Made by a program: the position numbers and the translations under genes | In this document: positions 1-64,000 of the stretch, in pieces | Position numbering within the stretch: position 1 is the stretch's first letter | How the letters are laid out: the number at the start of each line of letters is the position of its first letter | NCBI GenBank assembly: GCA_029259185.1 | Contig: JAPDJF010000014.1 | Location: 2,148-66,147, forward strand | Origin: Hadesarchaea archaeon | Lineage (GTDB): Archaea; Hadarchaeota; Hadarchaeia; Hadarchaeales; WYZ-LMO6 | DNA: 64,000 nucleotides | Direction: 5' to 3' | The notes under the pieces: model-generated | Database searches by the model: none | Seen by the model: the letters and a program-made list of their open reading frames with translations, nothing else | Told to the model about the DNA's origin: nothing

Positions 1-24
1 GAAGGAGGGGACGGAGGGTTTGAA

Positions 25-819
25 GTGGATATAGAGATTCGTGCGCTGAACGATGGGGAGATGGAATTCAAGCTCAGTGGGGTGAATCCCGCCTTCGCTA
101 ATGCGTTGAGGCGCGCTGTCATTCGCGAGGTTCCCACGATGGCGGTAGATGAAATCGAAGTGTTGGTCAACGATTCCGCAATTCACGACGAGATAATTGC
201 CCACCGGATTGGAATGGTACCCCTCAAAACCCCCCTCCGGGGATATTCCCTTCCGGAAGAGTGTAACTGCGAGGATGGTAAGTGCCCGAAATGCAGCGTG
301 ACGTTCTCTCTAAAAAAGGAGGGGCCAGGGGTTGTGGTCACGGGGGACTTGAAATCCTCAGACGAAAATGTTGTCCCCGTCGATGACTCGATTCCACTCG
401 TAAAGCTGGAGAAGGGACAAAAGCTTGAGCTACTAGCTATAGCTAGGCTGGGGTTGGGTAGGATGCATGCTAAGTGGCAGCCGGGGGTAGCGACTTACAA
501 GTACATGCCTGTACTCCGAGTGGATCCTCGCAGGTGTGATGGGTGTAACGCTTGTGTTGAAGTCTGTCCACCCAAAATCCTCTCTCCGTCAAACGGAAAG
601 ATAAAGGTGTCCGACGTGACGAAATGCACGATGTGCAGGATGTGCGAAAGGGCGTGCCGGAGAGAGGCGATAACGCTACGCTACGACGATACGGAATTCA
701 TCTTTCGGATTGAAAGCAACGGAGCACTGAAGCCCGAGCAGATCCTCCAGAAAGCCATCAAATCCCTAGAGGACAAATGTAAAGAGTTCATAAAACTCTT
801 GGATAAACTGGTGGAGTGA
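25..819 (+). CDS. rpoD: DNA-directed RNA polymerase subunit D (Rpb3/RpoA-like) with 4Fe-4S ferredoxin-like insert
   Basis: 264-aa ORF. The N-terminal dimerisation fold is typical of archaeal subunit D. Two Cys clusters (CNCEDGKCPKC; CDGCNACVEVCPP...CTMCRMCERAC) match the Fe-S domain of archaeal RpoD. Confidence 0.85.
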   Translation: MDIEIRALNDGEMEFKLSGVNPAFANALRRAVIREVPTMAVDEIEVLVNDSAIHDEIIAHRIGMVPLKTPLRGYSLPEECNCEDGKCPKCSVTFSLKKEGPGVVVTGDLKSSDENVVPVDDSIPLVKLEKGQKLELLAIARLGLGRMHAKWQPGVATYKYMPVLRVDPRRCDGCNACVEVCPPKILSPSNGKIKVSDVTKCTMCRMCERACRREAITLRYDDTEFIFRIESNGALKPEQILQKAIKSLEDKCKEFIKLLDKLVE

Positions 820-859
820 ACAGGAAAAAATAAACCTTTTTGGATAGAATTTCTGTTGC

Positions 860-947
860 GCGGGGGTGGCCGAGCCAGGTCAAAGGTGCCAGCTTGAGGG
901 GCTGGTCCCGTAGGGGTTCGCGGGTTCAAATCCCGTCCCCCGCACCA
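860..947 (+). tRNA. tRNA-Leu (anticodon GAG), long variable arm, CCA encoded
   Basis: Acceptor stem GCGGGGG/CCCCCGC and D-arm GGCCGAGCCAGGTCAAAGG. Anticodon stem CCAGC/GCTGG with loop TTGAGGG. Variable arm is 14 nt. T-arm GCGGGTTCAAATCCCGT, followed by ACCA. Confidence 0.85.
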
Positions 948-1134
948 TCAAGAATAGCCAATGGAGCAGTTTTTGGGAAGATTTCAGAAACCACGGGAGT
1001 TTTTAGAACGGAGTTAGAGCAGACTTGATACTCGCACGTTGAGTTCAGCAGGAGGATGGAGTCACGAGTTTCGAAGAAAACTCCATCTCCTAATATTTTA
1101 TTAATTAAATAAACTTAGTTTATTTTGTGAACTA

Positions 1135-1800
1135 ATGGAAATGGCGAGGCTCACTCCGGAGGGAAAAGTGATTTTTGCGCTGTGGGATGCACCCATGCGA
1201 TTTGGGGAACTAAAAACGGCAACGGGTTTAAGCGGTGCGTGGTTAGATCGAACACTCAAACAGCTTCACCGGAGGGGTCTCGTCGAATACGATGTGCTGA
1301 GCAAGATGTATGCTGTCAAGAGGACCGAGCAGCTCCAAAGCCAGGTCGATGCCTTGAGGCCAGTTTACCTCTTCGAGGTCGCGAACATTATTGCGGAGGA
1401 AATAGCTAGGGACGAACGTGTTCAAGCAGTGATCCTTTTTGGAAGCGTGGCGATGGGCAAGGTTACCGAAGAAAGTGATGTGGACCTTTTAATAGTTCTT
1501 GAGGAACTCGACCATAAGACCGAAGGAGAGTTCAGATCGAAACTCTCCGAGTTCAGGGTCAGATTCAGGGTCCCGATTGAACCGACCCTCCTCGGCAGAA
1601 AAGACTTTGAGGCCACGCTCGCGGTGGATATAGGGTTGATATTCGGGCTCGCGCTGGGGTACAATCTACTTTATGATCGTACGCATGGGCGCCTAACCAA
1701 GCTACTGGAAGAGTCGATTGCAAGGGTTAGGGATAATTACCGGTTCGTACGGGAGGGAGAAGTTTGGATACCGAGGAGAGAGCTTACTGTGAAAGCTTGA
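1135..1800 (+). CDS. Nucleotidyltransferase (MNT-type, Pol-beta superfamily) with N-terminal winged-helix domain; antitoxin-like partner of the HEPN protein
   Basis: 221 aa. Motif GSVAMGKVTEESDVDLLIV matches the G[GS]x9-13Dx[DE] minimal nucleotidyltransferase signature. N-terminal wHTH region (LKTATGLSGAWLDRTLKQLHRRGLVEY). Overlaps the downstream HEPN ORF. Confidence 0.7.
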   Translation: MEMARLTPEGKVIFALWDAPMRFGELKTATGLSGAWLDRTLKQLHRRGLVEYDVLSKMYAVKRTEQLQSQVDALRPVYLFEVANIIAEEIARDERVQAVILFGSVAMGKVTEESDVDLLIVLEELDHKTEGEFRSKLSEFRVRFRVPIEPTLLGRKDFEATLAVDIGLIFGLALGYNLLYDRTHGRLTKLLEESIARVRDNYRFVREGEVWIPRRELTVKA

Positions 1801-2204
1801 TCCAAACCGCGAACTCCGATCTGAAGCTCGCGAAGGAACTGATTAAAATGCGCAGGTATGAAGCGGCGATTTTTTACGCGGCACTATCCGGCGAGAACGC
1901 AGCGAACGCCTTAATTGTAGTGCTGGGGGGTAGGCCAAGCAAACGCCACCGGGCGGATATCGCATTGAATACATATTTCAGAACGAAGGGGGAGAAAACC
2001 CCAACAGATATCGAGCAGGTGATAGAAAAGCTGAGATGGTTGGAGCCACACGTGACCATCTCCCGTTACCCAGTCAAGGTGGGTGGTAAGTGGATTCCCC
2101 CAGCCCAGAGGTATCGGAAAAATGATGCGGAGAAAGCCCTGAGATACGCCGAGAAGATCGTGCGGATGGTTGAGAAGCGAATTCGACAGCAACATCACGG
2201 CTAA
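1764..2204 (+). CDS. HEPN domain protein (toxin-like partner of MNT)
   Basis: 146 aa. Conserved R-x4-H motif (RPSKRH) follows a helical core. The 37-nt overlap with the MNT gene is the usual HEPN/MNT operon arrangement. Confidence 0.65.
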   Translation: MDTEERAYCESLIQTANSDLKLAKELIKMRRYEAAIFYAALSGENAANALIVVLGGRPSKRHRADIALNTYFRTKGEKTPTDIEQVIEKLRWLEPHVTISRYPVKVGGKWIPPAQRYRKNDAEKALRYAEKIVRMVEKRIRQQHHG

Positions 2205-2232
2205 ATAAACTCTGTTTTACCATTTACAGTGA

Positions 2233-2469
2233 GTGAACTACCCAGCTTCGCATGGGGATCTTTCCTCTCTCCTGTCGAAACAGGGAATTCTCCGTCCCCG
2301 CCGGGAAGATCTTCTCGGCAGTAGGATTAACCGAAGGCTTGAACTTTTCCGGCACAGTTTGAACGGGCCAAAAAAGCAAGTAACTCAAGTCCTATATCGT
2401 GTCTTAATGAATCTCCCAAACATATATTTCTCTGTACTCGCAACGCTCACACCTGCTGCATGGCCGTAG
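2233..2469 (+). CDS. hypothetical small protein
   Basis: 78-aa ORF followed by an oligo-T run. No recognisable motif. Confidence 0.2.
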   Translation: MNYPASHGDLSSLLSKQGILRPRREDLLGSRINRRLELFRHSLNGPKKQVTQVLYRVLMNLPNIYFSVLATLTPAAWP

Positions 2470-2477
2470 GTTCTGCC

Positions 2478-2488
2478 TTTTTTTTCGT
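2478..2488 (+). terminator. oligo-T tract (archaeal-type terminator candidate)
   Basis: A T9 run lies immediately after the stop of the 2233-2469 ORF. Confidence 0.3.
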
Positions 2489-3330
2489 CTCAGCTAGTGC
2501 TTGAGGGCCTGACCCAGCTCGATTCGTGCCAGTTCCCAGCGGGCTGAGGTACCCGGCATGGAGGAAGCTCGGGTCGGTGCGCTGATCACACGATTCGGGG
2601 ACGCGGTCAGGGCGCGGAACCCCAAGGTCGCTCTGAGACTGCTGCTGGTGCGCCTAGTGCTTCACAACTTCTCCGCGTCCCTCGTGCGCCTCTGCTAAAA
2701 GAGAGGCGAGAGCGGGTGCACCACGCACGGTTCCGATGAGGAACCGCTACGCCCCTCTCGCCGAATGTTGGTTTACTTCAAGAACGGAAAAATTTTCTAC
2801 ACCTATGTGAGCCGCCCGCTTTCGCCGACCCCCATGCTTTTTACGGTTCGGAAAGCGACCGATGTCGGCGATGGTGGCAGCGATGAGCCATCTCATGGTG
2901 GGAGGTGGGCCAAAAGCGAACGGTCAACATTCGATCAAACCCCGAACTTGAAACAACCTAATCATCAGTTTGCCTCCGGTTCCGTTTTTATGTCGAATCC
3001 TACCCACACACGAGATCCGGCCATTGCCTTGCGACCATATGGACTCGGTTCTCTCACTCAAAAACTGCTATCGTGGGACACTTTCTTCTTCAGCCCATAG
3101 CTCACATAAGAACCAAACGTGTTGCCTTTTCCTCGCAGGATTCTAGCCACTCGCGATCCGCTTCCTTAAACAGACTTCGCGTAGAGTCCAGTAATTGCCA
3201 AGTGAAGTTTCTGACAGATCGCTGAGGGAAAATTTAGCCCAATCGAACGAGAAGTTTTCCGAACCATGAACCATGCCGACCAATGACTGTTCTTCAGAGT
3301 GAATCCAAAAATAAAAGAAAAGTAGGGTTT

Positions 3331-3675
3331 CTACTTCTTCAACGTGTTTATGAGAATCCCTACTATGAGACCTACTGAGATAACCATAGCAGCTAAGACT
3401 ATAGCCCCACCCGTCTGTCCAAAGGTTGACGTGAGTTCAGTTAATGAACATATACCGGCCACAGCAGCTGCAACCGTGAATATCCCCATTACCACCAGCA
3501 CCGAGACAACGATCAGTAGAAGTTTAATGAGCCACTCAATCAGCATCGGTTCACTTCCAGGTTTTATTTTCTGGGACATGCTCACCTCCTCCTTTCTGAA
3601 GCTGATTTGAAAAGACCTTAAAAAAAGCTTTTCCCGGGTGACCGGGTGACGCTTTGCACAAAAAAAATACCACAA
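3331..3675 (-). CDS. hypothetical membrane protein
   Basis: 114 aa. The C-terminal two thirds are strongly hydrophobic (LLLIVVSVLVVMGIFTVAAAVAGI...GAIVLAAMVISVGLIVGILI), consistent with two TM helices. Confidence 0.4.
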   Translation of the reverse strand: MWYFFCAKRHPVTREKLFLRSFQISFRKEEVSMSQKIKPGSEPMLIEWLIKLLLIVVSVLVVMGIFTVAAAVAGICSLTELTSTFGQTGGAIVLAAMVISVGLIVGILINTLKK

Positions 3676-3697
3676 AAGTTAAACGGACTCAACGATC

Positions 3698-4200
3698 GTG
3701 GTTTGCCAGGTTTTTCGTATCCGTTTCAACCCCCGGTGGGCGCATCTGGTGCCCGATGCGGATGTGGCTCCGAAAGCGACTCGGCGAGCGCAAGCTGCTG
3801 CGGGTGATCAAGCGGATAGGCAGAGCGAGCGCCGGCGAATAGACGACCTGTGCCACAAGATCTCGAGGGCGATCGTCAGCGAAGCTAAGGAGCGAAACTG
3901 GTCATCGTGATAGGAGATCTGAAGGGAATCCGCAAGCGGGCAAAGGGGTGGAGGCTCAGGCGCATCTTGCACTCGATGCCCCACCACCGGCTGTCGAGGT
4001 GCATCGAGTACAAGGCTCTCTGGGGGGGGATCCCCGCGGTGCACGCCGGCGAGGCATCCACCAGCCGAACGTGCCACTGGAAACGAAGGACGAAGGGTCT
4101 CTCAAGGCTTCTTCAAATGTCCCTCGTGTGGCCTCGAGTACAACGCCGACCTCAACGGAGCCGTAAACATAGGAAAGAGGTTCGCCGACCATTGGTTGGC
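3698..4200 (+). pseudogene. tnpB: IS200/IS605-family TnpB (OrfB) C-terminal remnant, frameshifted
   Basis: Three successive frames encode TnpB-like segments. These are HKISRAIVSEAKERNWS, then VIGDLKGIRKRAKGW.LRRILHSMPHHRLSRCIEYKA, then the Zn-ribbon FKCPSCGLEYNADLNGAVNIGKR. The N-terminal half is absent and no TnpA is present. Confidence 0.7.
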
Positions 4201-4683
4201 GGACGGGGTACTAGGGTTCGTGCCCTTGAGGGGGATCCCGAGCCCCCAAGCACGGGAATTGGCCTCAGGGGCTATTTGCGCAAAAGCCCCTTTGGCAATT
4301 CTCCACTAAGCTTTGACTAGATAGAATCCCTAGTGGGACGAATCTGGATTCGTTTGAAAACTTTGACCCCCACCTCCTTTGGGCTAATGATTCTCTGCTT
4401 TGATACGCTTATCGATGCTTTTAAATACTAAAACTCTCCCCACACTATTGGGCTCTGGAGCGAAGGTGGGGGCATGAAACGTGAGCCTGTGGCAAGCTTG
4501 GTGAGGGTGAGAGAGGATGTGATTCCTTCATCCTCGAAGTGGCGTGGGATATTGAGTCTCATTAAAACTCTGATCCAAGACCGCAGGAGAAAAGAGATCC
4601 CTGTTGGATATGCGACTTCCTGATTAGGGAAGGTACTTCTGGAAGGAGAAAAATTTATTCTTCTTCAAGCGAGGGGAATTTGA

Positions 4684-4755
4684 GCCGGGGTAGCCTAGTG
4701 GTGAGGCGGTGGGCTGCAGACCCGCTTTACGCCGGTTCAATTCCGGCCCCCGGCT
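4684..4755 (+). tRNA. tRNA-Cys (anticodon GCA)
   Basis: Acceptor GCCGGGG/CCCCGGC. Anticodon stem GTGGG/CCCGC (one G·U pair) with loop CTGCAGA, giving anticodon GCA. T-arm GCCGGTTCAATTCCGGC and discriminator T. Confidence 0.85.
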
Positions 4756-4956
4756 CTAAATCGGAATCTAGAGTGAAGTGCAAAATGGCTTCAAACCCAA
4801 GCTATTTCCTGCCATGACTATTTTTCCTTCTTAATAAGCCATTGATCCTTCAACACGTTTCACCTCGGGGACAAGCCCCTTCCTTTAGGGAGGGGTAGTT
4901 GACTAGCCCGTTTTCTGAGGAAAAGCCCTTGTTCCGACCATATAAAAGCGGGCCCG

Positions 4957-5229
4957 GTGGGATTCATACTCAAATGGGTTCGGGTCCCAACTCAGGGGCG
5001 TACCGTATTAATACCATTTTGGGCAGATGACCGACGGTGGGAAGCGATGCTAAACAAACAAATCGGAATACGACTGACCCCAAGGCACTACGCTCTCGTG
5101 AGGGAAGTCGCCAAGAGGCGCGGAGAGGACGTAAGCGTTTTCGTGCGACGGTCCCTCCTGCGGGAGCTGGCCGTGCTCTCCTACCTTTCAGAGGACGAGA
5201 AGAAAGCCCTGGGGGTTCTAACGAAATGA
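4957..5229 (+). CDS. ribbon-helix-helix (CopG/Arc-like) DNA-binding protein
   Basis: 90 aa. The C-terminal segment VSVFVRRSLLRELAVLSYLSEDEKKAL is typical RHH. The gene starts inside the tRNA-3'-end-like direct repeat at 4949-4965. Confidence 0.45.
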   Translation: MGFILKWVRVPTQGRTVLIPFWADDRRWEAMLNKQIGIRLTPRHYALVREVAKRRGEDVSVFVRRSLLRELAVLSYLSEDEKKALGVLTK

Positions 5230-5660
5230 AGATTTTGGCCCCCTGGGAGGAAGTCGTGGGGGGAGCTCGAGGGGTTGAAGGAGAGGGGGAGTTCTCCACG
5301 TGGTGCTTGACGAGAGGGCGGTGGAGGTTGGTACTTCGGTCCTCCGGGAACTCGCCGGCATGGAAGGGAAGCTCACGGGGATTTTGCGCACGGACTCCGG
5401 GTTCAGGGTGAGGGAAATCAGAGCCGGAGCGGGAACTGCTCGGGGAGAAAAGGGTGAGAGGGGATTAGAGATCGCGAGGACCCTAGAGCAGAAATGGAAA
5501 GGCGAGGACGAGATCGCAACCAGAGAACTTCTTCCGCCGTGCGTGTCGTGGAGGAGGGGTGAGATCCTGAGCAGGAGGCCCACGAAGCCTGACTTCAAAC
5601 CCGAGAAATTTGTGTGCATGTGTGTGCACGACCCCTGTGACGGAAGCCAGGGGAAAAGAG

Positions 5661-5838
5661 GCAGAATTCGGCTTCTTTTCTTCCAATTTATGCAATGTGA
5701 AAGAATTCTACATGTATTTTTCTTCCATACTTCACAAATTTGCTTTCCTATACCTAAATTTGTGAAGAATTCTTCCATAGAAGAATTCTTTTCTTCCATG
5801 GAAGAATTCTACACGAATTTTGCGAGTTTTCTTCCGAA
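5661..5838. promoter_or_regulatory. operator-like repeat array upstream of the 5860 RHH gene
   Basis: Four copies of a GAAGAATTCT palindromic core (GAATTC centre). Five copies of the direct repeat TTTTCTTCCA within ~180 bp. The array lies directly upstream of the ATG at 5860. Confidence 0.45.
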
Positions 5839-5859
5839 CTGCACGCTTGGAGGGTTGGG

Positions 5860-6333
5860 ATGGGGAAGATAAAGGTAAACCACGTGATTGACGAGGAGCT
5901 CTGGAAAACCTTTAAAAAGTTCGTTTTCAGCCAAAGCGGGAAGATCCACGGTTCTTTAAGTGAGGCCGTCTCCCGGGCGCTGGCCGCCTACATGTCTTCC
6001 GGCTCGAACTCTTCCCCTGCCCACACATGCTCACACATTTCCGACCGGAAGGGGGGGAAGAAGGAAAAAACCGAGCGCATCTACCGGGAGCTCGCCGCCC
6101 ATGTGGCCCCAGGAGAAATAAGGGTGAGGAGGGAAGCCATCGAGGAGGCGATCGCGAGGGTGGTGTCGAACGATCCCCGGATGCTCCGCCAGTACCTCCA
6201 GCTACTGCAGACGCTGGGGTACATCGAGCTGGACGGGTTCGGGGTGTACAAGCTCCCCCGTGAGATCGCCCGCCTCGAAGCGGACGAAAGGCTCCGGGCG
6301 ATCCAGAAGGCAGAAGCCGCCGACGGAGCCTGA
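5860..6333 (+). CDS. CopG/RHH-like N-terminal domain protein (plasmid/virus-type regulator)
   Basis: 157 aa. The N-terminus VNHVIDEELWKTFKKFV...SLSEAVSRALAAY resembles beta-strand/helix RHH regulators. The C-terminal half is helical and uncharacterised. Confidence 0.45.
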   Translation: MGKIKVNHVIDEELWKTFKKFVFSQSGKIHGSLSEAVSRALAAYMSSGSNSSPAHTCSHISDRKGGKKEKTERIYRELAAHVAPGEIRVRREAIEEAIARVVSNDPRMLRQYLQLLQTLGYIELDGFGVYKLPREIARLEADERLRAIQKAEAADGA

Positions 6334-6892
6334 GCGTCTAGCGCATTTCCCGGGTGCTCGACTGGTATTTGCTAGGTCTTCCCCGAGTTCCGGCCTTGCG
6401 GATCCGAACCCCGCCGGACCTAGTGCCGCAACGCCTGTCCGCGATAAGCATTATTCATGTGAATATTGTTTACACCCACCGGAATGCGTGTTCAAAAAAA
6501 GGTTCTGCGGGAGGGGCTGGGGGAAAAGGATTCAATGATTACCAGTAACCAGCCGAAGAATACAAAATTTGGCGAAATCGCCAAAACTTGTAAAATCACC
6601 CCCCGCCCCACCGTTCAGCATTCTGAGATCCCGCTGGCTGGCCGAGGGGGGAGGCGATAGAAGCAATACTCACATGAGTAATGCTTCTATTCCCGATCTC
6701 CGCGTGGTCGTCCCGAAATCGGAGTACGGGCGTATCTGCGAGCGCGCGAAGGCTGGCCGAGGGGGAAAGCGATATAAGCAATATTCACATGAATAATGCT
6801 TATATCTATATCCGAAAAGATAAGCAATGTTCACATGAACAGTACTTATAAATTACATCCGAAAAAGGTAACAATATCTGAGCCAGCGGGCG

Positions 6893-7093
6893 GTGGGCAA
6901 AAAATTACAACTTTTACTCAAATTGGTAAAAGTTGTAAAATCCGGATCCGAGCCGATAGAGGAGATCGCCCAGAAACTCGGTCTAGACCTCACGCTGGCC
7001 TGGGCGATGAGACTCGACGGCTTGGACGACCTGTCCCGGCTGAGGCTCTTGAGCGAGGGGGAGGCGGAAGCTCGGCGGGATACACAAAACTGA
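6893..7093 (+). CDS. hypothetical small protein, possible HTH
   Basis: 66-aa ORF between the palindrome copies. Segment IEEIAQKLGLDLTLAWAMRL is HTH-like. Weak call. Confidence 0.2.
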   Translation: MGKKLQLLLKLVKVVKSGSEPIEEIAQKLGLDLTLAWAMRLDGLDDLSRLRLLSEGEAEARRDTQN

Positions 7094-7289
7094 GCTTCCC
7101 AAAATTTTGGGGAAGCTGAAAACCAATTCGGCTTACGTCTAAGGCCTTGGCTATCTCCTCCTGTGTCCCCTTCAAGCCCCTTTCCTGAAGGGGTTATTTC
7201 CGTTTCTCCCCACCCCGGCGGAACTATTCTCCGCCTTCGACTCCCTAGGACAGTCCCACCGAGATTTAAAGCCCCGATTCAAGCTTGAA

Positions 7290-7472
7290 GTGGTGAACGT
7301 CGAACCGGTGATAGGGAGGGAGGTCGAGATAACCTATGCTGACGGGACAAAAAAGCGCAGGGGCAGGCTCCTGAGGGCCCCTTGCGGGTACTTCAAGCTC
7401 CTGAGCCACCACCGCACCTACCTCATCGAACAAAAATCCGTAACCGAGCTGAAGTTTTTAAAGCGCTCTTAG
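7290..7472 (+). CDS. hypothetical small protein
   Basis: 60-aa ORF (MVNVEPVIGREVEITYADGTKKRRGRLL...). No motif recognised. Confidence 0.25.
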   Translation: MVNVEPVIGREVEITYADGTKKRRGRLLRAPCGYFKLLSHHRTYLIEQKSVTELKFLKRS

Positions 7473-7890
7473 ACCCACTCTTCGTTTGCTCAGGCCGCCG
7501 GGGGGAAGGCGATAGAAGCAATATTCACATGAATAATGCTTCTATCCCCGACCTTCGCGTGGTCGTCCCGAGATCTGCGAGCGCGCGAAGGCTGGCCGAG
7601 GGGGAAGACGATGGAAGCAATACTCACATGAGTAATGCTTCCATGCCCCCTTGGTGGTGATAGGGTCTTGGGGGTGGGGGGAGTTCGGTCGGGAACTTGA
7701 GGAGCGCATCCGAGCCGGATTCATCCATATAAGTAGAAAAAGAAAACTGACCGACGAGGATCGAATTGCCATTCTAGACTCATTTTTAGCGGGAAGGGGG
7801 AAGGATTTTTGATCCAAATTTTGCACGCGTAATTTGGATAGGACAGTTCTACTCCCTTTTTAAAATGGTGATCAAAAACATTCTGAGCAC

Positions 7891-9339
7891 ATGACCGATG
7901 ACTCAAGTCCCCCTCCAACCCCCTCGGAGAGGACAAAAAACGGGAATGGCGAGAAAAGTGGCATAGAGTACTTTTCCGGAGGTTCTGCGCGGGTTCCAAG
8001 GACTACCCCCGAGGCTTCCGAAGTGGCTCCAGGGGGATATACCTGCCCTGTGTGCGGGAAGAGGTTCGACCGCCTCGACCAACTGCGAGGGCACGCCGGG
8101 CGGGCCCATAGGAAACGCGTTCGGATATCCGAGGACGGCGGCATAACGCTCTTAGAACCCCGGCACGGGGGGAGGGGGGAGCTCGGTGGGTGTATCGGTA
8201 GCAGCGGGGCGCCATCGGATCTCTGGAAGCGCCCGAAGTCGGCAACTGAGGTTTTACGAGAAGTCCTGGAGGATCACGGGCTAAGGCCTGACTTCGTAGA
8301 ATACGCTTCGAAGCGCTCGGAGCGGATGGGAGGGCTGCACCCCAACGAGCTCTGGAGCCTGCTGACCGACATGGACTCGGGGGTCAAAACGAAGGCCCAC
8401 GCGCGCTACGTTGTCGACGACTACTACTTCGCCCTGCAGCAGGAGCAGGCCAAAGCTAGGGAGGCGGGTGCGCGCGCGTCCTACCCCCTGCGGATGGGGG
8501 AGGCCGAACCCTTGCCCTTTTACTCTTCCTTCCATGAGCAAACCCCGTACCCCACCTACGAGGCCCTCCCGGTGAGGAAGCAGCCCTACGAGCCCTACCC
8601 CAGAAGGGATTACGGGAGGGCCCCAACGCGAGAGGAGGTGAGGGAATGGATAACCCAAGCCCTCGAGGAGAAGCGAAAGCGCGACGAGCTCTCGGAACTC
8701 AAGGAGAAGATAGCATCGCTCGAGTCCTCGCTTCGCGCGCAGGCGCCCTCCACCGGCCTGACCCGGGAGGAGCTCCAGCAGGCCCTGGAGGCGCACCGTC
8801 GGGATGAGGAAGCCAGGCTGATGCGCGAGCGCTTGGAGATGGAGCGCGAGCTTCGAAAAGTCGAGCGGGAGGAGCTCCTGAAGCGCGTGGAGGACCTCGC
8901 GAAGCGGGTGGAGGAGGGCCGGAGCGTCCACATCCCCCCTGCCCAATATTCGGACTCCAAGATCCAGTTCGCCGATACCATAGCTAGAGGGCTGATTCCC
9001 GAGCTGGGGAGGCGCATGCCCGTCAAGTGGGTGATCGAGGCCATCCCCACGCTGACCGGGGAGCAGAGGAGCCCCCCGCCCATAGCACCTCCAAGCGGGA
9101 AATACAAGATCGAGGACTTCGTGTCGCCCGAGTACGTGGTGGAGAATTGCCCTAACTGCGGGGCCGAAGTCACCATGAGAGACCACGCGTGCCCGAGGTG
9201 TGGCGTCCCCCTGCCACGACATCCCTCCCCACGCGTAACCGGTGCAGAGCCTATAACCCCCGTTGTCAAGGAATTGCGAGGGGAGGAACGGGTGAAGCTG
9301 GTGAGGAAAGAGGAGGGCCTTTCGAAACACCCGATATGA
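7891..9339 (+). CDS. zinc-finger / coiled-coil protein, unknown function
   Basis: 482 aa. N-terminal C2H2-like finger (YTCPVCGKRFDRLDQLRGHAGRAH). Long charged coiled-coil in the middle (ELSELKEKIASLESSLRAQ...RERLEMERELRKVEREELLKRVEDL). C-terminal zinc ribbon (CPNCGAEV...CPRCG). Confidence 0.5.
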   Translation: MTDDSSPPPTPSERTKNGNGEKSGIEYFSGGSARVPRTTPEASEVAPGGYTCPVCGKRFDRLDQLRGHAGRAHRKRVRISEDGGITLLEPRHGGRGELGGCIGSSGAPSDLWKRPKSATEVLREVLEDHGLRPDFVEYASKRSERMGGLHPNELWSLLTDMDSGVKTKAHARYVVDDYYFALQQEQAKAREAGARASYPLRMGEAEPLPFYSSFHEQTPYPTYEALPVRKQPYEPYPRRDYGRAPTREEVREWITQALEEKRKRDELSELKEKIASLESSLRAQAPSTGLTREELQQALEAHRRDEEARLMRERLEMERELRKVEREELLKRVEDLAKRVEEGRSVHIPPAQYSDSKIQFADTIARGLIPELGRRMPVKWVIEAIPTLTGEQRSPPPIAPPSGKYKIEDFVSPEYVVENCPNCGAEVTMRDHACPRCGVPLPRHPSPRVTGAEPITPVVKELRGEERVKLVRKEEGLSKHPI

Positions 9340-9878
9340 GTACCACTGACACCTGACGAGGCGGATCCTTCCCCTGGCCTTGGCTTCGGATGCGTTTGCA
9401 CTCGAATTGCTCAAGAGCTTAGAATCGTTGAGTCGGCTGGTTTGTAACCCTTGGGGTAATGTCTCCACTCAAAATCGTTCCGTTCGACGGAGGAGTGCTT
9501 ACAATCCCCGCATTCGTATCCTTGCCTTACCCGATACTTGCGCTTGATCTTGCCGGCCCTTTATCACCCGCTCGGACCTGCAATGGGGGCACTTCAAATT
9601 TTCCTCGCATAATCTGTTATAACCTCCGAAATTAAGCGATCGGGAATTCGGAGGGAGCAGGGTGAAAGCGGGTGGTGAGGATCTGGTCGCCCGTACCGCG
9701 GGACTTGACCGAGTTCCAGCTACACACACGGCTCCTTTTCCAACCCCGATCCCGCTGGAGCTGGAGCTCTCCCCCAAGACCAGGGAAGTCTTGGAGAAGG
9801 TCAAAGGCAAGAGAGGGATCCTGACAAAAAGCGAAATCGCCCAGCTTGTGGAGGAGCTGGACTGAGTTTGGTGGCGGG

Positions 9879-10025
9879 ATGGAGCTCAGGCACATCTTGA
9901 TCCTCGGCTTTCTGCTCGTGCTTGCCGGCATGCTGGTGATCGCCTACGGCATGCTGAGAGTGGCCGAGAGGGCGAGGGTCGGGGGAGGGGGCATCGTGGT
10001 TCTATCCTTTCTCCGAGCGTTCTGA
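9879..10025 (+). CDS. small single-pass membrane protein (48 aa)
   Basis: ATG at 9879 and TGA at 10023. The core is hydrophobic (ILILGFLLVLAGMLVIAYGML). The ORF is below the length cut-off of the supplied track. Confidence 0.25.
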   Translation: MELRHILILGFLLVLAGMLVIAYGMLRVAERARVGGGGIVVLSFLRAF

Positions 10026-10685
10026 GATTAGATTTCGGGCCTGTGCCTCATCGGCTTACCTGAACCGCTCCTCCGTGTGGCCGGGGACAGATAGGGGCCC
10101 CGCTGGCTCTACCCAGATCTCGACATCTAGCTACGCCCGTTCAGTTACGTTAATGGTGTATTGGTCACTTGTGGCTGGCCCTAACTGAGCTGTGCCCTCG
10201 AATTTCGCATACACTTCAACCGTGCTGTCTAGTGGATTCATCTTTTTGGCTATCCATCTTATCGAAAAATAGCCACCTCTGTCAGTGCGGCCTGAAGCAA
10301 TTAAATCATCGCCAACAGGATCGTCGTCGTAAATTCTTGTTGTCCCATAATAGAAGGAATCGCGGCGAGATGGCTGTCTATGTCGCTTTACGAAACTGGG
10401 TTCGATAAGCACGAGTTCAAAAATCGCTTCGGCATGGATGTCGACGAGAAATTCAGATCATTTCTGCGCTGGCTCAAACTCTTTGGGATCATAAAAGTCG
10501 AAGGGGACTACGTTCAAGTTACAAGGAAAGGTATGTACCTCATCCATCTGATGACAAAAACATTCTTGCTCACGTTCATAGCCAAAGCGTGCATCGCGTG
10601 CATAGAAAACCTTAAGCCCTTAAACTTGCGGTTGAGCTAACTATTTGCTATCTTTTTGAGTTTTTGTTTAGAGTGAAAAATGTCA

Positions 10686-11147
10686 CTATGCTTTTTTCTT
10701 ACATTCCGGATGTTCACCCGTTTTGATGAAGTGTTTATAATGCTCAAGCCATTCCGGCTTCTTTGGGGCCCTTTGAACGAATTCCACGAGTTTCTTCAAC
10801 CTGTTCATGGTCTTCCGAGTCACGACGTGCTCGATTTTGCATGCATCGATCTCCGCGATCCTCCTATCCATACCCAAAAGCTCAAGAAAACTTACCAAAA
10901 CCATATGTTTACTACTGACTTCCTTTGCAATTCGCATCCCCCGTGGCGTGAGTGAGACGATGCCGTACTTCTTATGTTTCACGAGCCCCTCTTTGCTGAG
11001 TTTTTCCAGCATCTCTGTGACGCTTGGGGGCTTGTGTCCCAAAAAGGAGGCGATATCCGATGTCTTGACTCTATCCTTCTTTTTCGCAATAAAGTATATA
11101 GCTTCCAGATAATCTTCAACGCTTGAGCTAAACTTTTTCTTGTCCAT
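10686..11147 (-). CDS. DtxR/MntR/IdeR-family metal-dependent transcriptional repressor
   Basis: 153 aa. The N-terminus SVEDYLEAIYFIAKKKDRVKTSDIASFLGHKPPSVTEMLEKLSKEGLV is the canonical DtxR HTH and dimerisation region. Adjacent to the feo genes. Confidence 0.85.
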   Translation of the reverse strand: MDKKKFSSSVEDYLEAIYFIAKKKDRVKTSDIASFLGHKPPSVTEMLEKLSKEGLVKHKKYGIVSLTPRGMRIAKEVSSKHMVLVSFLELLGMDRRIAEIDACKIEHVVTRKTMNRLKKLVEFVQRAPKKPEWLEHYKHFIKTGEHPECKKKA

Positions 11148-11155
11148 AACTCGAC

Positions 11156-11377
11156 CTATCTAATTACCTCCACAATTATTTTTTGTGCTATCCCACGACC
11201 CATAGCGATTTGACCCCCATTACTTTCCACGACAACAGGGCCTCTTGAGGACGAAATCATTCGCAGCCAGCTGCCCTCTTTAATTCCTCGGAGCGCTAAC
11301 TTCTGTCTCATGCCGTGTCCTCCGGCTATTTGAACCACAACGCCGATTTCCCCAGGTCTTAAACTCGTCAGCAGCAT
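11156..11377 (-). CDS. feoA: FeoA-like small SH3-domain protein
   Basis: 73 aa. GEIGVVVQI..G......LALRGIKEGSWLRMI matches the FeoA fold signature. Confidence 0.65.
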   Translation of the reverse strand: MLLTSLRPGEIGVVVQIAGGHGMRQKLALRGIKEGSWLRMISSSRGPVVVESNGGQIAMGRGIAQKIIVEVIR

Positions 11378-11496
11378 GTTTGCACTCTTAGTTTTAGACT
11401 TAGTACAAGTACCTTAAAAATGTTTGTTAGGTTAACCGAAAAATTTAAAAGGGATGTGTTTTAATGCTTTAGGAATGCCTAAAAAGGAGTTGACGC

Positions 11497-11724
11497 ATGG
11501 AGAAGAAATTATCAGATATGAAGCCCGGTGAAAAGGGTCGAATAATTGAGATAGACTCGTCGATTCAAGCAAGCATCGCAGGGATGGGTATCAGAATTGG
11601 CGAGGAATTGAAGGTAGCCGCGGAGCAGCCAATCAGAGGCCCTATTGTAATCGTAGTAAAGGGGAGGGAGACATCGCTTGGAAGGGGACTTGCTAAGTCG
11701 ATCCTAGTGGAGTGTGAAGAATGA
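11497..11724 (+). CDS. feoA: FeoA ferrous iron transport protein A
   Basis: 75 aa. Contains KPGEKGRIIEID and LKVAAEQPIRGPIVIVVKGRETSLGRGLAKSILV. Overlaps the feoB start (ATGA). Confidence 0.75.
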   Translation: MEKKLSDMKPGEKGRIIEIDSSIQASIAGMGIRIGEELKVAAEQPIRGPIVIVVKGRETSLGRGLAKSILVECEE

Positions 11725-13490
11725 AAAAAATCCTCCTTGCGGGCAACCCGAACGTGGGGAAAAGCGTTATGTTCAACAGGCTATCTGGGGCGCGAGCGAC
11801 GGTTTCGAACTACCCGGGGACCACCGTTGACTTCACCAAGAGCTGGATGCGGATAGCCGGAGAAGAATTCGAGATAATAGACCTTCCAGGCGCTTTCTCC
11901 CTTGAGCCGAAGGACAAAGCCGAAGAAGTTGCACGGGATATGCTGGAGAAGGAAAAGGCAGACGTAGTAGTGAGCGTGATAGATGCGACCACCATAGAGC
12001 GAGGACTGTACCTGACCCTAGAGATGATCGAGAAGGGCTATCCGGTTATGGTCGCGCTCAACATGTCCGATGTAGCTAGGGACAAGAAAGTGAAAATAGA
12101 TACCAAAAGACTTGAGGAAATCTTAGGAGTCCCCGTCGTGGAGACCGTGGCGACGACCGGCAGTGGCCTCAAGGAGCTTGTTTCGAGGATAGGTGAGGCA
12201 AAGTCGGTGGATGTGGGGGCTATTAAACGGAGAGCGAGGGGGGTAAGAAGAAAAAATGTCGCCAGGAAATCGCTTAGCGTTGATGAGCGTTGGGAGCTTA
12301 TCGACAGAATCTCCAAACAGGTAGTTTTTCGTGGGAAGTATAAACACACCTTAAAGGACGTCATCTCGGACCTGAGCGTTAGACCTGCGACCGGCATACC
12401 CCTTGCAATCGCCGTCCTATTCGGATTTTGGGCGTTTTTCGGTGCGTTCGCCGGATTTTTCACGGATGGGTTTGCCGTCCCAGCGTTTGACGAGCACTTC
12501 TTGCCTTGGATACAAGGTGCTTGGCCGGCCGAAGGCAGTATTCACTACGCGATTTTCGTAGGCGATCCTGAAGCGGCTTGCTGTTTCGAAGCTTTTGGGG
12601 TCCTGACCAGCGGTTTGTTCGTCGCGTTTGGAGTCGTTTTGCCTGCAATAGCCGCATTTTACTTGATTTTGACGATACTCGAAGACACTGGATATCTGCC
12701 GAGGCTAGCCGTTTTAGTAGATGCCGTTTTCCATAAGATCGGGCTCCACGGGTTTGCGATAGTCCCCACAATTCTCTCGCTGGGGTGCAACGTTCCGGCC
12801 GTGACCGCGACACGTGTCTTGGAGACGAGGAAACAGAGGTTTATGATGATGGCTTTACTGGCGGTATTTATCCCATGTGGAGCTCAGATCGGCATAATGC
12901 AGGAACTCATACCAGCGTACGCCGGGTTGATCCTTATCTACCTCTTCTTCGGGTACTTCGTCACGGGGGCGGTGATAGACAAATTAACCCCTGGCCGGTC
13001 TCCTGAGATCCTCATCGATGTTCCCCCCTACCGTTCGCCGACCATGAAAAATGTGAGAACAAAAACGTGGAGTCGCGTCGCGCAATTTATTAAAATAGCT
13101 GTTCCTTTTGTCCTCGGCGGTATCGTAGTTGTAAACCTACTTTATTGGGTCGGCGTGATGGACTGGTTGGAGGACGTGACGGCGCCGGTATTTCTCACGT
13201 GGTTTGGAGTTCCCTCCGTGACAGTTGGAGCCTTGGTCATGGCTTTCATGAGGAAGGATATGGCCGTCGGCATGCTCGGTGGGATGTCCGCTGCTGGTTT
13301 GTTAACCACCGGTCAACTGATCACTTCGGTTGTACTCGTGTCTATATACTTCCCGTGTTTGGCGACCTTCATAATGATTCTGAAAGAGGGAGGGATTAGA
13401 GATCTCCTGAAGTCCCTAGTCGTCCTAGTGGCTTCGTTCTTCATCTTCGGCGGATTGATGCACGCTATAGTTACCTTGGCAGGTGTCTAA
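11721..13490 (+). CDS. feoB: FeoB ferrous iron transporter (N-terminal GTPase plus membrane domain)
   Basis: 589 aa. G1 motif GNPNVGKS, G3 DLPG and G4 NMSD. The C-terminal domain is polytopic with Gate motifs. Confidence 0.9.
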   Translation: MKKILLAGNPNVGKSVMFNRLSGARATVSNYPGTTVDFTKSWMRIAGEEFEIIDLPGAFSLEPKDKAEEVARDMLEKEKADVVVSVIDATTIERGLYLTLEMIEKGYPVMVALNMSDVARDKKVKIDTKRLEEILGVPVVETVATTGSGLKELVSRIGEAKSVDVGAIKRRARGVRRKNVARKSLSVDERWELIDRISKQVVFRGKYKHTLKDVISDLSVRPATGIPLAIAVLFGFWAFFGAFAGFFTDGFAVPAFDEHFLPWIQGAWPAEGSIHYAIFVGDPEAACCFEAFGVLTSGLFVAFGVVLPAIAAFYLILTILEDTGYLPRLAVLVDAVFHKIGLHGFAIVPTILSLGCNVPAVTATRVLETRKQRFMMMALLAVFIPCGAQIGIMQELIPAYAGLILIYLFFGYFVTGAVIDKLTPGRSPEILIDVPPYRSPTMKNVRTKTWSRVAQFIKIAVPFVLGGIVVVNLLYWVGVMDWLEDVTAPVFLTWFGVPSVTVGALVMAFMRKDMAVGMLGGMSAAGLLTTGQLITSVVLVSIYFPCLATFIMILKEGGIRDLLKSLVVLVASFFIFGGLMHAIVTLAGV

Positions 13491-13935
13491 TGTGATGAAG
13501 TATAAGCTCGGCTCCGTGTACTTCGCAATCTTGGGCGCGATAACATTAGTGTTCGGCGCATGGGAGTTTGGTGCCACGCTTGGCGCACCCGTAACGACGG
13601 AAATTGGGTGGCTTGAGATACCCGCTGGAACGTGGGAGGAGGTGTGGCGGGGGGTCGTCATCTTCCTCGCCGGGGCGCTCATCGTAGTGGGGGCCTTCAA
13701 GCTCCGGGACATCCACGGGCTCGGCAAAGCTGTTTTGGGCTCGATCATGCTTTGGATAGTTGCCGGATGCGACATATTTGGGAGGATACTGGACTCGATC
13801 GCGAGCAATGAGGCTACATGGATCAACTCCTTGGATGAGTTCTTAGCGACTTACGGCCCTCCCTATAACCCAGCACTGTGGTTGCTCCCGTTCTCGCTGG
13901 TGATTATTTACTTCATCCACGCTAGGAGGGAATGA
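13483..13935 (+). CDS. hypothetical membrane protein (feo-linked)
   Basis: 150 aa with 4 predicted TM segments. Overlaps the feoB stop, which suggests the same transcript. Confidence 0.45.
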   Translation: MSNVMKYKLGSVYFAILGAITLVFGAWEFGATLGAPVTTEIGWLEIPAGTWEEVWRGVVIFLAGALIVVGAFKLRDIHGLGKAVLGSIMLWIVAGCDIFGRILDSIASNEATWINSLDEFLATYGPPYNPALWLLPFSLVIIYFIHARRE

Positions 13936-13938
13936 AAA

Positions 13939-14736
13939 ATGAAACTCGTTGGCAAAGCATTCGTGGCTGTTCTGGTTTTATTTGGTCTACTTGCGGTGGT
14001 GGCGGTGATAACGGGGGCGGAGGCTCCAGAGGAAGCCGAGTTTGAGCTGGAGGACATCATGATAGAGGACGACGGGAAAGAGGTTGCTATATCTCTAGAT
14101 GACGTGAGCGAGTACGTAATGGGGAAGATTGAGGATAAAATAGGTAGCTATCCTCAGGGGGAGATGTTCTTCTCGTGTGCGTACAGGGCGGCATTGCTAG
14201 GTATATCCGAGGTATGGAGCGGTGAGGTACCCTCCAGAGACGACATCAGAATCGTCAGCTCGCTCCCGGAACCGGGCTCTGCTCTCTGCTTCCAATATAT
14301 AACAGGAACGGGCCCGTCGATGGAGGATTTGAGGACGGAGGAGGGAGAGTTCAAGATAGTCCTGATAGATGGGACTGAGGTAGAAGATATGTCGATAGAG
14401 CATCTCTACGAACTTTCCGAAGACATAATTGCAGGGGATTGGAAATTTGAGATATCCCGCATCTCCACCGGTGAGACTTTTGAAGCTGTGGTCAAGGAGG
14501 ATGTGTTCCCGGAGGACTTCTTTGAGCTGCACAAAAAGGTGGGTTTCGACCGAACGGCGTCAAAGAAAGATGAGGAGGTATTCACGTGGAGGTGGACGGA
14601 AATTAGGGACAGATTTCAAGGAAGCGAGGATTATGAGCTTTTCGAGGGTATGGAGGAGCCTTCCCCAAGTTCATTTGTTGTCGCTACCTTGATAGCGATA
14701 ATTATAGTAATCAGCGCCATGGCGGTAAAAATATAG
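13939..14736 (+). CDS. hypothetical exported/membrane-anchored acidic protein
   Basis: 265 aa. N-terminal signal/TM helix and C-terminal TM helix with an acidic central domain. Confidence 0.45.
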   Translation: MKLVGKAFVAVLVLFGLLAVVAVITGAEAPEEAEFELEDIMIEDDGKEVAISLDDVSEYVMGKIEDKIGSYPQGEMFFSCAYRAALLGISEVWSGEVPSRDDIRIVSSLPEPGSALCFQYITGTGPSMEDLRTEEGEFKIVLIDGTEVEDMSIEHLYELSEDIIAGDWKFEISRISTGETFEAVVKEDVFPEDFFELHKKVGFDRTASKKDEEVFTWRWTEIRDRFQGSEDYELFEGMEEPSPSSFVVATLIAIIIVISAMAVKI

Positions 14737-14749
14737 GTCAGGGAAAGCA

Positions 14750-15010
14750 ATGTTGAAGGACGTTTTGCGGAAAATGCGGGAAGGCGGCACCGACATCAAC
14801 TCGATAGCGAGAGATCTGGATATCGAGCGGGGCACTTTTGAGGCTATCCTCAAGATGGCGGTCAGGGAAGGATATGTGGAAAAAGCGAGCGCCGCCTCTG
14901 GTTGTGGCGGGTGTCCGCTGAGCAGCAGATGTGGGGCGAAACCCTCTCAATACGATGAGATGAAGATATATGTCTTAACCTCAAAAGGGGAAAAATACGC
15001 CAGTTCCTGA
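14750..15010 (+). CDS. feoC: FeoC-like winged-helix protein with Cys cluster
   Basis: 86 aa. The wHTH region (INSIARDLDIERGTFEAILKMAVREGYV) is followed by CGGCPLSSRC. It sits at the end of the feoAB cluster, as FeoC does. Confidence 0.45.
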   Translation: MLKDVLRKMREGGTDINSIARDLDIERGTFEAILKMAVREGYVEKASAASGCGGCPLSSRCGAKPSQYDEMKIYVLTSKGEKYASS

Positions 15011-15121
15011 TCTAGACTTTCTTGGGACTACTCTGAATTTTCGGGGGAAGCTCGCGCATAAGGGAAGGACTAAACTGGAGAGAGATCTGGGAGAGAAAAT
15101 ACGAAGAGAGGGCGGGAAAAG

Positions 15122-15694
15122 GTGTCAAGGGGAAACTTGGGCCGGGATATTGGGATAAGGTGGCAGAAGACTACTCCCAGCGGGCCAAGTTCAATGACTA
15201 TGATACGGGAGAAAAACGATAGAAGCGATAAAGGAAATAAAGATCCAAGTTTTGAAGTTTTAGACATCGGGGCGGGGCCTGGGACCCTCACGATACCTTT
15301 TGCGAGAGTGGTGAGGAAAGTAACTGCCATCGAGCCCTCAAGGGAAATGACCAAGTATTTGATGAAAAATGCCGAGGAAGAAGGAATCAAGAATATTGAG
15401 ATAATCGACAGAAGTTGGCTGGAGGTCGACGATTCCGAGATCAGCAAGAAGTTCGATGTCGTCGCCTGCTCTCACCTTCTCTGGCAGTTCAGGGATGTCG
15501 GTAGGCAACTCAAGTGGATGGAGGGCGCCTCGAAGGGATATTGCTGTGTGGTTCATCACGCCGACGGAAGGGACCCGATAGTCAAGAATCTGTGGCTCAA
15601 GGTGGTAGGGAGAGAGTATCGCGGGGAGCTGGATCCGGACCGAGATGATCTTGTCTTCTTCGCCCTGCGCGAGAGGGGTACTCGTGAATGTTAG
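15122..15694 (+). CDS. class I SAM-dependent methyltransferase
   Basis: 190 aa. Motif I is VLDIGAGPGTLTIPFA and the acidic post-I residue is in IEPS. Confidence 0.7.
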   Translation: MSRGNLGRDIGIRWQKTTPSGPSSMTMIREKNDRSDKGNKDPSFEVLDIGAGPGTLTIPFARVVRKVTAIEPSREMTKYLMKNAEEEGIKNIEIIDRSWLEVDDSEISKKFDVVACSHLLWQFRDVGRQLKWMEGASKGYCCVVHHADGRDPIVKNLWLKVVGREYRGELDPDRDDLVFFALRERGTREC

Positions 15695-15992
15695 GAAGCT
15701 TGTTGAACTGCTTTACGAAGAGGGGCTGAGCTACAAGGAGATTGCCAGACGGCTGAGGATGAGCCTGAGAGACGTCACACTAATTTTGAAGCGGGGAGGC
15801 GAGCTTGACGAATTAAAAGGATGGATAGGGAGGCTAGAAGTAGAGCTGAGAGAGCTCCAAGACGCAGCAACAGCCCAAATAAACCTACTCGATGCCCGCC
15901 TAAAAAAGCTGGAGACGATAGCAGAGCTGATCACAAAAGGGGAGACCGAACTAGCCAAGTTGCTTGCTGAGAGCACGGAGATAGTTTACTAA
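15645..15992 (+). CDS. HTH plus coiled-coil protein
   Basis: HTH segment LSYKEIARRLRMSLRDVTLILKRG is followed by heptad repeats. The true start is uncertain because the 5' end overlaps the methyltransferase gene. Confidence 0.3.
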   Translation: MILSSSPCARGVLVNVRKLVELLYEEGLSYKEIARRLRMSLRDVTLILKRGGELDELKGWIGRLEVELRELQDAATAQINLLDARLKKLETIAELITKGETELAKLLAESTEIVY

Positions 15993-16088
15993 AAACGGAT
16001 CTGATTCACGACAGCATAAAAGAAGGATCAAAAGCCTAAGACGGTTAAAAATAAATTTAGCGCTTTTCTACTGATCAAAAGGGAAAAA

Positions 16089-16841
16089 ATGGAGAAGAGA
16101 GGAGAAAGTAAAGCTCTCCGGGCAATAGACTGGGTAATACTGATAGTTTCTGTGATCGTTATAGTGGGTAGCACAGTTGGCATGTATAATAGGAGAAGAA
16201 GCGATAACTCCCGCTCAAGCCACAGTTACGACATCGGAGCCCGTAGATCACGAAGGAAGAACATCCATCAAGGTGACCATCGAAGGAGAGCAGTCGGGTT
16301 ACGAAATACGCCTTACAGGTCCTGACGGAACGGAAATCGACTATGAGTATGTTTTGGAAAGTCAAATGGCCGACGGTATAGAGGCCGTTTGGATTTCCAT
16401 GACTGGATATAGAGATTATGTTTCAGCCGACCCCGGAAAATACAGCCTGTTAGTCACAGATTGGCGGGGAAACCTAGTTTATCAAGAAAATTTTGTGGTT
16501 TCAGGGGCCGACCTAAAAGCTAGGGAGGCCATATTTCTAACTTGTGAGGAGGAATATTCCTTTTTATGGAAATGCACGGTAATTATACCTGTTTCGAACA
16601 ATGGAGACCTTCCCGATATGTGACGGAAGTAGAAGTATCCATAAATGGAATACAGAAAACAACTTGGACGAGACAGGTGATCCCAGCGGGGGAAAACAAG
16701 GGAGTATTAGCAGAGGTGCCCCTCTCTTCATCAGAATATATGTCCCTCCTTTTACAAGAACCTAGAACCTACAGATTTGTGCTTAAAGATGACGAAGGGA
16801 AAATCGTAGCAATCTGTACCGAAGTGATGACCTTTTCTTGA
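16089..16841 (+). pseudogene. membrane-anchored secreted protein split over three frames (possible frameshifts)
   Basis: The TM anchor (16089 frame) is not followed by a domain in frame. The 148-aa continuation starts in the +1 frame at 16177 and switches again at 16566. Confidence 0.3.
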
Positions 16842-17678
16842 ACTTTTTATCAAGACCCTAAGCCTCCCACAAAACTACAACGAAGGGGGGGAGGATCTTC
16901 GTTTATCCCGAGTTCGACAGGGGAGTAGAGAATAACCCTATCACCAACCGTACGAACAACCCACCGGACAAGGGTTTTTCCATCCAAATCAACCTGGAAA
17001 GTTTGAGTTGTGCAAGGCTTGGCTATCAAGTCGGCCCAAGCAGGTCAGTGAATTCTGGCTAGGCTTTAAACATCAGCCTTATTAAATGGATCAGTAGCGT
17101 GAGGAGGAGGTAAAAAACGAATGAACGCGAAAAGGGACCAGCAAGGCCCTTCTCGCGCTCGGTTAGCCTCGTGCTCACAACCATATACTTGGGCTCATGT
17201 CTACAAACTTGGTTCCAAGTTTACAACAAGCTTAATCCGTAAACATTAGATAGGGATCCCCTAGAAAAGGGCCGTGCCTAGTAGCTGGTTAGGGGAAAGG
17301 GTTGAGTCCTAGGAACTTCCTGAGAATCCCGTTAGGAAAGCCCCGTAGGAAGCCCTAAGGGAAGGTTATAGGTTTCGTCTATAGGGAAAGCCGTGGGGGA
17401 CCCGTAGGAGGGTTCTCGAGGATCACCCCCTAGTTTTTCAGGGTTCCTAGGGTTGCTGGAAAAGAGTCAGCCCCTGGAGTGCACAAGTTGTGCACAAGGC
17501 TGTGGAGTAGGTGTGGACTCTAAGTGGAATTTGCCCAACATAATGATGTCCAGGGATGTGGAGAAGTGGAAACAGGTCAAAGTCGAGGAAAAGACTACCT
17601 CTCTCCCCTGCACCACAGGAGCAGTTTGAGATGTCCCCCTTATCCCTTTTTATTTTGCCTGCCGTCAAGTGATTATGT

Positions 17679-18152
17679 ATGACTGAGAGACCTGTACCCT
17701 CAAAAAGTGAAGAGGAGCGACGCAAGGAGGTGGAGAAACTGAAAGCGGAAACTGAGCGGAGCCTCGAAGTGGTTAAAGAGAAGTTGGCCCACGGTTTGAT
17801 CGAATCCGTCACGAAACAGCGGAAACTGTCCTCGATCTTTTCCCTACTAGCACGTATAGAGACCTATCGAAAAAGGACGTTGGGACTCCTTGAAACCCTT
17901 ATTCCTTCTGGAAAAGAAGATTTGTCCCTCTCCTCCGTAGAGATAAAACTCGTGCGGGCAACGATGAGGGAGTATGAATCGATACGCGAGGACTTCAAAG
18001 AAGTCATGGAGATGAGCGATGAGAGGCTCGAAAAGCTATTCCCTAAAGTAGCAACGTACTTTGAGAACCGATTCCAGGCCGGCACCATTTTGATCAACAT
18101 GAGATGGCAAATAGAGCAAATGTTGGCGTATTCCCTCCGAATGATTGTGTAG
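17679..18152 (+). CDS. hypothetical coiled-coil protein
   Basis: 157 aa, Glu/Lys/Arg-rich and helical. Confidence 0.4.
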   Translation: MTERPVPSKSEEERRKEVEKLKAETERSLEVVKEKLAHGLIESVTKQRKLSSIFSLLARIETYRKRTLGLLETLIPSGKEDLSLSSVEIKLVRATMREYESIREDFKEVMEMSDERLEKLFPKVATYFENRFQAGTILINMRWQIEQMLAYSLRMIV

Positions 18153-18192
18153 CGAGCGAAGGGCTTGTCGCCGAGTTAGGTAGGGAGATTGA

Positions 18193-18849
18193 ATGGATGT
18201 AATCAGCCTGACGGTAGCGATAATTTCTTTGTTCGCGGCGGTGTCGATGCCATTCATATACGATCGCTTGAGAGCCCCCAAGCTGAGTGCAATCATCCCT
18301 GAAGACGACCCCTCTGTCCAACCACTCCCGGGCGCTAGACGAGGATTTTATCACGTTATGATAGTGAACAAAAACGTAGAGATCAAGGGCAGACGGATAT
18401 TCTGGAGCCATCCGAGTTACCATACTAGGGTCACGATGAAGTTCATGAACGAAAAAGGAAGGAAACTGTTTGAACTCAACGGCAGATGGGATAGGGGTCC
18501 GGAACCTTTAGCGCCCGGAATAGCTGGGGGTAGAGTAGTTTTCTTACCGGATAGCTCCCTAGTTCCGATCTCCGAAACGATTGACATATCACCAGGAAAA
18601 GGAGGCGATAGATTTTGTGTCGTGATGAAGTACGAGGGTGAAGAGGAATGCTGGGGGTTTAGTAACTGGAGTTACATACGCGGGTGGCAACGGGGTTGGA
18701 GGGATCCAGACAGCAGACTTGGAATAGGCAAATATATTGTTGACGTTTACATCACGGCTTCGAACGCGGAGAGATCGTTCAGGTTCATCCTCGAGAACAG
18801 GGGCAGGAAATTAGAAGACGTATCAATCAAAGGACCTTACACACCTTAA
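18193..18849 (+). CDS. hypothetical protein with N-terminal TM anchor
   Basis: 218 aa, beginning MDVISLTVAIISLFAAVSMPFIY. Confidence 0.45.
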   Translation: MDVISLTVAIISLFAAVSMPFIYDRLRAPKLSAIIPEDDPSVQPLPGARRGFYHVMIVNKNVEIKGRRIFWSHPSYHTRVTMKFMNEKGRKLFELNGRWDRGPEPLAPGIAGGRVVFLPDSSLVPISETIDISPGKGGDRFCVVMKYEGEEECWGFSNWSYIRGWQRGWRDPDSRLGIGKYIVDVYITASNAERSFRFILENRGRKLEDVSIKGPYTP

Positions 18850-19126
18850 CCTAACGACTTCGATGCTTGCCTCACCCTCAGCTCCTTCCGCTTCGGCCTT
18901 GGCACGTTTAAATTGGGGCTCGGGTGGAAGCACTTGGGGAGTTTCGGGGAGCTCGTCAGCCTGCCCAAGAGATGGCCGATTGGTAGAAGTTCATTTTTCT
19001 CAAATCTTTTTCAAGTTCCTAGGTTAAAGCCCGAAGGGAATCCCATCCAAAACTCATGGCACCTAGCAAGACCGAGGTAAAATCCTTGGCGTTTGTTGGA
19101 AGTCGGCTAGTCTGATCCTAGAAAGC

Positions 19127-19720
19127 TCATCTAACGATAACCCATAATTTCTCTCTGAATTCTTCTCTTGCTTCTTCCGTACAGATGTTGAAGGCTAGAG
19201 GAAATCTCCCTTCCTTATATCCTTTTACAGAAAACGAACAGACAACACACTCACCTTTTGGCATCCTTCTCGGATTTACGTATTCAATTGTATAGTGATC
19301 GTGCCAATCCTTTGTTTCACATCTAGGAATTGTCCCATATTCTTTTCTTACAAATGCTCTGATATTTTTTATCACTACAGGATGTCCTTTTAATCTGTTC
19401 AAGAAGCCAAAACTTATTATTCTCAATCTTTGAGGGGCATCGAGCCAGAATCTGACATGAAGTTCTACCTCTTTTTTCTTCGGGATCTCTATCTTGCTTC
19501 CGAGAGGGATTTCCTCATCATCCTTTTGTCTTTCAGAAAAATATTTGACAATGTGCTTCCTTTTCTCGGGTAGATAGAACTCGGGACCTCTTATTACTGG
19601 TTTAGAGTATACCTCACCAAAAATCTGTTTTCTTAAAAGGCGAGTTTGATGTGCAACGAAGATAAGTGTTCCAAATGCAAGAACCAACGCCACGAGTTCT
19701 ATTAATTCTAATATTTCCAT
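19127..19720 (-). CDS. hypothetical protein with N-terminal TM anchor (AT-rich island)
   Basis: 197 aa. Lies within the low-GC segment. Confidence 0.45.
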   Translation of the reverse strand: MEILELIELVALVLAFGTLIFVAHQTRLLRKQIFGEVYSKPVIRGPEFYLPEKRKHIVKYFSERQKDDEEIPLGSKIEIPKKKEVELHVRFWLDAPQRLRIISFGFLNRLKGHPVVIKNIRAFVRKEYGTIPRCETKDWHDHYTIEYVNPRRMPKGECVVCSFSVKGYKEGRFPLAFNICTEEAREEFREKLWVIVR

Positions 19721-19733
19721 GCAAACACGATTC

Positions 19734-20285
19734 TTACCTATCTTTTATCGAGTGAGTGCTCCCTGAAAGGTGGTTGAGGGAACAGTCCATTAATTTTTGA
19801 GAAGATTCATCAAATTTGGCAATCTTTACGCGCTCGTAAAAGCCGAACTCATAAACCACAAGGCTATACCTTTTGTCAAAAAAGCGCCTAATCTCTTCGG
19901 GTAACGGTTTAGGAGAAATCAGCATTATATACTTAGCATCGAGCACGATCCCGTAACCCCTCGTCTGGAGGATGTCCTTAATCCTGATTTTGTTAGCCTT
20001 AACTTCCGCCACAATGATGTCCCGAGACTCGTAATGCTCACTTTTGCTCGTTATCACGTAGGCCATTATGTCAGGAATAAACCGCTCCATGTGAAACATA
20101 TAAAGAGAGAGATCGTCCAACTTTCTTTTCAATTGCTTGCTAAGTTCCTTTCTCTCACCAGTTGGCCTCAAGGTGACATTCGCCCCTTTCCATAAAGTGC
20201 AAATAAAATCTTTTAAAACTGGCTCGTAAAGAGTTTCCTCTTTGCTCATCCTAGCACGACTTTTAAAGCTCTTCATAAGGTTCAA
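19734..20285 (-). CDS. hypothetical protein (AT-rich island)
   Basis: 183 aa. Tightly packed between its neighbours on the same strand. Confidence 0.45.
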   Translation of the reverse strand: MNLMKSFKSRARMSKEETLYEPVLKDFICTLWKGANVTLRPTGERKELSKQLKRKLDDLSLYMFHMERFIPDIMAYVITSKSEHYESRDIIVAEVKANKIRIKDILQTRGYGIVLDAKYIMLISPKPLPEEIRRFFDKRYSLVVYEFGFYERVKIAKFDESSQKLMDCSLNHLSGSTHSIKDR

Positions 20286-21189
20286 TTCTCCATCTATCGA
20301 TTAATTCTCCAGTTTTCTGGAGGATTCTCAGATGTTTTCTGATCTCATTTAAAAATTCTTCCTCCGAATTCAAGAACCTCTTTAAATTGTAATTGCTCTC
20401 TGCTATTTGAGATCCAAAATACCACATTCCACAGTTTACTCTTTCTGGGGAAGCGCCAACTCTCTCAGAAGATCTAACGATAAATTTGGCGCGACCTTTG
20501 TCTGTAAGTTTGTTATCTGAAAGTTCATCAACTACTCGCCTAACCCATATATCTATCGGTTGCAAAAGGTACCGATTTTCTTTAACATCAATCCCAAAAA
20601 AGATTGAAACATCACGCAGAAATAGAGATGAGATTTTACTCCCAACACCATTGATTTCTAAAATTTTGTTATGAACATCGTAAACATCCTCTGCTTTGCC
20701 CCGCTGCAGCTTTTCTCTCGCGAATAAAACAATGTCGTGGTCATATTCTTCTTTAAGGTATTTTTGTAAAAACTCAATCGCCGAAAGTCCGCGTGTTTCT
20801 TCTTTTTTGACCTTGCCCTTAATTTTGCGATCATAATGCTCTCCCTTAGGGGCCATAGGATTGTTTCCAACATTTGGCTCCCTCTCACCGAGCTCTCGAT
20901 TGAACTCCTCCCACACTCTGCGGGGCAACTTACTGTCCCAAATATCCTCGCGCTTGAGCCCTCCAACAACCCTTTTCGCTACGTGGGAGTACTCAGGAGG
21001 AGCACCCTGCCTCGCAAAAGCATAATAGCCAAGAAATAATCGTAAAGCACCAATCCAATCTTTCTTCTTATGATACTCCTCAAACACCCGTTCGAGGAAT
21101 CTCCTGTTGAAAATCTCAAAAATTGCCTCAAACTGCTTCATCCACCTGTTCCCAGTTCTCATTTTCTTCATCTTCTTTAGAAACTCCAT
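20263..21189 (-). CDS. helix-hairpin-helix (HhH-GPD-like) DNA glycosylase-like protein
   Basis: 308 aa. KILEINGVGSKISSLFL is a Gly-Val-Gly HhH motif. PIDIWVRRV resembles the EndoIII PVDTHV segment. Confidence 0.4.
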   Translation of the reverse strand: MEFLKKMKKMRTGNRWMKQFEAIFEIFNRRFLERVFEEYHKKKDWIGALRLFLGYYAFARQGAPPEYSHVAKRVVGGLKREDIWDSKLPRRVWEEFNRELGEREPNVGNNPMAPKGEHYDRKIKGKVKKEETRGLSAIEFLQKYLKEEYDHDIVLFAREKLQRGKAEDVYDVHNKILEINGVGSKISSLFLRDVSIFFGIDVKENRYLLQPIDIWVRRVVDELSDNKLTDKGRAKFIVRSSERVGASPERVNCGMWYFGSQIAESNYNLKRFLNSEEEFLNEIRKHLRILQKTGELIDRWRIEPYEEL

Positions 21190-21454
21190 GTACCACGACT
21201 AGACTATCTCTACTTTACCTTTCAAATAGATAACGACTTTAGTCTTGGATAGCTCGTGGATGACTCCTCTAACCTCAGGATCACGATATCTCCTGCCGAT
21301 GCCCAAGCTAACCACTTTGTTTAGGGACTGAAGAATCTACATATAAACCTCATGGAGCTCGGAACTTGGGGTTCTCTTCGAAACTTTTGACCTCTGCTGT
21401 TGAGTGATGTTGGGAGGCTGTGGCCCGTGGTGACCCGAACCCGAGGGGCAATTT

Positions 21455-21763
21455 TTAAGCTTTCCAAAGCGCCAGCGCGAGCCCGATCAAAAACGTTGCG
21501 GATGTGTACGGCAAAACGTCTAAGTATCCCTCACCCGATTCGTACAACTTAGGCAGGAATTCCATCGCTTTACCCCAAAGGTCTTCAAAAGTCACAGTCA
21601 TGGATCCGGTGGCGACTAAAACGATTATCAAAGCCATTACAGCCAAAGCCAACTTTATGACTTTTTTGATTATTGCCCCCACGAGCAGACCGATTATAAA
21701 AGGCACGACGATTGGGATCAACCAAGCGTATTCGGGAGGGATCGGGACTTGAATTCCTGACAC
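21455..21763 (-). CDS. hypothetical membrane protein
   Basis: 102 aa, three hydrophobic helices. Confidence 0.35.
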   Translation of the reverse strand: MSGIQVPIPPEYAWLIPIVVPFIIGLLVGAIIKKVIKLALAVMALIIVLVATGSMTVTFEDLWGKAMEFLPKLYESGEGYLDVLPYTSATFLIGLALALWKA

Positions 21764-22175
21764 CCTATTTTATGTAATTTTTGACTTTCTAAATGCTTTG
21801 CTTTCATGAGCTACTTTGAACCTCTACCTAATTCGATTTTTGGGGTTTTGCGGAGAACGGTGGGAGAAAGAGCAAACTTGAAAGGGATATTCCCCGTTCG
21901 CGGTTTTCTTTTTTCGTGCGTGTTTAGCTGTTTTGCCATCTGAGGCTTAGGGTGGCTACTATTCCCAAGACGCGCATTACGATAGAACCAAAGTGGATTT
22001 CCGTCGCGAGTACTACTTTGAATTCAAGAGGCATCAGTTTCTGACCTTGTATGTATTAAAGCTCATTCAACTTTTTGTGAGCATTAAAGAACTAGAAACG
22101 ATGAAATCAAAGAGCCCGAGAGGACCAATGATGGTGATATAAAAACTGGATCATCGATTTTAGGATGATAGAGGA

Positions 22176-22934
22176 ATGCCCACCGCCCTGCTGAAGGATC
22201 TCAAGGCCAAAATCGCCGAGCTTGAAAAGGAGATAAAAGAGCTGAAACTGAAAGGCCCAGAAACCTGCTCTGCCTGCAGAAAGCCAATTGGGAAGGAAGA
22301 AGGATTCTACTGGAAGGGAAAACCGTATCATTTCTCTTGCCTACCCAAAGAAGCAATAGAAGCAATAGCCCATTACGTGGGCCTTAAGCTCGACATAGCA
22401 GTGATAAGGGAAAGAGAAAGAGAAGAAATCAGCCATTTGTACGAGGAGTACACAAAGAACTGGAAACAACTTAAAGTATCTCCTCTTACTTCGCTTGACG
22501 AGAAGGAAAAGATCGAAGAACTAACTCAATCACTTCAAAAAATTTTGGAGAAGCACGAAAATCTACAAATCCGGAAGCTCTTCCCTGACAGTCCCCAAGA
22601 AATAATTACAACAGCAAGAGTTGAATACTTGCTAGAAAAGTTTTTTTCTCAACCACCAGAGAAGCGTAAACGTGTATTGAACTCTAAGTCTCCGGGGACA
22701 ATTCTGAAGGAATTTATAGATCAGATCTGCCTACTCCCCGAAGAGAAGGAAGTGGGAATTTTGATTTCTCTCGTAGTTAAAAAAGCCCTAGGTGGATTGC
22801 AAAAAAGGAAGGGGCTAGGTGGGTTGCAAAAAAGGAAAGGGCGCTCTATCGCTCCTCGACACGCTAAAAAAACCCCTCCTTGGTATAAAGGGAAAGGAGA
22901 ACTTAGACACGAGCTGCTTGGAAAATATGACTAA
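22176..22934 (+). CDS. coiled-coil protein with Zn-ribbon and C-terminal GLGGLQKRKG tandem repeat
   Basis: 252 aa. Zn-ribbon CSACRKP...HFSC. Duplicated KALGGLQKRKG motif. Confidence 0.45.
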   Translation: MPTALLKDLKAKIAELEKEIKELKLKGPETCSACRKPIGKEEGFYWKGKPYHFSCLPKEAIEAIAHYVGLKLDIAVIREREREEISHLYEEYTKNWKQLKVSPLTSLDEKEKIEELTQSLQKILEKHENLQIRKLFPDSPQEIITTARVEYLLEKFFSQPPEKRKRVLNSKSPGTILKEFIDQICLLPEEKEVGILISLVVKKALGGLQKRKGLGGLQKRKGRSIAPRHAKKTPPWYKGKGELRHELLGKYD

Positions 22935-23550
22935 TCTTCATTTAGGTCTCCTATGTAGGCCCGCCTGAATGACCTCCGTTTTCTCTCTCACCTCTCAGGT
23001 ATAACTTCTGGACGATATTCTCCTATCAGCGGTCTGGTTGCACAATCGATCAGAGCACGATTAAATTTGATTTTACCAATAACTCGATCCGTTTACACAC
23101 AATTTTTCCGGTTAGACAATCTTTAAGACATCGCAAACTCTACCGACTTAGCTCTGACAGGTCTCTAACATTATAGCGAACCAACTATTCCGAGAAGCAA
23201 AAAAAATGATCTTCTCAAAGTTGGGAAGTACGTCTCTGAAGAGAGAAATTGTCAGACAGCTTTCGATCTTTTGGATTGCTAACCAACCGCATTTTTTGAG
23301 GATCGACTTTTCGGTTTTCTTTTTTTCGGACTAACCCTCGTAAGCCTAGAAATAGATGAAATTGAAGGAAAACCTTCCCAAGTTGAGCTGAGGGTTACCT
23401 TAACTTTTATGGTAGCGTAGACGGGGAAACGGAAACAAGTATTCTTCGAAGATGGTGACACTAGATCTTCTTATTTCGGTATGTCCTTCGCTTTGAGGAG
23501 TAGATTCCCCCGTGAGGTTTTACGGAGCTGGACATAATTGGGGAATAGGG

Positions 23551-23667
23551 ATGACATACAAGTGCTGCAAGTGCGGTAGAAAAACGACCTCGGAGGAGCT
23601 CGAGAGGAGGCGCGACGGCAACTTCATGTGTCCGGCGTGCGGGTGCAGCCCGTTCCGAGGAAGGTAA
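23551..23667 (+). CDS. 38-aa zinc-ribbon protein (RpoP/Zn-ribbon-like)
   Basis: MTYKCCKCGRKTTSEELERRRDGNFMCPACGCSPFRGR, with two CxxC pairs. Below the ORF-track size cut-off. Confidence 0.35.
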   Translation: MTYKCCKCGRKTTSEELERRRDGNFMCPACGCSPFRGR

Positions 23668-23789
23668 AGGCGGTATGAGGTTCCTAAGCTCCTGAGCACC
23701 CCGCTGGGCCTGGCCGGAGGCGGAGCTGACGGAGCACGGAATGAGGGAGCTTTTTGCGGGTCGATCCCGAGAGCATCGAGCGAAAACTA

Positions 23790-25178
23790 TCAACCATCGA
23801 TTTCATATTTTCCCCTTTCAATCGGGATCACAACCTCGGTTTCCAATTTCTTCAGGAATGGGACGAACATCTGCGGCTGCTCGGTGTGTATGGGGAAGAA
23901 CTTTTTGGGCCGGAGCCTCTCAACGATCTCGTAGATATCCTCCGGCCTGGCGTGGCCCGGGGTGTGTATCCTGTACAGTGGGATCCCGTAGACCGAAAGC
24001 CAGTTCTTCAGCCTCCTCTCGTCGAGCTCCATCTCCTCCTCGAATGGCTCCGTCTGGGACAGGATGTAAATGCTCCCGGGGGGCGGATCCAAGTACCTGA
24101 TCGGGGTCACTTCCCATGAATCCAGGAAAAGACAGCTTTCTGCCCTGCTCCTCAAGCCCGCCGAATCCACGAATATCTCGCTCCCGTAGCGCTGATCGAG
24201 CACCCTGGCCCTCTTGTTGGAGGGGTGGTAAGGCAGCTCCCTCAGGAAGACTCGGACTTCTTGACTTCTTGTCCCCACTTTGGGTACCCTTCCCAGTTTC
24301 GGATCGTCCTCCACGGACATCAGGGCTATCGCTATCGGGGGAGCCACGACCATCTCCTTGCCGAGCTCATTTGAAATCTCCCAGAACATCCTTATCCTGT
24401 CTATATCGTTCGTGGCGGTGCTGGCTATAACGAGACCGCCCCTGCATGCGGACTCGATCGCTCGAATCGTGTAGTCTTTGACTTCAGCTTCCGTGATGGG
24501 AACACCTCCCCCATCGATGTGCGTGCCCTCGCAGATCATCGCTTGAACCGGCTCGTCCAGCCTTTCCAGTCCGCGGATTAGAGACTCCGTGTAATCCGAA
24601 ACCACACCATGTCTCCTGAAGTCTCCCGTGTAAAGGACGATCCCACTGGACGTTTTCAGCACGAAGGCATACGAGCTAGGGACGCTGTGATCGACGTGGT
24701 GAGGCAAAACGTCGAGCCCTTCCCCGAAGTTCAAAACCTGGCCGGTTCTGAACGTTCGATATCGACCCTTGCTTTTCTCCTGGTATTCCTTTACCGCAAG
24801 GTTTTGCTTGGCCTTGGAGCTCATCGAGCCGTCGTACAGCCTGAATGCGGTTTCGCCCACAAAAACCGGAATGTCCTCTCTGATAAGGGCCGTTGCCCCG
24901 ATGTGGTCGGTGTGGGGATGGGAGACGAGTATCGCGTCGCACAATTTCTCTTTAGTTCTATCGTACATCTCTGGGATGTTTGGACTCAATCCTATGGACG
25001 TGTACTCTTCGATGGAATATCTCGGGGCATCCGTGGGGAAAGAATAGAACTCTTTGAATTTGCTCAGGCACAGCCCGAAGTCCAAAAATATCCTAGCCTT
25101 GCAATCCAAATCGTCCAGCAAAACCGCATTTCCACCTATCGTATTGACTCCACCATAGAAAGTCAGTCTCGCCGACAT
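23790..25178 (-). CDS. metallo-beta-lactamase / beta-CASP ribonuclease (archaeal RNase J-like)
   Basis: 462 aa. Motif VSHPHTDHIGA (HxHxDH). The beta-CASP acidic and His motifs occur downstream. The size matches aRNase J. Confidence 0.8.
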   Translation of the reverse strand: MSARLTFYGGVNTIGGNAVLLDDLDCKARIFLDFGLCLSKFKEFYSFPTDAPRYSIEEYTSIGLSPNIPEMYDRTKEKLCDAILVSHPHTDHIGATALIREDIPVFVGETAFRLYDGSMSSKAKQNLAVKEYQEKSKGRYRTFRTGQVLNFGEGLDVLPHHVDHSVPSSYAFVLKTSSGIVLYTGDFRRHGVVSDYTESLIRGLERLDEPVQAMICEGTHIDGGGVPITEAEVKDYTIRAIESACRGGLVIASTATNDIDRIRMFWEISNELGKEMVVAPPIAIALMSVEDDPKLGRVPKVGTRSQEVRVFLRELPYHPSNKRARVLDQRYGSEIFVDSAGLRSRAESCLFLDSWEVTPIRYLDPPPGSIYILSQTEPFEEEMELDERRLKNWLSVYGIPLYRIHTPGHARPEDIYEIVERLRPKKFFPIHTEQPQMFVPFLKKLETEVVIPIERGKYEIDG

Positions 25179-25445
25179 CGTCTCATTAGTTACTCAACAG
25201 CCCTCCTAATTTATCCTGCTGGCGGTGTCACCGTAGCGTTCAGCATTCAGAGCTATTCAGAGGCCACCACCGGATGTGAACTGACGAGGGCTGCTGGCAC
25301 GCGCTTAGCACGTTTAAATTGGGGGCTCAGGTGGCGCGTGGCTAAAGGGGGCAACTGGATCGGATTTTTCCACCCGAGACCGGCGGTGAGAGAGCGGGAG
25401 AACTCCGAAGCCGGTGATCCCCAATATCACTAGTAAAGAACGAAT

Positions 25446-26069
25446 TTATATCACTTCAACAACCCTTTCTTTGTAAAAATTGCACAGTCGCGAGAGCGGG
25501 CACTCCCCGCACCTCGGTTCGGGCCCGCACACGAGGGCAGCGAAGTCGAGCAGGGCTTCATTGTATTCGGGTCCACTACCTCTAGGAACTAAGTCACTTG
25601 CGAGCTTCAAGAGTGCTTCGTCTCTAGAAGGTGGTCGCCTGCCTTGTAACCCGAAGACCCTCCTGAGGACACGTGCCACATTCACATCAACTATTGATAC
25701 ATCCCTCCGAAATCCAAAGCAGAGGATCGCGTTCGCCGTGTAACTACCTACGCCAGGCAACTTCGTGAGTTCGTCTTGCCGGTCGGGCACATGTCCGCCA
25801 TATTCTTTAACCATTCTTGTCGCAAGTTCGATGAGCCACTGCGCCCTTTTTTGGAGACCCAATGGTGTGAGGAGCTTCCGCAACTCTTTCACGTTTGCGG
25901 ATGCCAAGTGCGTGACGGTGGGGTACTCTTTCAAGAATGATGGATAAAACTCCGCTACCCGCTCGGCGGGTGTACGCTGAAGCAAAATCTCTGCGAGCAG
26001 GACTCGATACGGATCGGTGGACACCCTCCAAGGGAAAGTTCTCCCGTGCTTTCGCCGCCAATCTAACAA
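25446..26069 (-). CDS. nth: endonuclease III / HhH-GPD base-excision glycosylase with 4Fe-4S loop
   Basis: 207 aa. HhH segment LTKLPGVGSYTANAIL. Catalytic-Asp region IVDVNVARVLRRV. C-terminal CGPEPRCGECPLSRLC cluster. Confidence 0.85.
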   Translation of the reverse strand: MLDWRRKHGRTFPWRVSTDPYRVLLAEILLQRTPAERVAEFYPSFLKEYPTVTHLASANVKELRKLLTPLGLQKRAQWLIELATRMVKEYGGHVPDRQDELTKLPGVGSYTANAILCFGFRRDVSIVDVNVARVLRRVFGLQGRRPPSRDEALLKLASDLVPRGSGPEYNEALLDFAALVCGPEPRCGECPLSRLCNFYKERVVEVI

Positions 26070-26091
26070 CGACCGTACGAAGCTCGTCGAT

Positions 26092-28101
26092 TTATTCGGC
26101 AGTTAGACCCCTTCGCTTTTCCATCTCTTCTTCAGCCACGCGAACCGCAAGACGAAATAAGTAGCCGCGGAAGTCTTCTCGGTACAGTCTTACCGTGTCC
26201 TTGACGAACTCGTGGGCGCGGCAGAGAGCCCAAGGAAGTATCGGCCTTGCGCCCGTTTTAAGGGTTTCTGTGTATATGTCGAGAGTTCGAGGGTCCGCTA
26301 GAGCCGTCAGAACCCTCCCCACATACTCCCTTTCTTTCTCGACCAAGTCTGAACTCTCCAGAAGTCTATAGGGAAGGAGTATCTCGTACCGCGGCAGTGC
26401 CGTGCTCTCCGTGGGTAAGTCCTCTAGGGTTAGCCGACCACCCTTTACACCACAGTAGAAGCTCAAAACGGCGGCCCTTGCACAGAGGAGAGCGTACAGC
26501 TCGGGATCTGGTTCTTCTATCAGCTCCTTTTTTTCCTCAATGCGTTTTTCGATAAAGCTAATCCACTGGTCTTCTTTAGTTACCCCTTCCTCCTCCGCTT
26601 GGCGCCTTAACTCGGGCTCCATCATGTAAGAGAAACGGCGCACGAAGCGACATGTACAAACGATCTCGCCCGACGAAAGGTCGGGCGACAAACCCTCAAA
26701 GAGTCTCAAAACAGTCCCCTGATCAGATAGGCGGAAGTGGAATATCAAATCGGGGTCCATATCGGGCCAGATAGGCGACCTCCCTTCCATTCCCGATCCG
26801 AACCGGAGGTACCAAAAAACTAGGGGGGCAATAAATTCAACCCCAGCTCTTTTTACCGTCCCGCAGTAAAGAACGCGGTCGGAGAAATTAACGTCCTTGA
26901 CGAGTTCGCTGAAGGCTCTGAGACTGTTTCTAACCATTTGGCCGTGTATTCTAGGTTGGGTGTAGTCCGAAAAGAGATGCTCTAGCGGGAAAATCCTTCC
27001 GTCTCTGAACACCACATCGGGCCGGCGCCGGCCCCCCCCGTTCAGGGCCTCGTGGTCTTTAAGGTACTGACGGACATTTAGGGCCGCACTCAAAGTTCGC
27101 TCCCATAGCCTTGGATCGGCCAGTTGAAGGTACGCGCTAGGTGGGACTAGGATCCCCTGATCGATGGCTTCTTCAGATGTGTATGTCACCCATGTGCTCG
27201 GCGACGGTTTTGCGTCGACATCCTCTATTTCACTTGTATACAAGTTGTAGTATATGGCAACGGCTGCCAGAATCGCCATCGGGTGGCGCTCAAATTTTTT
27301 AGGCAGGATATCCCCCAACGAGAAAATTTGGAGAGAAGCGTCCGTACCCACTTCAGTGTACGGTTCCTCCAGTTGACCGACTTTAAACCTCTCTAAAAAA
27401 CTTCTTCCGAGCACTACTTGTTTTAAGTGCTTATCGACGATGTCCGGGTCAAAGTGGGCCTCGTCGCTGAGGGTTCGGGGTTTAAACTTTAACTGGAGAC
27501 CTTTTCGTGGCACCCCAAGTTGGCGCGCGAAAACCGAGTCGGCGACATTGTCGATATCCCATACTTTCCTCCCCATCTCTTCCACCCTTTTCTTATCCCC
27601 TGCTTTCTTCGCATTCTTAAGACGATCCACGCAAGCCTTGTGTTCTTCGTAGAGCCATTTAGCAAACTGCAGAAGAAGTTTACGCGGATCCTCAGCCTCG
27701 AGCCGCCGAGCCGCTTCCCGGAAGTATTTTTTGAGCTCGCGGGAGTCGATGTCAACGAGTTCTTTCCTAACGATATCCAATATCAGCCGATTCCCCTTCT
27801 CGAACTCCTCCCTCTCCACCTCCACTCTGAATAGGTCTTTAGGCTCCCCTAGCCAACGGGTCAGCGGGATGGCCGCAAGATGGTAGAGTATCTCAGGGGG
27901 GTTCGACCAATCGTCTTTAATTACGAGACCCCTGCTCACCATGCGTTCGATCGCTTTCCTCACATTCTGGTATGTCGTGCCCAGCTTCGCCGCGATCTGT
28001 GAAATCGTCCCCCTTCCGCCCAAGTCCTCAAGTGCTCGAGATATTCGCGCCTCCAGACCCTTGCCTGCTTGAACCCGTCTCTGTCCAACCATCACAACCA
28101 C
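26092..28101 (-). CDS. large wHTH-containing protein of unknown function, translationally coupled to the HerA-like ATPase
   Basis: 669 aa. N-terminal winged helix (GTISQIAAKLGTTYQNVRKAIERMVSRGLV). The central segment VVFRDGRIFPLEHL resembles the Asp motif of RNase-H-fold nucleases (NurA/PIWI RDG-like), but this is not established. A 10-nt overlap with the upstream ATPase gene indicates translational coupling. Confidence 0.55.
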   Translation of the reverse strand: MVVMVGQRRVQAGKGLEARISRALEDLGGRGTISQIAAKLGTTYQNVRKAIERMVSRGLVIKDDWSNPPEILYHLAAIPLTRWLGEPKDLFRVEVEREEFEKGNRLILDIVRKELVDIDSRELKKYFREAARRLEAEDPRKLLLQFAKWLYEEHKACVDRLKNAKKAGDKKRVEEMGRKVWDIDNVADSVFARQLGVPRKGLQLKFKPRTLSDEAHFDPDIVDKHLKQVVLGRSFLERFKVGQLEEPYTEVGTDASLQIFSLGDILPKKFERHPMAILAAVAIYYNLYTSEIEDVDAKPSPSTWVTYTSEEAIDQGILVPPSAYLQLADPRLWERTLSAALNVRQYLKDHEALNGGGRRRPDVVFRDGRIFPLEHLFSDYTQPRIHGQMVRNSLRAFSELVKDVNFSDRVLYCGTVKRAGVEFIAPLVFWYLRFGSGMEGRSPIWPDMDPDLIFHFRLSDQGTVLRLFEGLSPDLSSGEIVCTCRFVRRFSYMMEPELRRQAEEEGVTKEDQWISFIEKRIEEKKELIEEPDPELYALLCARAAVLSFYCGVKGGRLTLEDLPTESTALPRYEILLPYRLLESSDLVEKEREYVGRVLTALADPRTLDIYTETLKTGARPILPWALCRAHEFVKDTVRLYREDFRGYLFRLAVRVAEEEMEKRRGLTAE

Positions 28102-29666
28102 TTTTCCAGTCCCTCGCTCTCCCCCCTCGGCGGGCCTGCGATTTCCTCCTTCGGTTCGCCAGCCTCGCGTGGGGTTGGTTGAGTTCTAGGTTTCCACTTT
28201 TGGACCTCTGTAACAATATCTGGTGTGGCTCCGCCATGCTTCGTTTCGCGCCCCCTCACTCTGATGGGGACGGCGTGGCGCACCGTCTCTCTGCTTCCGG
28301 TAAGCAAACATGTGCCCTGCTCGAATTTGGGTAGCCGTCCTACCAAGTCACGGGGCGCGTCTGCGAAGACTCCTCTGAGAGAATCGAGCTGGTCTGGCTC
28401 CAAGGCGAAGATGAATCGGGTGTTAGTCACGCGAATCACGCGCTGGTCGATGTCCGTCGGAGAGGGGGTGACCAAAATTAAGCAGACACCGTAGTGGCGA
28501 CCGAACCTGATAGTCTCGCGCAGGACGGTCGAAGAGGGCGTGTCTCCGCTCGAGGGCAAGAACATGTGGGCCTCGTCTATCGAGAGCACCAGTGGGGGTA
28601 TGCGGTTGCGCATCCTCAGGCTTAAAAGTTCTCTAGCGATGGCTGCCGCCACGGCGTGTAATTCGCTGTGACCGAGACCCCGGCAATCTATGTTAACGAG
28701 GGCCTTGGGCCTCAAGAGGGAGGGCCAATCGACTCCTTTTCCGATAACGTGAACGTGCCTTAACGCGCTAGCGCGGTCGGAGGCGATGCTGATGGTGTCT
28801 CGTCGAGCGTTGAACTCGGCACCCACTTTTGGGATTTCGTTCACAAGATCGTCGACATCGAAGTCTCCTCGCTTCTTCAGATTTAAGAAGGCTCGTCGTA
28901 CGAGTTGTTCCTGCAGTTCGGTGAGCCAAGGAATCATGCCTATCACTTCGGGCTCGGCGAGGGACGAAAGGCGAATGGTGAGAGTCTTCCCTGGAGTCAG
29001 GTTAATACCGTTTAGCTCTTCCGTCGCCTCTACGGCTTCGCCGTGAATGTCGAGGTTAACTTGGGGTACTCCCAGCGAGACTAGCTCCTCAGCCAAAACG
29101 CCGCGGAGCCAAGATTTCCCGGTACCCGTGGTTCCCACGATGAGGATGTGCCGAGGAAGCACCTCCTTCGGGTTTAGGGATATAGGCAAGTTAGCGCCCC
29201 CCACCAACGTCCCTACACTGAGACCCTTACTAGGACTGACTAAACCAAGAACGTGTGCCACCGTATCTGGTGTAGCCCGATACACGGGCGATCCCGCCGG
29301 AACTAACGTCTGTGGCTCTCTGAGGTTCCAAGAATCTCCTTGCCGAACTAGTTCCTCGAGCAAATCTAGCATAACGAGTCGGAATCTTCGTGGGAGATCC
29401 TCTCGCACGCTCGGACTTTCGAGCCTGAGTAGCTCCCTCATGTGGGAGAGTTCGGCTGCCTCGTATGGGTTAACCTCGCGTCCCCAGACAACCCTGCCAA
29501 CGCTAAGTGAGACACCCTCCTCCCCGACGGCGACGAGCAACTCTCCAGGTCGGGCGAGCTTCCCCGGTCGGAGGGCAACAAGTAAGGATGAAAAAGAGGG
29601 GGTACTCTCATCTGCGACTACCGTTCCCACCCGCTCCGTTAAGTGGGCGAATGACATTCCTCTCAC
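28092..29666 (-). CDS. HerA/FtsK-like (DUF87-type) P-loop ATPase
   Basis: 524 aa. Walker A ILIVGTTGTGKSWL and Walker B LVLSIDEAHMFL. The N-terminal beta-barrel-like region matches the HerA/DUF87 layout. Confidence 0.75.
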   Translation of the reverse strand: MRGMSFAHLTERVGTVVADESTPSFSSLLVALRPGKLARPGELLVAVGEEGVSLSVGRVVWGREVNPYEAAELSHMRELLRLESPSVREDLPRRFRLVMLDLLEELVRQGDSWNLREPQTLVPAGSPVYRATPDTVAHVLGLVSPSKGLSVGTLVGGANLPISLNPKEVLPRHILIVGTTGTGKSWLRGVLAEELVSLGVPQVNLDIHGEAVEATEELNGINLTPGKTLTIRLSSLAEPEVIGMIPWLTELQEQLVRRAFLNLKKRGDFDVDDLVNEIPKVGAEFNARRDTISIASDRASALRHVHVIGKGVDWPSLLRPKALVNIDCRGLGHSELHAVAAAIARELLSLRMRNRIPPLVLSIDEAHMFLPSSGDTPSSTVLRETIRFGRHYGVCLILVTPSPTDIDQRVIRVTNTRFIFALEPDQLDSLRGVFADAPRDLVGRLPKFEQGTCLLTGSRETVRHAVPIRVRGRETKHGGATPDIVTEVQKWKPRTQPTPREAGEPKEEIAGPPRGESEGLEKWL

Positions 29667-29689
29667 GTTAAGGTTGTTGGAGGGTATAT

Positions 29690-30757
29690 TTAAACCTTAC
29701 CTTTTAACAGTTTCATGATACTTTTCGCCAAGGCCTGGGCCAGCGCCACCGGCATGGCGTTCCCTATCTGTCTCGCTACGGACTGAGCCGTGCCTTCGAA
29801 GACAAACGAGTCGGGGAAGGTTTGGAGCCGCGCGGCCTCTCTGGGTGTGATGGCCCTGTCTTGCTCGGGGTGGATGAATCGCCCGCAACTGGGAGCGTTG
29901 AAGCGAGACGTAATCGTGGGAGACGGAGAATTCCAAGACATCCGGCCGTACACGTTCTCCGCGCCCTTATCGAGCCTACGGTGGCACCGGAGCCACAAGT
30001 AACGAGGTAAGCTCCTCCTGCTCCCCCCGTCCCTAGGGACACGACGGACGGTCTCTAAGACACGGGCGGAGTGGTTCGTCGCCACATGGTTGGGTATTGT
30101 GGGGTGAACTTCTCCCGCGTGCAGGGGGGGCAGGTCTCCTATAGCGTCTCTCACGGTTCGCCACTTGGGAAGGGCGAGTTTCCCAGCGCATGTCGGATTC
30201 GCGTGAGTTGGTGGGGGGAGCCAGACCGACTTGACGGTTCTGTCGACCGAGAGCACTATCAGTCTCTTGCGGAACTGGGGGACGCCGTAGTCGGCGGCCT
30301 CTAAGCACCCCCAAGTGGACCGGTAACCCAGTCGTGCCAGTTTTCCCATGTAAAGTGCAAGGTACTGTCTTGTCTTCCGGTGGATCATCCCCGACACGTT
30401 CTCGAAGAGGACGGCCTTGGGCCTGATCTCGCCGACGAGTCGCAAGAGAGTGCGAACCAGACCGTTCCTCGGATCTCGCGCGTACTTAGGTCGAGTCCTC
30501 CGCAGGCTACTGAACCCCTGACAAGGCGGACACCCCACGACGATGTCGATCTCGCCGCGTCGCGCTCCAGCCGCGGTGAGGATGTCGTCGCCACCGATCC
30601 TCCTCGCGTCGGAGCAAATTGGATCGACACCTAGGTTCCGTTTAAACGTGGCGCAGGCGGAGGGATCATTGTCCACGGCCGCCACCACACGGAAGCCCGC
30701 GCGCTCGAGGCCGAGGGACGCGCCGCCGCAACCGCTGAATATGTCGACCGCCAACAT
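29690..30757 (-). CDS. dcm: DNA (cytosine-5)-methyltransferase
   Basis: Motif I VDIFSGCGGASLG. Motif IV GCPPCQGFS. Motif VI AVLFENV. Motif VIII QFRKRLIVL. Motif X GNAMPVALAQAL. The start was moved to the internal ATG (MLAVDIFSG...) because the track begins at a TTG. Confidence 0.9.
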   Translation of the reverse strand: MLAVDIFSGCGGASLGLERAGFRVVAAVDNDPSACATFKRNLGVDPICSDARRIGGDDILTAAGARRGEIDIVVGCPPCQGFSSLRRTRPKYARDPRNGLVRTLLRLVGEIRPKAVLFENVSGMIHRKTRQYLALYMGKLARLGYRSTWGCLEAADYGVPQFRKRLIVLSVDRTVKSVWLPPPTHANPTCAGKLALPKWRTVRDAIGDLPPLHAGEVHPTIPNHVATNHSARVLETVRRVPRDGGSRRSLPRYLWLRCHRRLDKGAENVYGRMSWNSPSPTITSRFNAPSCGRFIHPEQDRAITPREAARLQTFPDSFVFEGTAQSVARQIGNAMPVALAQALAKSIMKLLKGKV

Positions 30758-30760
30758 CTC

Positions 30761-30792
30761 TGACGTCAATTATGACGTCAAAAGTATAAATA
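30761..30792. promoter_or_regulatory. twin TGACGTCA palindromes plus shared TATA element between divergent genes
   Basis: TGACGTCA-ATTA-TGACGTCA lies at 30761-30780. It is followed by TATAAATA at 30785-30792, about 25 bp upstream of the 30807 ATG. On the other strand TTTATA lies about 27 bp upstream of the dcm ATG. Confidence 0.5.
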
Positions 30793-30806
30793 GCTTTGGT
30801 TCCAAA

Positions 30807-30968
30807 ATGGATGCGATGCCGCGATTGGAAAAGCCGAGAGCAATCCAGATTACGATTCGAGATAGGAGGACGGGGAAGAGCAAATCACGGACGGTGTACG
30901 ACACAACACTCGACGAGGTGTACAAGACTATAGAGCGTGTCTTCGGTGGGAAGGGGAGAGTTCGCTAG
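30807..30968 (+). CDS. 53-aa small protein in the divergent control region
   Basis: MDAMPRLEKPRAIQITIRDRRTGKSKSRTVYDTTLDEVYKTIERVFGGKGRVR. Good TATA spacing and non-repetitive composition. Confidence 0.4.
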   Translation: MDAMPRLEKPRAIQITIRDRRTGKSKSRTVYDTTLDEVYKTIERVFGGKGRVR

Positions 30969-31376
30969 TTTCCCTGCTGGATTTCTTAATGGGGTTCGAT
31001 GATCCCGCGGGAGGGTCTGGAAACGAACCCGAAAGGACGGCAGTACTTGAACTACTCGTACTCGGTGAGGACACCTGAGGGGGAACTGAAATAGGTGGTG
31101 TAACGACACTATAGTGGATGGTGTCCGAAAGCAACGCCCAAATCATCTAGCCGCTCTGAAGAAATTCTGCGAATTCTGTGGAAAAATCCAAGTCAAACTT
31201 CCTCCCATTTACACTTCTTCCCCAATTCAACCCCTAAAGTCATTAAGGCTCATAGGGAGAAAACGGGATTCTCTTCCTTTCCCGCTGAAATTTAAATCAG
31301 TAAAAAAATCAAAAATACTTTTCAACCCCCTCGCAAATTTAATTGACATGGTTTTGGCGGGTGTTGGAGGTCGGGC

Positions 31377-34300
31377 ATGAGATTCGATACCGCTTTTTGG
31401 GTGGATCGGTTCAGGGATCTCGGATATCCCTTGAGACATTTGGGTTTGGATGTCGGGTACCTCAGGGGGCAGGGGATCCTGCCTCGCGAACTCGAGGTGT
31501 CCTCGGCCAAGCTCCTCTACAGGGACGACTACGTCGAGGTGGTCGTCCTGGAGCTCGAGCGTCTCGCCCCCAGGGGCCTGTGCAGTCGCGTCGCGAGGGG
31601 GTGGAAGGGCAGGAGGCTCCGCAGGCCGCTCCTGGTCTTCACGGACGGCGTCGACAGCTACGCGGTGATCGTCCCAGGTCCCGGCGTCGGGGGCGAGGTC
31701 AAGGCCCTTAGGCTCCACGGCGAGCTCTACAGGACGGACAGGGAGGTTCTGGAGTCGCTGAGGTTCCCGGGAGACCCGGAGAAGCTGAGGGAGGCCTACG
31801 ACGCCGTCTTCTTCCCCTACGAGAAGGTCAGGGACGAGTTCTTCCAGGGGTACAGGGCACTGTTCGAGCGGATAATCGACTCCGTCAAGAAGCTGCTCGG
31901 GCAGGACGCCCAGTCGTACGCGCAGCGCTTCCTCGGCAGGCTGATGTTCCTGTACTTCCTCCAGAGGAAGGGTTGGCTGAAGGGCGACAGGAAGTTCATC
32001 GATAAGATCGGCGACTTCCGGGAGCTCAATAGGTTGTTCTACGAGAGCCTGAATAAGGAGGACGGCGAGGAGGGGCTGCCGTTTTTGAACGGTTCGCTCT
32101 TCGAGAGGGAGCCGTACATGACCGACAAGATGGAGGCCGGGCTCTTTCCGGTGATGGACCCCATATTCAAGGAGGCTCGGGAGTTCTTCAACCGGTACAA
32201 CTTCACGGTCGACGAGACGTCTCCCATGGAGGTCGAGGTGAGCATAGACCCCCTCCTGCTGGGGACCGTGCTGGAGAACATGCTGCCCGAGCACGAGAGG
32301 GGTGAGCGGGGCACCTTCTACACCCCGGTGGACGAGATAGGATTCATGTGCAGGAGGGCCATCTCGGTTTACCTTGGACTGGGGGACAGGGTGGAAGCCA
32401 AATCGGACAGAGGCACGGAATTCGTGGACGGCCTGTCGGAGTTCGTCGAGCGGCTGAAGCGAGAAAAGAGTGAAGAAAAAGTGAGGGAGTTCAAGGAGAA
32501 ACTGCTCTCACTGAGAGTTCTCGATCCAGCGGTTGGTTCGGGTGGCTTCCTCGTGGTCATGATGCAAACGCTTGTTCAGCTGATTCATGAGGCCGAGGGG
32601 GCGGTCGGGTGGAAGACCGACCCGGAAGAACTCAAAAGGAGAATACTTCCGAACCTCTTCGGGTTTGACATCGAACCTGAGGCCGTCGAGATAGCGAGGC
32701 TCAGGCTGTGGCTTTCCCTCATCATCGACCAGAAGTATCCTCTCCCCCTCCCCAACCTCGACATGAACATCATGGAGATCCACGACGCACTATCAAGGAA
32801 GTGGGGGTACACCACCAAGCTCGACGAGTTAGAGCATCAGGCAAGTCTCAGGGACAAGTTGGAATGGCTCAGGGAAAAGTACCTCACCGAACACGATCCG
32901 AGGAAGAGACAACACCTCCGAAAAGAGATCAATGAGTTGCAGGAGGTGCTGATGGGGAAGATTGATCCGAAAGGAATTCAAATCGAGTTTTACCTCCCAG
33001 AAAGAGCTGCAGATATCGTAGTTATGAACCCGCCCTACGTGAGGCAGGAGAAAGTACCTCTAAAGAAGAAACAGCAGTACATCAACGACTACAGGCTCGA
33101 TAGAACATCCGACTTGTATGCTTACTTTATGGTGAGATCGCTTGAACTCCTTAAGGAGAATGGGGTAGCGGCGATCATTTCGTCCGACAAGTGGCTTGAG
33201 ACGAACTATGGGAGGACGCTCCAAAAGAGGCTCAAGCCCCACTTGGTTGCGGTCTACGGACAACGTCACAGAAGTTTTACGGCGGATGTGAACACCGTAA
33301 TAACCGTCCTAACGAAGAAGCGACGCGACGCAAAAGAGCCTGTGCAGTTCGTCTACTTGGAGTCGTACACAGAGGGTGTTGTCAGGAACTACAAGGCCAT
33401 CAAGAGAGGAGAGCTGACGCCAGGCAAGTGGTACTACTTGAGAGCTCCAAAGATATTCGAAGAGGTTCTCCTGCCAAAGCTAACCCATAGACTAGAGGAG
33501 TTCGCCGAGATAAAGCGGGGTTTCACTACTGGTGCCAACGAGTTCTTCTACCTCAAGGACGTGAGTCACCTCTACGAGGCCGACAGACTGGCGAACCCCA
33601 AGAAGTTCCGGGAGTGGGGGGTAACCGCTAAGAACGAAGGAGCGCTGAGGAGGCAGGGGCTCATCTACGTGGAAAATGAGGGAGGGGAGAGGTTCCTCTT
33701 GGAGAGGGATGCTGTGAGACCGATTCTTAGATCTCCGAGACAGATCCGGAGCTACGGGGTGGAGGAACCCGAGACCCTCTGTTTCTGGGTTCGAGGAAGA
33801 CCAGGGCCCTTCGCCTCTCGCTACATCGAATGGGGGAGGAGGAAGGGATTCTATAAAAGACCAACGTGCAGGGCCAGGGATCCTTGGTACTCCCTCCACG
33901 AGTTCCAGGAGGCCAAGATTTTCCCACCAATGTCTTGGGGAGATGTCATGTACATTTCCTACAGCCCGGAGCCCTACGTTTGTGACGCTCGTTTGTACGG
34001 GCTTTATCCCAAGAAGCCGGGACTTGAGAACACGTTGGCCTGCTACCTGAACTCCACGCTTTTCTTTCTCACTGTTGAACTCTACTGCAGAAGACTGGGT
34101 GGGGGGGCAACTGATATTAAGGTTGAGGACTACGAGCAGATGCCAGTTCCTGACCTAGCAAAAACTAGGATTGATTTTGATTTCTCCAAGTTTGCTAGAG
34201 AACCGTTGAAGTACATGAAGGAAGTGGAGCAGGCGGACAGAAAGGAACTGGACAGGGCTGTGCTTAGGGCGATGGGTTTCAAGGAGAAAGAGCTGGAGGG

Positions 34301-34403
34301 CCTCGTGGACGAGCTTCACCGCGCCTTCGTGGAGGTCGTGGAGGACAGACTGATAAAAGCCGGCAGGCCACTCAAGCAGGGAGAGGAGGCTGCGGAGGAA
34401 TGA
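31377..34403 (+). CDS. large N6-adenine DNA methyltransferase (type IIG/III Mod / PglX-like, gamma-class)
   Basis: 1008 aa. Motif I VLDPAVGSGGFL at about aa 385. Motif IV VVMNPPYV at about aa 555. Long N-terminal (~380 aa) and C-terminal (~450 aa) regions of unknown function. Confidence 0.85.
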   Translation: MRFDTAFWVDRFRDLGYPLRHLGLDVGYLRGQGILPRELEVSSAKLLYRDDYVEVVVLELERLAPRGLCSRVARGWKGRRLRRPLLVFTDGVDSYAVIVPGPGVGGEVKALRLHGELYRTDREVLESLRFPGDPEKLREAYDAVFFPYEKVRDEFFQGYRALFERIIDSVKKLLGQDAQSYAQRFLGRLMFLYFLQRKGWLKGDRKFIDKIGDFRELNRLFYESLNKEDGEEGLPFLNGSLFEREPYMTDKMEAGLFPVMDPIFKEAREFFNRYNFTVDETSPMEVEVSIDPLLLGTVLENMLPEHERGERGTFYTPVDEIGFMCRRAISVYLGLGDRVEAKSDRGTEFVDGLSEFVERLKREKSEEKVREFKEKLLSLRVLDPAVGSGGFLVVMMQTLVQLIHEAEGAVGWKTDPEELKRRILPNLFGFDIEPEAVEIARLRLWLSLIIDQKYPLPLPNLDMNIMEIHDALSRKWGYTTKLDELEHQASLRDKLEWLREKYLTEHDPRKRQHLRKEINELQEVLMGKIDPKGIQIEFYLPERAADIVVMNPPYVRQEKVPLKKKQQYINDYRLDRTSDLYAYFMVRSLELLKENGVAAIISSDKWLETNYGRTLQKRLKPHLVAVYGQRHRSFTADVNTVITVLTKKRRDAKEPVQFVYLESYTEGVVRNYKAIKRGELTPGKWYYLRAPKIFEEVLLPKLTHRLEEFAEIKRGFTTGANEFFYLKDVSHLYEADRLANPKKFREWGVTAKNEGALRRQGLIYVENEGGERFLLERDAVRPILRSPRQIRSYGVEEPETLCFWVRGRPGPFASRYIEWGRRKGFYKRPTCRARDPWYSLHEFQEAKIFPPMSWGDVMYISYSPEPYVCDARLYGLYPKKPGLENTLACYLNSTLFFLTVELYCRRLGGGATDIKVEDYEQMPVPDLAKTRIDFDFSKFAREPLKYMKEVEQADRKELDRAVLRAMGFKEKELEGLVDELHRAFVEVVEDRLIKAGRPLKQGEEAAEE

Positions 34404-37400
34404 CTAGGATCGTGGACAACAAGGGGGAGACCCTCGCGTCCGTCCTGAACAGGGAGTTCTCCGAGGTGAGCGAGGTCGCGATCGCCTCCGCCTACTTCAA
34501 CATCCGGGGGTACGGTGACATAGAGAGAGGGCTCGGGGACAAGCCGATGCGCCTCCTCCTGGGACGCGAGCCAACCGAGAGCGTGAAGTGGGAGGAGGAG
34601 ATACTCCGGGAGCTCGAGGAGAGCGAGGACGACCTGGACTACTTCCTCCTCCTGCAGCGGGCGATAGAGTACTTCCGGAGCGACAGGCGCCAGGTCAGGA
34701 TCATGGGGGGACCCTTCTTCCACGGCAAGGCCTTCATCGGGGTGCATCCGAACACGTTCTCCGTGAGGCGCGGCGTGGGGGTGGTCGGCTCCAGCAACTT
34801 CACCCACGGGGGCCTCGTGGCCAACCGGGAACTCAACATGGTCAACACCGACCGCGAAGTCGTGCGGGAGCTCGCGGGGTGGTTCGAGGAGCAGTGGCTG
34901 AACTCCCGCGACTACAAGGAGGAGTTCCTCTCCATGCTCAGCAACTACGCAATCACGAGGAGTCCGCTGGAGGTCGTGGCGAAGGCCCTCTACGAGACCT
35001 ACAAGGAGAGCCTGGGCGAGAGGAGGGCGGAGATCTTCAAAGGCATGTACCCCCACCAGCAGCTCTCGTACATAAACGCGGTGGAGAAGCTCGAGAGGTA
35101 CGGGGGCGTGCTGATCGCCGACTCGACGGGACTCGGCAAGACCGCGACCGCACTGAACCTGGCCCACACCGCGATGAGGGACGGAAAGAGGGTACTGCTC
35201 GTGGCCCCCAAGAACGTCCTCGAGACCACGTGGAGGGACGAGATGAGGAGAACCCTCGGGACCAGGGAGTTTCTGGAGACCCTCTCCTCCGAGATGCTCT
35301 CCCAGAACCCGGCGTGCGTGGAGGAGTACGCGGGCGAGAACGGCGTCCAGCTCGTGATCGTCGACGAGGCCCACTACTTCAGGAGGCAGTCCACCAACAG
35401 GTACCAGGCCCTCAGGGAGCTGATAACCAAGAACGGTGCATCGGTGGTGCTCATAACGGCCACCCCCGTGAACACGAGCCTCATGGACCTCTACTCCCTC
35501 CTCGCCCTCTACCTCCCCGAAGACTGCGTGCTCGACCTCTGCGGGATGACCCTCAGGGGCTACTTCACCTCCAACCAGGCTAGGTGGCTCAAGGGTGAGC
35601 CCGTGAACATGGACGAGGTGCTGAGGAGGTTCATCGTGAGGCACTCGAGGGAGCTCGCGAGGGCCATGGACAAGGAGGGGAGGATAAGGTTTCCGGAGAG
35701 GGAGCTGGACAAGATCGAGTACCCGGTGGGCGTCGACCTGTGGGCGGTTCACGAGGTGCTGTCCCGGATGAACTTCGCGTTCTACGACCTCTCCGTGGAG
35801 AGGTTCTCCGGCGACCTCAGGATGCCCGACGGAACCCCCCTCTCGAGAGCCGCGAGTGAGGAGCAGGTGGAGAACCTGAAGGATCTCGTCAAGACGATAG
35901 TGGTCATAGGGCTGTTCAAGCGACTCGAGAGCAGCCTGACCGCCTTCAGGGAGTCCCTCCTGCGGACGCGGAGGTACGTGCGAGTCGCGCGCGAGTACGC
36001 CGTGAAGATGCAGTACTTCGTGCCCCCGAGGGTGAAGGGCGACGTGCTGTCCATTCTCGGGGAGGACGATGAGCTGGAGGAGCTGCCCGACCCCGGGGAC
36101 CTCCTCTCCAAGCTGAGGGGGGAGGATGCCTTGGAGAAGTGCAAGCTGGACCGGCGCGATGCCGAGGAGTTCGCGTCGAGGTGCCTGGAGGACGAACGGG
36201 ACATCGACGAGCTGCTGAAGATGCTCCCGAGCGAGGACGAGAAGTACCGCGCGCTTGAGGAGAAGGTCGGGGAGATGCTGGAGAGGGTGAGCGCGGGCGA
36301 ACCGGGCGTGAAGAACGGCATCATAATATTCACCCAGTACGCCGACACCGCGCGCTACCTGTACGAAATGCTCAGGGCGAGGTTCGGCCGCGCCATGCTG
36401 GTGACGGGGGGAGGGGGGTACGGCGGCGACGGTAGGTCGTGCACCGAGGCCGAGGCTGTCAAGGATTTCCAGAGGCACGGTGGGATACTGATCAGCACGG
36501 ATGTCCTGAGCGCGGGGCAGAACCTTCAGAACGCCCAGTTCGTCGTGAACTACGACTTCCCGTGGAACCCCGTGATCCTGATCCAAAGAGCCGGGAGGGT
36601 CGACAGGATAGGTTCGCCCTACGACAGGATATACCTGGTGAACGTGCTCCCCAAGAGGGGCGACCCGGGGGATCGCCAGAGTCTGGAGTACTTCTTGGGG
36701 CTCATGGAGAGGCTCTACAGGAGGCTCGAGATGATCAGGGAGACCGTGGGGATAGACGCCTCGACCTTGGGTGAGGAGGCCGCCCCCAAGGACTTCAGCC
36801 TACAGGCGAGGATCGCGCGCAACGACCGAGGGGTCCTCAGCCTCCTGGAGAAGAAGATCGAGCAGTTCACGAGGGACCCGCTGGACGTGCTGGCCAAGAT
36901 ACTGAGGGAGAAGGGTCTCGAGTGGATCGAGCGGATCCCGACCGGAATAGGGGCCATAAAGCACGGTAAGTTCAACGGCCTGTTCGTGCTCTTCACCGAC
37001 GGGAAGAATCACTACTGGAGGCTCCACGATCACGACGCCAACTCCACGATCACCTCGATTACCGAGATAACCGACATCCTCATGGAGGGGGAGGTGGCGA
37101 ACAGCGGCGAGAAAATCCCCTACGAGTCCCTGATAGGGAAGCTGAAGGGGGCCAAGGATGCGCTGAGGCGGGAGCTGGAGAGGGCGAGCCTGAGGGAGGT
37201 CACGAGGGGGGAGGCCCCGGAGAAAGTGACGAGAACCATCGCGGAGATCTACGATGCCCTGGCCAAAGCGGGCCCCGAGGGGGAGAAGCTCGCCGCGATG
37301 TTCAGGGGGCTGGCCAACCGGAGTACGGTCGTGGAGGGGCTGAAGAGGGCGAAGAGCGAGGGACGGTTGCTCGAGAAGGCGCGGGAGATACTCCCCCCGC

Positions 37401-37486
37401 TCGCGTCCGCGCCACCCCGAGGAGAGAGCGACGAGTCCATCCCGAAGCTGCGCAGGATGTGCTGGTGCCTCATAACGAAATCGTGA
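34400..37486 (+). CDS. PLD-family nuclease domain fused to SNF2/DEAD-like superfamily-2 helicase
   Basis: 1028 aa. The N-terminal PLD region has an HGKAFIG-like HxK motif and GSSNFTHGGL. Helicase motif I ADSTGLGKT, motif II LVIVDEAHYF, motif III LITATPV and motif VI QRAGRVDRIGS. The start overlaps the methyltransferase stop (ATGA). Confidence 0.85.
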   Translation: MTRIVDNKGETLASVLNREFSEVSEVAIASAYFNIRGYGDIERGLGDKPMRLLLGREPTESVKWEEEILRELEESEDDLDYFLLLQRAIEYFRSDRRQVRIMGGPFFHGKAFIGVHPNTFSVRRGVGVVGSSNFTHGGLVANRELNMVNTDREVVRELAGWFEEQWLNSRDYKEEFLSMLSNYAITRSPLEVVAKALYETYKESLGERRAEIFKGMYPHQQLSYINAVEKLERYGGVLIADSTGLGKTATALNLAHTAMRDGKRVLLVAPKNVLETTWRDEMRRTLGTREFLETLSSEMLSQNPACVEEYAGENGVQLVIVDEAHYFRRQSTNRYQALRELITKNGASVVLITATPVNTSLMDLYSLLALYLPEDCVLDLCGMTLRGYFTSNQARWLKGEPVNMDEVLRRFIVRHSRELARAMDKEGRIRFPERELDKIEYPVGVDLWAVHEVLSRMNFAFYDLSVERFSGDLRMPDGTPLSRAASEEQVENLKDLVKTIVVIGLFKRLESSLTAFRESLLRTRRYVRVAREYAVKMQYFVPPRVKGDVLSILGEDDELEELPDPGDLLSKLRGEDALEKCKLDRRDAEEFASRCLEDERDIDELLKMLPSEDEKYRALEEKVGEMLERVSAGEPGVKNGIIIFTQYADTARYLYEMLRARFGRAMLVTGGGGYGGDGRSCTEAEAVKDFQRHGGILISTDVLSAGQNLQNAQFVVNYDFPWNPVILIQRAGRVDRIGSPYDRIYLVNVLPKRGDPGDRQSLEYFLGLMERLYRRLEMIRETVGIDASTLGEEAAPKDFSLQARIARNDRGVLSLLEKKIEQFTRDPLDVLAKILREKGLEWIERIPTGIGAIKHGKFNGLFVLFTDGKNHYWRLHDHDANSTITSITEITDILMEGEVANSGEKIPYESLIGKLKGAKDALRRELERASLREVTRGEAPEKVTRTIAEIYDALAKAGPEGEKLAAMFRGLANRSTVVEGLKRAKSEGRLLEKAREILPPLASAPPRGESDESIPKLRRMCWCLITKS

Positions 37487-38683
37487 GTGATTTTTCTGTT
37501 AGCTGAGAGGGGATTCTTGCCAACTCTGGAGGATGTAAAGAACGAGGAATTGGGAAAGCTGGCGAAGAGGCTGAAGGGGGGCTCGGAGAAGGAGACCCTC
37601 GCCAACATCTTGGAGTGGCAGGAGAGGAATATCATGTGGGCCGCTGATAGGTGGTACACGTACCGTCTGCTCCAGACAATCGTTGCTTTCACAATACTAC
37701 TACTTATAGTTCCTTTCTATTGGATGAATTTGATGAACCCCGTACTGTGCTGGGGAGGTATTTTAGTGGGAATTGTGACTGTGGTGTCTTTAAACCCGGC
37801 TTATCCACTACCTGCACTCACCCCCCTCACGGTCTACGCTATCCTCTGGCTTTCTCTTAACTCTGGGCCGATTATAACCTCGGTCTTAATCCTGTTAGCC
37901 CTCCTCTTGGGAGGCATGATAGTGGTGGTGATCTACCTGTTAATGAAGTATAAGGACTTTTACAGGGAATTCGGGTTTGGGTTTCTTGCCGACCTCTTCC
38001 GCCCCAGCCTGCCCGTGGAGAAGATCCTGAGGTACCGGTTGGGGGTGTGCAGGGACTACGCGAAGCTCACGGCGGCCCTGCTCTTCAACTTGTATCCGGG
38101 TTCTAAGGTCTGTTTCCTTTCTTTGGGAGGGCACGTTGCCGCGGCCACCAGAATTAAGGGTAAGTACTATGTCCTCGATCAGCGGTTGCCAGTTTCAACG
38201 ATAAACAGGTGGTTGATGAGATGGGATAAAAGGAAAGTAAAAGTTATCGTTTCTAAATTGAAGTGGGGTCGAAGAGGAGAAGTAGTCGACGTTGAAAATT
38301 GGAAGAAAAAATATAATGCGAAACGGGAAAAGTCGTCCTCGCTGAACACTAAGGTACTAACGGAAAAAGTTGTAAAGGCACTTAGGACAAAACAGACCCC
38401 GCGGGAATGCTATCCGGACGTTGAGATGCGTCTGAAAAGCTTCGCCCTCTACTACGAGGACGACGGCGTGGTGGAGTACTCGATGGTAAGGGCGATTAAG
38501 AACAGGGTCGAGGGCGAGCTGTGTGGTGACGTTGGCAGGATCTCCAGGCTTGAGGTCTGCAAGGATGGGCGAGACAATAAGGACTTGATCGCGAAGGTTT
38601 GGGTAGGAGACGACTCTATTTCCATAAGCCGGTTTGGTGATGTGACAAAACAAAAGTTTACAAAATGTAGAAATGTTAATTGA
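37487..38683 (+). CDS. polytopic membrane protein with transglutaminase-like cysteine protease domain
   Basis: 398 aa with about 5 TM helices. The segments LGVCRDYAKLTAALLF and GGHVAAATRIKGKYYVLDQ are spaced like a TGase Cys-His-Asp triad. Starts 1 nt after the helicase stop. Confidence 0.55.
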   Translation: MIFLLAERGFLPTLEDVKNEELGKLAKRLKGGSEKETLANILEWQERNIMWAADRWYTYRLLQTIVAFTILLLIVPFYWMNLMNPVLCWGGILVGIVTVVSLNPAYPLPALTPLTVYAILWLSLNSGPIITSVLILLALLLGGMIVVVIYLLMKYKDFYREFGFGFLADLFRPSLPVEKILRYRLGVCRDYAKLTAALLFNLYPGSKVCFLSLGGHVAAATRIKGKYYVLDQRLPVSTINRWLMRWDKRKVKVIVSKLKWGRRGEVVDVENWKKKYNAKREKSSSLNTKVLTEKVVKALRTKQTPRECYPDVEMRLKSFALYYEDDGVVEYSMVRAIKNRVEGELCGDVGRISRLEVCKDGRDNKDLIAKVWVGDDSISISRFGDVTKQKFTKCRNVN

Positions 38684-38700
38684 CAAACTAATTAGTTTGT
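38682..38700. terminator. perfect 18-bp palindrome ACAAACTAATTAGTTTGT in an AT-rich spacer
   Basis: Lies immediately after the 37487-38683 ORF stop, in an A/T-rich tract. Hairpin terminator or operator candidate. Confidence 0.3.
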
Positions 38701-39203
38701 TAAGTTTCTTTAAATTCCTGATGAAACAGTTTTCATACAAATTTTTGAAAAAATTAAATTTGAACACTGGAGCGGATAGCAGTCCGGATTCATTTCCCTG
38801 AATCCAGAAGGGGCGGGTTTCTCCTCCACGAATATCCCCACCCCGATGGACCCTTCTCCCGCGAGGTGCTCAACCGCTTGATCGAACGCCACGCGGGGGT
38901 CCAAACCCACCCTCCTCAGCTACCGGAAGCAAATGCTGGTGTGGGGGCTCATCGAGGGGGCCTCGCACGGAGGGGTCAGATGGGTAAACGGACGGTGAGT
39001 ATCGTCTTGGAGGACGAGCGCGTCTGGGAGGGCTTCTGCAGGCTTGTGGAGGCGAAATACGGCCGGAAGTGGAAGTTCTTGGGGAGGGGCGCGTTGGTCG
39101 CGTGGGATTTGAACCCCACAGTCTTGGCTTTCGCTTGAGGAGCGATTTTATCGTTTTTACCAATTTTAGCAAATCCGATAATTTCCCAGTTGGACCGCCC
39201 GTA

Positions 39204-39757
39204 AGCATTACCCATGTGGGTATTGCTTACCTTTTCGGGGATGTAAGCAATGTTCACGTGAACATCGCTTACATCGTCTTCCCCCTCGGCCGGCCTTCGC
39301 GCGCTCGCAGATCTCGGGACGACCACGCGGAGATCGGGGATGGAAGCATTATTCATGTGAATATTGCTTCCATCGCCTTCCCTCACCCATCACTGTGAAA
39401 AAATCAGATGGGGGGTTTGTGAATTTTACAAATCGTGGTAGGGGGAATAATGGCAACTAAGAGTTTAGTACCGTTCTCTTTCGCCCTAGGCCGGGCCTAG
39501 CGGGCTTCCGGGAAACCCAAGTTCTTCTTTCCAGGTTTTTCCTAGGCCCCCCAAGGGCCTTCTAGGAAGGTGGGGGTCTTGGCCCTCGTGGATCCGGGCC
39601 TTTGGGGTTAGGGGGGAAATTATAAGCATTACTCATGTGAGTATTGCTTATCTTTTCGGATGTAAGCATTGTTCACGTGAACATTGTTACGTCCGGACGT
39701 AACTTATAGAGACGTAGGAGAGACGGAAGCATTGCTCATGTGAACATTGCTTCCATC
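39204..39757. repeat. Array B of the same ~30-bp near-palindromic repeat family, inverted relative to array A
   Basis: Six copies at ~39204-39233, 39243-39272, 39340-39370, 39622-39655, 39659-39690 and 39723-39757. The composite unit 39243-39370 is the reverse complement of the array-A unit. The ORFs 38976-39386 and 39069-39398 are translations of the repeat. Confidence 0.8.
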
Positions 39758-39877
39758 GCCTTCCCCCCGTATCCAAAAAATGTGCAATTTACCAAGATTG
39801 GTAAAATTCACACTACTTGTAGTAAAAGAATAAATCCGGAAGAGTATAACATGACTCAATTGTTTATTGCTAAATTC

Positions 39878-39925
39878 TAATTCTATCCCTTTTAGAAAAC
39901 TAATTCTATCCCTTTTAGAAAAAGT
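39878..39925. repeat. tandem duplication of 24 bp (CTAATTCTATCCCTTTTAGAAAA x2)
   Basis: Exact direct tandem repeat in an AT-rich region. Confidence 0.6.
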
Positions 39926-40176
39926 ATTGGCTTTGCAGAGAGAAAATAAGAAGGCGCTGGGGCAGGATAAAATGAACCGAGCGAGCGACGGAGAGATCGA
40001 CTTCGTGCGATGTTGGCTTTCCTGCTCTCAAAGAGGACTCGCACCTAGTTGGGCGTGCATACTTCGGTCTCGGCTCCTTCCCGATATTTTACTGGTAAAT
40101 TAGTGCCGAAATCCCGTCCTCATCGCGCTCTTCGAGGATGAGGCCTACCGCAGGAAGGAAATGATAGTGAGGAAGC

Positions 40177-41520
40177 TTAGACACGCTCACAGTCGGGAGA
40201 TGGCCTGCGCACCACGATCCTCCCGCTGTTGAGCTCCCGGACGATCTCCCAGCCCTCGTTCAGGTACCGCACGAGCTCCTCCTCCCCGATGAGCTTGCTC
40301 TCGTACCTCGCGCAGTTTCCGTTGCAGTCTTCCCGGAACCTCGCTGGGGAGATCCTGAGCTTCCTTATTTCTGCCTGGAGGGCCTCGATCTCCTCGCCGA
40401 ACTCCGGCTCGCGCCCAAGTTCCTTCTGCTTCTCGATGCGGACCTTCAGGGGGTCTATTCCAAACGTCTCCGCGACCCTGCGCATCGCCTCGAGCGCCAT
40501 CTCCTCCTTCGAGGGCGCTTTTTCGGACTCAGCAGTCTGGAGGTACTCCTGCGCCCTCCGGTACGCCTCGCGCATGCTCTCCACCACGTCCTCGGGGAGC
40601 CTGCACTTGTTGGTGGTGTACCGCGCCTCGATGTCCCCCTTGTGGCCCATCCAGAAGGTTCGGTAGTCGCGGAGCACGAGCCCCTTGGACTCCGCGAGCA
40701 TGAGCTGGGTGTCGAAGTAGGAGCGCAGCACGTAGGGGCGCCAGGGGAACCCCGCATTCCTGATCGCTGACCTTATCGCGTCGCCCACGTTGGCGGCCGT
40801 GATGAACCCGATCCCCCTAAATCTAGAGGTGATCAGGGGAGACTTGGCGGTGAGCACCTCGCCCCTCCTCATTCGCTCCTCCAGGTAATCCTTTAAGTAC
40901 CCGCACCCCTCCTCGCTCAAAAACGTGAAGTAGCGGTGCCTGGCCTTGCTGAGCTCGCGCCTGACTATTACCATCGCCGGGACTCGCTCGAACTCCACCT
41001 CCCCACCCCTGACCCTGAGTTCGGGCAGGTCCCCGAGCCTCAGCCCGTCGTCCCCCCTGTAGTTGCCAAGGGTCTCGATGCGCAGCCCGGAGTGGGCCAC
41101 GAGCACCGAGGCCGCCCTCGCCTTCTTGTCCCCCGAGAGGAATATGCGTCTCAGCTCTTCCTTGGTGGGAACGCGCTCCTCCGCGAGCGAGGGCGTGTCC
41201 CTGGCCCCCCTTATCTTTATCTTCCCCACGACCGTCCGGTTGTGGTGGGCGAGCCATGACTTCACCGCCTTGAGCGTGGACTCGATGTAGCTCCCCGCCC
41301 TCCCCTTCTCCTCCTCGGCCGAAACGAAGTCGAGCAGTAGGTTGTAGAGCTTCTTCCCCCCCACCCTCCAGAGCTCCTTGGGGGTGAGGCCCACGGACCT
41401 GCAGAAGCTCCCAAGCCTGCGCAGGTAGACGTCCGCCGTGACCTCAGACCCCCTAGCCACGTTCCTGTACCAGCGCTCGACCTCCGGGTCCTCGAGCAGT
41501 TGCCTGTGGGTCCCACGCAT
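40177..41520 (-). CDS. int: tyrosine recombinase / integrase (XerC/D-SSV-like)
   Basis: The C-terminal catalytic domain contains HSGLRIETL, LRSYFDT and WMGHKGDIEARYT (R..K..H..R/H..Y). The start was set at the ATG at 41520. The 55 upstream codons in the track simply read through the tRNA. Confidence 0.85.
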   Translation of the reverse strand: MRGTHRQLLEDPEVERWYRNVARGSEVTADVYLRRLGSFCRSVGLTPKELWRVGGKKLYNLLLDFVSAEEEKGRAGSYIESTLKAVKSWLAHHNRTVVGKIKIRGARDTPSLAEERVPTKEELRRIFLSGDKKARAASVLVAHSGLRIETLGNYRGDDGLRLGDLPELRVRGGEVEFERVPAMVIVRRELSKARHRYFTFLSEEGCGYLKDYLEERMRRGEVLTAKSPLITSRFRGIGFITAANVGDAIRSAIRNAGFPWRPYVLRSYFDTQLMLAESKGLVLRDYRTFWMGHKGDIEARYTTNKCRLPEDVVESMREAYRRAQEYLQTAESEKAPSKEEMALEAMRRVAETFGIDPLKVRIEKQKELGREPEFGEEIEALQAEIRKLRISPARFREDCNGNCARYESKLIGEEELVRYLNEGWEIVRELNSGRIVVRRPSPDCERV

Positions 41521-41542
41521 TCGATGATGGGTAGAGCGGGAT

Positions 41543-41556
41543 TCTATAAAAGCGTT
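41543..41556 (-). promoter_or_regulatory. TATA-box (TTTATAG) for the integrase gene
   Basis: On the minus strand, CTTTTATAGAA lies about 27 bp upstream of the integrase ATG, between the gene and the tRNA. Confidence 0.4.
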
Positions 41557-41574
41557 TCGAACCCAAAATGGTAC

Positions 41575-41700
41575 GGGCCCGGTGGGATTCGAACCCACGA
41601 CCGTCCGGTCTCGCCACGAGTTAAGAGCTTCATCCGGTCCTCCCGACCGACGGATGCTCCACCAGACTGAGCCTCCCGGTAGCATGAGCTACTTACGGGC
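41575..41700 (-). tRNA. intron-containing tRNA, isotype unresolved; target-like site next to the integrase
   Basis: On the minus strand: acceptor GGGCCCG/CGGGCCC, discriminator G and T-arm GTGGGTTCGAATCCCAC. A D-arm-like GCTCAGTCTGGTGGAGC is present. Total length is about 126 nt, which implies one or two introns. A 5-bp hairpin GTAGC-TCAT-GCTAC is present. I could not fold the anticodon arm unambiguously. Confidence 0.55.
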
Positions 41701-41954
41701 CCGGGCCCGATAAAGCTAATTCTCCCCAATGCTAAAAATCTAATCCTCCTCGGAGCCGATCCGCTTTCCCCGGTTGCTCTTGGGTGGGAGATTGCCCCAA
41801 CAGCTCGCCACTGAGGGATCGCTTCAATCGAACAGTTTTAAAGCGGGGCGACAGTATTTCCTCCTCTTGGCGACTCATTTCCTCACAGCGGGTTTCGTTT
41901 TCATGAGTGTTCTTGCATATGTAGCGTTTTACACGGGCTACTACATGAGGATTC

Positions 41955-42317
41955 ATGATATTTTTAGTCACTCCAGCCCTGATAGGGATGTCTATTTCGA
42001 TGATGATGGGGAGCCATCCCAAAGGGGCCTTAGGCATTCTGCTCGGTGCATTGATCTTCTCTTCCGTGACTTTCGTTGCTATGGTCGCGGGAGTCGCATC
42101 GGTGGGACCATCTGGGAAAATCTCTGAAAACCAATGGAACATGTTGGTTGGGCTGAGAGACCAGCTCCCCGAAAACTGTCTCCTTTGCCCCGTGTCCCAC
42201 GAACTCATCCCAGACGACTTTCACTTATTGCCGATCGAATTAGTGCAGTGTACGTATGGTGCTGAAGCCTATGGAATACTGAAACTTCTGGTGGCCGTAC
42301 CCCTCTCGACGGGCTGA
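41955..42317 (+). CDS. hypothetical membrane protein
   Basis: 120 aa, three hydrophobic segments. Competes with an antisense 158-aa ORF (41732-42208). Confidence 0.25.
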   Translation: MIFLVTPALIGMSISMMMGSHPKGALGILLGALIFSSVTFVAMVAGVASVGPSGKISENQWNMLVGLRDQLPENCLLCPVSHELIPDDFHLLPIELVQCTYGAEAYGILKLLVAVPLSTG

Positions 42318-42365
42318 TCGGGTTCACGATGAGATCATTCTTAAGCCTCGCTCGCGTGCTTAAAC

Positions 42366-43154
42366 TCAAATGACCTTATCTCTTCTGAGCCTCATTGCGA
42401 GGTTCACTCCAGCTTCCTCCGGTGTTTCTCCCTCGACGAAAACGCATTTCTTTTCGAAGGGCGGAGCAAAGAGTTCCACAGGCTTCCTCCTCTTCAGCTC
42501 GGAAGGATCTATGTTCAGATCACGGGGGCCCCACCTCACAACAGATTTCCTCATCGCTTCTTTGATCTGGGTCATTGAAATGGATCTTAGTTCTCCTATC
42601 TCGTTGCTAACGGTGAGGAGAGCGGGCACTGAGACCTTCAGTAACTCAAATCCCTCCTCCGTGGACTTTTTGACCACGACTTCCCCGTCCGAGATCTCCA
42701 CCCCACAGACCAAGTTCACGGAAGGGAATCTGAGCATCTCCCCCATAATCAATCCCACTTGGCCAAAATTCCAGTCCGCGGCTTGTCTTCCCGTAAACAC
42801 GAGTTCACAATTACCCAACTTCCTGATCGCCGCTGAGAGTACGTAGGCTGTTGAGTAACTATCAAGATCTGCGAACCTCTCATCGTCCAACAGGATGAGT
42901 TCATCAGCCCCCGCAGCTAGCGCCTTCATCAAAACTGACTTGGAGATCCCAGCCCCCACGCTCATCACCGTTACCCTCGCCGAATCACACTGATCCTTAA
43001 TCCGGAGAGCTGCTTCGAGGGCATTCTCGTCGAAGGGATTTATCACGGGAGGTATCCCGACGGGGATCACCGCCTTCGCCTCGGAATCGATATGGAAAGC
43101 TGAGGGCGGGCCCTCGGGATCGGGAACTAATTTGGCGCAGACCACGATCCTCAT
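42366..43154 (-). CDS. etfB: electron transfer flavoprotein beta subunit
   Basis: 262 aa. MRIVVCAKLVPD start, an AMP-binding fold and a C-terminal recognition loop. Confidence 0.85.
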   Translation of the reverse strand: MRIVVCAKLVPDPEGPPSAFHIDSEAKAVIPVGIPPVINPFDENALEAALRIKDQCDSARVTVMSVGAGISKSVLMKALAAGADELILLDDERFADLDSYSTAYVLSAAIRKLGNCELVFTGRQAADWNFGQVGLIMGEMLRFPSVNLVCGVEISDGEVVVKKSTEEGFELLKVSVPALLTVSNEIGELRSISMTQIKEAMRKSVVRWGPRDLNIDPSELKRRKPVELFAPPFEKKCVFVEGETPEEAGVNLAMRLRRDKVI

Positions 43155-44212
43155 ACCATCTCACGCAACTTGTTCATGAACGCTGGAAGAACCCTTTCGT
43201 ACTCCCCTATCACCCCATAGTCCGCCACTTTGAAGATGTGGGCTTCTGGATCCACGTTTATGGCGACAATGGTTTTGGCCCTCACTATTCCCGCTAGATG
43301 CTGAACGGAGCCGGAGATCCCCACAGCCACATAGAGTTTTGGACAGACCTTCTCCCCCGTCAGACCTATTTGATAAGTCTTTGGTACCCAGCCTAGGTCG
43401 CATGGAGGCCTTGTAGCCCCCACCGCCGATTTCTCTCCGAAATGGGCAAGCAACTCAGACAACTCCCTCAACATTTTGAATCCTCTGGGCCCTTTCACCC
43501 CTCTCCCCCCCGAGATTACGATGTCAGCCTCACCCAACCTAGGAGTCTCCTCCCTTACCGTTCCCACCAACTCGGTTTTCGGTCGCAAATCACCGGAAGG
43601 CTCGAACGGTATCACCTGCCCGAGCGAAGGGGAGGGTTTCGCCCGCTCCCACACTTTAGGCCTCACGGTCACGAACTGGGGTCTCCCCGAGGGCTCGAAA
43701 ACCGCAACAGCATTCCCTCCATAGACTGGCTTAATCCGACGCAGCATCTTTTTCTCCCCGTCCCACTCTAGATCTGTGCAATCGGTGGTCAGCTGAACCC
43801 GAAGCTTGAAGGCCAGCCTGGGAGCAACATCTGCCCCCCTGATGGTGTGACCGAGGAGGATAACATCCGGGTTCACCTCCACACAAATCTGGTATATAAC
43901 TTCCGCGTACACATCTGCATGGAATTCCTCCAGCGCGGGGCTATCCACCTCGTACACCCTATCGACGAACCTGGCCACCTCTCCCGCGATAGCCTTTATC
44001 CCACAACCGAGAACCGCTGCCGAGAGCTCTGCTCCCATTTTCTCAGCTAGTTTTCTCCCCACTTCGAAAAGTTCTAAAGAAACTGGCGCGAGATGTCCTT
44101 GTTTGATCTCAGCTACTGTGAGGACCCCACCCCCCATACACATCACTTTATATAGGTGGAAGGATCCGTGACACCCTTCGGATCCAATACTCGTTGGATC
44201 CTCCTCTGCCAA
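43151..44212 (-). CDS. etfA: electron transfer flavoprotein alpha subunit
   Basis: 353 aa. FAD-binding motif VAVGISGSVQHLAGI. 4-nt overlap with etfB. Confidence 0.85.
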   Translation of the reverse strand: MAEEDPTSIGSEGCHGSFHLYKVMCMGGGVLTVAEIKQGHLAPVSLELFEVGRKLAEKMGAELSAAVLGCGIKAIAGEVARFVDRVYEVDSPALEEFHADVYAEVIYQICVEVNPDVILLGHTIRGADVAPRLAFKLRVQLTTDCTDLEWDGEKKMLRRIKPVYGGNAVAVFEPSGRPQFVTVRPKVWERAKPSPSLGQVIPFEPSGDLRPKTELVGTVREETPRLGEADIVISGGRGVKGPRGFKMLRELSELLAHFGEKSAVGATRPPCDLGWVPKTYQIGLTGEKVCPKLYVAVGISGSVQHLAGIVRAKTIVAINVDPEAHIFKVADYGVIGEYERVLPAFMNKLREMV

Positions 44213-45735
44213 TCCCTATGATCTACATTCATGTGAGGGGCCACAACTTCGTGGAGTGAAAGCCCTTTCCGCGCGGCTAGGAATTTCAAACTCGTCTTCG
44301 GAAAGGCGATCTTCCTTTTTTCAAAGACCTCTTCATTAACCTCTTCATGCAATTTTATCATCGCCTCAACTGACTGGGGATCCCAAGGGTCGTAACCCGT
44401 CTCATTCTCCACCCAACTCATGTGACCATGATCGATGATTGGACATCCCCAGTTACCCTCACCCATGTCGTCCACGAGCTTTCCTCCCTTCACATGCTTC
44501 TTTTTTATCTCGAGTCCGATCCTGAGGGTTTCCACCACGGTCCGCCTGCCTTGTATGTTATGACACAAAATCGGTGTGAAACCACCAGAAGTACCGAAGA
44601 CCGCCCTCGCGGGCAAGCTCCCTCCTTTTATCATGAGGAGAAGTACCGTATCTCGGAGAGCTGGATTCTCTGTGATGAGATCGAGATTCTTTCCCCCCGT
44701 TTCCCCCAAGATCTTTTCCATGACTTTTTCTTGGTACCTCAGCTCGCTCTTTGAATTCGCGACCAACAGTATCGCACAGGTTACGGGAGGAAGAGCGGGA
44801 ATCAAACTCTCCATTATCTCCACCGATTGCCTGTTGGTTTCTCCCGATCCAAACGCCAGCAGACCCCTGTCTAAGATGGCCGCTGCATAAACGATCTCGG
44901 ATTCGGCCAACCTGCGAAGTGCTTCTTCACGACTTTCGAGGGTGTCAAAATACAGATAGTACAGCCTCACGTTCTCCAGAGGTTCCACCAACCTCTCGTC
45001 CACGGGAGGTAGACCCTCGGTCACCACCTCGGGTGGACCTCCCCAGTGATACAGCCTCACTGCACACTTGGTGAAGACTCCCAATCCACCCATCGCTCCC
45101 AGCGTTCCCCTCATCACCCCACGCAAAGAGGGACCGGGTCCATCCCCGGAGATCCAAGAATCGAATGCTAAGGAGCCGAGCCTCAGCACTTCCCCGTCCG
45201 GTAAGACCCATTCCACCCCCAGCACGTTTCTGCTGTTGTAACCCATCGAAACATTAGCATATCCCACCCCTTCTTGGGAAGTACAGCTCGCCAGAACGGA
45301 TGTCGCACTTCCTGCCCCGATCACCATGCAGTTCAGCCCCACCTTCATCGCCTCCGCCTGCAGTTGCGCCCAGCTCACGTATGGTTCCACCACCGCGTAC
45401 ATATCGTGCTCGTTTATCTCCAAGATCCGGTTCATCCTGCGGAGATCTAACAACACGACCCCCTTCACCCCAGCTGCCCCCCAAGCCCCCCACCCCGTGG
45501 AGTGAGCCTTGAACTTCAGCCCGTATCGATTGCATATCCTCACCACCTCCTGGACCTCCTCCGTGCTCCCGGGTAGTACCACGGCCTCGGGCCTGAACGG
45601 CATGAAACGGTTCGCTATCTCTCCCTCGAACTCCCCCATCCACTGCCACGTATACCCGTCCAAAACCGCTGGATCCACCGAGATGTTCTCCGGGCCCACC
45701 ACCGTTTCTAGCATACGATAAATTTTCTTCTCCAT
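44143..45735 (-). CDS. FAD-linked oxidase (GlcD / D-lactate dehydrogenase family)
   Basis: Has a PCMH-type FAD-binding domain and a C-terminal FAD-oxidase domain. The start was trimmed to the MEKKIY Met, which abuts the upstream gene. The track ORF extends 41 codons further. Confidence 0.75.
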   Translation of the reverse strand: MEKKIYRMLETVVGPENISVDPAVLDGYTWQWMGEFEGEIANRFMPFRPEAVVLPGSTEEVQEVVRICNRYGLKFKAHSTGWGAWGAAGVKGVVLLDLRRMNRILEINEHDMYAVVEPYVSWAQLQAEAMKVGLNCMVIGAGSATSVLASCTSQEGVGYANVSMGYNSRNVLGVEWVLPDGEVLRLGSLAFDSWISGDGPGPSLRGVMRGTLGAMGGLGVFTKCAVRLYHWGGPPEVVTEGLPPVDERLVEPLENVRLYYLYFDTLESREEALRRLAESEIVYAAAILDRGLLAFGSGETNRQSVEIMESLIPALPPVTCAILLVANSKSELRYQEKVMEKILGETGGKNLDLITENPALRDTVLLLMIKGGSLPARAVFGTSGGFTPILCHNIQGRRTVVETLRIGLEIKKKHVKGGKLVDDMGEGNWGCPIIDHGHMSWVENETGYDPWDPQSVEAMIKLHEEVNEEVFEKRKIAFPKTSLKFLAARKGLSLHEVVAPHMNVDHRDWQRRIQRVLDPKGVTDPSTYIK

Positions 45736-45736
45736 C

Positions 45737-47020
45737 TCATCCCTCCAAACTCTGCATAAGGAGTTCAACCACGTCGTACACCATGAAATCCATTCCCTCT
45801 TTTTCGATGACGTCTTTGAAGTTCCTCTCACACCAAGGGCACGCGGTGACGATTGCATCGGCTCCGGTGGACCTCGCCTCCTCGATCCGCTCCTTAGCGG
45901 TCCAGAGGGCGAAGTCTTCGTAAGCTTCCTTCACTCCGCCCCCCGCTCCACAGCACCAAGACCATTCCCTGCGCCTATCCATCTCGACCAGTTCTAGGCC
46001 TGGGATGCTTTTGAGTATTCTTCGAGGCGGATCGTAGACCCCCCCAGCTCCTCTCCTTATCTGTTTCTGGGGTTCCGATATGGTGACTTGCCCTAAGACT
46101 TTCTTCCACTCTCCATTCCAAGGCTCATACGTTTCCCCAAGCCTACCCAAGTGACATGGGTCGTGATAGGTCACCCTCATGCGAACCTCCTTCACCGGCC
46201 TGATTTTCCCCTGGCTCATGAGCCTATCGATGAGTTCGGTGATATGAAGCACCTCCACATCCAGCTTGTGCCCGATCATGGGGTAAAGGTACTTGAACGT
46301 TCCGTAGCAATCCGAGCACGGAGTTACGAGTTTGCTGGCCCCCGAGGCCTTGATCCGCCGGATCATGTCGTCCGCGTACTTCTCCATCTCCCCACGATAT
46401 CCAGCATCGAAGACTCTTCCCCCACAGCACCCTTCTTCTCTTCCAGCGATTCCCAAGTTCACACCCGCATCTTTCAGGAGCGTTGCCGCATCCCTTATCA
46501 CCCCCCTCAGCTCTCCATCGTAAGAGAATCTGCACCCAGCGTGGAAGATCACATCGACCCTCTCTTCGTTGATGTCTTTCAGATCGAGACCTTTCGCCCA
46601 ATCTCCCCTCTTCGCTTTTGGTTCCCCAAAGACGTTGTCTTCTCTCTTCAGGCCGTCAACCATGAACTGGATTTCGAGGGGAATCTTTCCTTCCTCCACA
46701 GCCCTTATTTTGAGTTCCCTGGCGATCTCCAGCGGTTCAACGATTTCTCCTATCAAATGACACGTGACCTGACAGGCTCCACAGAGCTGGCACCTGAAGA
46801 TGATCTCTCTCAGCTCATCGGTTATCTCACTCCTCCTTTGGAGAAGGGAGTTAGCCGTTATCACCCTCCCTCCGCCCGAGTATGCGTGGAGGTTATATCT
46901 GGATATGGCCGGACAGCTTTGGGCGAATCTCCATCCCCTTATTTTGTTGAGTGGGATCCACTTGCACTGTGAACATCGGGAGCAGTATTTGGCTTCAAAC
47001 TCATAGTCCTCCAGGGCCAC
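45737..47020 (-). CDS. Fe-S oxidoreductase (GlcF/HdrD-like) with two 4Fe-4S motifs and CCG domains
   Basis: 427 aa. Clusters CSRCSQCKW...CP and CQLCGACQVTC. Two Cys-rich CCG-type segments (HAGCRFSY...; DPCHLGR...WCCGAGGG). Confidence 0.8.
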   Translation of the reverse strand: MALEDYEFEAKYCSRCSQCKWIPLNKIRGWRFAQSCPAISRYNLHAYSGGGRVITANSLLQRRSEITDELREIIFRCQLCGACQVTCHLIGEIVEPLEIARELKIRAVEEGKIPLEIQFMVDGLKREDNVFGEPKAKRGDWAKGLDLKDINEERVDVIFHAGCRFSYDGELRGVIRDAATLLKDAGVNLGIAGREEGCCGGRVFDAGYRGEMEKYADDMIRRIKASGASKLVTPCSDCYGTFKYLYPMIGHKLDVEVLHITELIDRLMSQGKIRPVKEVRMRVTYHDPCHLGRLGETYEPWNGEWKKVLGQVTISEPQKQIRRGAGGVYDPPRRILKSIPGLELVEMDRRREWSWCCGAGGGVKEAYEDFALWTAKERIEEARSTGADAIVTACPWCERNFKDVIEKEGMDFMVYDVVELLMQSLEG

Positions 47021-47029
47021 TCTTCCACC

Positions 47030-48505
47030 TCAGAAGCAAAGTTTTCCAGGGTTCATGATGTTTTTCGGGTCGAACACATTTTTCAACCTCCTGAGGACTT
47101 CCCTAGCCACCGCATCCCTATCGAAAACGATATCCGCGAGCAGGTCGTACGGTCTCGAGAAGAACGCACCATTTTCCATCAACGTTTTGCTCGCCCGTAG
47201 GTACAGGCTTTTGACAATTTCTTTCTGAGAAGAGTCGGTTGGGTCATAGGGAAGACGGAATTCGCAATGGTGACCGTGCCCCTGACACACGGGCTGGATG
47301 TAAACCCCTACCTCCGAGGGGGGGTATCCTTCCCTTCCGCAGATCTCCCCCATCAAGTTCACGAGTTTGGGTACCGCGTTGAATGAGGTTATGAAGTAAA
47401 TGTCTTGGCATCCACCCTTCTCCCTGATCTTCCAGTACGGCTCCTCGGATGGATTACTGGCCGTTCGAAGGAGCTTTTCCGCGGAGATCCCGGCCACGGC
47501 CTCAGAGATTTTCACCCCTATCCTCTGTCCCACCTCCTTCACATCTTTCTCTTGATATTCCACCCTCTCTTCAGGGAGATACTCGTAGCCTGCCAGACAG
47601 AATAGCAACACCCATGTAGGAAGTGCTTCCTTTAGATCTCTTATCGCCTCCCCGTCTTTTTCAAGAAGTGATGCCAAATTTTTTCCATTCAGGATGAAGA
47701 GTTCATCCCCCAGTCTGAGTCTCACGAGCCTGTATCCGAACTCGAGCAGGGTCTCCAGATCTTCACCTGCCGCTATGAACGGTTTTTGGATCCGAGGTAG
47801 GACCTCACACTTGATCGTTGACCAAGTGATGATTCCAAATGTCCCCTGGGATCCCTGAAGCAAACGCATGAGGCTTGTTTGGATTCCCTCACCGATCTTC
47901 TGTCGCCTGCCGGCCTTCCACTGCTCTTCGATCGTCCCAGGTCCTGCGGCTTCACCGGTTCGGAAGAGATCTCCGGTTCCGAACACCACCTCATTGCATA
48001 AAAGGGGATCCGAGTGATCGAGATGGTATTTTGGAATTATGTGGGGTTCTCTCTCAAGACAACTTCCTATCACCGATTTGGTTCTCCTCGGGGAGAGGGG
48101 CATGGGGACCCTCATTCCCTCCTTCTTCACGGCCTCTTGAAGTTCCCCCCATCTGACACCTGGCTCGACCATGACCACCCTATCCAACCGGTCCACCATT
48201 TTTATGCGGTTCATCCTGCTCAGGTCGACGATCACACCCCCAATCTCCGGGATCGTGTCTCCGCGGAACCGAGGGGGCCCCGAGCTGACGGGTATGAGGG
48301 GGATGTTCACTTCGTTCGCCCACTTCACTATCTCCACCACCTCCTCAGAACTTCCAGGCTTCACCACACCCCACGGTCTCCGGGGGGGCACGAAGCTGTG
48401 ATCAGAAGAGTATTGGTCTAGTGTTTCTGAATCTTCATAAAAGTTTTCGACCCCCACGATGTCGATTAGCCTTTCTTTCCTAAACACTTCTTTATTCTTT
48501 TTCAC
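47030..48505 (-). CDS. FAD-linked oxidase (GlcD-like, second paralog)
   Basis: 491 aa. PCMH FAD-binding domain (GVVKPGSSEEVVEIVKWANEVNIPLIP). Confidence 0.8.
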   Translation of the reverse strand: MKKNKEVFRKERLIDIVGVENFYEDSETLDQYSSDHSFVPPRRPWGVVKPGSSEEVVEIVKWANEVNIPLIPVSSGPPRFRGDTIPEIGGVIVDLSRMNRIKMVDRLDRVVMVEPGVRWGELQEAVKKEGMRVPMPLSPRRTKSVIGSCLEREPHIIPKYHLDHSDPLLCNEVVFGTGDLFRTGEAAGPGTIEEQWKAGRRQKIGEGIQTSLMRLLQGSQGTFGIITWSTIKCEVLPRIQKPFIAAGEDLETLLEFGYRLVRLRLGDELFILNGKNLASLLEKDGEAIRDLKEALPTWVLLFCLAGYEYLPEERVEYQEKDVKEVGQRIGVKISEAVAGISAEKLLRTASNPSEEPYWKIREKGGCQDIYFITSFNAVPKLVNLMGEICGREGYPPSEVGVYIQPVCQGHGHHCEFRLPYDPTDSSQKEIVKSLYLRASKTLMENGAFFSRPYDLLADIVFDRDAVAREVLRRLKNVFDPKNIMNPGKLCF

Positions 48506-48696
48506 CTATCATAAAAGTTTGCTGAGGGTGGTAAAGTTAAAACGATAGGAGATGGGACCCCATGGTGCCATAGGGCCCCTCATGAGCACGGATCACCGCA
48601 AGTGGTTGAGGGAGATCGGAAAAGTTTTGGACCCAAACGGGACCACGGACAGAATGCTTTTACCTCGATAGGGATCCGATTCAGCTCCAAGAGCCA

Positions 48697-49302
48697 TCAC
48701 GACTTGGAACACCTATTTTTCTTGATGAGTTTTCTCCAACAGGAATTGCAAAATCTAGGCGACTTTATATCGACTTCTACGATCGAGTTAGAAAAACTCA
48801 TAACACATTCACGATCCCTACAGTGGGCCAACCCGAACACGTGGCCAAGCTCATGGACGGCTTCCTTCGTTATCCGATCCAAGAGAGTAGACAAGCTCTC
48901 CTGACCGCCATAAAACTTCGGATCCAGCCTATGAATGGATACGAGCGCCCCTCTTCCCGGACATTGGGCCAACCCGAAGACGAAGTTCAAACTGGGCACG
49001 TAAAGATCCACTCCTGTGATCGCGAGTACCGACCCACCCATCCGTTCGAGGATATATCGCAACATCACGTTCGCATTATATTGTCCCCTCCTCGGATTGT
49101 ATGCTTCCAGGGGAACCTCCATCGGAAGCCCCAGCGAGACTTTTCTCAAAAGAGGCCCAAAAGCTCTACTAAGCCCGGGCTCGAGAGCGAGGACCAGCTC
49201 CCGTGGAACCTCACCGATGGGAAGCAAGTGAAGGGAAATCGACATCAAGAGAAAAACGAGACTTTCAACGTTTAATCCTAAGGGATTCTGATCAAAATAC
49301 TT
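48697..49302 (-). CDS. amzA: archaemetzincin (zinc metallopeptidase)
   Basis: HELGHVFGLAHC (HExxHxxGxxH) plus a downstream Cys pair (CNSC). The start was trimmed to the MSISLHLL Met. The longer track ORF overlaps cdc6 by 288 bp on the opposite strand. Confidence 0.7.
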   Translation of the reverse strand, partial: KYFDQNPLGLNVESLVFLLMSISLHLLPIGEVPRELVLALEPGLSRAFGPLLRKVSLGLPMEVPLEAYNPRRGQYNANVMLRYILERMGGSVLAITGVDLYVPSLNFVFGLAQCPGRGALVSIHRLDPKFYGGQESLSTLLDRITKEAVHELGHVFGLAHCRDRECVMSFSNSIVEVDIKSPRFCNSCWRKLIKKNRCSKS

Positions 49303-49323
49303 ATTGAACACCTCCCACTGGGT

Positions 49324-50535
49324 ATGGGGCTTATGTTCGACGAGATCTTCAGGGAGGAACTCGAAAAGGAGTCCGTCTTCACCGACGCCAGCAAACTCCT
49401 GCCCGATTACCTCCCTGAGAAACTTCCATGCCGGGAGGAGGAATACAGGCAACTCGTCAGGTTCTTCAAACCCCTGCTCGAGACGAGGTGTCCTCAGCGG
49501 GTGCTGATAACGGGCAAGATAGGGGTGGGCAAGACCGCGCTTGCCCGACGATTTGGCCAGGAGATCGAGAGAGTGGCTCGGAAAAGTGGGATGAACCTCG
49601 ACTACATCCACATCAACTGCAGGGGGAAGAGGACATCTTATTCCCTCTTGTTAACCATAGTTCACCGTTACTTTCCGAGGTGGCCCTCAAGGGGGGTGGG
49701 GGAGGGTGAGCTACTCTCTATGCTCACCAGTCACTTGAACAACCACGATGTATTCTCGATCATAGCCCTAGACGAAATCGACTATTTCGTCCAGCTGAGT
49801 GGATCCGACGTGCTCTATTCCCTCACGAGAGTGTCCGAGGAAAGTGGAACACCGGGGAGGATAAGTCTTATAGCCATATCCCGAAATAGAGATTTCCTCA
49901 AAGGATTGGATGCTCCCACCCAAGGAACTTTCCTACACAATGTCCTAGAACTGAACCCCTACACCGCCGATCAGTTAGAGGAGATACTGAAGTACAGGAT
50001 GAAAGAAGCGTTCAAGCGGGGAAGGGTTCAAGAGGACGTGATTCCCCTGATAGCGGAAATATCCTCTAGGAGCGGGGATGCGAGATTCGCCCTCGAACTA
50101 CTTTTCAGGGCGGGGATGATAGCGGACGAGGAAAAGAGTAAGGTTGTCTTGCCCGAACACGTGCGAGCTGCCAAAGCTTCCGTTCTCCCCGAACTCAGAA
50201 AAGATGCCATGGGGGACCTAACCCTCCATGAACTACTGGTACTTCTAGCATTGGTCAGGAGACTGAAGACGAGCAACCGAGCATACGTCCTGACAGGGGA
50301 ACTCGAAAAGAGTTATCACCTCGTGTGTGAAGAACTAAAAGAACGACCGAGACAGCACTCGAGGATGCTGAGTTACCTGTATCGACTCAGAGACCTAGGG
50401 TTCGTAGAAGTTCAACCCACCACCATACATCCAAAGGGCCAAACACAGAAGATCAGTTTGGAAGAGGTTCCAGCTCGGGAACTTGAAAAAGAGGTGGAGA
50501 AAGTGTTGGAGAGCCTCCGAAAGGAGGAGACCTAG
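49324..50535 (+). CDS. cdc6: Orc1/Cdc6 replication initiator
   Basis: 403 aa. Walker A ITGKIGVGKTALAR, Walker B ALDEIDY and sensor motifs. C-terminal winged helix. Confidence 0.9.
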   Translation: MGLMFDEIFREELEKESVFTDASKLLPDYLPEKLPCREEEYRQLVRFFKPLLETRCPQRVLITGKIGVGKTALARRFGQEIERVARKSGMNLDYIHINCRGKRTSYSLLLTIVHRYFPRWPSRGVGEGELLSMLTSHLNNHDVFSIIALDEIDYFVQLSGSDVLYSLTRVSEESGTPGRISLIAISRNRDFLKGLDAPTQGTFLHNVLELNPYTADQLEEILKYRMKEAFKRGRVQEDVIPLIAEISSRSGDARFALELLFRAGMIADEEKSKVVLPEHVRAAKASVLPELRKDAMGDLTLHELLVLLALVRRLKTSNRAYVLTGELEKSYHLVCEELKERPRQHSRMLSYLYRLRDLGFVEVQPTTIHPKGQTQKISLEEVPARELEKEVEKVLESLRKEET

Positions 50536-51080
50536 GGTTTGCCGAGCAAAACATTTGTCGCTTTGATTATCGCTTTAACTTTGCTCCCCGGTTTGAGTCC
50601 TAAGGCTTCGGCGGCTTCCCTAGTTATGTAAGCCGTTAGCGTGCCCGGTTTCTTAGCTTCTAGCTTGACCACCGCCCCCACCTCTCCCACCTTGACCTCT
50701 TTCACCACACATTCTATTTGATTTCTAGCCGAAAACTTCATCGAGATGTCCTCCCAGAAGGTTTCCTCCGCTACGATCTCGTTGATGGAAGTCTTAAGCC
50801 TCTCAAACTCCTCCAAAATTTTTCTTCCAACCTTTGTCAGTCTCATCCCCCCTTTTTCTTTTCCTCCGCGGGTAGCCGCCACGATTCTAGCTCCAAGCAC
50901 TTTCTCCAAGGTTTTGATGATACCCCACGCGTATCTATAGGACATGCCCAGTTTTCGAGCTGCCCTGCGGAGAGAGCCCTCCCTCTCGACCGCCCGCAAC
51001 AGCTCGATCCTCCCCTCCCCCACCAAGGGTCCCTTCCTAGACTCGAGCCAAAGCTTGATTTTGGGTCTCGCACCCTTCAT
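50532..51080 (-). CDS. modE: ModE-like molybdate/tungstate-responsive regulator (HTH plus TOBE/MOP domain)
   Basis: 182 aa. N-terminal LysR-type HTH (GSLRRAARKLGMSYRYAWGIIKTLE). C-terminal MOP/TOBE fold. Divergent from the wtp operon. Confidence 0.7.
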   Translation of the reverse strand: MKGARPKIKLWLESRKGPLVGEGRIELLRAVEREGSLRRAARKLGMSYRYAWGIIKTLEKVLGARIVAATRGGKEKGGMRLTKVGRKILEEFERLKTSINEIVAEETFWEDISMKFSARNQIECVVKEVKVGEVGAVVKLEAKKPGTLTAYITREAAEALGLKPGSKVKAIIKATNVLLGKP

Positions 51081-51145
51081 GATCCTCCCTCTTTACCACT
51101 TTCGGACATTTCTGGATATCGTTATGTTTTTAAATACATAACGAG

Positions 51146-52177
51146 TTGAAAGTGAGAATGAAAAATTGGCGGGTATACTTGATCGGACTCGGGACGATCG
51201 CGATCCTAGGAATATCGATGTGGGCGAGTCTAGCCCGCCCGCCCGAACTGAAAGTGTTCTTAGCCGGAAGCCTCATGGGGCCATTTGAAGAACTGGAATC
51301 CTCTTTCGAGGATGAATTTCATATCGATGTCCAGCTCGAACCTCATGGAAGCGTGGAGGCCATCATGCAAATAACCGAACTCAATCGATCGGCCGACTTG
51401 GTGGCTGTAGCCGATTACACCCTCATACCACAAATGATGATGCCGGAGCACGCTGATTGGTACATCATTTTTGCTGGGAATGAAATGGTATTGGCATTCA
51501 AGAGAGGAAGCAAGCACGCATCGGACATAAACGAAAACAACTGGTACAGGATACTCGGAGAACCAGAAGTGAGGTTCGGATTCAGTGATCCCAATCTAGA
51601 CCCGTGCGGATATCGAACGCTCATGCTGATCCAACTCTCCGAACTCCATTACGAAAACGATGAAATTTTTGAGGATCTGATCTCCACCAACACGGGGATA
51701 GAATCGAAAACGGTGGATGGAGGATACATCATAGAGGTTCCCAGTTCTGAATACTTGGAACCCAACACGGATAAAATTGAGATCTCCCCGAAGTCTGTTG
51801 AGTTGCTATCCAGATTGGAGGAGGGGGGCCTCGACTACGCGTTCGAATACAAGAGTGTAGCGGTACAACATGGTTTCGAGTTTTTAGAATTTCCGCCCCA
51901 ACTGAACTTAGGTGATAAAAAATTCGAGAACGTTTACTCGCAAATTAGGGTCTACCTGAGCAACGGAAAAATCAAGAAAAGGGGGAAACCCATCCTCTAC
52001 GGGGTCACCATCCCGAAGGGCGCGAAGCGTGAAGTAGATGCCGTGAAGTTCATCCAGATGCTGATCGGCGAAGAGGGGCAACGAATTTTAGAGTCGAAAG
52101 GACAACCTCCCGTGTTCCCCCCAGTCTTGATAGGTGAGGATCTCCCAGAAGAACTTTCCTCCCCGGTGGGTCAATGA
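51146..52177 (+). CDS. wtpA: tungstate/molybdate ABC transporter substrate-binding protein (WtpA/ModA-like)
   Basis: 343 aa. N-terminal TM/signal anchor. Archaeal WtpA-like fold (VFLAGSLMGPFEELES...). Confidence 0.7.
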   Translation: MKVRMKNWRVYLIGLGTIAILGISMWASLARPPELKVFLAGSLMGPFEELESSFEDEFHIDVQLEPHGSVEAIMQITELNRSADLVAVADYTLIPQMMMPEHADWYIIFAGNEMVLAFKRGSKHASDINENNWYRILGEPEVRFGFSDPNLDPCGYRTLMLIQLSELHYENDEIFEDLISTNTGIESKTVDGGYIIEVPSSEYLEPNTDKIEISPKSVELLSRLEEGGLDYAFEYKSVAVQHGFEFLEFPPQLNLGDKKFENVYSQIRVYLSNGKIKKRGKPILYGVTIPKGAKREVDAVKFIQMLIGEEGQRILESKGQPPVFPPVLIGEDLPEELSSPVGQ

Positions 52178-52962
52178 AAGTGGGGACCACCCTATCGTTC
52201 ACCCTGTTAGCATCTCTTCTCCTAGCCCTCCTCGCATTACCTCTGGTCACCATCCTCTTCAAACAGCTCGCTTTCGATTTTCAGGGTTTTCTTTCCACCA
52301 TGAGGGACGGAGCAACCTTGAGAGCAGTGGGACTTAGCTGCTTCGCTGCCTCCATCTCGGTTTTGATTGCACTCGTTTTGGGAACCCCCCTAGCCTATCT
52401 GCTGGCCCGCAAGGAGTTTCGGGGAAAAAAGATCATCGAAGGATTCGTGAACCTACCCGCTGCCGTCCCTCACGTGGTGGCCGGTATAGCATTGCTGACC
52501 GTTTTCGGGAGAGGGGGATGGATAGGAAGGTCCATCTCCCCCATCCTCACCGTCGAAAATTCGATGCTGGGGATAGTCATAGCCATGCTGTTCGTCTCCA
52601 CTCCTTTCTTGGTCAACTCAGCCGTGGATGGATTCAAAAGTGTTGATCCGAGGCTTGAGAGAGTGGCCAGATCGCTGGGGGCAACCGAGTGGGCGGTTTT
52701 CAGAAGAATATCGTTTCCGCTCGCTTTCCCCCACATCTTCAGCGGCGCGGTGATGAGCTGGGCACGCGCGATAAGTGAGTTCGCAGCGGTTGTGATGCTG
52801 GTTGGGTTCTTCCCGATGATAGCCCCGGGGATGATCTGGTATAAGTTTTACACCGCTGGTCTCCAAGCCAGCATGGGTGTGGCCACACTTCTCCTCATCA
52901 TTTCCCTATCCGTGTTCGTGCTCCTCAAGTACACAGGGGTGAGAATGTTTGCTGAGCATTAG
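52174..52962 (+). CDS. wtpB: ABC transporter permease (ModB/WtpB)
   Basis: 262 aa with 6 TM helices. The EAA-like loop ARSLGATEWAVFRRISFP is present. Confidence 0.85.
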   Translation: MKVGTTLSFTLLASLLLALLALPLVTILFKQLAFDFQGFLSTMRDGATLRAVGLSCFAASISVLIALVLGTPLAYLLARKEFRGKKIIEGFVNLPAAVPHVVAGIALLTVFGRGGWIGRSISPILTVENSMLGIVIAMLFVSTPFLVNSAVDGFKSVDPRLERVARSLGATEWAVFRRISFPLAFPHIFSGAVMSWARAISEFAAVVMLVGFFPMIAPGMIWYKFYTAGLQASMGVATLLLIISLSVFVLLKYTGVRMFAEH

Positions 52963-53995
52963 AGGCATGTCCAAGGAATGGGGTGGATTCTCCCTGAGGA
53001 AGATAAATCTGGAAGTCCAAGGAGGGGAGTACTTTGTCATCCTAGGACCCACGGGCGCGGGGAAGACCCTCCTGCTCGAAATCGTGGCTGGATTTCACCG
53101 GCCCGATGAAGGGAAGATAATTGTCGGGGGGGAGGATGTAACGGACTTACCACCAGAGCGGAGGAGAATCGGTTTCGTCTACCAAGAGTACTTCTTATTT
53201 CCCCACCTCAAGGTTAGGGAAAATGTGGAATTCGGGTTGAGGATGAGGGGGGAGGACGAGAAGAAAATTCGGAGAAGAAGTTTGAGAATTATGCGCGCGT
53301 TGGGAATCGACCACTTGAAGGCGCGATACCCAGCAGCCTTGAGCGGGGGGGAAAAGCAGAGAGTAGCGCTCGCCCGTGCCTTGGTGCTAGAACCCAGGCT
53401 TTTACTCCTCGATGAGCCCCTGAGCGCACTGGATCCGATCACTCGGGAGAATTTAAGGAACGAACTCAAGTCGGTGCATCGGAGATTCGGAACGACCTTC
53501 ATCCATGTGACCCATGATCGGGAGGAGGCCCTCCTACTCGCGGATCGAATCGGTGTGATGAACAAGGGGAGAATCGTGGAGATCGGTGAACCGGAGAAGA
53601 TCTTCCGGAAGCCGAGGTCAGAGTTCGTGGCTAATTTCGTCGGGTTCGAAAACGTCTTCCGTGGGACATCCGTGGCGAAGGGAGGGATTGCTGAAGTCGA
53701 TCTAGGGAATGGGGTGAGAATCGAGGCAGTGGGTGAAAAATCTGGTGGGGTGAAAGCTTGTATACGACCCGAGGAGATCTTCCTATCTAAACGTCCCCTC
53801 GAATCGAGCGGGAGAAATGTGCTGAGGGGATGGATTTCTGAGATCTCGGATCGCGGGGCGACGGTGAGGCTCAAAGTAAGGGCCGGAAAGGAGTTCGCGG
53901 TCATCGTAACGAAGAGATCTTTCGAAGATCTCAAATTAAGAACGGGTTCTAAGGTATACCTGACGTTCAAGGCTTCCGCCGTTCACTTGATTTAG
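52949..53995 (+). CDS. wtpC: ABC transporter ATPase with C-terminal TOBE domain (ModC/WtpC)
   Basis: 348 aa. Walker A GPTGAGKT, signature [15 protein letters not shown] and Walker B LLLDEP. C-terminal MOP domain. Confidence 0.85.
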
Positions 53996-54188
53996 CCTTT
54001 TTGAACTCCGTGTACCCACATCGTCCGCAAGACCAGCGGTTTCCATGTTCGGCCATGAAGACCCCCGGACCACACCTGGGACACATCGGCCTCAAATGTT
54101 TGAGCTTTCCGTCTTCCACTTTGTAAAACCCGCTCTTAACCTCCCTCGCCACCGCTTTCACCTCCCTGCGTTTCCTCTTTTCCTTCAC
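53967..54188 (-). CDS. rps27ae: ribosomal protein S27ae (eS31) zinc-ribbon
   Basis: 73 aa. [27 protein letters not shown], with a basic N-terminus. Confidence 0.8.
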
Positions 54189-54468
54189 CTACTTTTTTAC
54201 CCCTTTCTAAGAGGTACCTCGGCTCGAGCTTGTGGAGTTCCTCCACGGAGCGGTACACGTGAGCTATTCCAGAGGCAACCTGCTGTCCGTACAGACTCGC
54301 CATCTTCTGGATCACTATCAGTTCTTCGCCTACACCGAGTTCGGATGCGAGGCGGGCTCGCACCTCCATCCTGCTCGGGGTGGGTCCATGAGGATGTCGA
54401 ACCACGAACCGTACCTCGGTACGCTGAAGCAACGGATTTTCCTTCCTCTCGATTACCTTGAGTTCCAT
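54136..54468 (-). CDS. rps24e: ribosomal protein S24e (eS24)
   Basis: 110 aa. [41 protein letters not shown] matches the S24e N-terminus. Overlaps rps27ae. Confidence 0.8.
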
Positions 54469-54827
54469 CGGAACCTCTATCTCTCTGACACGGGATTTTT
54501 ATAACTCTACCGCCGGGGCCTCTTGCGGAAACGAGGAAACTCACCATACATACTCCGGATCCCAGTTTCTCCGTCTCCTTGGACTTCATCCCTTCGCTGG
54601 AAAGTTCAGCTCAACAAGTGAACTACCCCCCCTCACGGAAGGAGCTTCTCCGACCGTGCCTTCACGGCTTGGAACTCCAGCACGGACCCTTTACGGAGAC
54701 CTCTGTCCCAGAGGCGTCCCCGACAAAGATTTGCGGGCTCTCACCCCCTCCCTTTCGGAAGGGGAACTTCCCACCCGCATCAGTTAAACCACCTGCACCA
54801 ATTAAAAGTTCGGTGAATATCTTTTAT

Positions 54828-54902
54828 GGGGTCGTGGGGTAGCTTGGTCTATCCTTCTGGCTTCGGGAGCCAGAGACCTGGGTTCAAATCCCGGCGACCC
54901 CA
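54828..54902 (+). tRNA. tRNA-Pro (anticodon CGG)
   Basis: Acceptor GGGGTCG/CGACCCC. Anticodon stem CTGGC/GCCAG with loop TTCGGGA. T-arm CCTGGGTTCAAATCCCGG and discriminator A. Confidence 0.85.
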
Positions 54903-54925
54903 CACCAGCTTCTTTTACGAGGAGA

Positions 54926-55195
54926 TCAGAGATCCGGTATCTCACCGGAGTCGATTGCCGCCTGAAATACCGAATTAGCGGCTTCGATGTATTGATTCCC
55001 AGGTATCAACTCACGACTGATGGTTCGCACGAGTTCCTCTGAGATCCTGCCCTCCCTCACCAACTGATGTCCAGCCTCTCTTGCGGCGTCGAGTATATCG
55101 TCCATCTGCAGTCCCAGCCTCTTAAGCAGTTTCAAGCCACCTCCATGGGGGGGGGCAAGAGGGCTCCCGCGAAGTCTCGGTTCGCGTTCTTGCAA
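54926..55195 (-). CDS. hypothetical protein
   Basis: 89-aa ORF. Weak evidence. Confidence 0.25.
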   Translation of the reverse strand: MQEREPRLRGSPLAPPHGGGLKLLKRLGLQMDDILDAAREAGHQLVREGRISEELVRTISRELIPGNQYIEAANSVFQAAIDSGEIPDL

Positions 55196-55638
55196 GATGC
55201 CTTCACGTGGGTCACGAGTGGATCGAAGTTATCTACCTCCGCGAGAAGACCCCTTCCGCAAGGGAGGGAATGAGGGCGATTACCCCAAAAAGATATAAAA
55301 CCTAGCCACGTATATACGTTTGGTAAGTATGACTCGCCATGTCCTCGAAGACCGCGACCACTTCGTACCCTCTTTCTTTCGCGTACTCCCGAAGCATTTC
55401 CCGCTGGCGCTTCAGATCGTCTTTCCGGTCTGCGGACGACACCCTCGCATATTGCCTGATTTTTCCGCACTGGCTGGCCGAGCAAACGCTTGATCTCGCT
55501 TTCGGGGATGCGGTATTGTCCTCCGAGTGTCTTTATCGCATCCACCTTACAAGCGTAGATCCACTTCTTCATCGTGTTGAAATGGATACCCAGCAGTCTG
55601 GCGGCTTTGCCTGTTGAGTACAGTTTTTCCTCGCGCAT
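55132..55638 (-). CDS. MerR/excisionase-family HTH DNA-binding protein
   Basis: The N-terminus STGKAARLLGIHFNTMKKWIYACKVDAIKTLGGQYRIPESEIKRLL is an HTH_17/excisionase-type domain. Confidence 0.5.
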   Translation of the reverse strand: MREEKLYSTGKAARLLGIHFNTMKKWIYACKVDAIKTLGGQYRIPESEIKRLLGQPVRKNQAICEGVVRRPERRSEAPAGNASGVRERKRVRSGRGLRGHGESYLPNVYTWLGFISFWGNRPHSLPCGRGLLAEVDNFDPLVTHVKASCKNANRDFAGALLPPPMEVA

Positions 55639-55661
55639 TGCAGTATTGTTTTAGGTAGCAG

Positions 55662-56309
55662 CTACATCACCCTATATCGCCGGGCAAAGATTTTGGTGAC
55701 CAAGGAGTAGGAAAGCAGTGAGTAAAGACCTCCCCCAGCTAAGTCTTGCCAGTAATGTTCACCGAGGTAGAGGGTGGAAAACAGGACGGTCAGCCAGAGG
55801 ACTGTCCACACCTCTAGCCACCTCCTCCCAATCCTCCTCACGAAGAGCAGGGCCGTCAAGCCGTTCGCAGCGTGCATGCTGGGGAATGCTCCGTAAACGA
55901 AAGCGTTAAACTTCTCACTAGCTCCGAATATTTCCCCCCGGATGTCCCTGACCCCTTCCACGGCTAGCCTAGGTGGTGCTACTGGGTGAAGTAACCAAGT
56001 CGAGAGAGCAAAACACTGGGAGAGAAAGAAAACCCAGAAATACCTTTTGAAGCCAACCACATCCCCCTTCCAGAGGAGGAAGGTGGCCGTCCCGTAAATC
56101 AGAAAAATGTAGCCAGCGGTGTACACGAGAACCCACCAGTAATCCATTACTTCGGACGAGAGGTGGGTTTGGAGGAAGATCACTTCTCCTCCCCCTAGGG
56201 CGGACGGAGCGGAAGGAATAGGGAAGACCCGTGGCAAAACATCGAAGAAAAGGGTGAGGAGGACGAAGAGCAAGAAGAGTATCCCAAATGTCTTCGGTTT
56301 GATCATCAT
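55662..56309 (-). CDS. integral membrane protein (PAP2-like?)
   Basis: 215 aa with 6 TM helices. PSMHAANGLTAL and a following His are reminiscent of the PAP2 PSGH/SR..H motifs. Weak. Confidence 0.45.
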   Translation of the reverse strand: MMIKPKTFGILFLLFVLLTLFFDVLPRVFPIPSAPSALGGGEVIFLQTHLSSEVMDYWWVLVYTAGYIFLIYGTATFLLWKGDVVGFKRYFWVFFLSQCFALSTWLLHPVAPPRLAVEGVRDIRGEIFGASEKFNAFVYGAFPSMHAANGLTALLFVRRIGRRWLEVWTVLWLTVLFSTLYLGEHYWQDLAGGGLYSLLSYSLVTKIFARRYRVM

Positions 56310-56316
56310 CGATTGG

Positions 56317-57057
56317 TCACCTCAGGAGGAAAATGGTTCTCCTCCGCCGGGCGTAGCGTTCGTTGATCTCTTCTATGAGGTTTACCAGTTTTTCCTTAGG
56401 GGCGACGCCAGTCCGGATCAAAGCTTCTGCGAGTTCTCGGGCTTGAATCATCCCAGCCATCTCCCTGTCACACGTCTTCCCGAATGCCGGAGCCCTGCAA
56501 AAGTGTTCGACCCTCAATCCGAAGTACCGGACCGTCTCCTCCGAGGCGGGCTTGCCAAGCACACCTTCCACGGCCTCCCTCGTGGAACCGCACGGAGATT
56601 CGCGCAGCAACTCCAAGCGTGCTATCTTTCCCCCTCTCACCTCCAAATCAAATTTCGGCTTCCCGTAAAACTTAGAGAACTCATCAAAGACCCCGATCCC
56701 CGTGTTACCCTCCAGTGAACACATGGTGGGAGGGGCTAGAACGGATGCGTTTATCCTTCGGGCTTGGTTCAGGAAACCGTGGCCAAAACTTATACCTAGG
56801 ATGGTCGGAACTCCCTCCTCCAAGACTCCGAGTACCACGTCAGGATGTCTGAGATAAGAAACGTACAGGTCTGATGGGGGGAGCTTAACCTCCACCTCGT
56901 CCAGCAGGGAGGATTCGGGGAAGTCGAGAAGGATCCACTCGGCTTCAAATCTCCTCCTCACGTTTTGATAGGTTTTATCCCCGTATTTCCCATCCGAGAT
57001 CACCCCTACTTTCAATCTTGACCCTCCGATCGTTTTTGGCTCACTCAAAGAATCCAT
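56317..57057 (-). CDS. hypothetical protein
   Basis: 246 aa, soluble. No motif recognised. Confidence 0.45.
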   Translation of the reverse strand: MDSLSEPKTIGGSRLKVGVISDGKYGDKTYQNVRRRFEAEWILLDFPESSLLDEVEVKLPPSDLYVSYLRHPDVVLGVLEEGVPTILGISFGHGFLNQARRINASVLAPPTMCSLEGNTGIGVFDEFSKFYGKPKFDLEVRGGKIARLELLRESPCGSTREAVEGVLGKPASEETVRYFGLRVEHFCRAPAFGKTCDREMAGMIQARELAEALIRTGVAPKEKLVNLIEEINERYARRRRTIFLLR

Positions 57058-58084
57058 CCCGGAGGCTCTCGGTCAGGTCCTCGGGTAGTGTCTCGATAAC
57101 AGGTTCACATTGAAATCTCTCCATGAATCCACTATCGCTCGTGTACAGCGGTCTGAATTGGGGTCTGGATATGAGTTTGAAGTTGAGACGATAGTGCTCG
57201 TACAGATCTTCTCCAGCTGGTCCCGAGAAAGAAGTGAGGTTGAACGACTCAACTCCGAGTTTCGCGTAACCTTTGAGAACCCGTGATAACCCCTCCGAAA
57301 ATTCTTCGACATCTCTTGAAGTCATCTCGGTGATCGATGAGATCTCTTTGAAGATGATCCACACCTCGTTCTGCCCTTGGGGGGCGAAGCTCGCAAGCCA
57401 TGAGACGCGATCGGTTTCGAGTATGAGCCTTTCTCCACACCCCCTCTCTCCCCTGAGAAGGTCTGTCCAGAAATTACTCCCGGTCTGGGTTCGGTACCTC
57501 TCACTCGCCTGAAGCATCTCCTCAAGCGTGGGGGTGGGTTTGTGGTCGGCGAGGAGCTGGAAGTGGGGGTGGATTATGCTCGCAGCGGCGGGGGGGAGGT
57601 AATTCCAGTTCAGCATGTGATACTTTGCCTCCTCCTCTATCCGCACAACGTGCTTGAAATATTCCAGTGAGACTTCGATGCCGTGCTTGATGAGTTCTGA
57701 GGTGAACTCCTCCGTCTTCAAGAAATGGCTTTCCGATATGACCACAACCGCATGGAACTGACCAAATGGGAAGAGGTTGGGGAAGAGAATCGCTGAACCT
57801 CTCTTCAACCTTCCCTTCGGGAACCCGGGCGGGAGCATAGGCGTGGACCTCTCCAGATTCTTGGGGCAGAAATAACACTTCTCCGTATCCCGGACGATCT
57901 CCTCAGGGGTCTCCCCTCCTTTTGCCTGCTTTACCCTCCTCGCCCGATTCACGTTTATCCTACACCACCTTTTGGTCAAAGGGTCTTTCCTGAATTCTAT
58001 GCTTTGGGTAGAGGGTTTGAACCCCTCGAGGGGGCTAAGGAAGGTAGCCTCCCTAGTTCTCTTCTCGAAGAACATCGAGCTCAC
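57041..58084 (-). CDS. galT: galactose-1-phosphate uridylyltransferase-like (HIT superfamily) protein
   Basis: 347 aa. Zn-binding CYFCPKN. HIT-like HPHFQ motif (IIHPHFQLLA). Duplicated half-barrel layout. Confidence 0.6.
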   Translation of the reverse strand: MSSMFFEKRTREATFLSPLEGFKPSTQSIEFRKDPLTKRWCRINVNRARRVKQAKGGETPEEIVRDTEKCYFCPKNLERSTPMLPPGFPKGRLKRGSAILFPNLFPFGQFHAVVVISESHFLKTEEFTSELIKHGIEVSLEYFKHVVRIEEEAKYHMLNWNYLPPAAASIIHPHFQLLADHKPTPTLEEMLQASERYRTQTGSNFWTDLLRGERGCGERLILETDRVSWLASFAPQGQNEVWIIFKEISSITEMTSRDVEEFSEGLSRVLKGYAKLGVESFNLTSFSGPAGEDLYEHYRLNFKLISRPQFRPLYTSDSGFMERFQCEPVIETLPEDLTESLRDGFFE

Positions 58085-58126
58085 AATTTATTTCATACAG
58101 GACACCAACATAAATTTGGTGATATG

Positions 58127-58681
58127 TCGACTGGACCCCTACCTAGGTTCACGGAGCTACACGTTCGGGCTGCGGGCGAAATAATAGCCGAGAGAGGGAG
58201 GATAAGCAGGAAAGAACTCGGGAAGAAGCTTGGTGTTGGGGAAGGAAGTGTGAGGACGATCTTGAACATCTTGAAGCAGAGGGGATTCGTCACCTCTTCT
58301 AGAGGTGGGCACGCACTCACCGCGAAAGGTAGGAAGTGGGTGGGCGAACCCCCAGAACTCGTTAAAGTGAACTGTGGGGGACTCACGGTCGGAAAAGTCG
58401 ATGTAGCCACGGTGGTGCGCGGTGGAGCTGGGAAGGTGAAGAAAGGAGTAGAACAGAGGGACGAAGCGATGAAAGCTGGAGCATTAGGAGCGACCGTACT
58501 CGTGTTCCAAGACAGCAGGCTACGGTTCCCCGACGATGCCACCGAGGTTGGGGGGAGTGTCGGAAAAAAGTTGGTGGAGGCGCTGAAGCTCAAGGAGGGT
58601 GATGTAGTGGTTATAGGCACGGCAGACGACGAGGTGAGGGCGGAAATGGGTGCTAGAGCTGCCGCCCGGTCACTGAGGTGA
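58127..58681 (+). CDS. winged-helix transcriptional regulator with C-terminal domain of unknown function
   Basis: wHTH segment ISRKELGKKLGVGEGSVRTILNILKQRGFV. The start was set at MSTGPL to avoid overlap with galT. Confidence 0.5.
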   Translation, partial: STGPLPRFTELHVRAAGEIIAERGRISRKELGKKLGVGEGSVRTILNILKQRGFVTSSRGGHALTAKGRKWVGEPPELVKVNCGGLTVGKVDVATVVRGGAGKVKKGVEQRDEAMKAGALGATVLVFQDSRLRFPDDATEVGGSVGKKLVEALKLKEGDVVVIGTADDEVRAEMGARAAARSLR

Positions 58682-59107
58682 TCACCAGCTCACAACTTCA
58701 TAGCTGAACTTGATGTTGTCTCCGTCCTCCAGCTGATAGGAGCCCGCCCCCACGGGTGCGAGTACCCAGCCATTCTCATTCCACACGTAAAACATCCAGT
58801 ATTGACTGGTCTCTGGATCCTGGGATAGCCCATCGATGGACGTTATGAACTCTCCGAGCCCTGGGTAGTACTGAGTCTCGACGATCGCCACCCTCCGCAG
58901 AGCATCTAATGCAGTGGCACCCCTCGTGAGGTGAACCGTTCCCTCTTTCAAGGCTGTCCCGTTGTCTATCGTTACCCCAACATCAACTATTGTCCACTCC
59001 AGCTCGTTCACGCGCTCTTGGAGAGCCAGAACGCTGTGACCCAAGTAAACCAAGCCCAATGCCATGACGAGCAACACCACCACGATCGCTTGGCTCGCCA
59101 CCTTCAA
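58682..59107 (-). CDS. DUF4430-like exported protein with N-terminal anchor
   Basis: 141 aa. N-terminal signal anchor, then a beta-rich domain (GTVHLTRGATALDALRRVAIVETQYYPGLGEFITSIDGL) typical of transcobalamin-like DUF4430. Confidence 0.5.
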   Translation of the reverse strand: MKVASQAIVVVLLVMALGLVYLGHSVLALQERVNELEWTIVDVGVTIDNGTALKEGTVHLTRGATALDALRRVAIVETQYYPGLGEFITSIDGLSQDPETSQYWMFYVWNENGWVLAPVGAGSYQLEDGDNIKFSYEVVSW

Positions 59108-59111
59108 TCCA

Positions 59112-59789
59112 TCACCTCCTGTGGGTCGATGAGATCCCGGCCCCCGTCCTCACTGCCACGGGAACTGGGATTCTAACGCGAGTGATGATTTTTAAAAAAC
59201 CTACCAGTGGAGGGATGAACGCGAGAGAGGTGAGGTGGTAAAATGTGAATGGGATCTGTCCGATGAACGCCGCAAACCAAGTCGAAGTGGCCGTCAGAGG
59301 ACCGTAGAACCCGGCTAGGGGGCTACCTATCACCCCGGTCCAGAAATCGAAGAGGAGGATAGCGAAAGCCGCCGTCACCATGGTATGACCCAACAAGTTC
59401 CGGAAACCTGAGAATGGAGAAATCTTGTTCTTATTCGCGAGCATCCAGACCAGAAGGAACCCAGACCATGTGAAAACGTAGATTCGGAGGGGACCCCAGA
59501 AAATGAGTTCGATAAGCATTACCCCTAAAATCACAACCACCCCAAAGTAACGATTGAGTTTCTTCCAGTACTCGCTAGATCCGTGCCATAGGTATGTGGA
59601 ACCTGTAACCACCAGCACGGGGAGTATCAGCTCCATGTTCGGAAGGGTGATCCCGGAAAGGTAAAGTAGCTTGCTCGAAATCGCTAGGACAAGACAAGTG
59701 ATCATGAATATCCTGAACCGTTTGATCAGGACTTCATCCGCCGTCTTTCCACCACACAATCTCCTTAAAATGGACATTTCATCCAACAA
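59112..59789 (-). CDS. polytopic membrane protein (possible ECF-type S component)
   Basis: 225 aa with about 6 TM helices. Adjacent to the DUF4430 gene, as often seen with ECF transporters. Confidence 0.45.
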   Translation of the reverse strand: MLDEMSILRRLCGGKTADEVLIKRFRIFMITCLVLAISSKLLYLSGITLPNMELILPVLVVTGSTYLWHGSSEYWKKLNRYFGVVVILGVMLIELIFWGPLRIYVFTWSGFLLVWMLANKNKISPFSGFRNLLGHTMVTAAFAILLFDFWTGVIGSPLAGFYGPLTATSTWFAAFIGQIPFTFYHLTSLAFIPPLVGFLKIITRVRIPVPVAVRTGAGISSTHRR

Positions 59790-59851
59790 TTGGATAATTC
59801 ATCCCGTATATAAATCTTCACCCAAATTTTGCTCATTTGGCGGTTTCAGAG

Positions 59852-59955
59852 TGGTGCGGGGGGAGAGATTTGAACTCTCGAAGACCCTTCGGTCACAGGA
59901 TGTCTTCGCAGGACCCTTAAGTCCTGCCCCTTAGGCCTAGCTCGGGCACCCCCGC
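59852..59955 (-). tRNA. tRNA-Leu (anticodon TAA) with ~14-nt anticodon-loop intron, CCA encoded
   Basis: On the minus strand: GCGGGGG acceptor and a Leu-type D-arm. Anticodon stem CAGGA/TCCTG. Exon loop CTTAAG, then intron GGTCCTGCGAAGAC, then A. Long variable arm TGACCGAAGGGTCTTC. T-arm GAGAGTTCAAATCTCTC. 3' end CCCCCGC-A-CCA. Confidence 0.6.
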
Positions 59956-60012
59956 CAAAAAATGTGAGTTTATTCAAGTTAAAAAAATAAAAAGGGAACC
60001 GGGATTTCCCGA

Positions 60013-61224
60013 CTACTCTCTCTTTATGATGATTGCCTCTCCCTGTCCGCCGCCCACGCATGGTGTTGCCAAACCGTACGTTTTGCCCGTCTGCTGGAGG
60101 ATCCTAGCTAGAGTCCCCACGAGTCTGCATCCCGTTGCCCCCAGAGGGTGGCCTATGGCTATCGCTCCGCCCTTGATGTTAACCTTTTTGGGGTCGATCC
60201 CTAGCTCGTAGATCGCATTCAAAGTTACTATTGCAAAAGCCTCGTTTATCTCCCAGAAATCTATATCCTCCACCTTAAGCCCAGCCTTCTTGAGAGCATT
60301 CCTGCTGGCCGGTACCGGACCGAGACCCATTACTCCAGGGTTGACTGCAGCCCATCCGAGTGAAACTATGGATGCCATCGGCTTCAAACCGTACTCTTCG
60401 GCCTTCTCCCTGGACATCATCATCACTCCGGTTGCTCCCGCGTTCAGGGGTGAAGAATTCCCAGCCGTTATCACTCCATCTTCTTTGAACGCAGGAGGTA
60501 GGGAAGCTACTTTCTCCAGCGTGGTGTCCGGTCTTATCGACATGTCTCTATCTATGACCTTGACCGTTCCATCCGCCTGTTCGGCTTCCACCGGTATTAT
60601 TTCGCCCTTAAAATAACCCTCCTCCAGAGCTTTAGCGGCTTTTTTGTGACTTTCCACCGCCCACTTGTCCATGTCCTCTTTGGTTATCACATCTTTCCTC
60701 ATCTCTGCGAGCTTCTCGGCAGTCAGACCCATGTTCATTCCGGTCAGTAGATCATAGTGTTCGTACTTGGGGTTGGTAGCGAGTTCACTACTGGGTTCCA
60801 CGAACTCCATAAGGTACTCGGGCTGCATCGGCACATGGGTCATGTGTTCGAATCCCCCAGCTAGCACGATGTCTGCGAAGCCACTCATTATCTCCAATGC
60901 TCCTAGGCGGATGGTTGCCATAGAAGAGGCGCACTGTCTGTCGATATGCAATGCCGGGACGGTCTCCGGGAATTCGGCAAGAAAGACGGGGAACCTCCCC
61001 CCGTATGTCCAGTTCTCTTTGACGGGCAATGCGCATCCGGTGAGGACATCGTTTATTTCTTCAGGTTTGACTCCAGTTCTCTCAACGATTTTCTTGTACA
61101 CCATCCCAAGCACTGTATCCATCCGCAACTTGTTGAACACGTCTCTGTCCGGCTCTCGGGGTCTCGATCGAGAGAAGGGAGATCTCAGGAAATCCACTAT
61201 CACGGCTTCTCTCGTCTCCTTCAT
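60013..61224 (-). CDS. acetyl-CoA acetyltransferase (thiolase)
   Basis: 403 aa. Active-site regions GCALPVKENWTYGG...C(89)ASS, NEAFA and CVGGGQGEAIIIKR. Confidence 0.9.
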   Translation of the reverse strand: MKETREAVIVDFLRSPFSRSRPREPDRDVFNKLRMDTVLGMVYKKIVERTGVKPEEINDVLTGCALPVKENWTYGGRFPVFLAEFPETVPALHIDRQCASSMATIRLGALEIMSGFADIVLAGGFEHMTHVPMQPEYLMEFVEPSSELATNPKYEHYDLLTGMNMGLTAEKLAEMRKDVITKEDMDKWAVESHKKAAKALEEGYFKGEIIPVEAEQADGTVKVIDRDMSIRPDTTLEKVASLPPAFKEDGVITAGNSSPLNAGATGVMMMSREKAEEYGLKPMASIVSLGWAAVNPGVMGLGPVPASRNALKKAGLKVEDIDFWEINEAFAIVTLNAIYELGIDPKKVNIKGGAIAIGHPLGATGCRLVGTLARILQQTGKTYGLATPCVGGGQGEAIIIKRE

Positions 61225-61329
61225 TTTGGAACCTATCTCTCCTTTCTTTCTACCTTAAATAATTAACGTCCTCGGCACCACAAGATATTTATGTGCAATA
61301 GCACAAGAAAAAGAAAGAGGTGAAAAGGA

Positions 61330-61539
61330 ATGTGGTGGTCTGGTTTCGGAAGAGGTCGGGGCTGGTATGGGCCTTGGCCGGGAAGGGGACCGTTCAGCTA
61401 CCTCCCACCTTGGCAGAGGCCGGGGTGGATCTTCGGTAGAGGAGCCTGCTGGTGGCTTCTCGGGCCGTGGGCGTGGATGCGGGGTTTCGGGTACCCCTGG
61501 TATCCATACTCACCATACGTGGTACCGATTCTACCCTAG
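61330..61539 (+). CDS. Trp/Pro/Gly-rich small protein (DUF5320-like N-terminal part)
   Basis: 69 aa (MWWSGFGRGRGWYGPWPGRGPFSYLPPWQRPGW...). A stop separates it from the next ORF of similar composition. Confidence 0.35.
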   Translation: MWWSGFGRGRGWYGPWPGRGPFSYLPPWQRPGWIFGRGACWWLLGPWAWMRGFGYPWYPYSPYVVPILP

Positions 61540-61548
61540 GTTCGAGAG

Positions 61549-61827
61549 GTGAGCAGGGTGTGGTGGCCTAGAGGGTGGAGATATTGGTGGTGGTACCCAC
61601 CTTTCTATTCGCCGTACATGTTTTCCCAATTCCAGCAAGAGAGTTCGCAATCTCAGTCAGCTCAACAACCATCTGCGCCTTACTTCACGCCTCCACCTTT
61701 TCCACCTTTCCCGCCACCCGAGCAGGAGATAGAGATGCTTGAAGCCTACAGGAGAGAACTCGAGGAAGAGTTGAAGGGAGTCGAGGCCAGGATCAGAGAG
61801 CTTCGGGAGCACCTCGGCAAGAAGTAG
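61549..61827 (+). CDS. Trp/Pro-rich protein with C-terminal coiled-coil (DUF5320-like)
   Basis: 92 aa. N-terminus WWPRGWRYWWWYPPFYSPY. C-terminus EIEMLEAYRRELEEELKGVEARIRELREHL. Genes of this type sit beside NifX-like genes. Confidence 0.45.
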   Translation: MSRVWWPRGWRYWWWYPPFYSPYMFSQFQQESSQSQSAQQPSAPYFTPPPFPPFPPPEQEIEMLEAYRRELEEELKGVEARIRELREHLGKK

Positions 61828-61835
61828 AAGGGACC

Positions 61836-62705
61836 GTGATGAAGATAGCTATCCCCTCTCACGCACCGGGAGGGTTAGACGCCGAAGTCTCTGAGCATTT
61901 CGGAAGATGTGAATTTTTCACGGTGGTGGAGATAGAATCGGGTGTGGTGAAGAGGGTGGATGTCATCGAGAATCGGGGATCCCATTTCGGTTTCACCTCC
62001 ACTCCCGCCGAGGTATTGGCGTCGGGTGGTTTGGATGCCTTGGTAGTTAAAGGCATGGGGCCCAAAGCGCTGGGACTGCTGAGGCAGAGGGGGATAATGG
62101 TTTACCTCACCTCTGCCTCCAAGGTGGGGGAGGCGGTACAAGAGTTCCTCGATGGCAGAGTGCGAGCGGCCACGATGGAGGACGCATGTGGTGAGGCCAG
62201 AGAGCCCGCGATGACTTCATTTCCTTCCTCCACGGCGCCCTTCGGAGGAGGGTGGGGAATGGGGAGGAGGGGTAGGGTCGGGTTTCAGCCCCCCGGAATG
62301 TATTCCTTCGGATCGGGATCGGTGTGGGGACCCAAGCCAGTACCTCCCCAGGCCCCTCTCACAGGCCGGTTCAAAGTGGGTGTCGCGAGTCAAGGAAGTG
62401 GTGGACTGGATGATTTGGTCTCACCCGTTTTTGGTAGGTGCAATTCCTTTACTTTGGTTGAGGTGGAGGATGGGAAGATCAAAGGTGTAAAGGTGATTCC
62501 GAATCCCCACACCGCCGCGCCTCAGGGAGTTGGGATAGCCGTGGCCCAAATGCTTGCGGGTGAAGGGGTAAAAGTCGCTCTCGCTGGAAGGTTCGGTCCG
62601 TGGGCATCGACGGCCTCCGTCCAATTCGGTATTCAGCTGATTATGGTTCCTCCTGGGATGAAAGTGGGCGACGCTGTTGCCCGATACGTGATTAACCCCC
62701 GCTGA
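61836..62705 (+). CDS. tandem dinitrogenase FeMo-cofactor-binding (NifX/NafY-like) domain protein
   Basis: Two repeats of the fold (KIAIPSHAPGGLDAEVSEHFGRCEFFTVVE... and KVGVASQGSGGLDDLVSPVFGRCNSFTLVE...). Confidence 0.75.
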   Translation: MMKIAIPSHAPGGLDAEVSEHFGRCEFFTVVEIESGVVKRVDVIENRGSHFGFTSTPAEVLASGGLDALVVKGMGPKALGLLRQRGIMVYLTSASKVGEAVQEFLDGRVRAATMEDACGEAREPAMTSFPSSTAPFGGGWGMGRRGRVGFQPPGMYSFGSGSVWGPKPVPPQAPLTGRFKVGVASQGSGGLDDLVSPVFGRCNSFTLVEVEDGKIKGVKVIPNPHTAAPQGVGIAVAQMLAGEGVKVALAGRFGPWASTASVQFGIQLIMVPPGMKVGDAVARYVINPR

Positions 62706-62751
62706 GCACGTCGGGTAGTTGAGAATCGACTGTGAGTTTTTGAGGATAGCC

Positions 62752-63660
62752 ATGCGTGAGATTGTGGTGGCAAGTGGGAAGGGGGGCACGGGTAAGACGA
62801 CGGTTGCAGCATCTCTAGCCGTTTTCCTGTCTAAGGGGGGCGAAAAAGTCGTGGCGGTGGATGCGGATGTTGATGCACCCAATCTCGCTCTTGCTCTGGG
62901 TGGGGGAAAACGGCTTTCATCTGTGAAGGTAGAGGCATCGGAAAAAGCGGAGATCCAAGAGTCTAAGTGTGTCCGATGCGGTGCGTGTCTAGAAGCGTGT
63001 CAGTTCGGGGCGATCTCGGCTCATCGTGGGCAGCCGTTCATCCATCGCTTAATGTGTGAGGGATGTGGTGCATGTGAACTCGTTTGCCACTATGGTGCCA
63101 TCACGATGAAGAAAAGAGATACGGGTGAGATCGTAGTGGAGGAAACCCCATATGGCTTCCGCTCCATTACGGGATATTTGAAGCTGGGTGAGCATAACTC
63201 AGGGCATGTCGTAACGAAGGTGAAAGAACTCGGAAGGGAGGTAGCTGGATCCGAAGGGGCAGGGACGCTGGTGGTGGACGCAGCTCCTGGAATAGGTTGT
63301 TCCGTGATAGCATCGATCTCTGGTGCTAGCTATGTTATCGTCGTGACGGAGCCCACACCCGCTGCGAGACGAAATCTGGGGCGGTTAGCCGAAGTCATAA
63401 ACCACTTTCGAGTCCCTGCGGGGGTGGTAATGAACAGATCGGATATATCCGATTTCGGAGGCACGATGAGGGGATGGATAGAGGATGAACTAGGGTACCC
63501 TTTGCTTGGGGAAGTGCCTTTGGATGGAGAAGTCCTCAGGGCAACGATCGGCATGAGACCGGTGATCGAATTCAATCCCAAAGCTAGAGCCTCCAAGAGT
63601 CTGGTTTCTATTTTCAGGAGGCTTGAGGAGGAAAAGGTGTACGGGTGGGATAAAGAGTGA
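62752..63660 (+). CDS. MinD/ParA-family P-loop ATPase with inserted 2x[4Fe-4S] ferredoxin domain
   Basis: Deviant Walker A ASGKGGTGKTTVAA. Ferredoxin motifs CVRCGACLEACQFGAI and CEGCGACELVCHYGAI. The start was set at MREIVV. Confidence 0.8.
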   Translation: MREIVVASGKGGTGKTTVAASLAVFLSKGGEKVVAVDADVDAPNLALALGGGKRLSSVKVEASEKAEIQESKCVRCGACLEACQFGAISAHRGQPFIHRLMCEGCGACELVCHYGAITMKKRDTGEIVVEETPYGFRSITGYLKLGEHNSGHVVTKVKELGREVAGSEGAGTLVVDAAPGIGCSVIASISGASYVIVVTEPTPAARRNLGRLAEVINHFRVPAGVVMNRSDISDFGGTMRGWIEDELGYPLLGEVPLDGEVLRATIGMRPVIEFNPKARASKSLVSIFRRLEEEKVYGWDKE

Positions 63661-64000
63661 AAGCCCCGGTAGTGGCCGTGACTGGTGGGAAGGGGGGAAC
63701 GGGCAAGACCACGGTGGCGGTGAATCTTGCTATCGGTCTCCAGAAAAGTGGTTTGAGGGTGATGCTGGTAGACGCTGATGTCGATGGTCCGTCGTGTGCC
63801 ACGCTTTTGGGAGTGGAGCTGAACGATGGTGAGGCCATCTCAATTTTTAAACCATTGATCGACGTGGAGAAGTGCACTGGATGTGGAAGGTGCGTGGAGG
63901 CATGCCGTGAACATGCGTTGGCAGGTTTGAGGGGACTTCCCCCGATCTTTTTTGAGGAGCTTTGTTCGGGGTGCGGGGCATGCAAGCTCGCGTGCGAGGA
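63657..64000 (+). CDS. second MinD-family ATPase with ferredoxin domain (partial, runs off window)
   Basis: GTG start overlapping the previous stop. Walker A VTGGKGGTGKTTVAV. Ferredoxin motifs CTGCGRCVEACREHAL...CSGCGACKLACE. Confidence 0.7.
   Translation, partial: MKAPVVAVTGGKGGTGKTTVAVNLAIGLQKSGLRVMLVDADVDGPSCATLLGVELNDGEAISIFKPLIDVEKCTGCGRCVEACREHALAGLRGLPPIFFEELCSGCGACKLACE

What the first reader, a model, noticed from the sequence alone, without database searches (positions are those of the whole stretch)
31377..38683. N6-adenine methyltransferase translationally coupled to a PLD-nuclease/SNF2-helicase fusion, followed by a transglutaminase-like membrane protein
A ~1000-aa gamma-class adenine methyltransferase (motif I DPAVGSGGFL, motif IV NPPY) has long uncharacterised N- and C-terminal extensions. 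Its stop overlaps the start (ATGA) of a 1028-aa protein. That protein's N-terminus has the PLD HxK/GSSNFT nuclease signature and the remainder is a complete SF2 SNF2/DEAD-like helicase (motifs I, II DEAH, III, VI). A Mod-like methyltransferase plus a helicase-nuclease formally resembles type III R-M (Mod/Res). The differences are that the nuclease is PLD-type rather than PD-(D/E)xK and that it sits N-terminal to the helicase. The component set (adenine methyltransferase, SNF2 helicase, PLD) also resembles class 1 DISARM, but there is no DrmA/DrmB (DUF1998) core. A polytopic transglutaminase-like membrane protein starts 1 nt after the helicase stop and may be part of the module. The module lies back-to-back with the dcm/HerA-like operon, giving a compact ~12.6-kb defence island.
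Basis: partly seen in the sequence, partly recalled or inferred. Interest (0 to 1): 0.8.

Follow-up and report, generated by a model that had tools for sequence, protein, structure and literature searches.

The report
Two-gene archaeal methylase–nuclease-motor restriction module
Two overlapping genes, a DNA adenine methylase that carries its own exchangeable DNA-recognition domain and a PLD-nuclease/SNF2-motor protein, form a widespread and apparently undescribed two-gene restriction-modification-like defence module of archaea; the neighbouring membrane protein is not part of it.

Summary
A 1008-aa gamma-class N6-adenine methyltransferase (31377-34403) overlaps by ATGA a 1028-aa protein (34400-37486) that has an N-terminal single-HKD PLD nuclease domain and a complete SNF2 ATPase.

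The pair is a strictly conserved two-gene module. In every homologous locus with enough flank the methylase lies directly upstream of the PLD-SNF2 gene, usually overlapping it, and no third gene is conserved. These loci come from Aigarchaeota, Nitrososphaerota, Bathyarchaeia, Thermoplasmata, Marsarchaeota and Archaeoglobaceae.

The DUF553 membrane protein and the dcm/HerA operon are local neighbours only.

Methylase residues 1-680 co-evolve with the helicase (Mantel rho 0.92). The C-terminal recognition domain does not (rho -0.15) and is swapped between systems, which is typical of restriction specificity.

The methylase folds like MmeI/PglX, but its N-terminal domain has no nuclease triad. 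The helicase folds like RapA and SauUSI.

The closest characterised relative is MANTIS (BREX-related type 2, Gao_RL). This module lacks its DUF499 ATPase and DUF3780 protein and has a different methylase class. It is not Type III, ISP, IIG, BREX or DISARM.

Verdict: new variant of a known kind. Function is inferred, not shown.

The parts
31377..34403 (+). Methyltransferase/specificity subunit gene (1008 aa), gamma-class N6-adenine MTase of the Eco57I/MmeI/PglX lineage
   Evidence: ORF. Pfam Eco57I 8.6e-27, MmeI_Mtase, N6_Mtase. Best PADLOC match is Type IIG REase_MTase, 8e-53. AF2 model pLDDT 83. Foldseek hits: CamA/M.BseCI, BrxX/PglX (TMq 0.44), MmeI (TMq 0.48), BpuSI, DrdV.
31377..31754 (+). 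N-terminal domain (aa 1-126), family-specific, occupying the position of the nuclease domain of Type IIG/IIL enzymes; no conserved PD-(D/E)xK triad
   Evidence: Confident AF2 alpha/beta fold. In a diverse alignment only F7, R74, Y118, T120 and D121 are invariant. A profile search of the PDB found nothing. Only 22 representative clusters among 1.84 billion proteins match, always at a protein N-terminus. Its divergence tracks that of the helicase (rho 0.81).
31755..32426 (+). Helical spacer (aa 127-350) with conserved FLQRKGW and motif X GTFYTP at its end
   Evidence: Long helices in the AF2 model. Aligns to positions 151-551 of PADLOC Type IIG profile PDLC03601. Conserved blocks.
32427..33416 (+). 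Catalytic MTase domain (aa 351-680): motif I DPAVGSGGFL (32523-32552), motif IV NPPY (33027-33038)
   Evidence: the motifs are invariant in 20 homologues.
33417..34400 (+). C-terminal target-recognition domain (aa 681-1008; M_Eco57I_C), exchangeable between systems
   Evidence: PF22837 is precomputed for this protein. TRD identity is uncorrelated with helicase identity (rho -0.15, Mantel p 0.83), whereas aa 1-680 give rho 0.92, p 0.0002. Example: L020/L038 helicases are 89% identical but their TRDs only 39%.
33927..34076 (+). Hypervariable patch of the TRD (aa 851-900; beta-hairpin 861-878 in the model), candidate base-reading element
   Evidence: The C. subterraneum paralogues P0124/P0146 are 90-98% identical on both sides of this patch but 30% identical within it. 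Column entropy is high.
34400..34403 (+). ATGA stop/start overlap of the two genes
   Evidence: Overlaps of 4 to 32 nt are seen in most homologous loci.
34400..37486 (+). Restriction/motor subunit gene (1028 aa): PLD nuclease + SNF2 ATPase + C-terminal domains
   Evidence: Pfam PLDc_2, SNF2-rel_dom, ResIII, Helicase_C. Best PADLOC match is 'HKD+Snf2' C3a139, 8e-46. AF2 model pLDDT 82. Foldseek hits RapA 5e-17 and SauUSI 2e-15.
34400..34909 (+). PLD (single HKD-type) nuclease domain, aa 1-170; H108/K110 at 34721-34729, GSSNFT at 34787-34804
   Evidence: There is only one HxK...GSxN half-site per chain.
35042..36754 (+). SNF2-type SF2 ATPase core (aa 215-785): motif I 35120-35143, DEAH 35363-35374, TATP 35456-35467, motif VI 36584-36607
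   Evidence: PDB sequence hits to RapA, Sulfolobus Rad54-like protein, ISWI and CHD1L.
36755..37483 (+). C-terminal alpha+beta/helical region (aa 786-1028) ending in an invariant R-x-C-W-C strand (CWC at 37460-37468)
   Evidence: AF2 secondary structure. R1019, C1021, W1022 and C1023 are invariant. Function unknown. The whole-chain alignment to RapA extends through this region.

Best explanation
The two genes encode a self-contained, ATP-dependent restriction-modification-like defence module.

The upstream protein is both the modification and the specificity subunit. It is a gamma-class N6-adenine methyltransferase built like MmeI, PglX or the C-terminal half of a Type ISP enzyme. It reads a DNA site with its own C-terminal TRD and methylates host copies of that site. 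By analogy with MmeI, PglX, Type ISP and MANTIS, the site is probably short and asymmetric and is marked on one strand.

The downstream protein is the effector. It is an SNF2-type double-strand DNA translocase with one PLD half-site at its N-terminus. One chain carries only one HxK...GSxN half-site, so two chains must pair to build one catalytic centre, as in Nuc, BfiI, SauUSI and MtsD.

I propose the following sequence. The methylase bound at an unmethylated site recruits or licenses the motor-nuclease, probably through the methylase's non-TRD part (aa 1-680). ATP-driven movement along the DNA then links distant sites. Cleavage follows, most efficiently between inversely oriented unmodified sites.

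Shown here: gene structure, intact motifs, folds, strict two-gene synteny across phyla, co-evolution of methylase aa 1-680 with the helicase, free exchange of the TRD, and mobility of the module.

Inferred: the physical complex, hemimethylation, translocation, dimer-dependent cleavage and anti-virus activity.
For: 1. Conserved gene pair.
- The methylase lies immediately upstream of the PLD-SNF2 gene in all 20 genome loci with enough flank.
- The same holds in 3 further loci reached from helicase homologues and in 2 of 3 reached from methylase homologues.
- The genes usually overlap by 4-32 nt.
- All-against-all clustering of flanking ORFs finds no other conserved gene.

2. Catalytic integrity.
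- The PLD His/Lys/GSSN motifs, all SNF2 motifs and methylase motifs X, I and IV are invariant.

3. Folds.
- The methylase resembles MmeI (TMq 0.48), BrxX/PglX, BpuSI, DrdV and CamA.
- The effector resembles RapA and the PLD-helicase restriction enzyme SauUSI.

4. Specificity behaviour typical of R-M systems.
- TRD identity is decoupled from the rest of the system. Mantel rho is -0.15 for the TRD and 0.92 for methylase aa 1-680 against the helicase.
- A swapped 50-residue cassette lies inside otherwise 90-98% identical paralogues in one genome.
- Two genomes carry two copies each: C. subterraneum and one MAG (L006 and L021).

5. Mobility and defence context.
- In the window the helicase gene and the first 900 nt of the methylase gene have GC3 of 0.83-0.94, against about 0.6 for host genes.
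- An integrase-like gene (p502) lies nearby.
- In L032 the module sits beside GmrSD and a phage integrase.
- In L013 an OLD-family nuclease gene is inserted between the two genes.
- An orphan methylase of the family sits on a PolB/DUF3987 contig, likely a mobile element (L036). This is the usual anti-restriction pattern.

6. Precedent.
- In MANTIS an HKD-SF2 effector (MtsD) is a dimer with one composite PLD site. It restricts unmethylated DNA specified by a hemimethylating MTase and prefers inverted sites (bioRxiv 10.64898/2026.09.23.753747).
Against: - There is no experimental result for any member. No methylome, recognition site, complex or cleavage has been shown.
- Even for the related MtsD, nuclease activity has not been reconstituted in vitro.
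- The canonical Asp of the HKD motif is replaced by Gly/Ala. This is compatible with PLD nucleases, but that point rests on my own recollection and was not tested here.
- The co-evolution signal shows shared history of methylase aa 1-680 and the helicase. It does not prove physical contact.
- MANTIS needs an AAA+ loader, so an unlinked helper cannot be excluded. The loci sampled extend only 8-9 kb either side.
- Nearly all loci come from metagenome bins.
Confidence: 0.68

Rival explanations
1. It is an incomplete or degenerate BREX-related, MANTIS or DISARM system. On this view the methylase and the PLD-SNF2 protein work only together with further components (a DUF499/BrxC-type AAA+ ATPase, DUF3780, PglZ or DrmA/DrmB) that are encoded elsewhere or have been lost, and the pair alone is inactive.
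For: - The HKD-Swi2/Snf2 effector architecture is the hallmark of BR type-2/MANTIS (PMC12839542; bioRxiv 10.64898/2026.09.23.753747).
- The proteins give weak hits to DrmD, PglX, DrmMI and the 'phospholipD_antiphage' model.
- In MANTIS the methylase cannot load on DNA without MtsA.
Against: - No DUF499, DUF3780, PglZ, BrxC or DrmA/B is present in the 64-kb window.
- None is present within 8-9 kb of more than 20 homologous loci from several phyla. A remnant would not be conserved as an intact, overlapping pair with invariant catalytic motifs.
- The methylase is gamma-class with its own TRD, like autonomous MmeI. MtsC is alpha-class.
- All NCBIfam scores are far below the family cut-offs.
Confidence: 0.12
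2. It is a modification-dependent (Type IV, SauUSI-like) or otherwise methylase-independent nuclease-motor, and the neighbouring methylase serves another purpose such as epigenetic regulation or protection from a different enzyme.
For: - The fold resembles SauUSI, a PLD-SF2 Type IV enzyme.
- The effector has a conserved C-terminal region of unknown function that could be a reader domain.
Against: - Strict adjacency, gene overlap and co-evolution with the methylase (rho 0.92) are not expected for unrelated functions.
- The effector's C-terminal region is conserved rather than variable, and no SRA, EVE or other reader domain is detected.
- A Type IV enzyme encoded next to an active adenine methylase would be self-toxic if it read m6A.
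Confidence: 0.06
3. It has a non-defence housekeeping role. On this view it is an epigenetic mark plus an SNF2 remodeller acting in transcription recycling (RapA-like), replication or repair, and the PLD domain is a DNA-binding or processing accessory.
For: - RapA is the best structural and sequence match of the ATPase.
- The family is widespread in archaea.
Against: - Distribution is patchy, with multiple copies per genome and decayed copies (L029 with many frameshifts; split methylases in L006 and L015).
- The window copy has foreign codon composition, and integrases and other defence genes lie nearby.
- TRD swapping and invariant nuclease residues point to defence, not housekeeping.
Confidence: 0.05
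4. One reading: a three-gene module that includes the DUF553 transglutaminase-like membrane protein, or a single 12.6-kb defence island acting together with the dcm/HerA operon.
For: - The DUF553 ORF starts 1 nt after the helicase stop, on the same strand.
- The dcm/HerA operon is divergently transcribed from a shared 607-bp intergenic region.
Against: - No DUF553, dcm, HerA or p669 homologue lies next to the pair in any other locus.
- DUF553 has GC3 of 0.62, against 0.91 for the helicase gene.
- The dcm-Mig-HerA-p669 set recurs in L035 without the pair.
Confidence: 0.04

Closest known systems
MANTIS / Gao_RL / BREX-related (BR) type-2 system (MtsA-D)
   Same: - The effector has the same order of domains: an N-terminal HKD/PLD nuclease followed by a Swi2/Snf2-type SF2 ATPase.
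- An adenine methylase provides both self-marking and target specificity.
- The logic is R-M-like.
- It is also found in archaea (PMC12839542; bioRxiv 10.64898/2026.09.23.753747).
   Different: - There is no DUF499 AAA+ ATPase (MtsA) and no DUF3780 protein (MtsB).
- The methylase is gamma-class of the Eco57I/MmeI type with a C-terminal TRD, not the alpha-class MtsC/COG1743 type.
- The module has two genes instead of four.
- The NF042964 score is 130 bits against a cut-off of 1100.
Type ISP restriction-modification enzymes (LlaGI, LlaBIII)
   Same: - The same functional parts occur in the same order: nuclease, SF2 motor, then helical coupler, gamma N6A methylase and C-terminal TRD.
- A comparable mechanism is expected: hemimethylation of an asymmetric site, translocation, and cleavage on convergence.
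   Different: - The parts are split over two polypeptides.
- The nuclease is PLD, not Mrr/PD-(D/E)xK.
- The motor is SNF2/RapA-like.
- The methylase has an extra family-specific N-terminal domain.
Type IIL/IIG enzymes (MmeI, BpuSI, DrdV, Eco57I)
   Same: - The overall methylase polypeptide architecture and fold match: an N-terminal domain, a helical spacer, a gamma methylase and a TRD.
- The best PADLOC and Pfam matches are to this group.
   Different: - The N-terminal domain lacks the conserved D...(D/E)xK triad.
- Cleavage is delegated to a separate ATP-dependent PLD-SNF2 protein.
- Automatic tools would probably mislabel the methylase as a Type IIG enzyme or as PglX. P0160, for example, is named BREX-1 PglX.
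Type III restriction-modification (EcoP15I Mod/Res)
   Same: - It is a two-gene operon with the methylase first and the helicase-nuclease second.
- The methylase supplies specificity.
- It is ATP-dependent.
   Different: - Mod is beta-class with a central TRD, and Res has the helicase first and a C-terminal PD-(D/E)xK nuclease.
- Here the methylase is gamma-class, the nuclease is an N-terminal PLD domain, and the motor is SNF2.
SauUSI (Type IV ATP-dependent PLD-helicase endonuclease)
   Same: - The N-terminal PLD plus SF2 ATPase architecture is shared, with a Foldseek E-value of 2e-15.
- SauUSI has a dimeric composite PLD site. For the protein here this is an inference only.
   Different: - SauUSI is a single protein with an SRA-like reader, and it attacks methylated DNA.
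- Here there is no reader domain, and the protein has an obligate methylase partner.
Class 1 DISARM (DrmD, DrmMI, DrmA, DrmB, DrmC)
   Same: The component set overlaps: an SNF2 helicase, an Eco57I-type adenine methylase and a PLD nuclease.
   Different: - The DrmA/DrmB (DUF1998) core is absent.
- PLD and SNF2 are fused in one protein.
- The DrmD score is 146 bits against a cut-off of 610.
[not shown]
   Same: It is another R-M system in which a PLD nuclease depends on an SF2 translocating ATPase (PMC5861437, PMC5737866; abstracts seen).
   Different: - The nuclease and motor are on separate proteins.
- Recognition is by the R subunit, not by the methylase.
- The methylase is a C5 enzyme (this detail is from my own recollection).

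Membership tests
MANTIS / BR type-2 (Gao_RL) | DUF499 AAA+ ATPase (MtsA) in the operon | tested here: not met
   No DUF499 or HmaC hit among the neighbours or any large ORF of the window. No conserved third gene in more than 20 homologous loci.
MANTIS / BR type-2 (Gao_RL) | Small DUF3780 protein (MtsB) in the operon | tested here: not met
   No such Pfam family appears in the called genes of the window locus or of the other loci.
MANTIS / BR type-2 (Gao_RL) | Alpha-class N6A methylase (motif I, central TRD, then DPPY; COG1743 type) | tested here: not met
   The motif order is X-I-IV with a C-terminal TRD, of the Eco57I/MmeI family. MtsC is described.
MANTIS / BR type-2 (Gao_RL) | Effector with an N-terminal HKD nuclease fused to a Swi2/Snf2 helicase | tested here: met
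   The architecture is confirmed. The NCBIfam equivalog NF042964, however, scores 130 bits against a cut-off of 1100.
Type III R-M | Beta-class Mod methylase with a central TRD | tested here: not met
   Gamma motif order; Pfam Eco57I/MmeI_Mtase.
Type III R-M | Res subunit: SF2 helicase followed by a C-terminal PD-(D/E)xK nuclease | tested here: not met
   The nuclease is PLD and N-terminal, and the ATPase is SNF2-type.
Type III R-M | Two-gene mod-res operon in which the methylase provides specificity | tested here: inconclusive
   Gene number and order match. That the methylase gives specificity is inferred from the TRD, not demonstrated.
Type ISP R-M | Single polypeptide carrying nuclease, helicase, methylase and TRD | tested here: not met
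   There are two separate ORFs with stop and start codons in the window and in all homologous loci.
Type ISP R-M | Mrr-like PD-(D/E)xK nuclease | tested here: not met
   A PLD domain is present instead.
Type IIG/IIL (MmeI, Eco57I) | N-terminal PD-(D/E)xK nuclease with a conserved catalytic triad in the same chain as the methylase | tested here: not met
   No conserved D...(D/E)xK. Only F7, R74, Y118, T120 and D121 are invariant. The Type IIG profile match starts after the nuclease part (profile positions 151-551).
Type IIG/IIL (MmeI, Eco57I) | Helical spacer, gamma N6A methylase and C-terminal TRD | tested here: met
   Pfam/PADLOC matches and Foldseek hits to MmeI, BpuSI and DrdV.
BREX | PglZ phosphatase and BrxC/PglY ATPase in the locus | tested here: not met
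   Both are absent from the window and from the homologous loci.
BREX | PglX methylase at family level | tested here: not met
   NCBIfam PglX models score 76-78 bits against cut-offs of 500-900. The fold is related.
DISARM class 1 | DrmA helicase and DrmB (DUF1998) core | tested here: not met
   Neither is present in the window or in the homologous loci.
DISARM class 1 | DrmD SNF2 helicase at family level | tested here: not met
   NF038317 scores 146.5 bits against a cut-off of 610.
PLD-family nucleases (Nuc, BfiI, SauUSI type) | Conserved HxK and GSxN catalytic residues, one half-site per chain that needs dimerisation | tested here: inconclusive
   The residues are invariant and there is a single half-site per chain. 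Dimerisation and activity cannot be tested with these tools.

The most novel reading that the evidence does not exclude
The pair defines its own class of ATP-dependent restriction-modification system, found mainly in archaea. It can be described as a split Type ISP with a PLD nuclease, or equivalently as a loader-free minimal MANTIS.

In this reading a self-sufficient MmeI/PglX-like methylase-TRD subunit directly licenses a single-HKD SNF2 motor-nuclease. The active site forms only when two motors meet. Specificity is reprogrammed in nature by swapping TRD cassettes while the methylase core and the motor co-evolve as a unit.
Probability: 0.4. Interest if true: 0.7.

Novelty: new variant of a known kind. 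Interest (0 to 1): 0.6.

Why it matters
1. Annotation. Current pipelines label the methylase 'Type IIG', 'type II methylase subunit' or 'BREX PglX' and the partner 'helicase-related protein'. A common archaeal defence module is therefore invisible in defence censuses. The searches returned more than 1200 helicase and more than 1700 methylase relatives at E<=1e-10, and the best 120 listed for each are near-full-length at 44% identity or more.

2. A simpler experimental model. How methylation-based systems with PLD-helicase effectors (MANTIS, BREX relatives) couple site recognition to cleavage is unresolved, and MtsD cleavage has not been reconstituted. A two-protein version from thermophiles, whose methylase brings its own TRD, would be a much simpler system for biochemistry and structure.

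3. Specificity engineering. The natural TRD exchange documented here gives ready-made chimeras for testing how specificity is read. An example is the L020/L038 pair, with 89% identical motors and 39% identical TRDs.

Tried and rejected
- DUF553 as a third component: rejected. No homologue lies near the pair in any other locus, and its GC3 is host-like.
- dcm/HerA operon as part of the module: rejected. It is conserved on its own in L035.
- N-terminal methylase domain as an inactivated or active PD-(D/E)xK nuclease:
  - The secondary-structure order is compatible with that fold.
  - No triad is conserved.
  - A profile search of PDB sequences found nothing.
  - A scan of 1.84 billion proteins found the domain only in this family.
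  - The fold assignment is left open.
- Search for a conserved third gene: clustering of ORFs of 80 aa or more gave none. tblastx of the 700 nt upstream and 900 nt downstream found only a small Zn-ribbon ORF upstream in 3 loci.
- att-like direct repeats around the island: only chance-level short repeats were found.
- Rfam scan of 30.5-42.5 kb: nothing meaningful.
- Viral contigs: only distant Eco57I-type methylases without the N-terminal domain, and no PLD-SNF2 relatives.
- Literature: five full-text searches, plus reading of the BREX-diversity, MANTIS, Hma, EVE, HEPN, MORC and type III CRISPR-accessory papers. None describes a two-gene Eco57I/MmeI-type methylase plus HKD-SNF2 system. The library is incomplete and REBASE could not be consulted.

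Full report
**1. The observation.**

- 31377-34403 (+, 1008 aa)
- 34400-37486 (+, 1028 aa)
- 37487-38683 (+, 398 aa, GTG start; other gene callers start it at 37517)

The first two overlap in ATGA.

The first protein has motif X GTFYTP (aa 312-317), motif I DPAVGSGGFL (383-392) and motif IV NPPY (551-554). This is the gamma order. It hits Pfam Eco57I, MmeI_Mtase and N6_Mtase.

The second protein has H108-G-K110 and G130-SSNFT, matching Pfam PLDc_2. It also has helicase motifs I (DSTGLGKT), II (DEAH), III (TATP) and VI (QRAGRVDR), matching SNF2-rel_dom, ResIII and Helicase_C.

In 20 homologues of 46-62% identity the PLD His, Lys and GSS-T residues and all ATPase motifs are invariant. The only departure from the textbook HKD motif is Gly/Ala where the Asp would be.

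The third ORF is a DUF553 transglutaminase-like protein with hydrophobic segments.

**2. What belongs together.**

The window is a metagenome-assembled archaeal contig. The closest relatives of both proteins come from Aigarchaeota (Caldarchaeum) and Nitrososphaerota. Others come from Bathyarchaeia, Hadesarchaea, Thermoplasmata, Marsarchaeota, Parvarchaeum, Tardisphaera and Archaeoglobaceae, with a few from bacterial bins.

Both families are large. The searches returned 1227 helicase and 1752 methylase relatives at E<=1e-10. The best 120 listed for each are near-full-length at 44% identity or more.

Synteny results:
- I fetched 26 genome loci around helicase homologues and searched them with all nine proteins of the window's island. 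The methylase lies directly upstream of the PLD-SNF2 gene in every locus that has enough upstream sequence.
- All-against-all clustering of every ORF of 80 aa or more in these loci gave only two real conserved clusters, the helicase (27 loci including the window) and the methylase (20 loci). The remaining clusters are antisense shadow ORFs inside these two genes.
- Pfam-annotated contexts of three more helicase homologues and of two of three methylase homologues show the same overlapping pair and no DUF499, DUF3780, PglZ, BrxC or DrmA/B.
- The rest of the window has no such gene either.

DUF553, dcm, HerA and the 669-aa protein never accompany the pair elsewhere.

Codon composition separates the genes further. 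GC3 is 0.91 along the whole helicase gene. It is 0.83-0.93 for the first 900 nt of the methylase gene and 0.61-0.76 for the rest. It is 0.62 for DUF553 and about 0.6 for the housekeeping neighbours.

The module is therefore two genes. It looks recently acquired here, and the methylase gene is itself a recombinant.

**3. Anatomy of the methylase.**

AlphaFold2 on a 20-sequence alignment gave mean pLDDT 83. Foldseek against the PDB returns:
- CamA and M.BseCI (methylase plus C-terminal DNA-reading domain)
- BrxX/PglX (TMq 0.44)
- MmeI (TMq 0.48, the best overall coverage)
- BpuSI and DrdV

The best PADLOC model is a Type IIG enzyme, but the match begins at profile position 151, after that family's nuclease domain.

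The layout is:
- N-terminal domain, aa 1-126
- helical spacer, aa 127-350
- catalytic domain, aa 351-680
- TRD, aa 681-1008 (Pfam M_Eco57I_C)

The N-terminal domain is confidently folded, with the order alpha-beta-alpha-beta-beta-alpha-beta-beta-beta-alpha. It has no conserved D...(D/E)xK. Across diverse members only F7, R74, Y118, T120 and D121 are invariant. A profile of it finds nothing in the PDB. A full scan of 1.84 billion representative proteins finds it only at the N-terminus of this family (22 clusters). Distant Eco57I-type methylases on viral contigs lack it.

**4. Anatomy of the effector.**

The AlphaFold2 model has mean pLDDT 82. It shows:
- a PLD domain, aa 1-170
- a helical linker
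- two RecA lobes with SNF2-type helical insertions, aa about 215-785
- a C-terminal alpha+beta/helical region

The chain ends in a strand with invariant R1019, C1021, W1022 and C1023.

The best structural matches are RapA (5e-17) and the PLD-helicase restriction enzyme SauUSI (2e-15). The eukaryotic SNF2 remodellers and ZorD follow.

The best PADLOC model is 'HKD+Snf2' (C3a139). This is an uncharacterised family noted next to type III CRISPR loci. DrmD, BrxH, DpdE, HmaA and the Gao_RL PLD-helicase follow at lower scores. Every NCBIfam score is far below its cut-off.

**5. Evidence on function from evolution.**

On 18 loci with both genes intact I compared pairwise identities:
- Helicase identity against methylase aa 1-680: Spearman 0.92, Mantel p = 0.0002.
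- Helicase identity against the TRD (aa 681-1000): rho = -0.15, p = 0.83.
- L020 and L038 have helicases 89% identical but TRDs 39% identical.
- L018 and L019 have helicases 46% identical but TRDs 84% identical.

The two paralogous methylases of C. subterraneum are 90-98% identical on both sides of a 50-residue patch (aa 851-900) that is only 30% identical. In the model this patch is a beta-hairpin.

This is what is expected if the TRD reads DNA sequence and is exchanged to change specificity, while the rest of the methylase works with the motor-nuclease.

Further signs of a defence and mobile lifestyle:
- Two copies occur in one genome, seen twice.
- Decayed copies exist: L029 with many frameshifts, and split methylases in L006 and L015.
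- An OLD-family nuclease gene is inserted between the two genes in L013.
- GmrSD, NYN, an integrase and a Schlafen-type helicase lie next to the pair in L032.
- A weakly integrase-like gene (phrog_1, 1.7e-5) with the same foreign GC3 lies in the window, and its homologue is next to the pair in L011.
- An orphan family methylase sits on a 9.7-kb contig with PolB, DUF3987 and an RFC-like ATPase. This is probably a mobile element protecting itself (L036).

**6. Most likely mechanism.**

Shown:
- a conserved, overlapping methylase/motor-nuclease pair with intact catalytic motifs
- a methylase that carries its own exchangeable TRD
- a motor-nuclease with a single PLD half-site

Inferred:
- The methylase marks host sites. 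It is probably hemimethylation of a short asymmetric site, as in MmeI, PglX, Type ISP and MANTIS.
- At unmodified sites the methylase recruits or licenses the PLD-SNF2 protein through its non-TRD part.
- The SNF2 ATPase moves on double-stranded DNA.
- Two PLD half-sites pair to form one active centre, as in Nuc, BfiI, SauUSI and MtsD.
- Cleavage then follows, most efficiently between inverted unmodified sites. That preference would also solve the post-replication hemimethylation problem.

The precedent is the MANTIS study. There MtsD is a dimer with one composite PLD site. Restriction needs the methylase for targeting, and inverted sites are preferred.

I put about 0.68 on 'autonomous two-gene ATP-dependent R-M-like defence with methylase-borne specificity'. 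I put roughly 0.4 on the specific model of dimerisation or convergence at inverted sites.

**7. Comparison with known systems.**

- *BR type-2/MANTIS.* It works most like this system (PMC12839542; bioRxiv 10.64898/2026.09.23.753747) and like a split Type ISP enzyme. It is not a member of BR type-2/MANTIS. DUF499 and DUF3780 are absent, and the methylase is gamma-class rather than the alpha-class MtsC/COG1743 type.
- *Type III.* Not a member. The methylase class is wrong, and the nuclease family and its position are wrong.
- *Type ISP.* Not a member. There are two polypeptides, and the nuclease is PLD rather than Mrr.
- *Type IIG/IIL.* Not a member. There is no nuclease triad in the methylase chain.
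- *BREX.* Not a member. There is no PglZ or BrxC.
- *DISARM.* Not a member. There is no DrmA/B.

Neither the BREX-diversity paper nor the MANTIS paper mentions an Eco57I/MmeI-type methylase paired with an HKD-SNF2 protein. I found no other description in the searchable library. The library is incomplete and REBASE could not be checked.

**8. Verdict.**

The pair is an R-M-like module, but the membrane protein and the dcm/HerA operon are unrelated neighbours.
- The module is a new variant of a known kind. All its parts are known, but this two-gene combination, the family-specific N-terminal domain and the clean separation between a co-evolving core and a swappable TRD are not described.
- Interest is moderate to high for restriction-modification and defence specialists (0.6). 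It offers a minimal model for PLD-helicase effectors and corrects a systematic mis-annotation in archaeal genomes.
- Nothing about its activity has been shown experimentally.

Noticed in passing
window 25446-30769 (- strand); L035 1034-6444: The divergent operon holds four genes: dcm (C5 methylase), a HerA-like ATPase, a 669-aa protein and a MutY/Nth-family glycosylase. The 669-aa protein has an N-terminal winged helix and motifs 'GTDAS' and 'FRDGRIFP' that remind me of NurA; Pfam NurA does not hit, so this rests on memory. The glycosylase matches a PADLOC 'Type II nicking endonuclease' model at 2e-42 and is probably a T:G mismatch repair partner of dcm. The same four genes, in a different order and at 51-65% identity, occur on metagenome contig Ga0315312_1002450 without the methylase/PLD-SNF2 pair. 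This may be a separate HerA-based restriction-like system.
   Followed up: partly
window 40177-41685 (-); L011 2389-3735: A 502-aa ORF (447 aa per the gene callers) has no Pfam, PADLOC, NCBIfam or PDB hit. It has a weak PHROG integrase match (phrog_1, 1.7e-5) and a foreign GC3 of 0.85, similar to the helicase gene. A 53%-identical homologue lies just upstream of the methylase in a Bathyarchaeia locus. It may be the recombinase of the element that carries the module.
   Followed up: partly
window 39201-39755 and 39877-39922: The non-coding stretch between DUF553 and the integrase-like gene holds six copies of a ~30-bp palindrome (consensus GTAAGCAnTgnTCAyGTGArCAnTGCTTAC). Next to it is an AT-rich segment with a perfect tandem 23-mer (CTAATTCTATCCCTTTTAGAAAA x2). 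This resembles protein-binding iterons or origin boxes of a mobile element. There is no Rfam match.
   Followed up: partly
window 31377-34403: The methylase gene is compositionally mosaic. GC3 is 0.83-0.93 over the first ~900 nt, like the helicase gene at ~0.9, and then 0.61-0.76. This suggests a recombination breakpoint near aa 300. In L031, L032 and L034 the last ~600 nt of the methylase gene (TRD) has lower GC3 than the rest.
   Followed up: partly
L013 5989-8004: An OLD-family nuclease gene (ABC ATPase plus TOPRIM, 671 aa) is inserted between the methylase and the PLD-SNF2 gene and overlaps the latter's start. L028 has an OLD-like ABC ATPase upstream on the other strand. This recalls the 'backup effectors' described for BREX-related systems.
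   Followed up: partly
L026 4801-4983; L032 5744-5953; L020 upstream of the methylase: A small (60-69 aa) protein with two CxxC pairs, a Zn-ribbon, is encoded directly upstream of the methylase in three loci, overlapping the methylase start in L026. It could be a controller-type regulator. It is not present in the window.
   Followed up: no
L036 (9.7-kb contig JBMFIU010000016.1) 1648-4644: An orphan methylase of this family (55% identical, with the N-terminal domain) has no helicase partner. It sits on a contig with family-B DNA polymerase, DUF3987 and an RFC-like AAA ATPase. This is probably a virus or plasmid carrying the methylase as anti-restriction.
   Followed up: no
window 37454-37468 (helicase aa 1019-1023): The invariant R-x-C-W-C motif lies in the very last, confidently modelled beta-strand of the PLD-SNF2 protein. 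These are the only invariant cysteines in the protein. Their role is unknown; interface or redox are possibilities.
   Followed up: no
L029 (Thermogymnomonas acidicola JCM 13583), L006, L015, L030: Decayed or variant copies exist. In the T. acidicola isolate both genes are broken into many fragments. The methylase alone is interrupted in L006 (in-frame stop) and in L015 (frameshift; complete genome CP117708.1), while the sister strain (L014) is intact. A bacterial locus (L030) has a distant methylase followed by an SNF2 protein without a PLD domain.
   Followed up: no
window 52949-53995 (+): A 348-aa ATPase ORF matches the PADLOC MADS component mad3 (4e-32), with weaker matches to AriA and mad8. 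It lies far from the module and has no obvious defence neighbours. It is probably a generic ATPase.
   Followed up: no

Follow-up and report, generated by a model that had tools for sequence, protein, structure and literature searches.

Two mutually inverted arrays of polar hairpin repeats inside a tRNA-targeted integrative island of a Hadesarchaea archaeon: a candidate maintenance region

An integrative island of a Hadesarchaea archaeon carries, inside its two ends, a pair of arrays of long palindromic repeats that are internal cis-elements of the island. The stretch analysed, referred to here as the window, comprises 64,000 nt (GCA_029259185.1, contig JAPDJF010000014.1, positions 2,148-66,147, forward strand), and positions 4966-41573 of it (36.6 kb) constitute the island, which recombines via a 17-bp core at the 3' end of a tRNA gene. 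Among the functions considered, an origin or maintenance role is favoured over a structured RNA, and the latter over operators. We tentatively propose that the arrays form the island's own cis-acting maintenance region, of the origin or copy-control type, acting as folded hairpins. The model is put forward because of the boundaries of the island, the confinement of the repeats, the selection acting on the hairpins, their folding and polarity, the AT-rich boxes and the small genes that adjoin them.

The first-pass annotation had read this region as a putative integrated element flanked by candidate att repeats, with an integrase at its right end, and both parts of that reading were confirmed. 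Contig L034, assembled from another sample, represents the empty site: it fuses window position 41574 to 4965 via one shared copy of the 17-bp core, L034 46-700 corresponding to window 42227-41574 and L034 684-756 to window 4965-4893. It is because L034 carries this junction that the island is bounded precisely at 4966-41573, with exactly the att repeats proposed. The features of the ends are as follows.

4949-4965, no strand: attL core, 17-bp copy of the tRNA 3' end (cgggcccggtgggattc); L034 joins 41574-41590 directly to 4948 leftwards
41574-41590, no strand: attR core, 3' end of the target tRNA (cgggcccggtgggattc); L034 junction, and contig L012 stops exactly at 41574
41574-41708, minus strand: target tRNA-like gene; sequence reading, and a tRNA-then-integrase layout common to L028 and L030
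40177-41520, minus strand: integrase, 447 aa, intact after integration; homologues, PHROG_1, tRNA-adjacent context

The att direct repeats duplicate part of the tRNA gene, 41574-41590 representing the T-arm and acceptor 3' end. The tRNA-like gene displays a canonical acceptor (GGGCCCG/CGGGCCC) and T-arm, together with extra internal sequence that looks like one or more introns, and was called neither by ARAGORN, intron options included, nor by Rfam. The integrase ORF lies 50 bp from the tRNA, beside the tRNA-proximal att, and a TATA-like box occupies 41541-41551. Homologues at ~60% identity number more than 3,694 and are named site-specific integrase, some of them bearing PF00589, and homologues of the protein adjoin tRNA genes. 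The integrase itself matches the PHROG_1 integrase (E 1e-5), and has no Pfam match at E below 0.01 and no PDB sequence match. The cargo includes iron-uptake and defence genes, and the only large non-coding regions of the island are the two arrays. In 4966-41573, neither a replication initiator nor a primase, helicase or partition ATPase was recognised, and no transposase or Cas1 was found.

The arrays, their composite units (M1-M3) and the neighbouring boxes are distributed as follows.

6441-7653, plus strand: array A, six palindromes and composite units M1 and M2; pattern search, covariance model
6646-6806, plus strand: M1, with a 16-nt insertion in the core loop
7499-7653, plus strand: M2
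39203-39767, minus strand: array B, six palindromes and composite unit M3; pattern search, covariance model
39237-39382, minus strand: M3
6568-6600, plus strand: AT-rich box a, palindrome TTTGGCGATTTCGCCAAA and TTGTAAAATC, upstream of M1
6902-6942, plus strand: AT-rich palindromic box b, TTACAACTTTTAC..GTAAAAGTTGTAA, homologue of 39144-39184
39144-39184, minus strand: AT-rich box c, TTGGTAAAAACGATAAAAT, homologue of 6902-6942
39783-39815, no strand: AT-rich palindromic box e, GTGCAATTTACCAAGATTGGTAAAATTCAC, beside array B, towards the integrase

A degenerate pattern allowing up to three mismatches finds 12 sites in 64 kb and none in 100 shuffles, and a covariance model built from the copies recovers, with filters off, the same 12 sites at 44-62 bits, the next best match in the window scoring 10 bits. 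In array A the palindromes occupy 6446-6471 (minus) and 6661-6686, 6776-6801, 6822-6847, 7516-7541 and 7615-7640 (all plus), with spacings of 215, 115, 46, 694 and 99; those of array B, all of minus polarity, occupy 39203-39228, 39245-39270, 39344-39369, 39624-39649, 39664-39689 and 39727-39752, with spacings of 42, 99, 280, 40 and 63. Array B thus contains the six further palindromes and the single composite unit that the first-pass annotation had described, including the quoted GC-rich core (CCTTCGCGCGCTCGCAGATCTCGGGACGACCACGCGGAGATCGGGGA, at 39295-39341). A random scattering of the family, which would have spoken against a link with the element, was not seen: within the 64-kb window the repeats are confined to the two arrays, and the flank and half-site motifs are likewise found in the arrays only. 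The arrays are mutually inverted and sub-terminal as claimed, and the distances given from the 17-bp repeats at 4949-4965 and 41574-41590 are correct, arrays A and B lying 1476 and 1807 bp inside the excision boundaries set by L034. A CRISPR array was rejected, given the irregular spacing and the fact that the material between repeats is itself repeated.

In M1-M3 an almost invariant GC-rich hairpin sits between two palindromes. The unit of array B had been described as the reverse complement of those in array A, and 39237-39382 is indeed 90% complementary to 7503-7648 over 146 nt, as well as 76-86% complementary to 6648-6848. The likeness extends to a module of ~300 bp, 6646-6942 being approximately the reverse complement of 39144-39382, and each module combines the GC core with one G-type and two T-type palindromes and with an AT-rich palindromic box. 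These boxes, of 30-40 bp, adjoin the modules; a long AT-rich tract is absent, and GC in 1-kb windows ranges from 0.48 to 0.55. A coding reading of the composite units was rejected: with the 16-nt insertion the frame is lost, and substitutions occur symmetrically, without a codon-like pattern. On its inner side the array B module abuts a further feature, from a tRNA distinct from the integration target and without an ARAGORN call even with intron options on.

39095-39135, minus strand: tRNA-like 3' fragment (T-arm GTGGGGTTCAAATCCCAC and GCGACCA), kept in the strain variant L023

In the repeat, a near-palindrome of 34-36 nt is preceded by either a G-rich leader (GGGGGAAGRCGAT) or an A-rich linker (CCGAAAAG), and the stem of the palindrome (16-17 bp) is kept through compensatory changes at five positions. 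In the stems, 91.8% of cells are paired and five pairs are changed on both sides. Doubly changed cells number 20, against 7.9 +/- 2.2 in shuffles (none of 500 shuffles reaches 20), and register-shift controls fall to 27-55% paired. The non-Watson-Crick cells, three G.T and three A.C, show no strand bias and are uninformative as to the strand. The mismatch position is A.A in 12 of the 14 copies, and the centre is CA in the same number. It is because of this conserved mismatch and asymmetric centre that the repeat has a polarity, which is plus in five of the six copies of array A and minus in all six of array B, and is directed into the island from both sides; in the covariance model, the preferred strand beats the opposite one by ~20 bits at 11 of 12 sites. 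The composite unit folds as three hairpins, with z values of -7.8 (RNA, plus strand), -6.2 (RNA, minus strand) and -7.6 (DNA), and the 16-nt insertion shared by M1 and L023 is located in the loop of the core hairpin. Judged from the sequence, the kept stem, the A.A mismatch, the asymmetric centre and the polarity point to a repeat that is recognised as a folded hairpin.

The small genes in or near array A are as follows.

5047-5229, plus strand: 60-aa ribbon-helix-helix (RHH, NikA-like) backbone gene; PF21983 at E 4e-5, below the curated cut-off; gene call in L014
5300-5872, plus strand: 190-aa backbone ORFan; no Pfam or PHROG match, no IMG/VR relative
5860-6333, plus strand: 157-aa ORFan directly upstream of array A; translation
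6893-7093, plus strand: 66-aa ORF between M1 and M2, helix-turn-helix (HTH) by eye; translation, gene call in L014
7290-7472, plus strand: 60-aa Sm/Hfq-like small beta-barrel gene; stop codon 27 nt before M2

The 157-aa protein, read by eye, has an RHH-like N-terminus and a winged-helix-like C-terminus; it is the sole member of its family among 5.8 billion proteins and has no IMG/VR relative. Its assignment as a DNA-binding protein is putative, because the AF2 model is of low confidence (pLDDT 47) and was unusable. The 66-aa HTH-like ORF has no Pfam or PHROG match. The 60-aa protein encoded at 7290-7472 displays the N-terminal helix and five-stranded bent beta-sheet of the Sm fold. It has no Pfam match, hence no membership by sequence in an LSM or Hfq family, and a HMMER search of 1.84 billion representatives returned only itself and two translated tandem repeats; one such match, a 767-aa protein with 13 matching stretches, was dismissed as a spurious translation of tandem DNA repeats. 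Elsewhere in the island, a 482-aa protein has no homologue among 5.8 billion proteins and no relative in IMG/VR.

In the maintenance-region model, excision and circularisation would bring the arrays to ~3.3 kb from each other by the inferred geometry, flanking the integrase, attP and three small genes, and in the circle they would diverge from this integrase-attP-regulator backbone. There the repeats would act not as simple duplex operators but as hairpins, either extruded or single-stranded. The Sm-like (60 aa), HTH (66 aa), RHH (60 aa) and 157-aa proteins could bind the hairpin sets and the AT-rich boxes and, with the hairpin sets lying in opposite orientation on the two strands, replication running away from the backbone would be initiated or regulated by such binding. 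The iteron- or origin-like alternative mentioned in the first-pass annotation is viable and represents the leading functional guess. However, several observations weigh against it. Iteron- and ORB-type origins have an initiator gene (Rep, Orc1/Cdc6) beside the repeats, and here no initiator family was detected in the island, the genes and proteins that flank the arrays being ORFans; an ORFan (the 190-aa protein, the 482-aa protein or another) or host factors would have to supply the missing functions. Moreover, contigs with an attP junction were looked for, as were contigs with the segment inverted, and none was found; the cumulative GC skew tracks gene strand and gives no origin signal; and three composite units in two orientations exceed the needs of a simple origin. 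The homologous-integrase loci L028, L030 and L031 all lack palindrome arrays, and the embedded Sm-like protein suits a role in RNA at least equally well.

Known systems share some of these traits. In the ssiA and ssiB sites of IncQ plasmids, strand-specific stem-loops with sequence-specific stems lie in opposite orientation on the two strands of the origin. Oppositely oriented, strand-specific hairpins are also present in the island arrays, but no primase gene was found with them, and they come in six copies per side rather than one and in sets kilobases apart. The ORB elements of archaeal chromosomal origins are polar repeats with a dyad element, inverted around an AT-rich region; by contrast, the element holds no orc1/cdc6, and no sequence resemblance was noted. 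The chromosomal orc1/cdc6 gene, at 49324-50535, is 9.6 kb distant and has an intergenic region of its own. For pTN2, pP12-1 and pT26-2, the origin has been predicted to lie in the largest intergenic region, which is AT-rich and repeat-rich and adjoins CopG- or AbrB-type genes (PMC2926602). Such putative archaeal plasmid origins, and section B of the Sulfolobus conjugative plasmids, share with the island large non-coding stretches rich in direct and inverted repeats, AT-rich patches, adjoining small regulators of the CopG or AbrB type and elements able to integrate (PMC2926602, PMC4390865). Unlike them, the island arrays have neither a recognisable replication protein nor a GC-skew signal, and their repeats are long polar hairpins kept by covariation, placed in two inverted clusters that would be united only once the circle has formed. 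In the provirus SNJ2, circularisation is needed to restore the replication operon, and a hairpin next to a palindrome forms the origin (PMC13107129). The likeness to this Rep-Arvir/pT181-type rolling-circle system lies in a conserved stem-loop beside more variable palindromic binding sites, and in a functional unit that is put together again only when the provirus has excised (PMC13107129). On the other hand, the island, in which Rep-Arvir, HUH and Rep_trans proteins went undetected, has three composite units in two orientations and, at 36.6 kb, is large for rolling-circle replication.

It is possible, if on balance doubtful, that the modules act instead at the RNA level, being transcribed in sense, in or downstream of two units that diverge from attP (one on the plus strand with the RHH, 190-aa, 157-aa, HTH and Sm-like genes, the other on the minus strand with the integrase), and folding into multi-hairpin RNAs. 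Such RNAs might stabilise 3' ends, might act as terminators or insulate the backbone from the cargo, or might be small RNAs on which the Sm/Hfq-like protein acts and which control expression of the integrase or the regulators. The closeness of the Sm/Hfq-like gene, which ends on the same strand just before M2, would fit this role, as would a repeat polarity that matches, in both arrays, the strand on which the flanking backbone genes are encoded. The compensatory stem changes, the confinement of the insertion to a loop, the conserved A-rich linker between hairpins and the fold score of the sense strand, 8 kcal/mol more stable than antisense, argue in the same direction, and M1, M3 and the unit at 39727 are preceded, at 30-50 nt, by AT-rich TATA-like boxes. 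However, the even split between G.T and A.C leaves the stems without strand bias, and Rfam 15 returned no family over either array at E up to 1; a weak match to mir-451 (20 bits against a cut-off of 66) was set aside as chance. The integrase transcript would probably end before it reaches array B, at T5-T6 tracts that follow the integrase stop, and complementary targets of the unit elsewhere in the window are at chance level (seven eleven-mers against 4.6 expected). Furthermore, small beta-barrels of this kind bind single-stranded DNA too, as the WYL matches indicate.

A related and rather unlikely proposal is that the Sm/Hfq-like protein and the two private, polar hairpin arrays constitute an undescribed hairpin system acting on RNA or single-stranded DNA, which would become a single unit after excision and circularisation and would control replication, copy number or integrase expression.

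Less probable again is that the repeats are duplex operators, at which dimeric RHH, HTH or winged-helix regulators would bind paired sites cooperatively and set a switch between excision and maintenance. The 13-bp half-sites with two-fold symmetry, the pairing of sites 40-46 bp and 99 bp apart, the adjoining candidate RHH and HTH genes and the promoter-like AT boxes interleaved with the palindromes are all compatible with this. Nevertheless, symmetric change at five pairs is not predicted for a single dimeric reader, a length of 34-36 bp is long for an operator, and no site is found at the promoters of the integrase, RHH or 482-aa genes. The conservation of the A.A mismatch, of the asymmetric centre and of a one-sided AAGRCG bulge inside the outer G/C stem is, moreover, characteristic of folded hairpins.

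The repeats could also be regarded as selfish or neutral hairpins of the REP/BIME or MITE kind, multiplied locally in the non-coding DNA of the island, which we consider improbable. REP/BIME elements are imperfect palindromes of ~35 nt with a conserved asymmetry, found as mosaic clusters in transcribed intergenic DNA and showing compensatory changes. The island repeats resemble them in size and in their imperfect-palindrome form, as well as in their clustered mosaic units and the free combination of flank and core types among copies. In addition, L023, the strain variant and sole relative of the arrays in the genome, metagenome and viral collections searched, differs in copy number and order and carries a truncated copy. 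Contrary to REP/BIME, the repeats are not dispersed, all copies in the 64 kb being confined to the two arrays, their host is an archaeon, and their orientation within a cluster is uniform rather than alternating; neither RAYT, TnpA nor any other transposase was found in the island, nor a Y1/HUH transposase in the 64-kb window. No arrays were found in 185,579 representative genomes, where the palindrome pattern gave only eight single perfect palindromes, all bacterial and in the number expected by chance. The pattern has no match in IMG/VR, and nine singletons plus L023, with no other array, in the JGI metagenomes. No plasmid or phage record matched array B by BLAST, and four matches of the invariant core 18-mer in viral contigs were discarded as chance, none of them extending.

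The first-pass annotation had likened the arrays to large terminal inverted repeats, a view that did not survive the mapping of the ends. That they are terminal repeats, or crossover sites at which the 31.5-kb cargo is inverted or cassettes are exchanged, is very improbable. The units of 146 nt are inverted at 90% identity, 31.6 kb apart, and, as in casposon and transposon TIRs, inverted sequence lies near both ends of a mobile element; a tyrosine recombinase is encoded beside array B, the 13-8-13-like layout with its asymmetric centre recalls lox/FRT-type sites, and the array B module ends on its inner side exactly where the tRNA-like fragment lies. However, it is the att direct repeats of 17 bp, produced at a tRNA gene by site-specific recombination of a tyrosine integrase, and not the arrays, 1.5-1.8 kb internal, that bound the mobile unit, and neither a target-site duplication nor a transposase accompanies the arrays. 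The orientation of the segment is also identical in all four assemblies that carry the element, and L023 is not an inversion junction, its breakpoint being at the outer edge of a palindrome and not at the centre. A packaging signal, also suggested in the first-pass annotation, is without support because no terminase or capsid genes were found, and type III toxin-antitoxin repeats, integron attC sites, fork-trap (Ter) or KOPS-like polar motifs and DtxR/Fur boxes find no supporting gene or sequence match.

The integrated elements of uncultured archaea are mostly cryptic as regards their replication and their control after excision. For an island of this kind, the arrays represent a concrete and testable candidate for the region that maintains or controls it in cis, and the boundary evidence corrects the tempting view that inverted repeats in a sub-terminal position are the ends of a transposon. 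Should the hairpins and the Sm-like protein cooperate, the island would be a rare archaeal mobile element that brings along its own RNA-chaperone-type system.

An integrated element with att repeats, as proposed in the first-pass annotation, is borne out by an empty-site contig (L034, ERZ25515408 NODE_1648), found by searching public assemblies for exact copies of proteins encoded in the window. This contig carries one copy of the 17-bp core and corresponds to window 42227-41574, followed directly by 4965-4893 and leftwards, so that 4966-41573 (36.6 kb) represents a single insertion. Among the Logan unitigs of another sample, one (L012) terminates exactly at 41574 and a second (L049) starts 30 nt before it, as would be expected from a mixture of occupied and empty sites in that sample. 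At the right end of the island lie:

~41574-41708, minus strand: target tRNA-like gene with acceptor GGGCCCG/CGGGCCC, canonical T-arm and extra internal sequence
40177-41520, minus strand: 447-aa integrase ORF with a TATA-like box 20 nt upstream

The last 17 nt of the tRNA-like gene are repeated at 4949-4965. Its extra internal sequence looks like one or more non-canonical introns, and the gene is called neither by ARAGORN, even with intron options, nor by Rfam. Thaumarchaeal integrated elements have likewise been described with a 17-bp att and with a tRNA target that contains an intron (PMC6563490). Homologues of the integrase at ~60% identity number more than 3,694, most of them from Bathyarchaeia MAGs and named site-specific integrase, and some carrying PF00589; the ORF itself also matches the PHROG_1 integrase. 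Integration leaves the integrase gene unsplit, and at two homologue loci (L028 and L030) the homologue directly follows a tRNA gene in the same orientation. Near the left boundary, L034 also shows a short duplication around 4857-4903, and 3879-4079 is the only patch that differs from another assembly's contig (L014, NODE_4 of ERZ25515786), with 16 substitutions or indels in 200 bp and identity elsewhere.

Within the island, a degenerate pattern for the palindrome (AAGCAWTRYTCAYRTGARYAWTGCTT, ≤3 mismatches tolerated) matches the 64-kb window at 12 sites, with no match in 100 shuffles. Six of these make up array A (6446-7640) and the other six array B (39203-39752), which had been described with the same number of palindromes; the random scatter that would have spoken against a link to the element is not seen in the window, all 12 copies lying inside the arrays. 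A covariance model trained on 14 copies and run with filters off finds the identical sites at 44-62 bits, the rest of the window reaching ≤10 bits, and the flank motif GGGGGAAGRCGATRG and the half-site are each essentially confined to the arrays in the window. The composite unit of array B, reported earlier as the reverse complement of the array A units, indeed pairs at 39237-39382 with 7503-7648 over 146 nt (90% complementarity by repeat finder), with additional inverted pairs to 6648-6806, and the core sequence quoted for it is found at 39295-39341. Sensitive BLAST of 6200-7900 against 38900-40000 extends this likeness to a ~300-bp module common to both arrays, 6646-6942 matching approximately the reverse complement of 39144-39382, in the order G-type palindrome, GC-rich core, two T-type palindromes and AT-rich box.

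Alignment of the 14 copies, oriented by asymmetric positions, gives a 26-nt core, AAGCA-A-TRYYCA-CA-TGRRYA-A-TGCTT, which four flanking pairs lengthen to a near-palindrome of 34-36 nt. Standard pairs make up 91.8% of cells, falling to only 27-55% when the partner is slid by 1-3 columns. Both-sided changes (e.g., A-T to G-C, T-A to C-G) occur at five pairs, including two flank pairs, and doubly changed cells number 7.9 +/- 2.2 after shuffling against 20 in the alignment, the latter value being reached in 0 of 500 shuffles. The sixth pair is A.A and the centre CA, each in 12 of 14 copies, and a one-sided leader reads GGGGGAAGRCGAT in seven window copies and CCGAAAAG in three, so that each copy has a direction. 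The covariance model scores the preferred strand ~20 bits above the opposite one at 11 of 12 sites. Since polarity is '+' in five of the six array A copies and '-' in all six of array B, the arrows at both ends aim towards the island interior.

Each composite unit forms three successive hairpins (palindrome, GC core, palindrome), with an outer stem in which a run of G pairs with a run of C and a bulge interrupts one side only; folding gives z-scores of -7.8 (RNA, + strand), -6.2 (RNA, - strand) and -7.6 (DNA). With four units available for comparison, the core proves near-invariant and the palindromes differ, always symmetrically. Selection on a folded hairpin would predict such symmetric co-variation, a conserved internal mismatch and a bulge on one side; a homodimer reading duplex would not be expected to leave them. 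The stems have three G.T cells and three A.C cells, with no excess, and the data are therefore silent on whether RNA or DNA is the folded strand.

The arrays are accompanied by small genes and boxes:

6568-6600, 6902-6942, 39144-39184, 39415-39434, 39783-39815: AT-rich boxes, themselves palindromes, adjoining the modules
within array A: 66-aa ORF, helix-turn-helix by reading of its sequence
7290-7472, within array A: 60-aa Sm/Hfq-like ORF, TATA-like box ~25 nt upstream, stop 27 nt before composite unit M2
39095-39135, minus strand: tRNA-like 3' fragment (T-arm and acceptor GCGACCA) of a tRNA different from the target

A 767-aa database entry (P0128) was rejected as a relative of the 60-aa Sm/Hfq-like ORF, since the entry, which matches it in 13 stretches, is evidently a tandem DNA repeat (~58 codons) in translation; such entries can yield very low E-values. 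Just upstream of array A, a 157-aa ORFan has by eye a ribbon-helix-helix and winged-helix look, and its structure model was unusable. The 190-aa ORF has within its 3' end an inverted repeat (5756-5785/5791-5820) whose 30-nt arms are 90% complementary and 5 nt apart. These arms contain ATGGAAGAATTCTACAC, with a faint likeness to the palindrome unit (covariance model only 9 bits), and contigs of ERZ25515926 break near it (NODE_405 ends at 5589, NODE_1 starts at 5727). A 23-25 bp unit (CTAATTCTATCCCTTTTAGAAAA, 39877-39925) occurs twice in tandem in the interval from array B to the integrase stop codon and gives T4-T5 tracts on the minus strand, at which the integrase transcript could end.

The tRNA-like fragment borders the array B module on its inner side, precisely at the point where array A homology ends, which suggests that the backbone-cargo boundary there is an old recombination scar; the fragment may be left from an earlier integration or from cargo capture. 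The fragment has no full partner in the window and is kept in L023, the only JGI metagenome contig, a short one, with a related array. L023 is 97% identical to window 39051-39238; beyond the equivalent of 39238 its array has another composition, nearer to the array A module, with a 16-nt insertion that is shared with composite unit M1 and located in the core loop, and its homology stops at a palindrome outer edge, followed by unrelated DNA. The differing composition and breakpoint indicate that the arrays vary between strains by rearrangement. No comparable arrays occur in IMG/VR or in 185,579 representative genomes, where only eight chance singletons were found, and the arrays are without sequence relatives in the collections searched. 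A pairing with the integrase family was not upheld: three integrase-homologue loci lack arrays, which are therefore not a trait of that family.

The cargo comprises:

FeoAB and DtxR-type iron-uptake set
HerA-type ATPase (PADLOC HerA/mad8) and 669-aa partner with N-terminal winged helix
C5 methyltransferase
type IIG/PglX/mad2-like methyltransferase, then HKD-Snf2 helicase and DUF553 transglutaminase-like protein
many ORFans

The HerA set, methyltransferases, helicase and DUF553 protein form a composite defence island (26092-38683). Database labels bearing on the host disagree: relatives of the integrase are mostly listed as Bathyarchaeia, but the one FeoB 90% cluster member that has a name is assigned to Candidatus Hadarchaeota. 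The island genes yielded no capsid, terminase, replication initiator, primase, partition ATPase or transposase; judged by gene content, the island is a cryptic integrated element, or a defence and metabolic island. Its 19000-23000 stretch (GC 0.40-0.45 vs ~0.53 elsewhere; minus-strand ORFans of 308, 180 and 197 aa) may be a separate acquisition. In the sample with the empty site, another, AT-rich insert lies ~650 bp from the tRNA, at window 42220-42227 (contig L009 10936-20789; L034 1-48); it encodes an HNH nuclease, protein-primed family B polymerase (PF03175), Cas1 (PF01867), C5 methyltransferase and HhH-GPD glycosylase, and appears casposon-like. The ~800-bp intergenic region upstream of orc1/cdc6 (gene 49324-50535, plus strand; region and gene together 48505-50535) is a candidate chromosomal origin without relation to the arrays, at a distance of 9.6 kb from array B.

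Regarding function, the island may excise as a circle, in which the arrays would lie ~3.3 kb apart, separated by a backbone of integrase, attP, the 60-aa ribbon-helix-helix gene and the 190-aa and 157-aa ORFans, the opposite arc being 31.5 kb of cargo; contig searches of public assemblies gave no attP junction contig. Our tentative preference is that the arrays serve as a cis-acting maintenance region (origin or copy-control type) of this excised form, recognised as folded hairpins. There are precedents in archaeal plasmids, whose origin has been assigned to the largest repeat-rich, AT-rich intergenic region beside CopG- or AbrB-like genes (PMC2926602, PMC4390865), and in provirus SNJ2, where only circularisation completes a replication module whose origin is a hairpin with an adjacent palindrome (PMC13107129). 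The opposite polarity of the two sides fits strand-specific initiation signals as well; however, no initiator or primase was recognised in the island, no episome was found and a skew signal is absent. Action at the RNA level, a doubtful possibility, is nearly as likely as a maintenance role: the polarity of each array follows the coding strand of the backbone genes next to it, and array A harbours an Sm/Hfq-like gene, but the T-tracts probably halt the integrase transcript before array B, and there is no Rfam match, strand bias or trans target. That the arrays are duplex operators is unlikely, given that covariation and conserved asymmetry argue against it, and selfish REP/MITE-like repeats are less likely still, as the copies are not dispersed and come with no transposase. 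The suggestion that they behave as terminal inverted repeats fails on position, array A beginning 1476 bp inside attL and array B ending 1807 bp inside attR, so that neither can form a terminus of the mobile unit; a role as terminal repeats or as inversion sites, contradicted by the empty site and by constant orientation in four assemblies, is very improbable.

The island itself is of an ordinary kind, a tRNA-integrating cryptic element with defence cargo. Its arrays resemble plasmid origin repeats, hairpin origins and REP/BIME elements, yet fail the defining tests of each as far as these were run. They consist of internal, element-specific, polar repeats selected for hairpin formation, form two inverted clusters accompanied by AT-rich boxes and by small genes for nucleic-acid-binding proteins, and could conceivably, if rather doubtfully, represent a private system of hairpins and Sm-like protein that excision would assemble.
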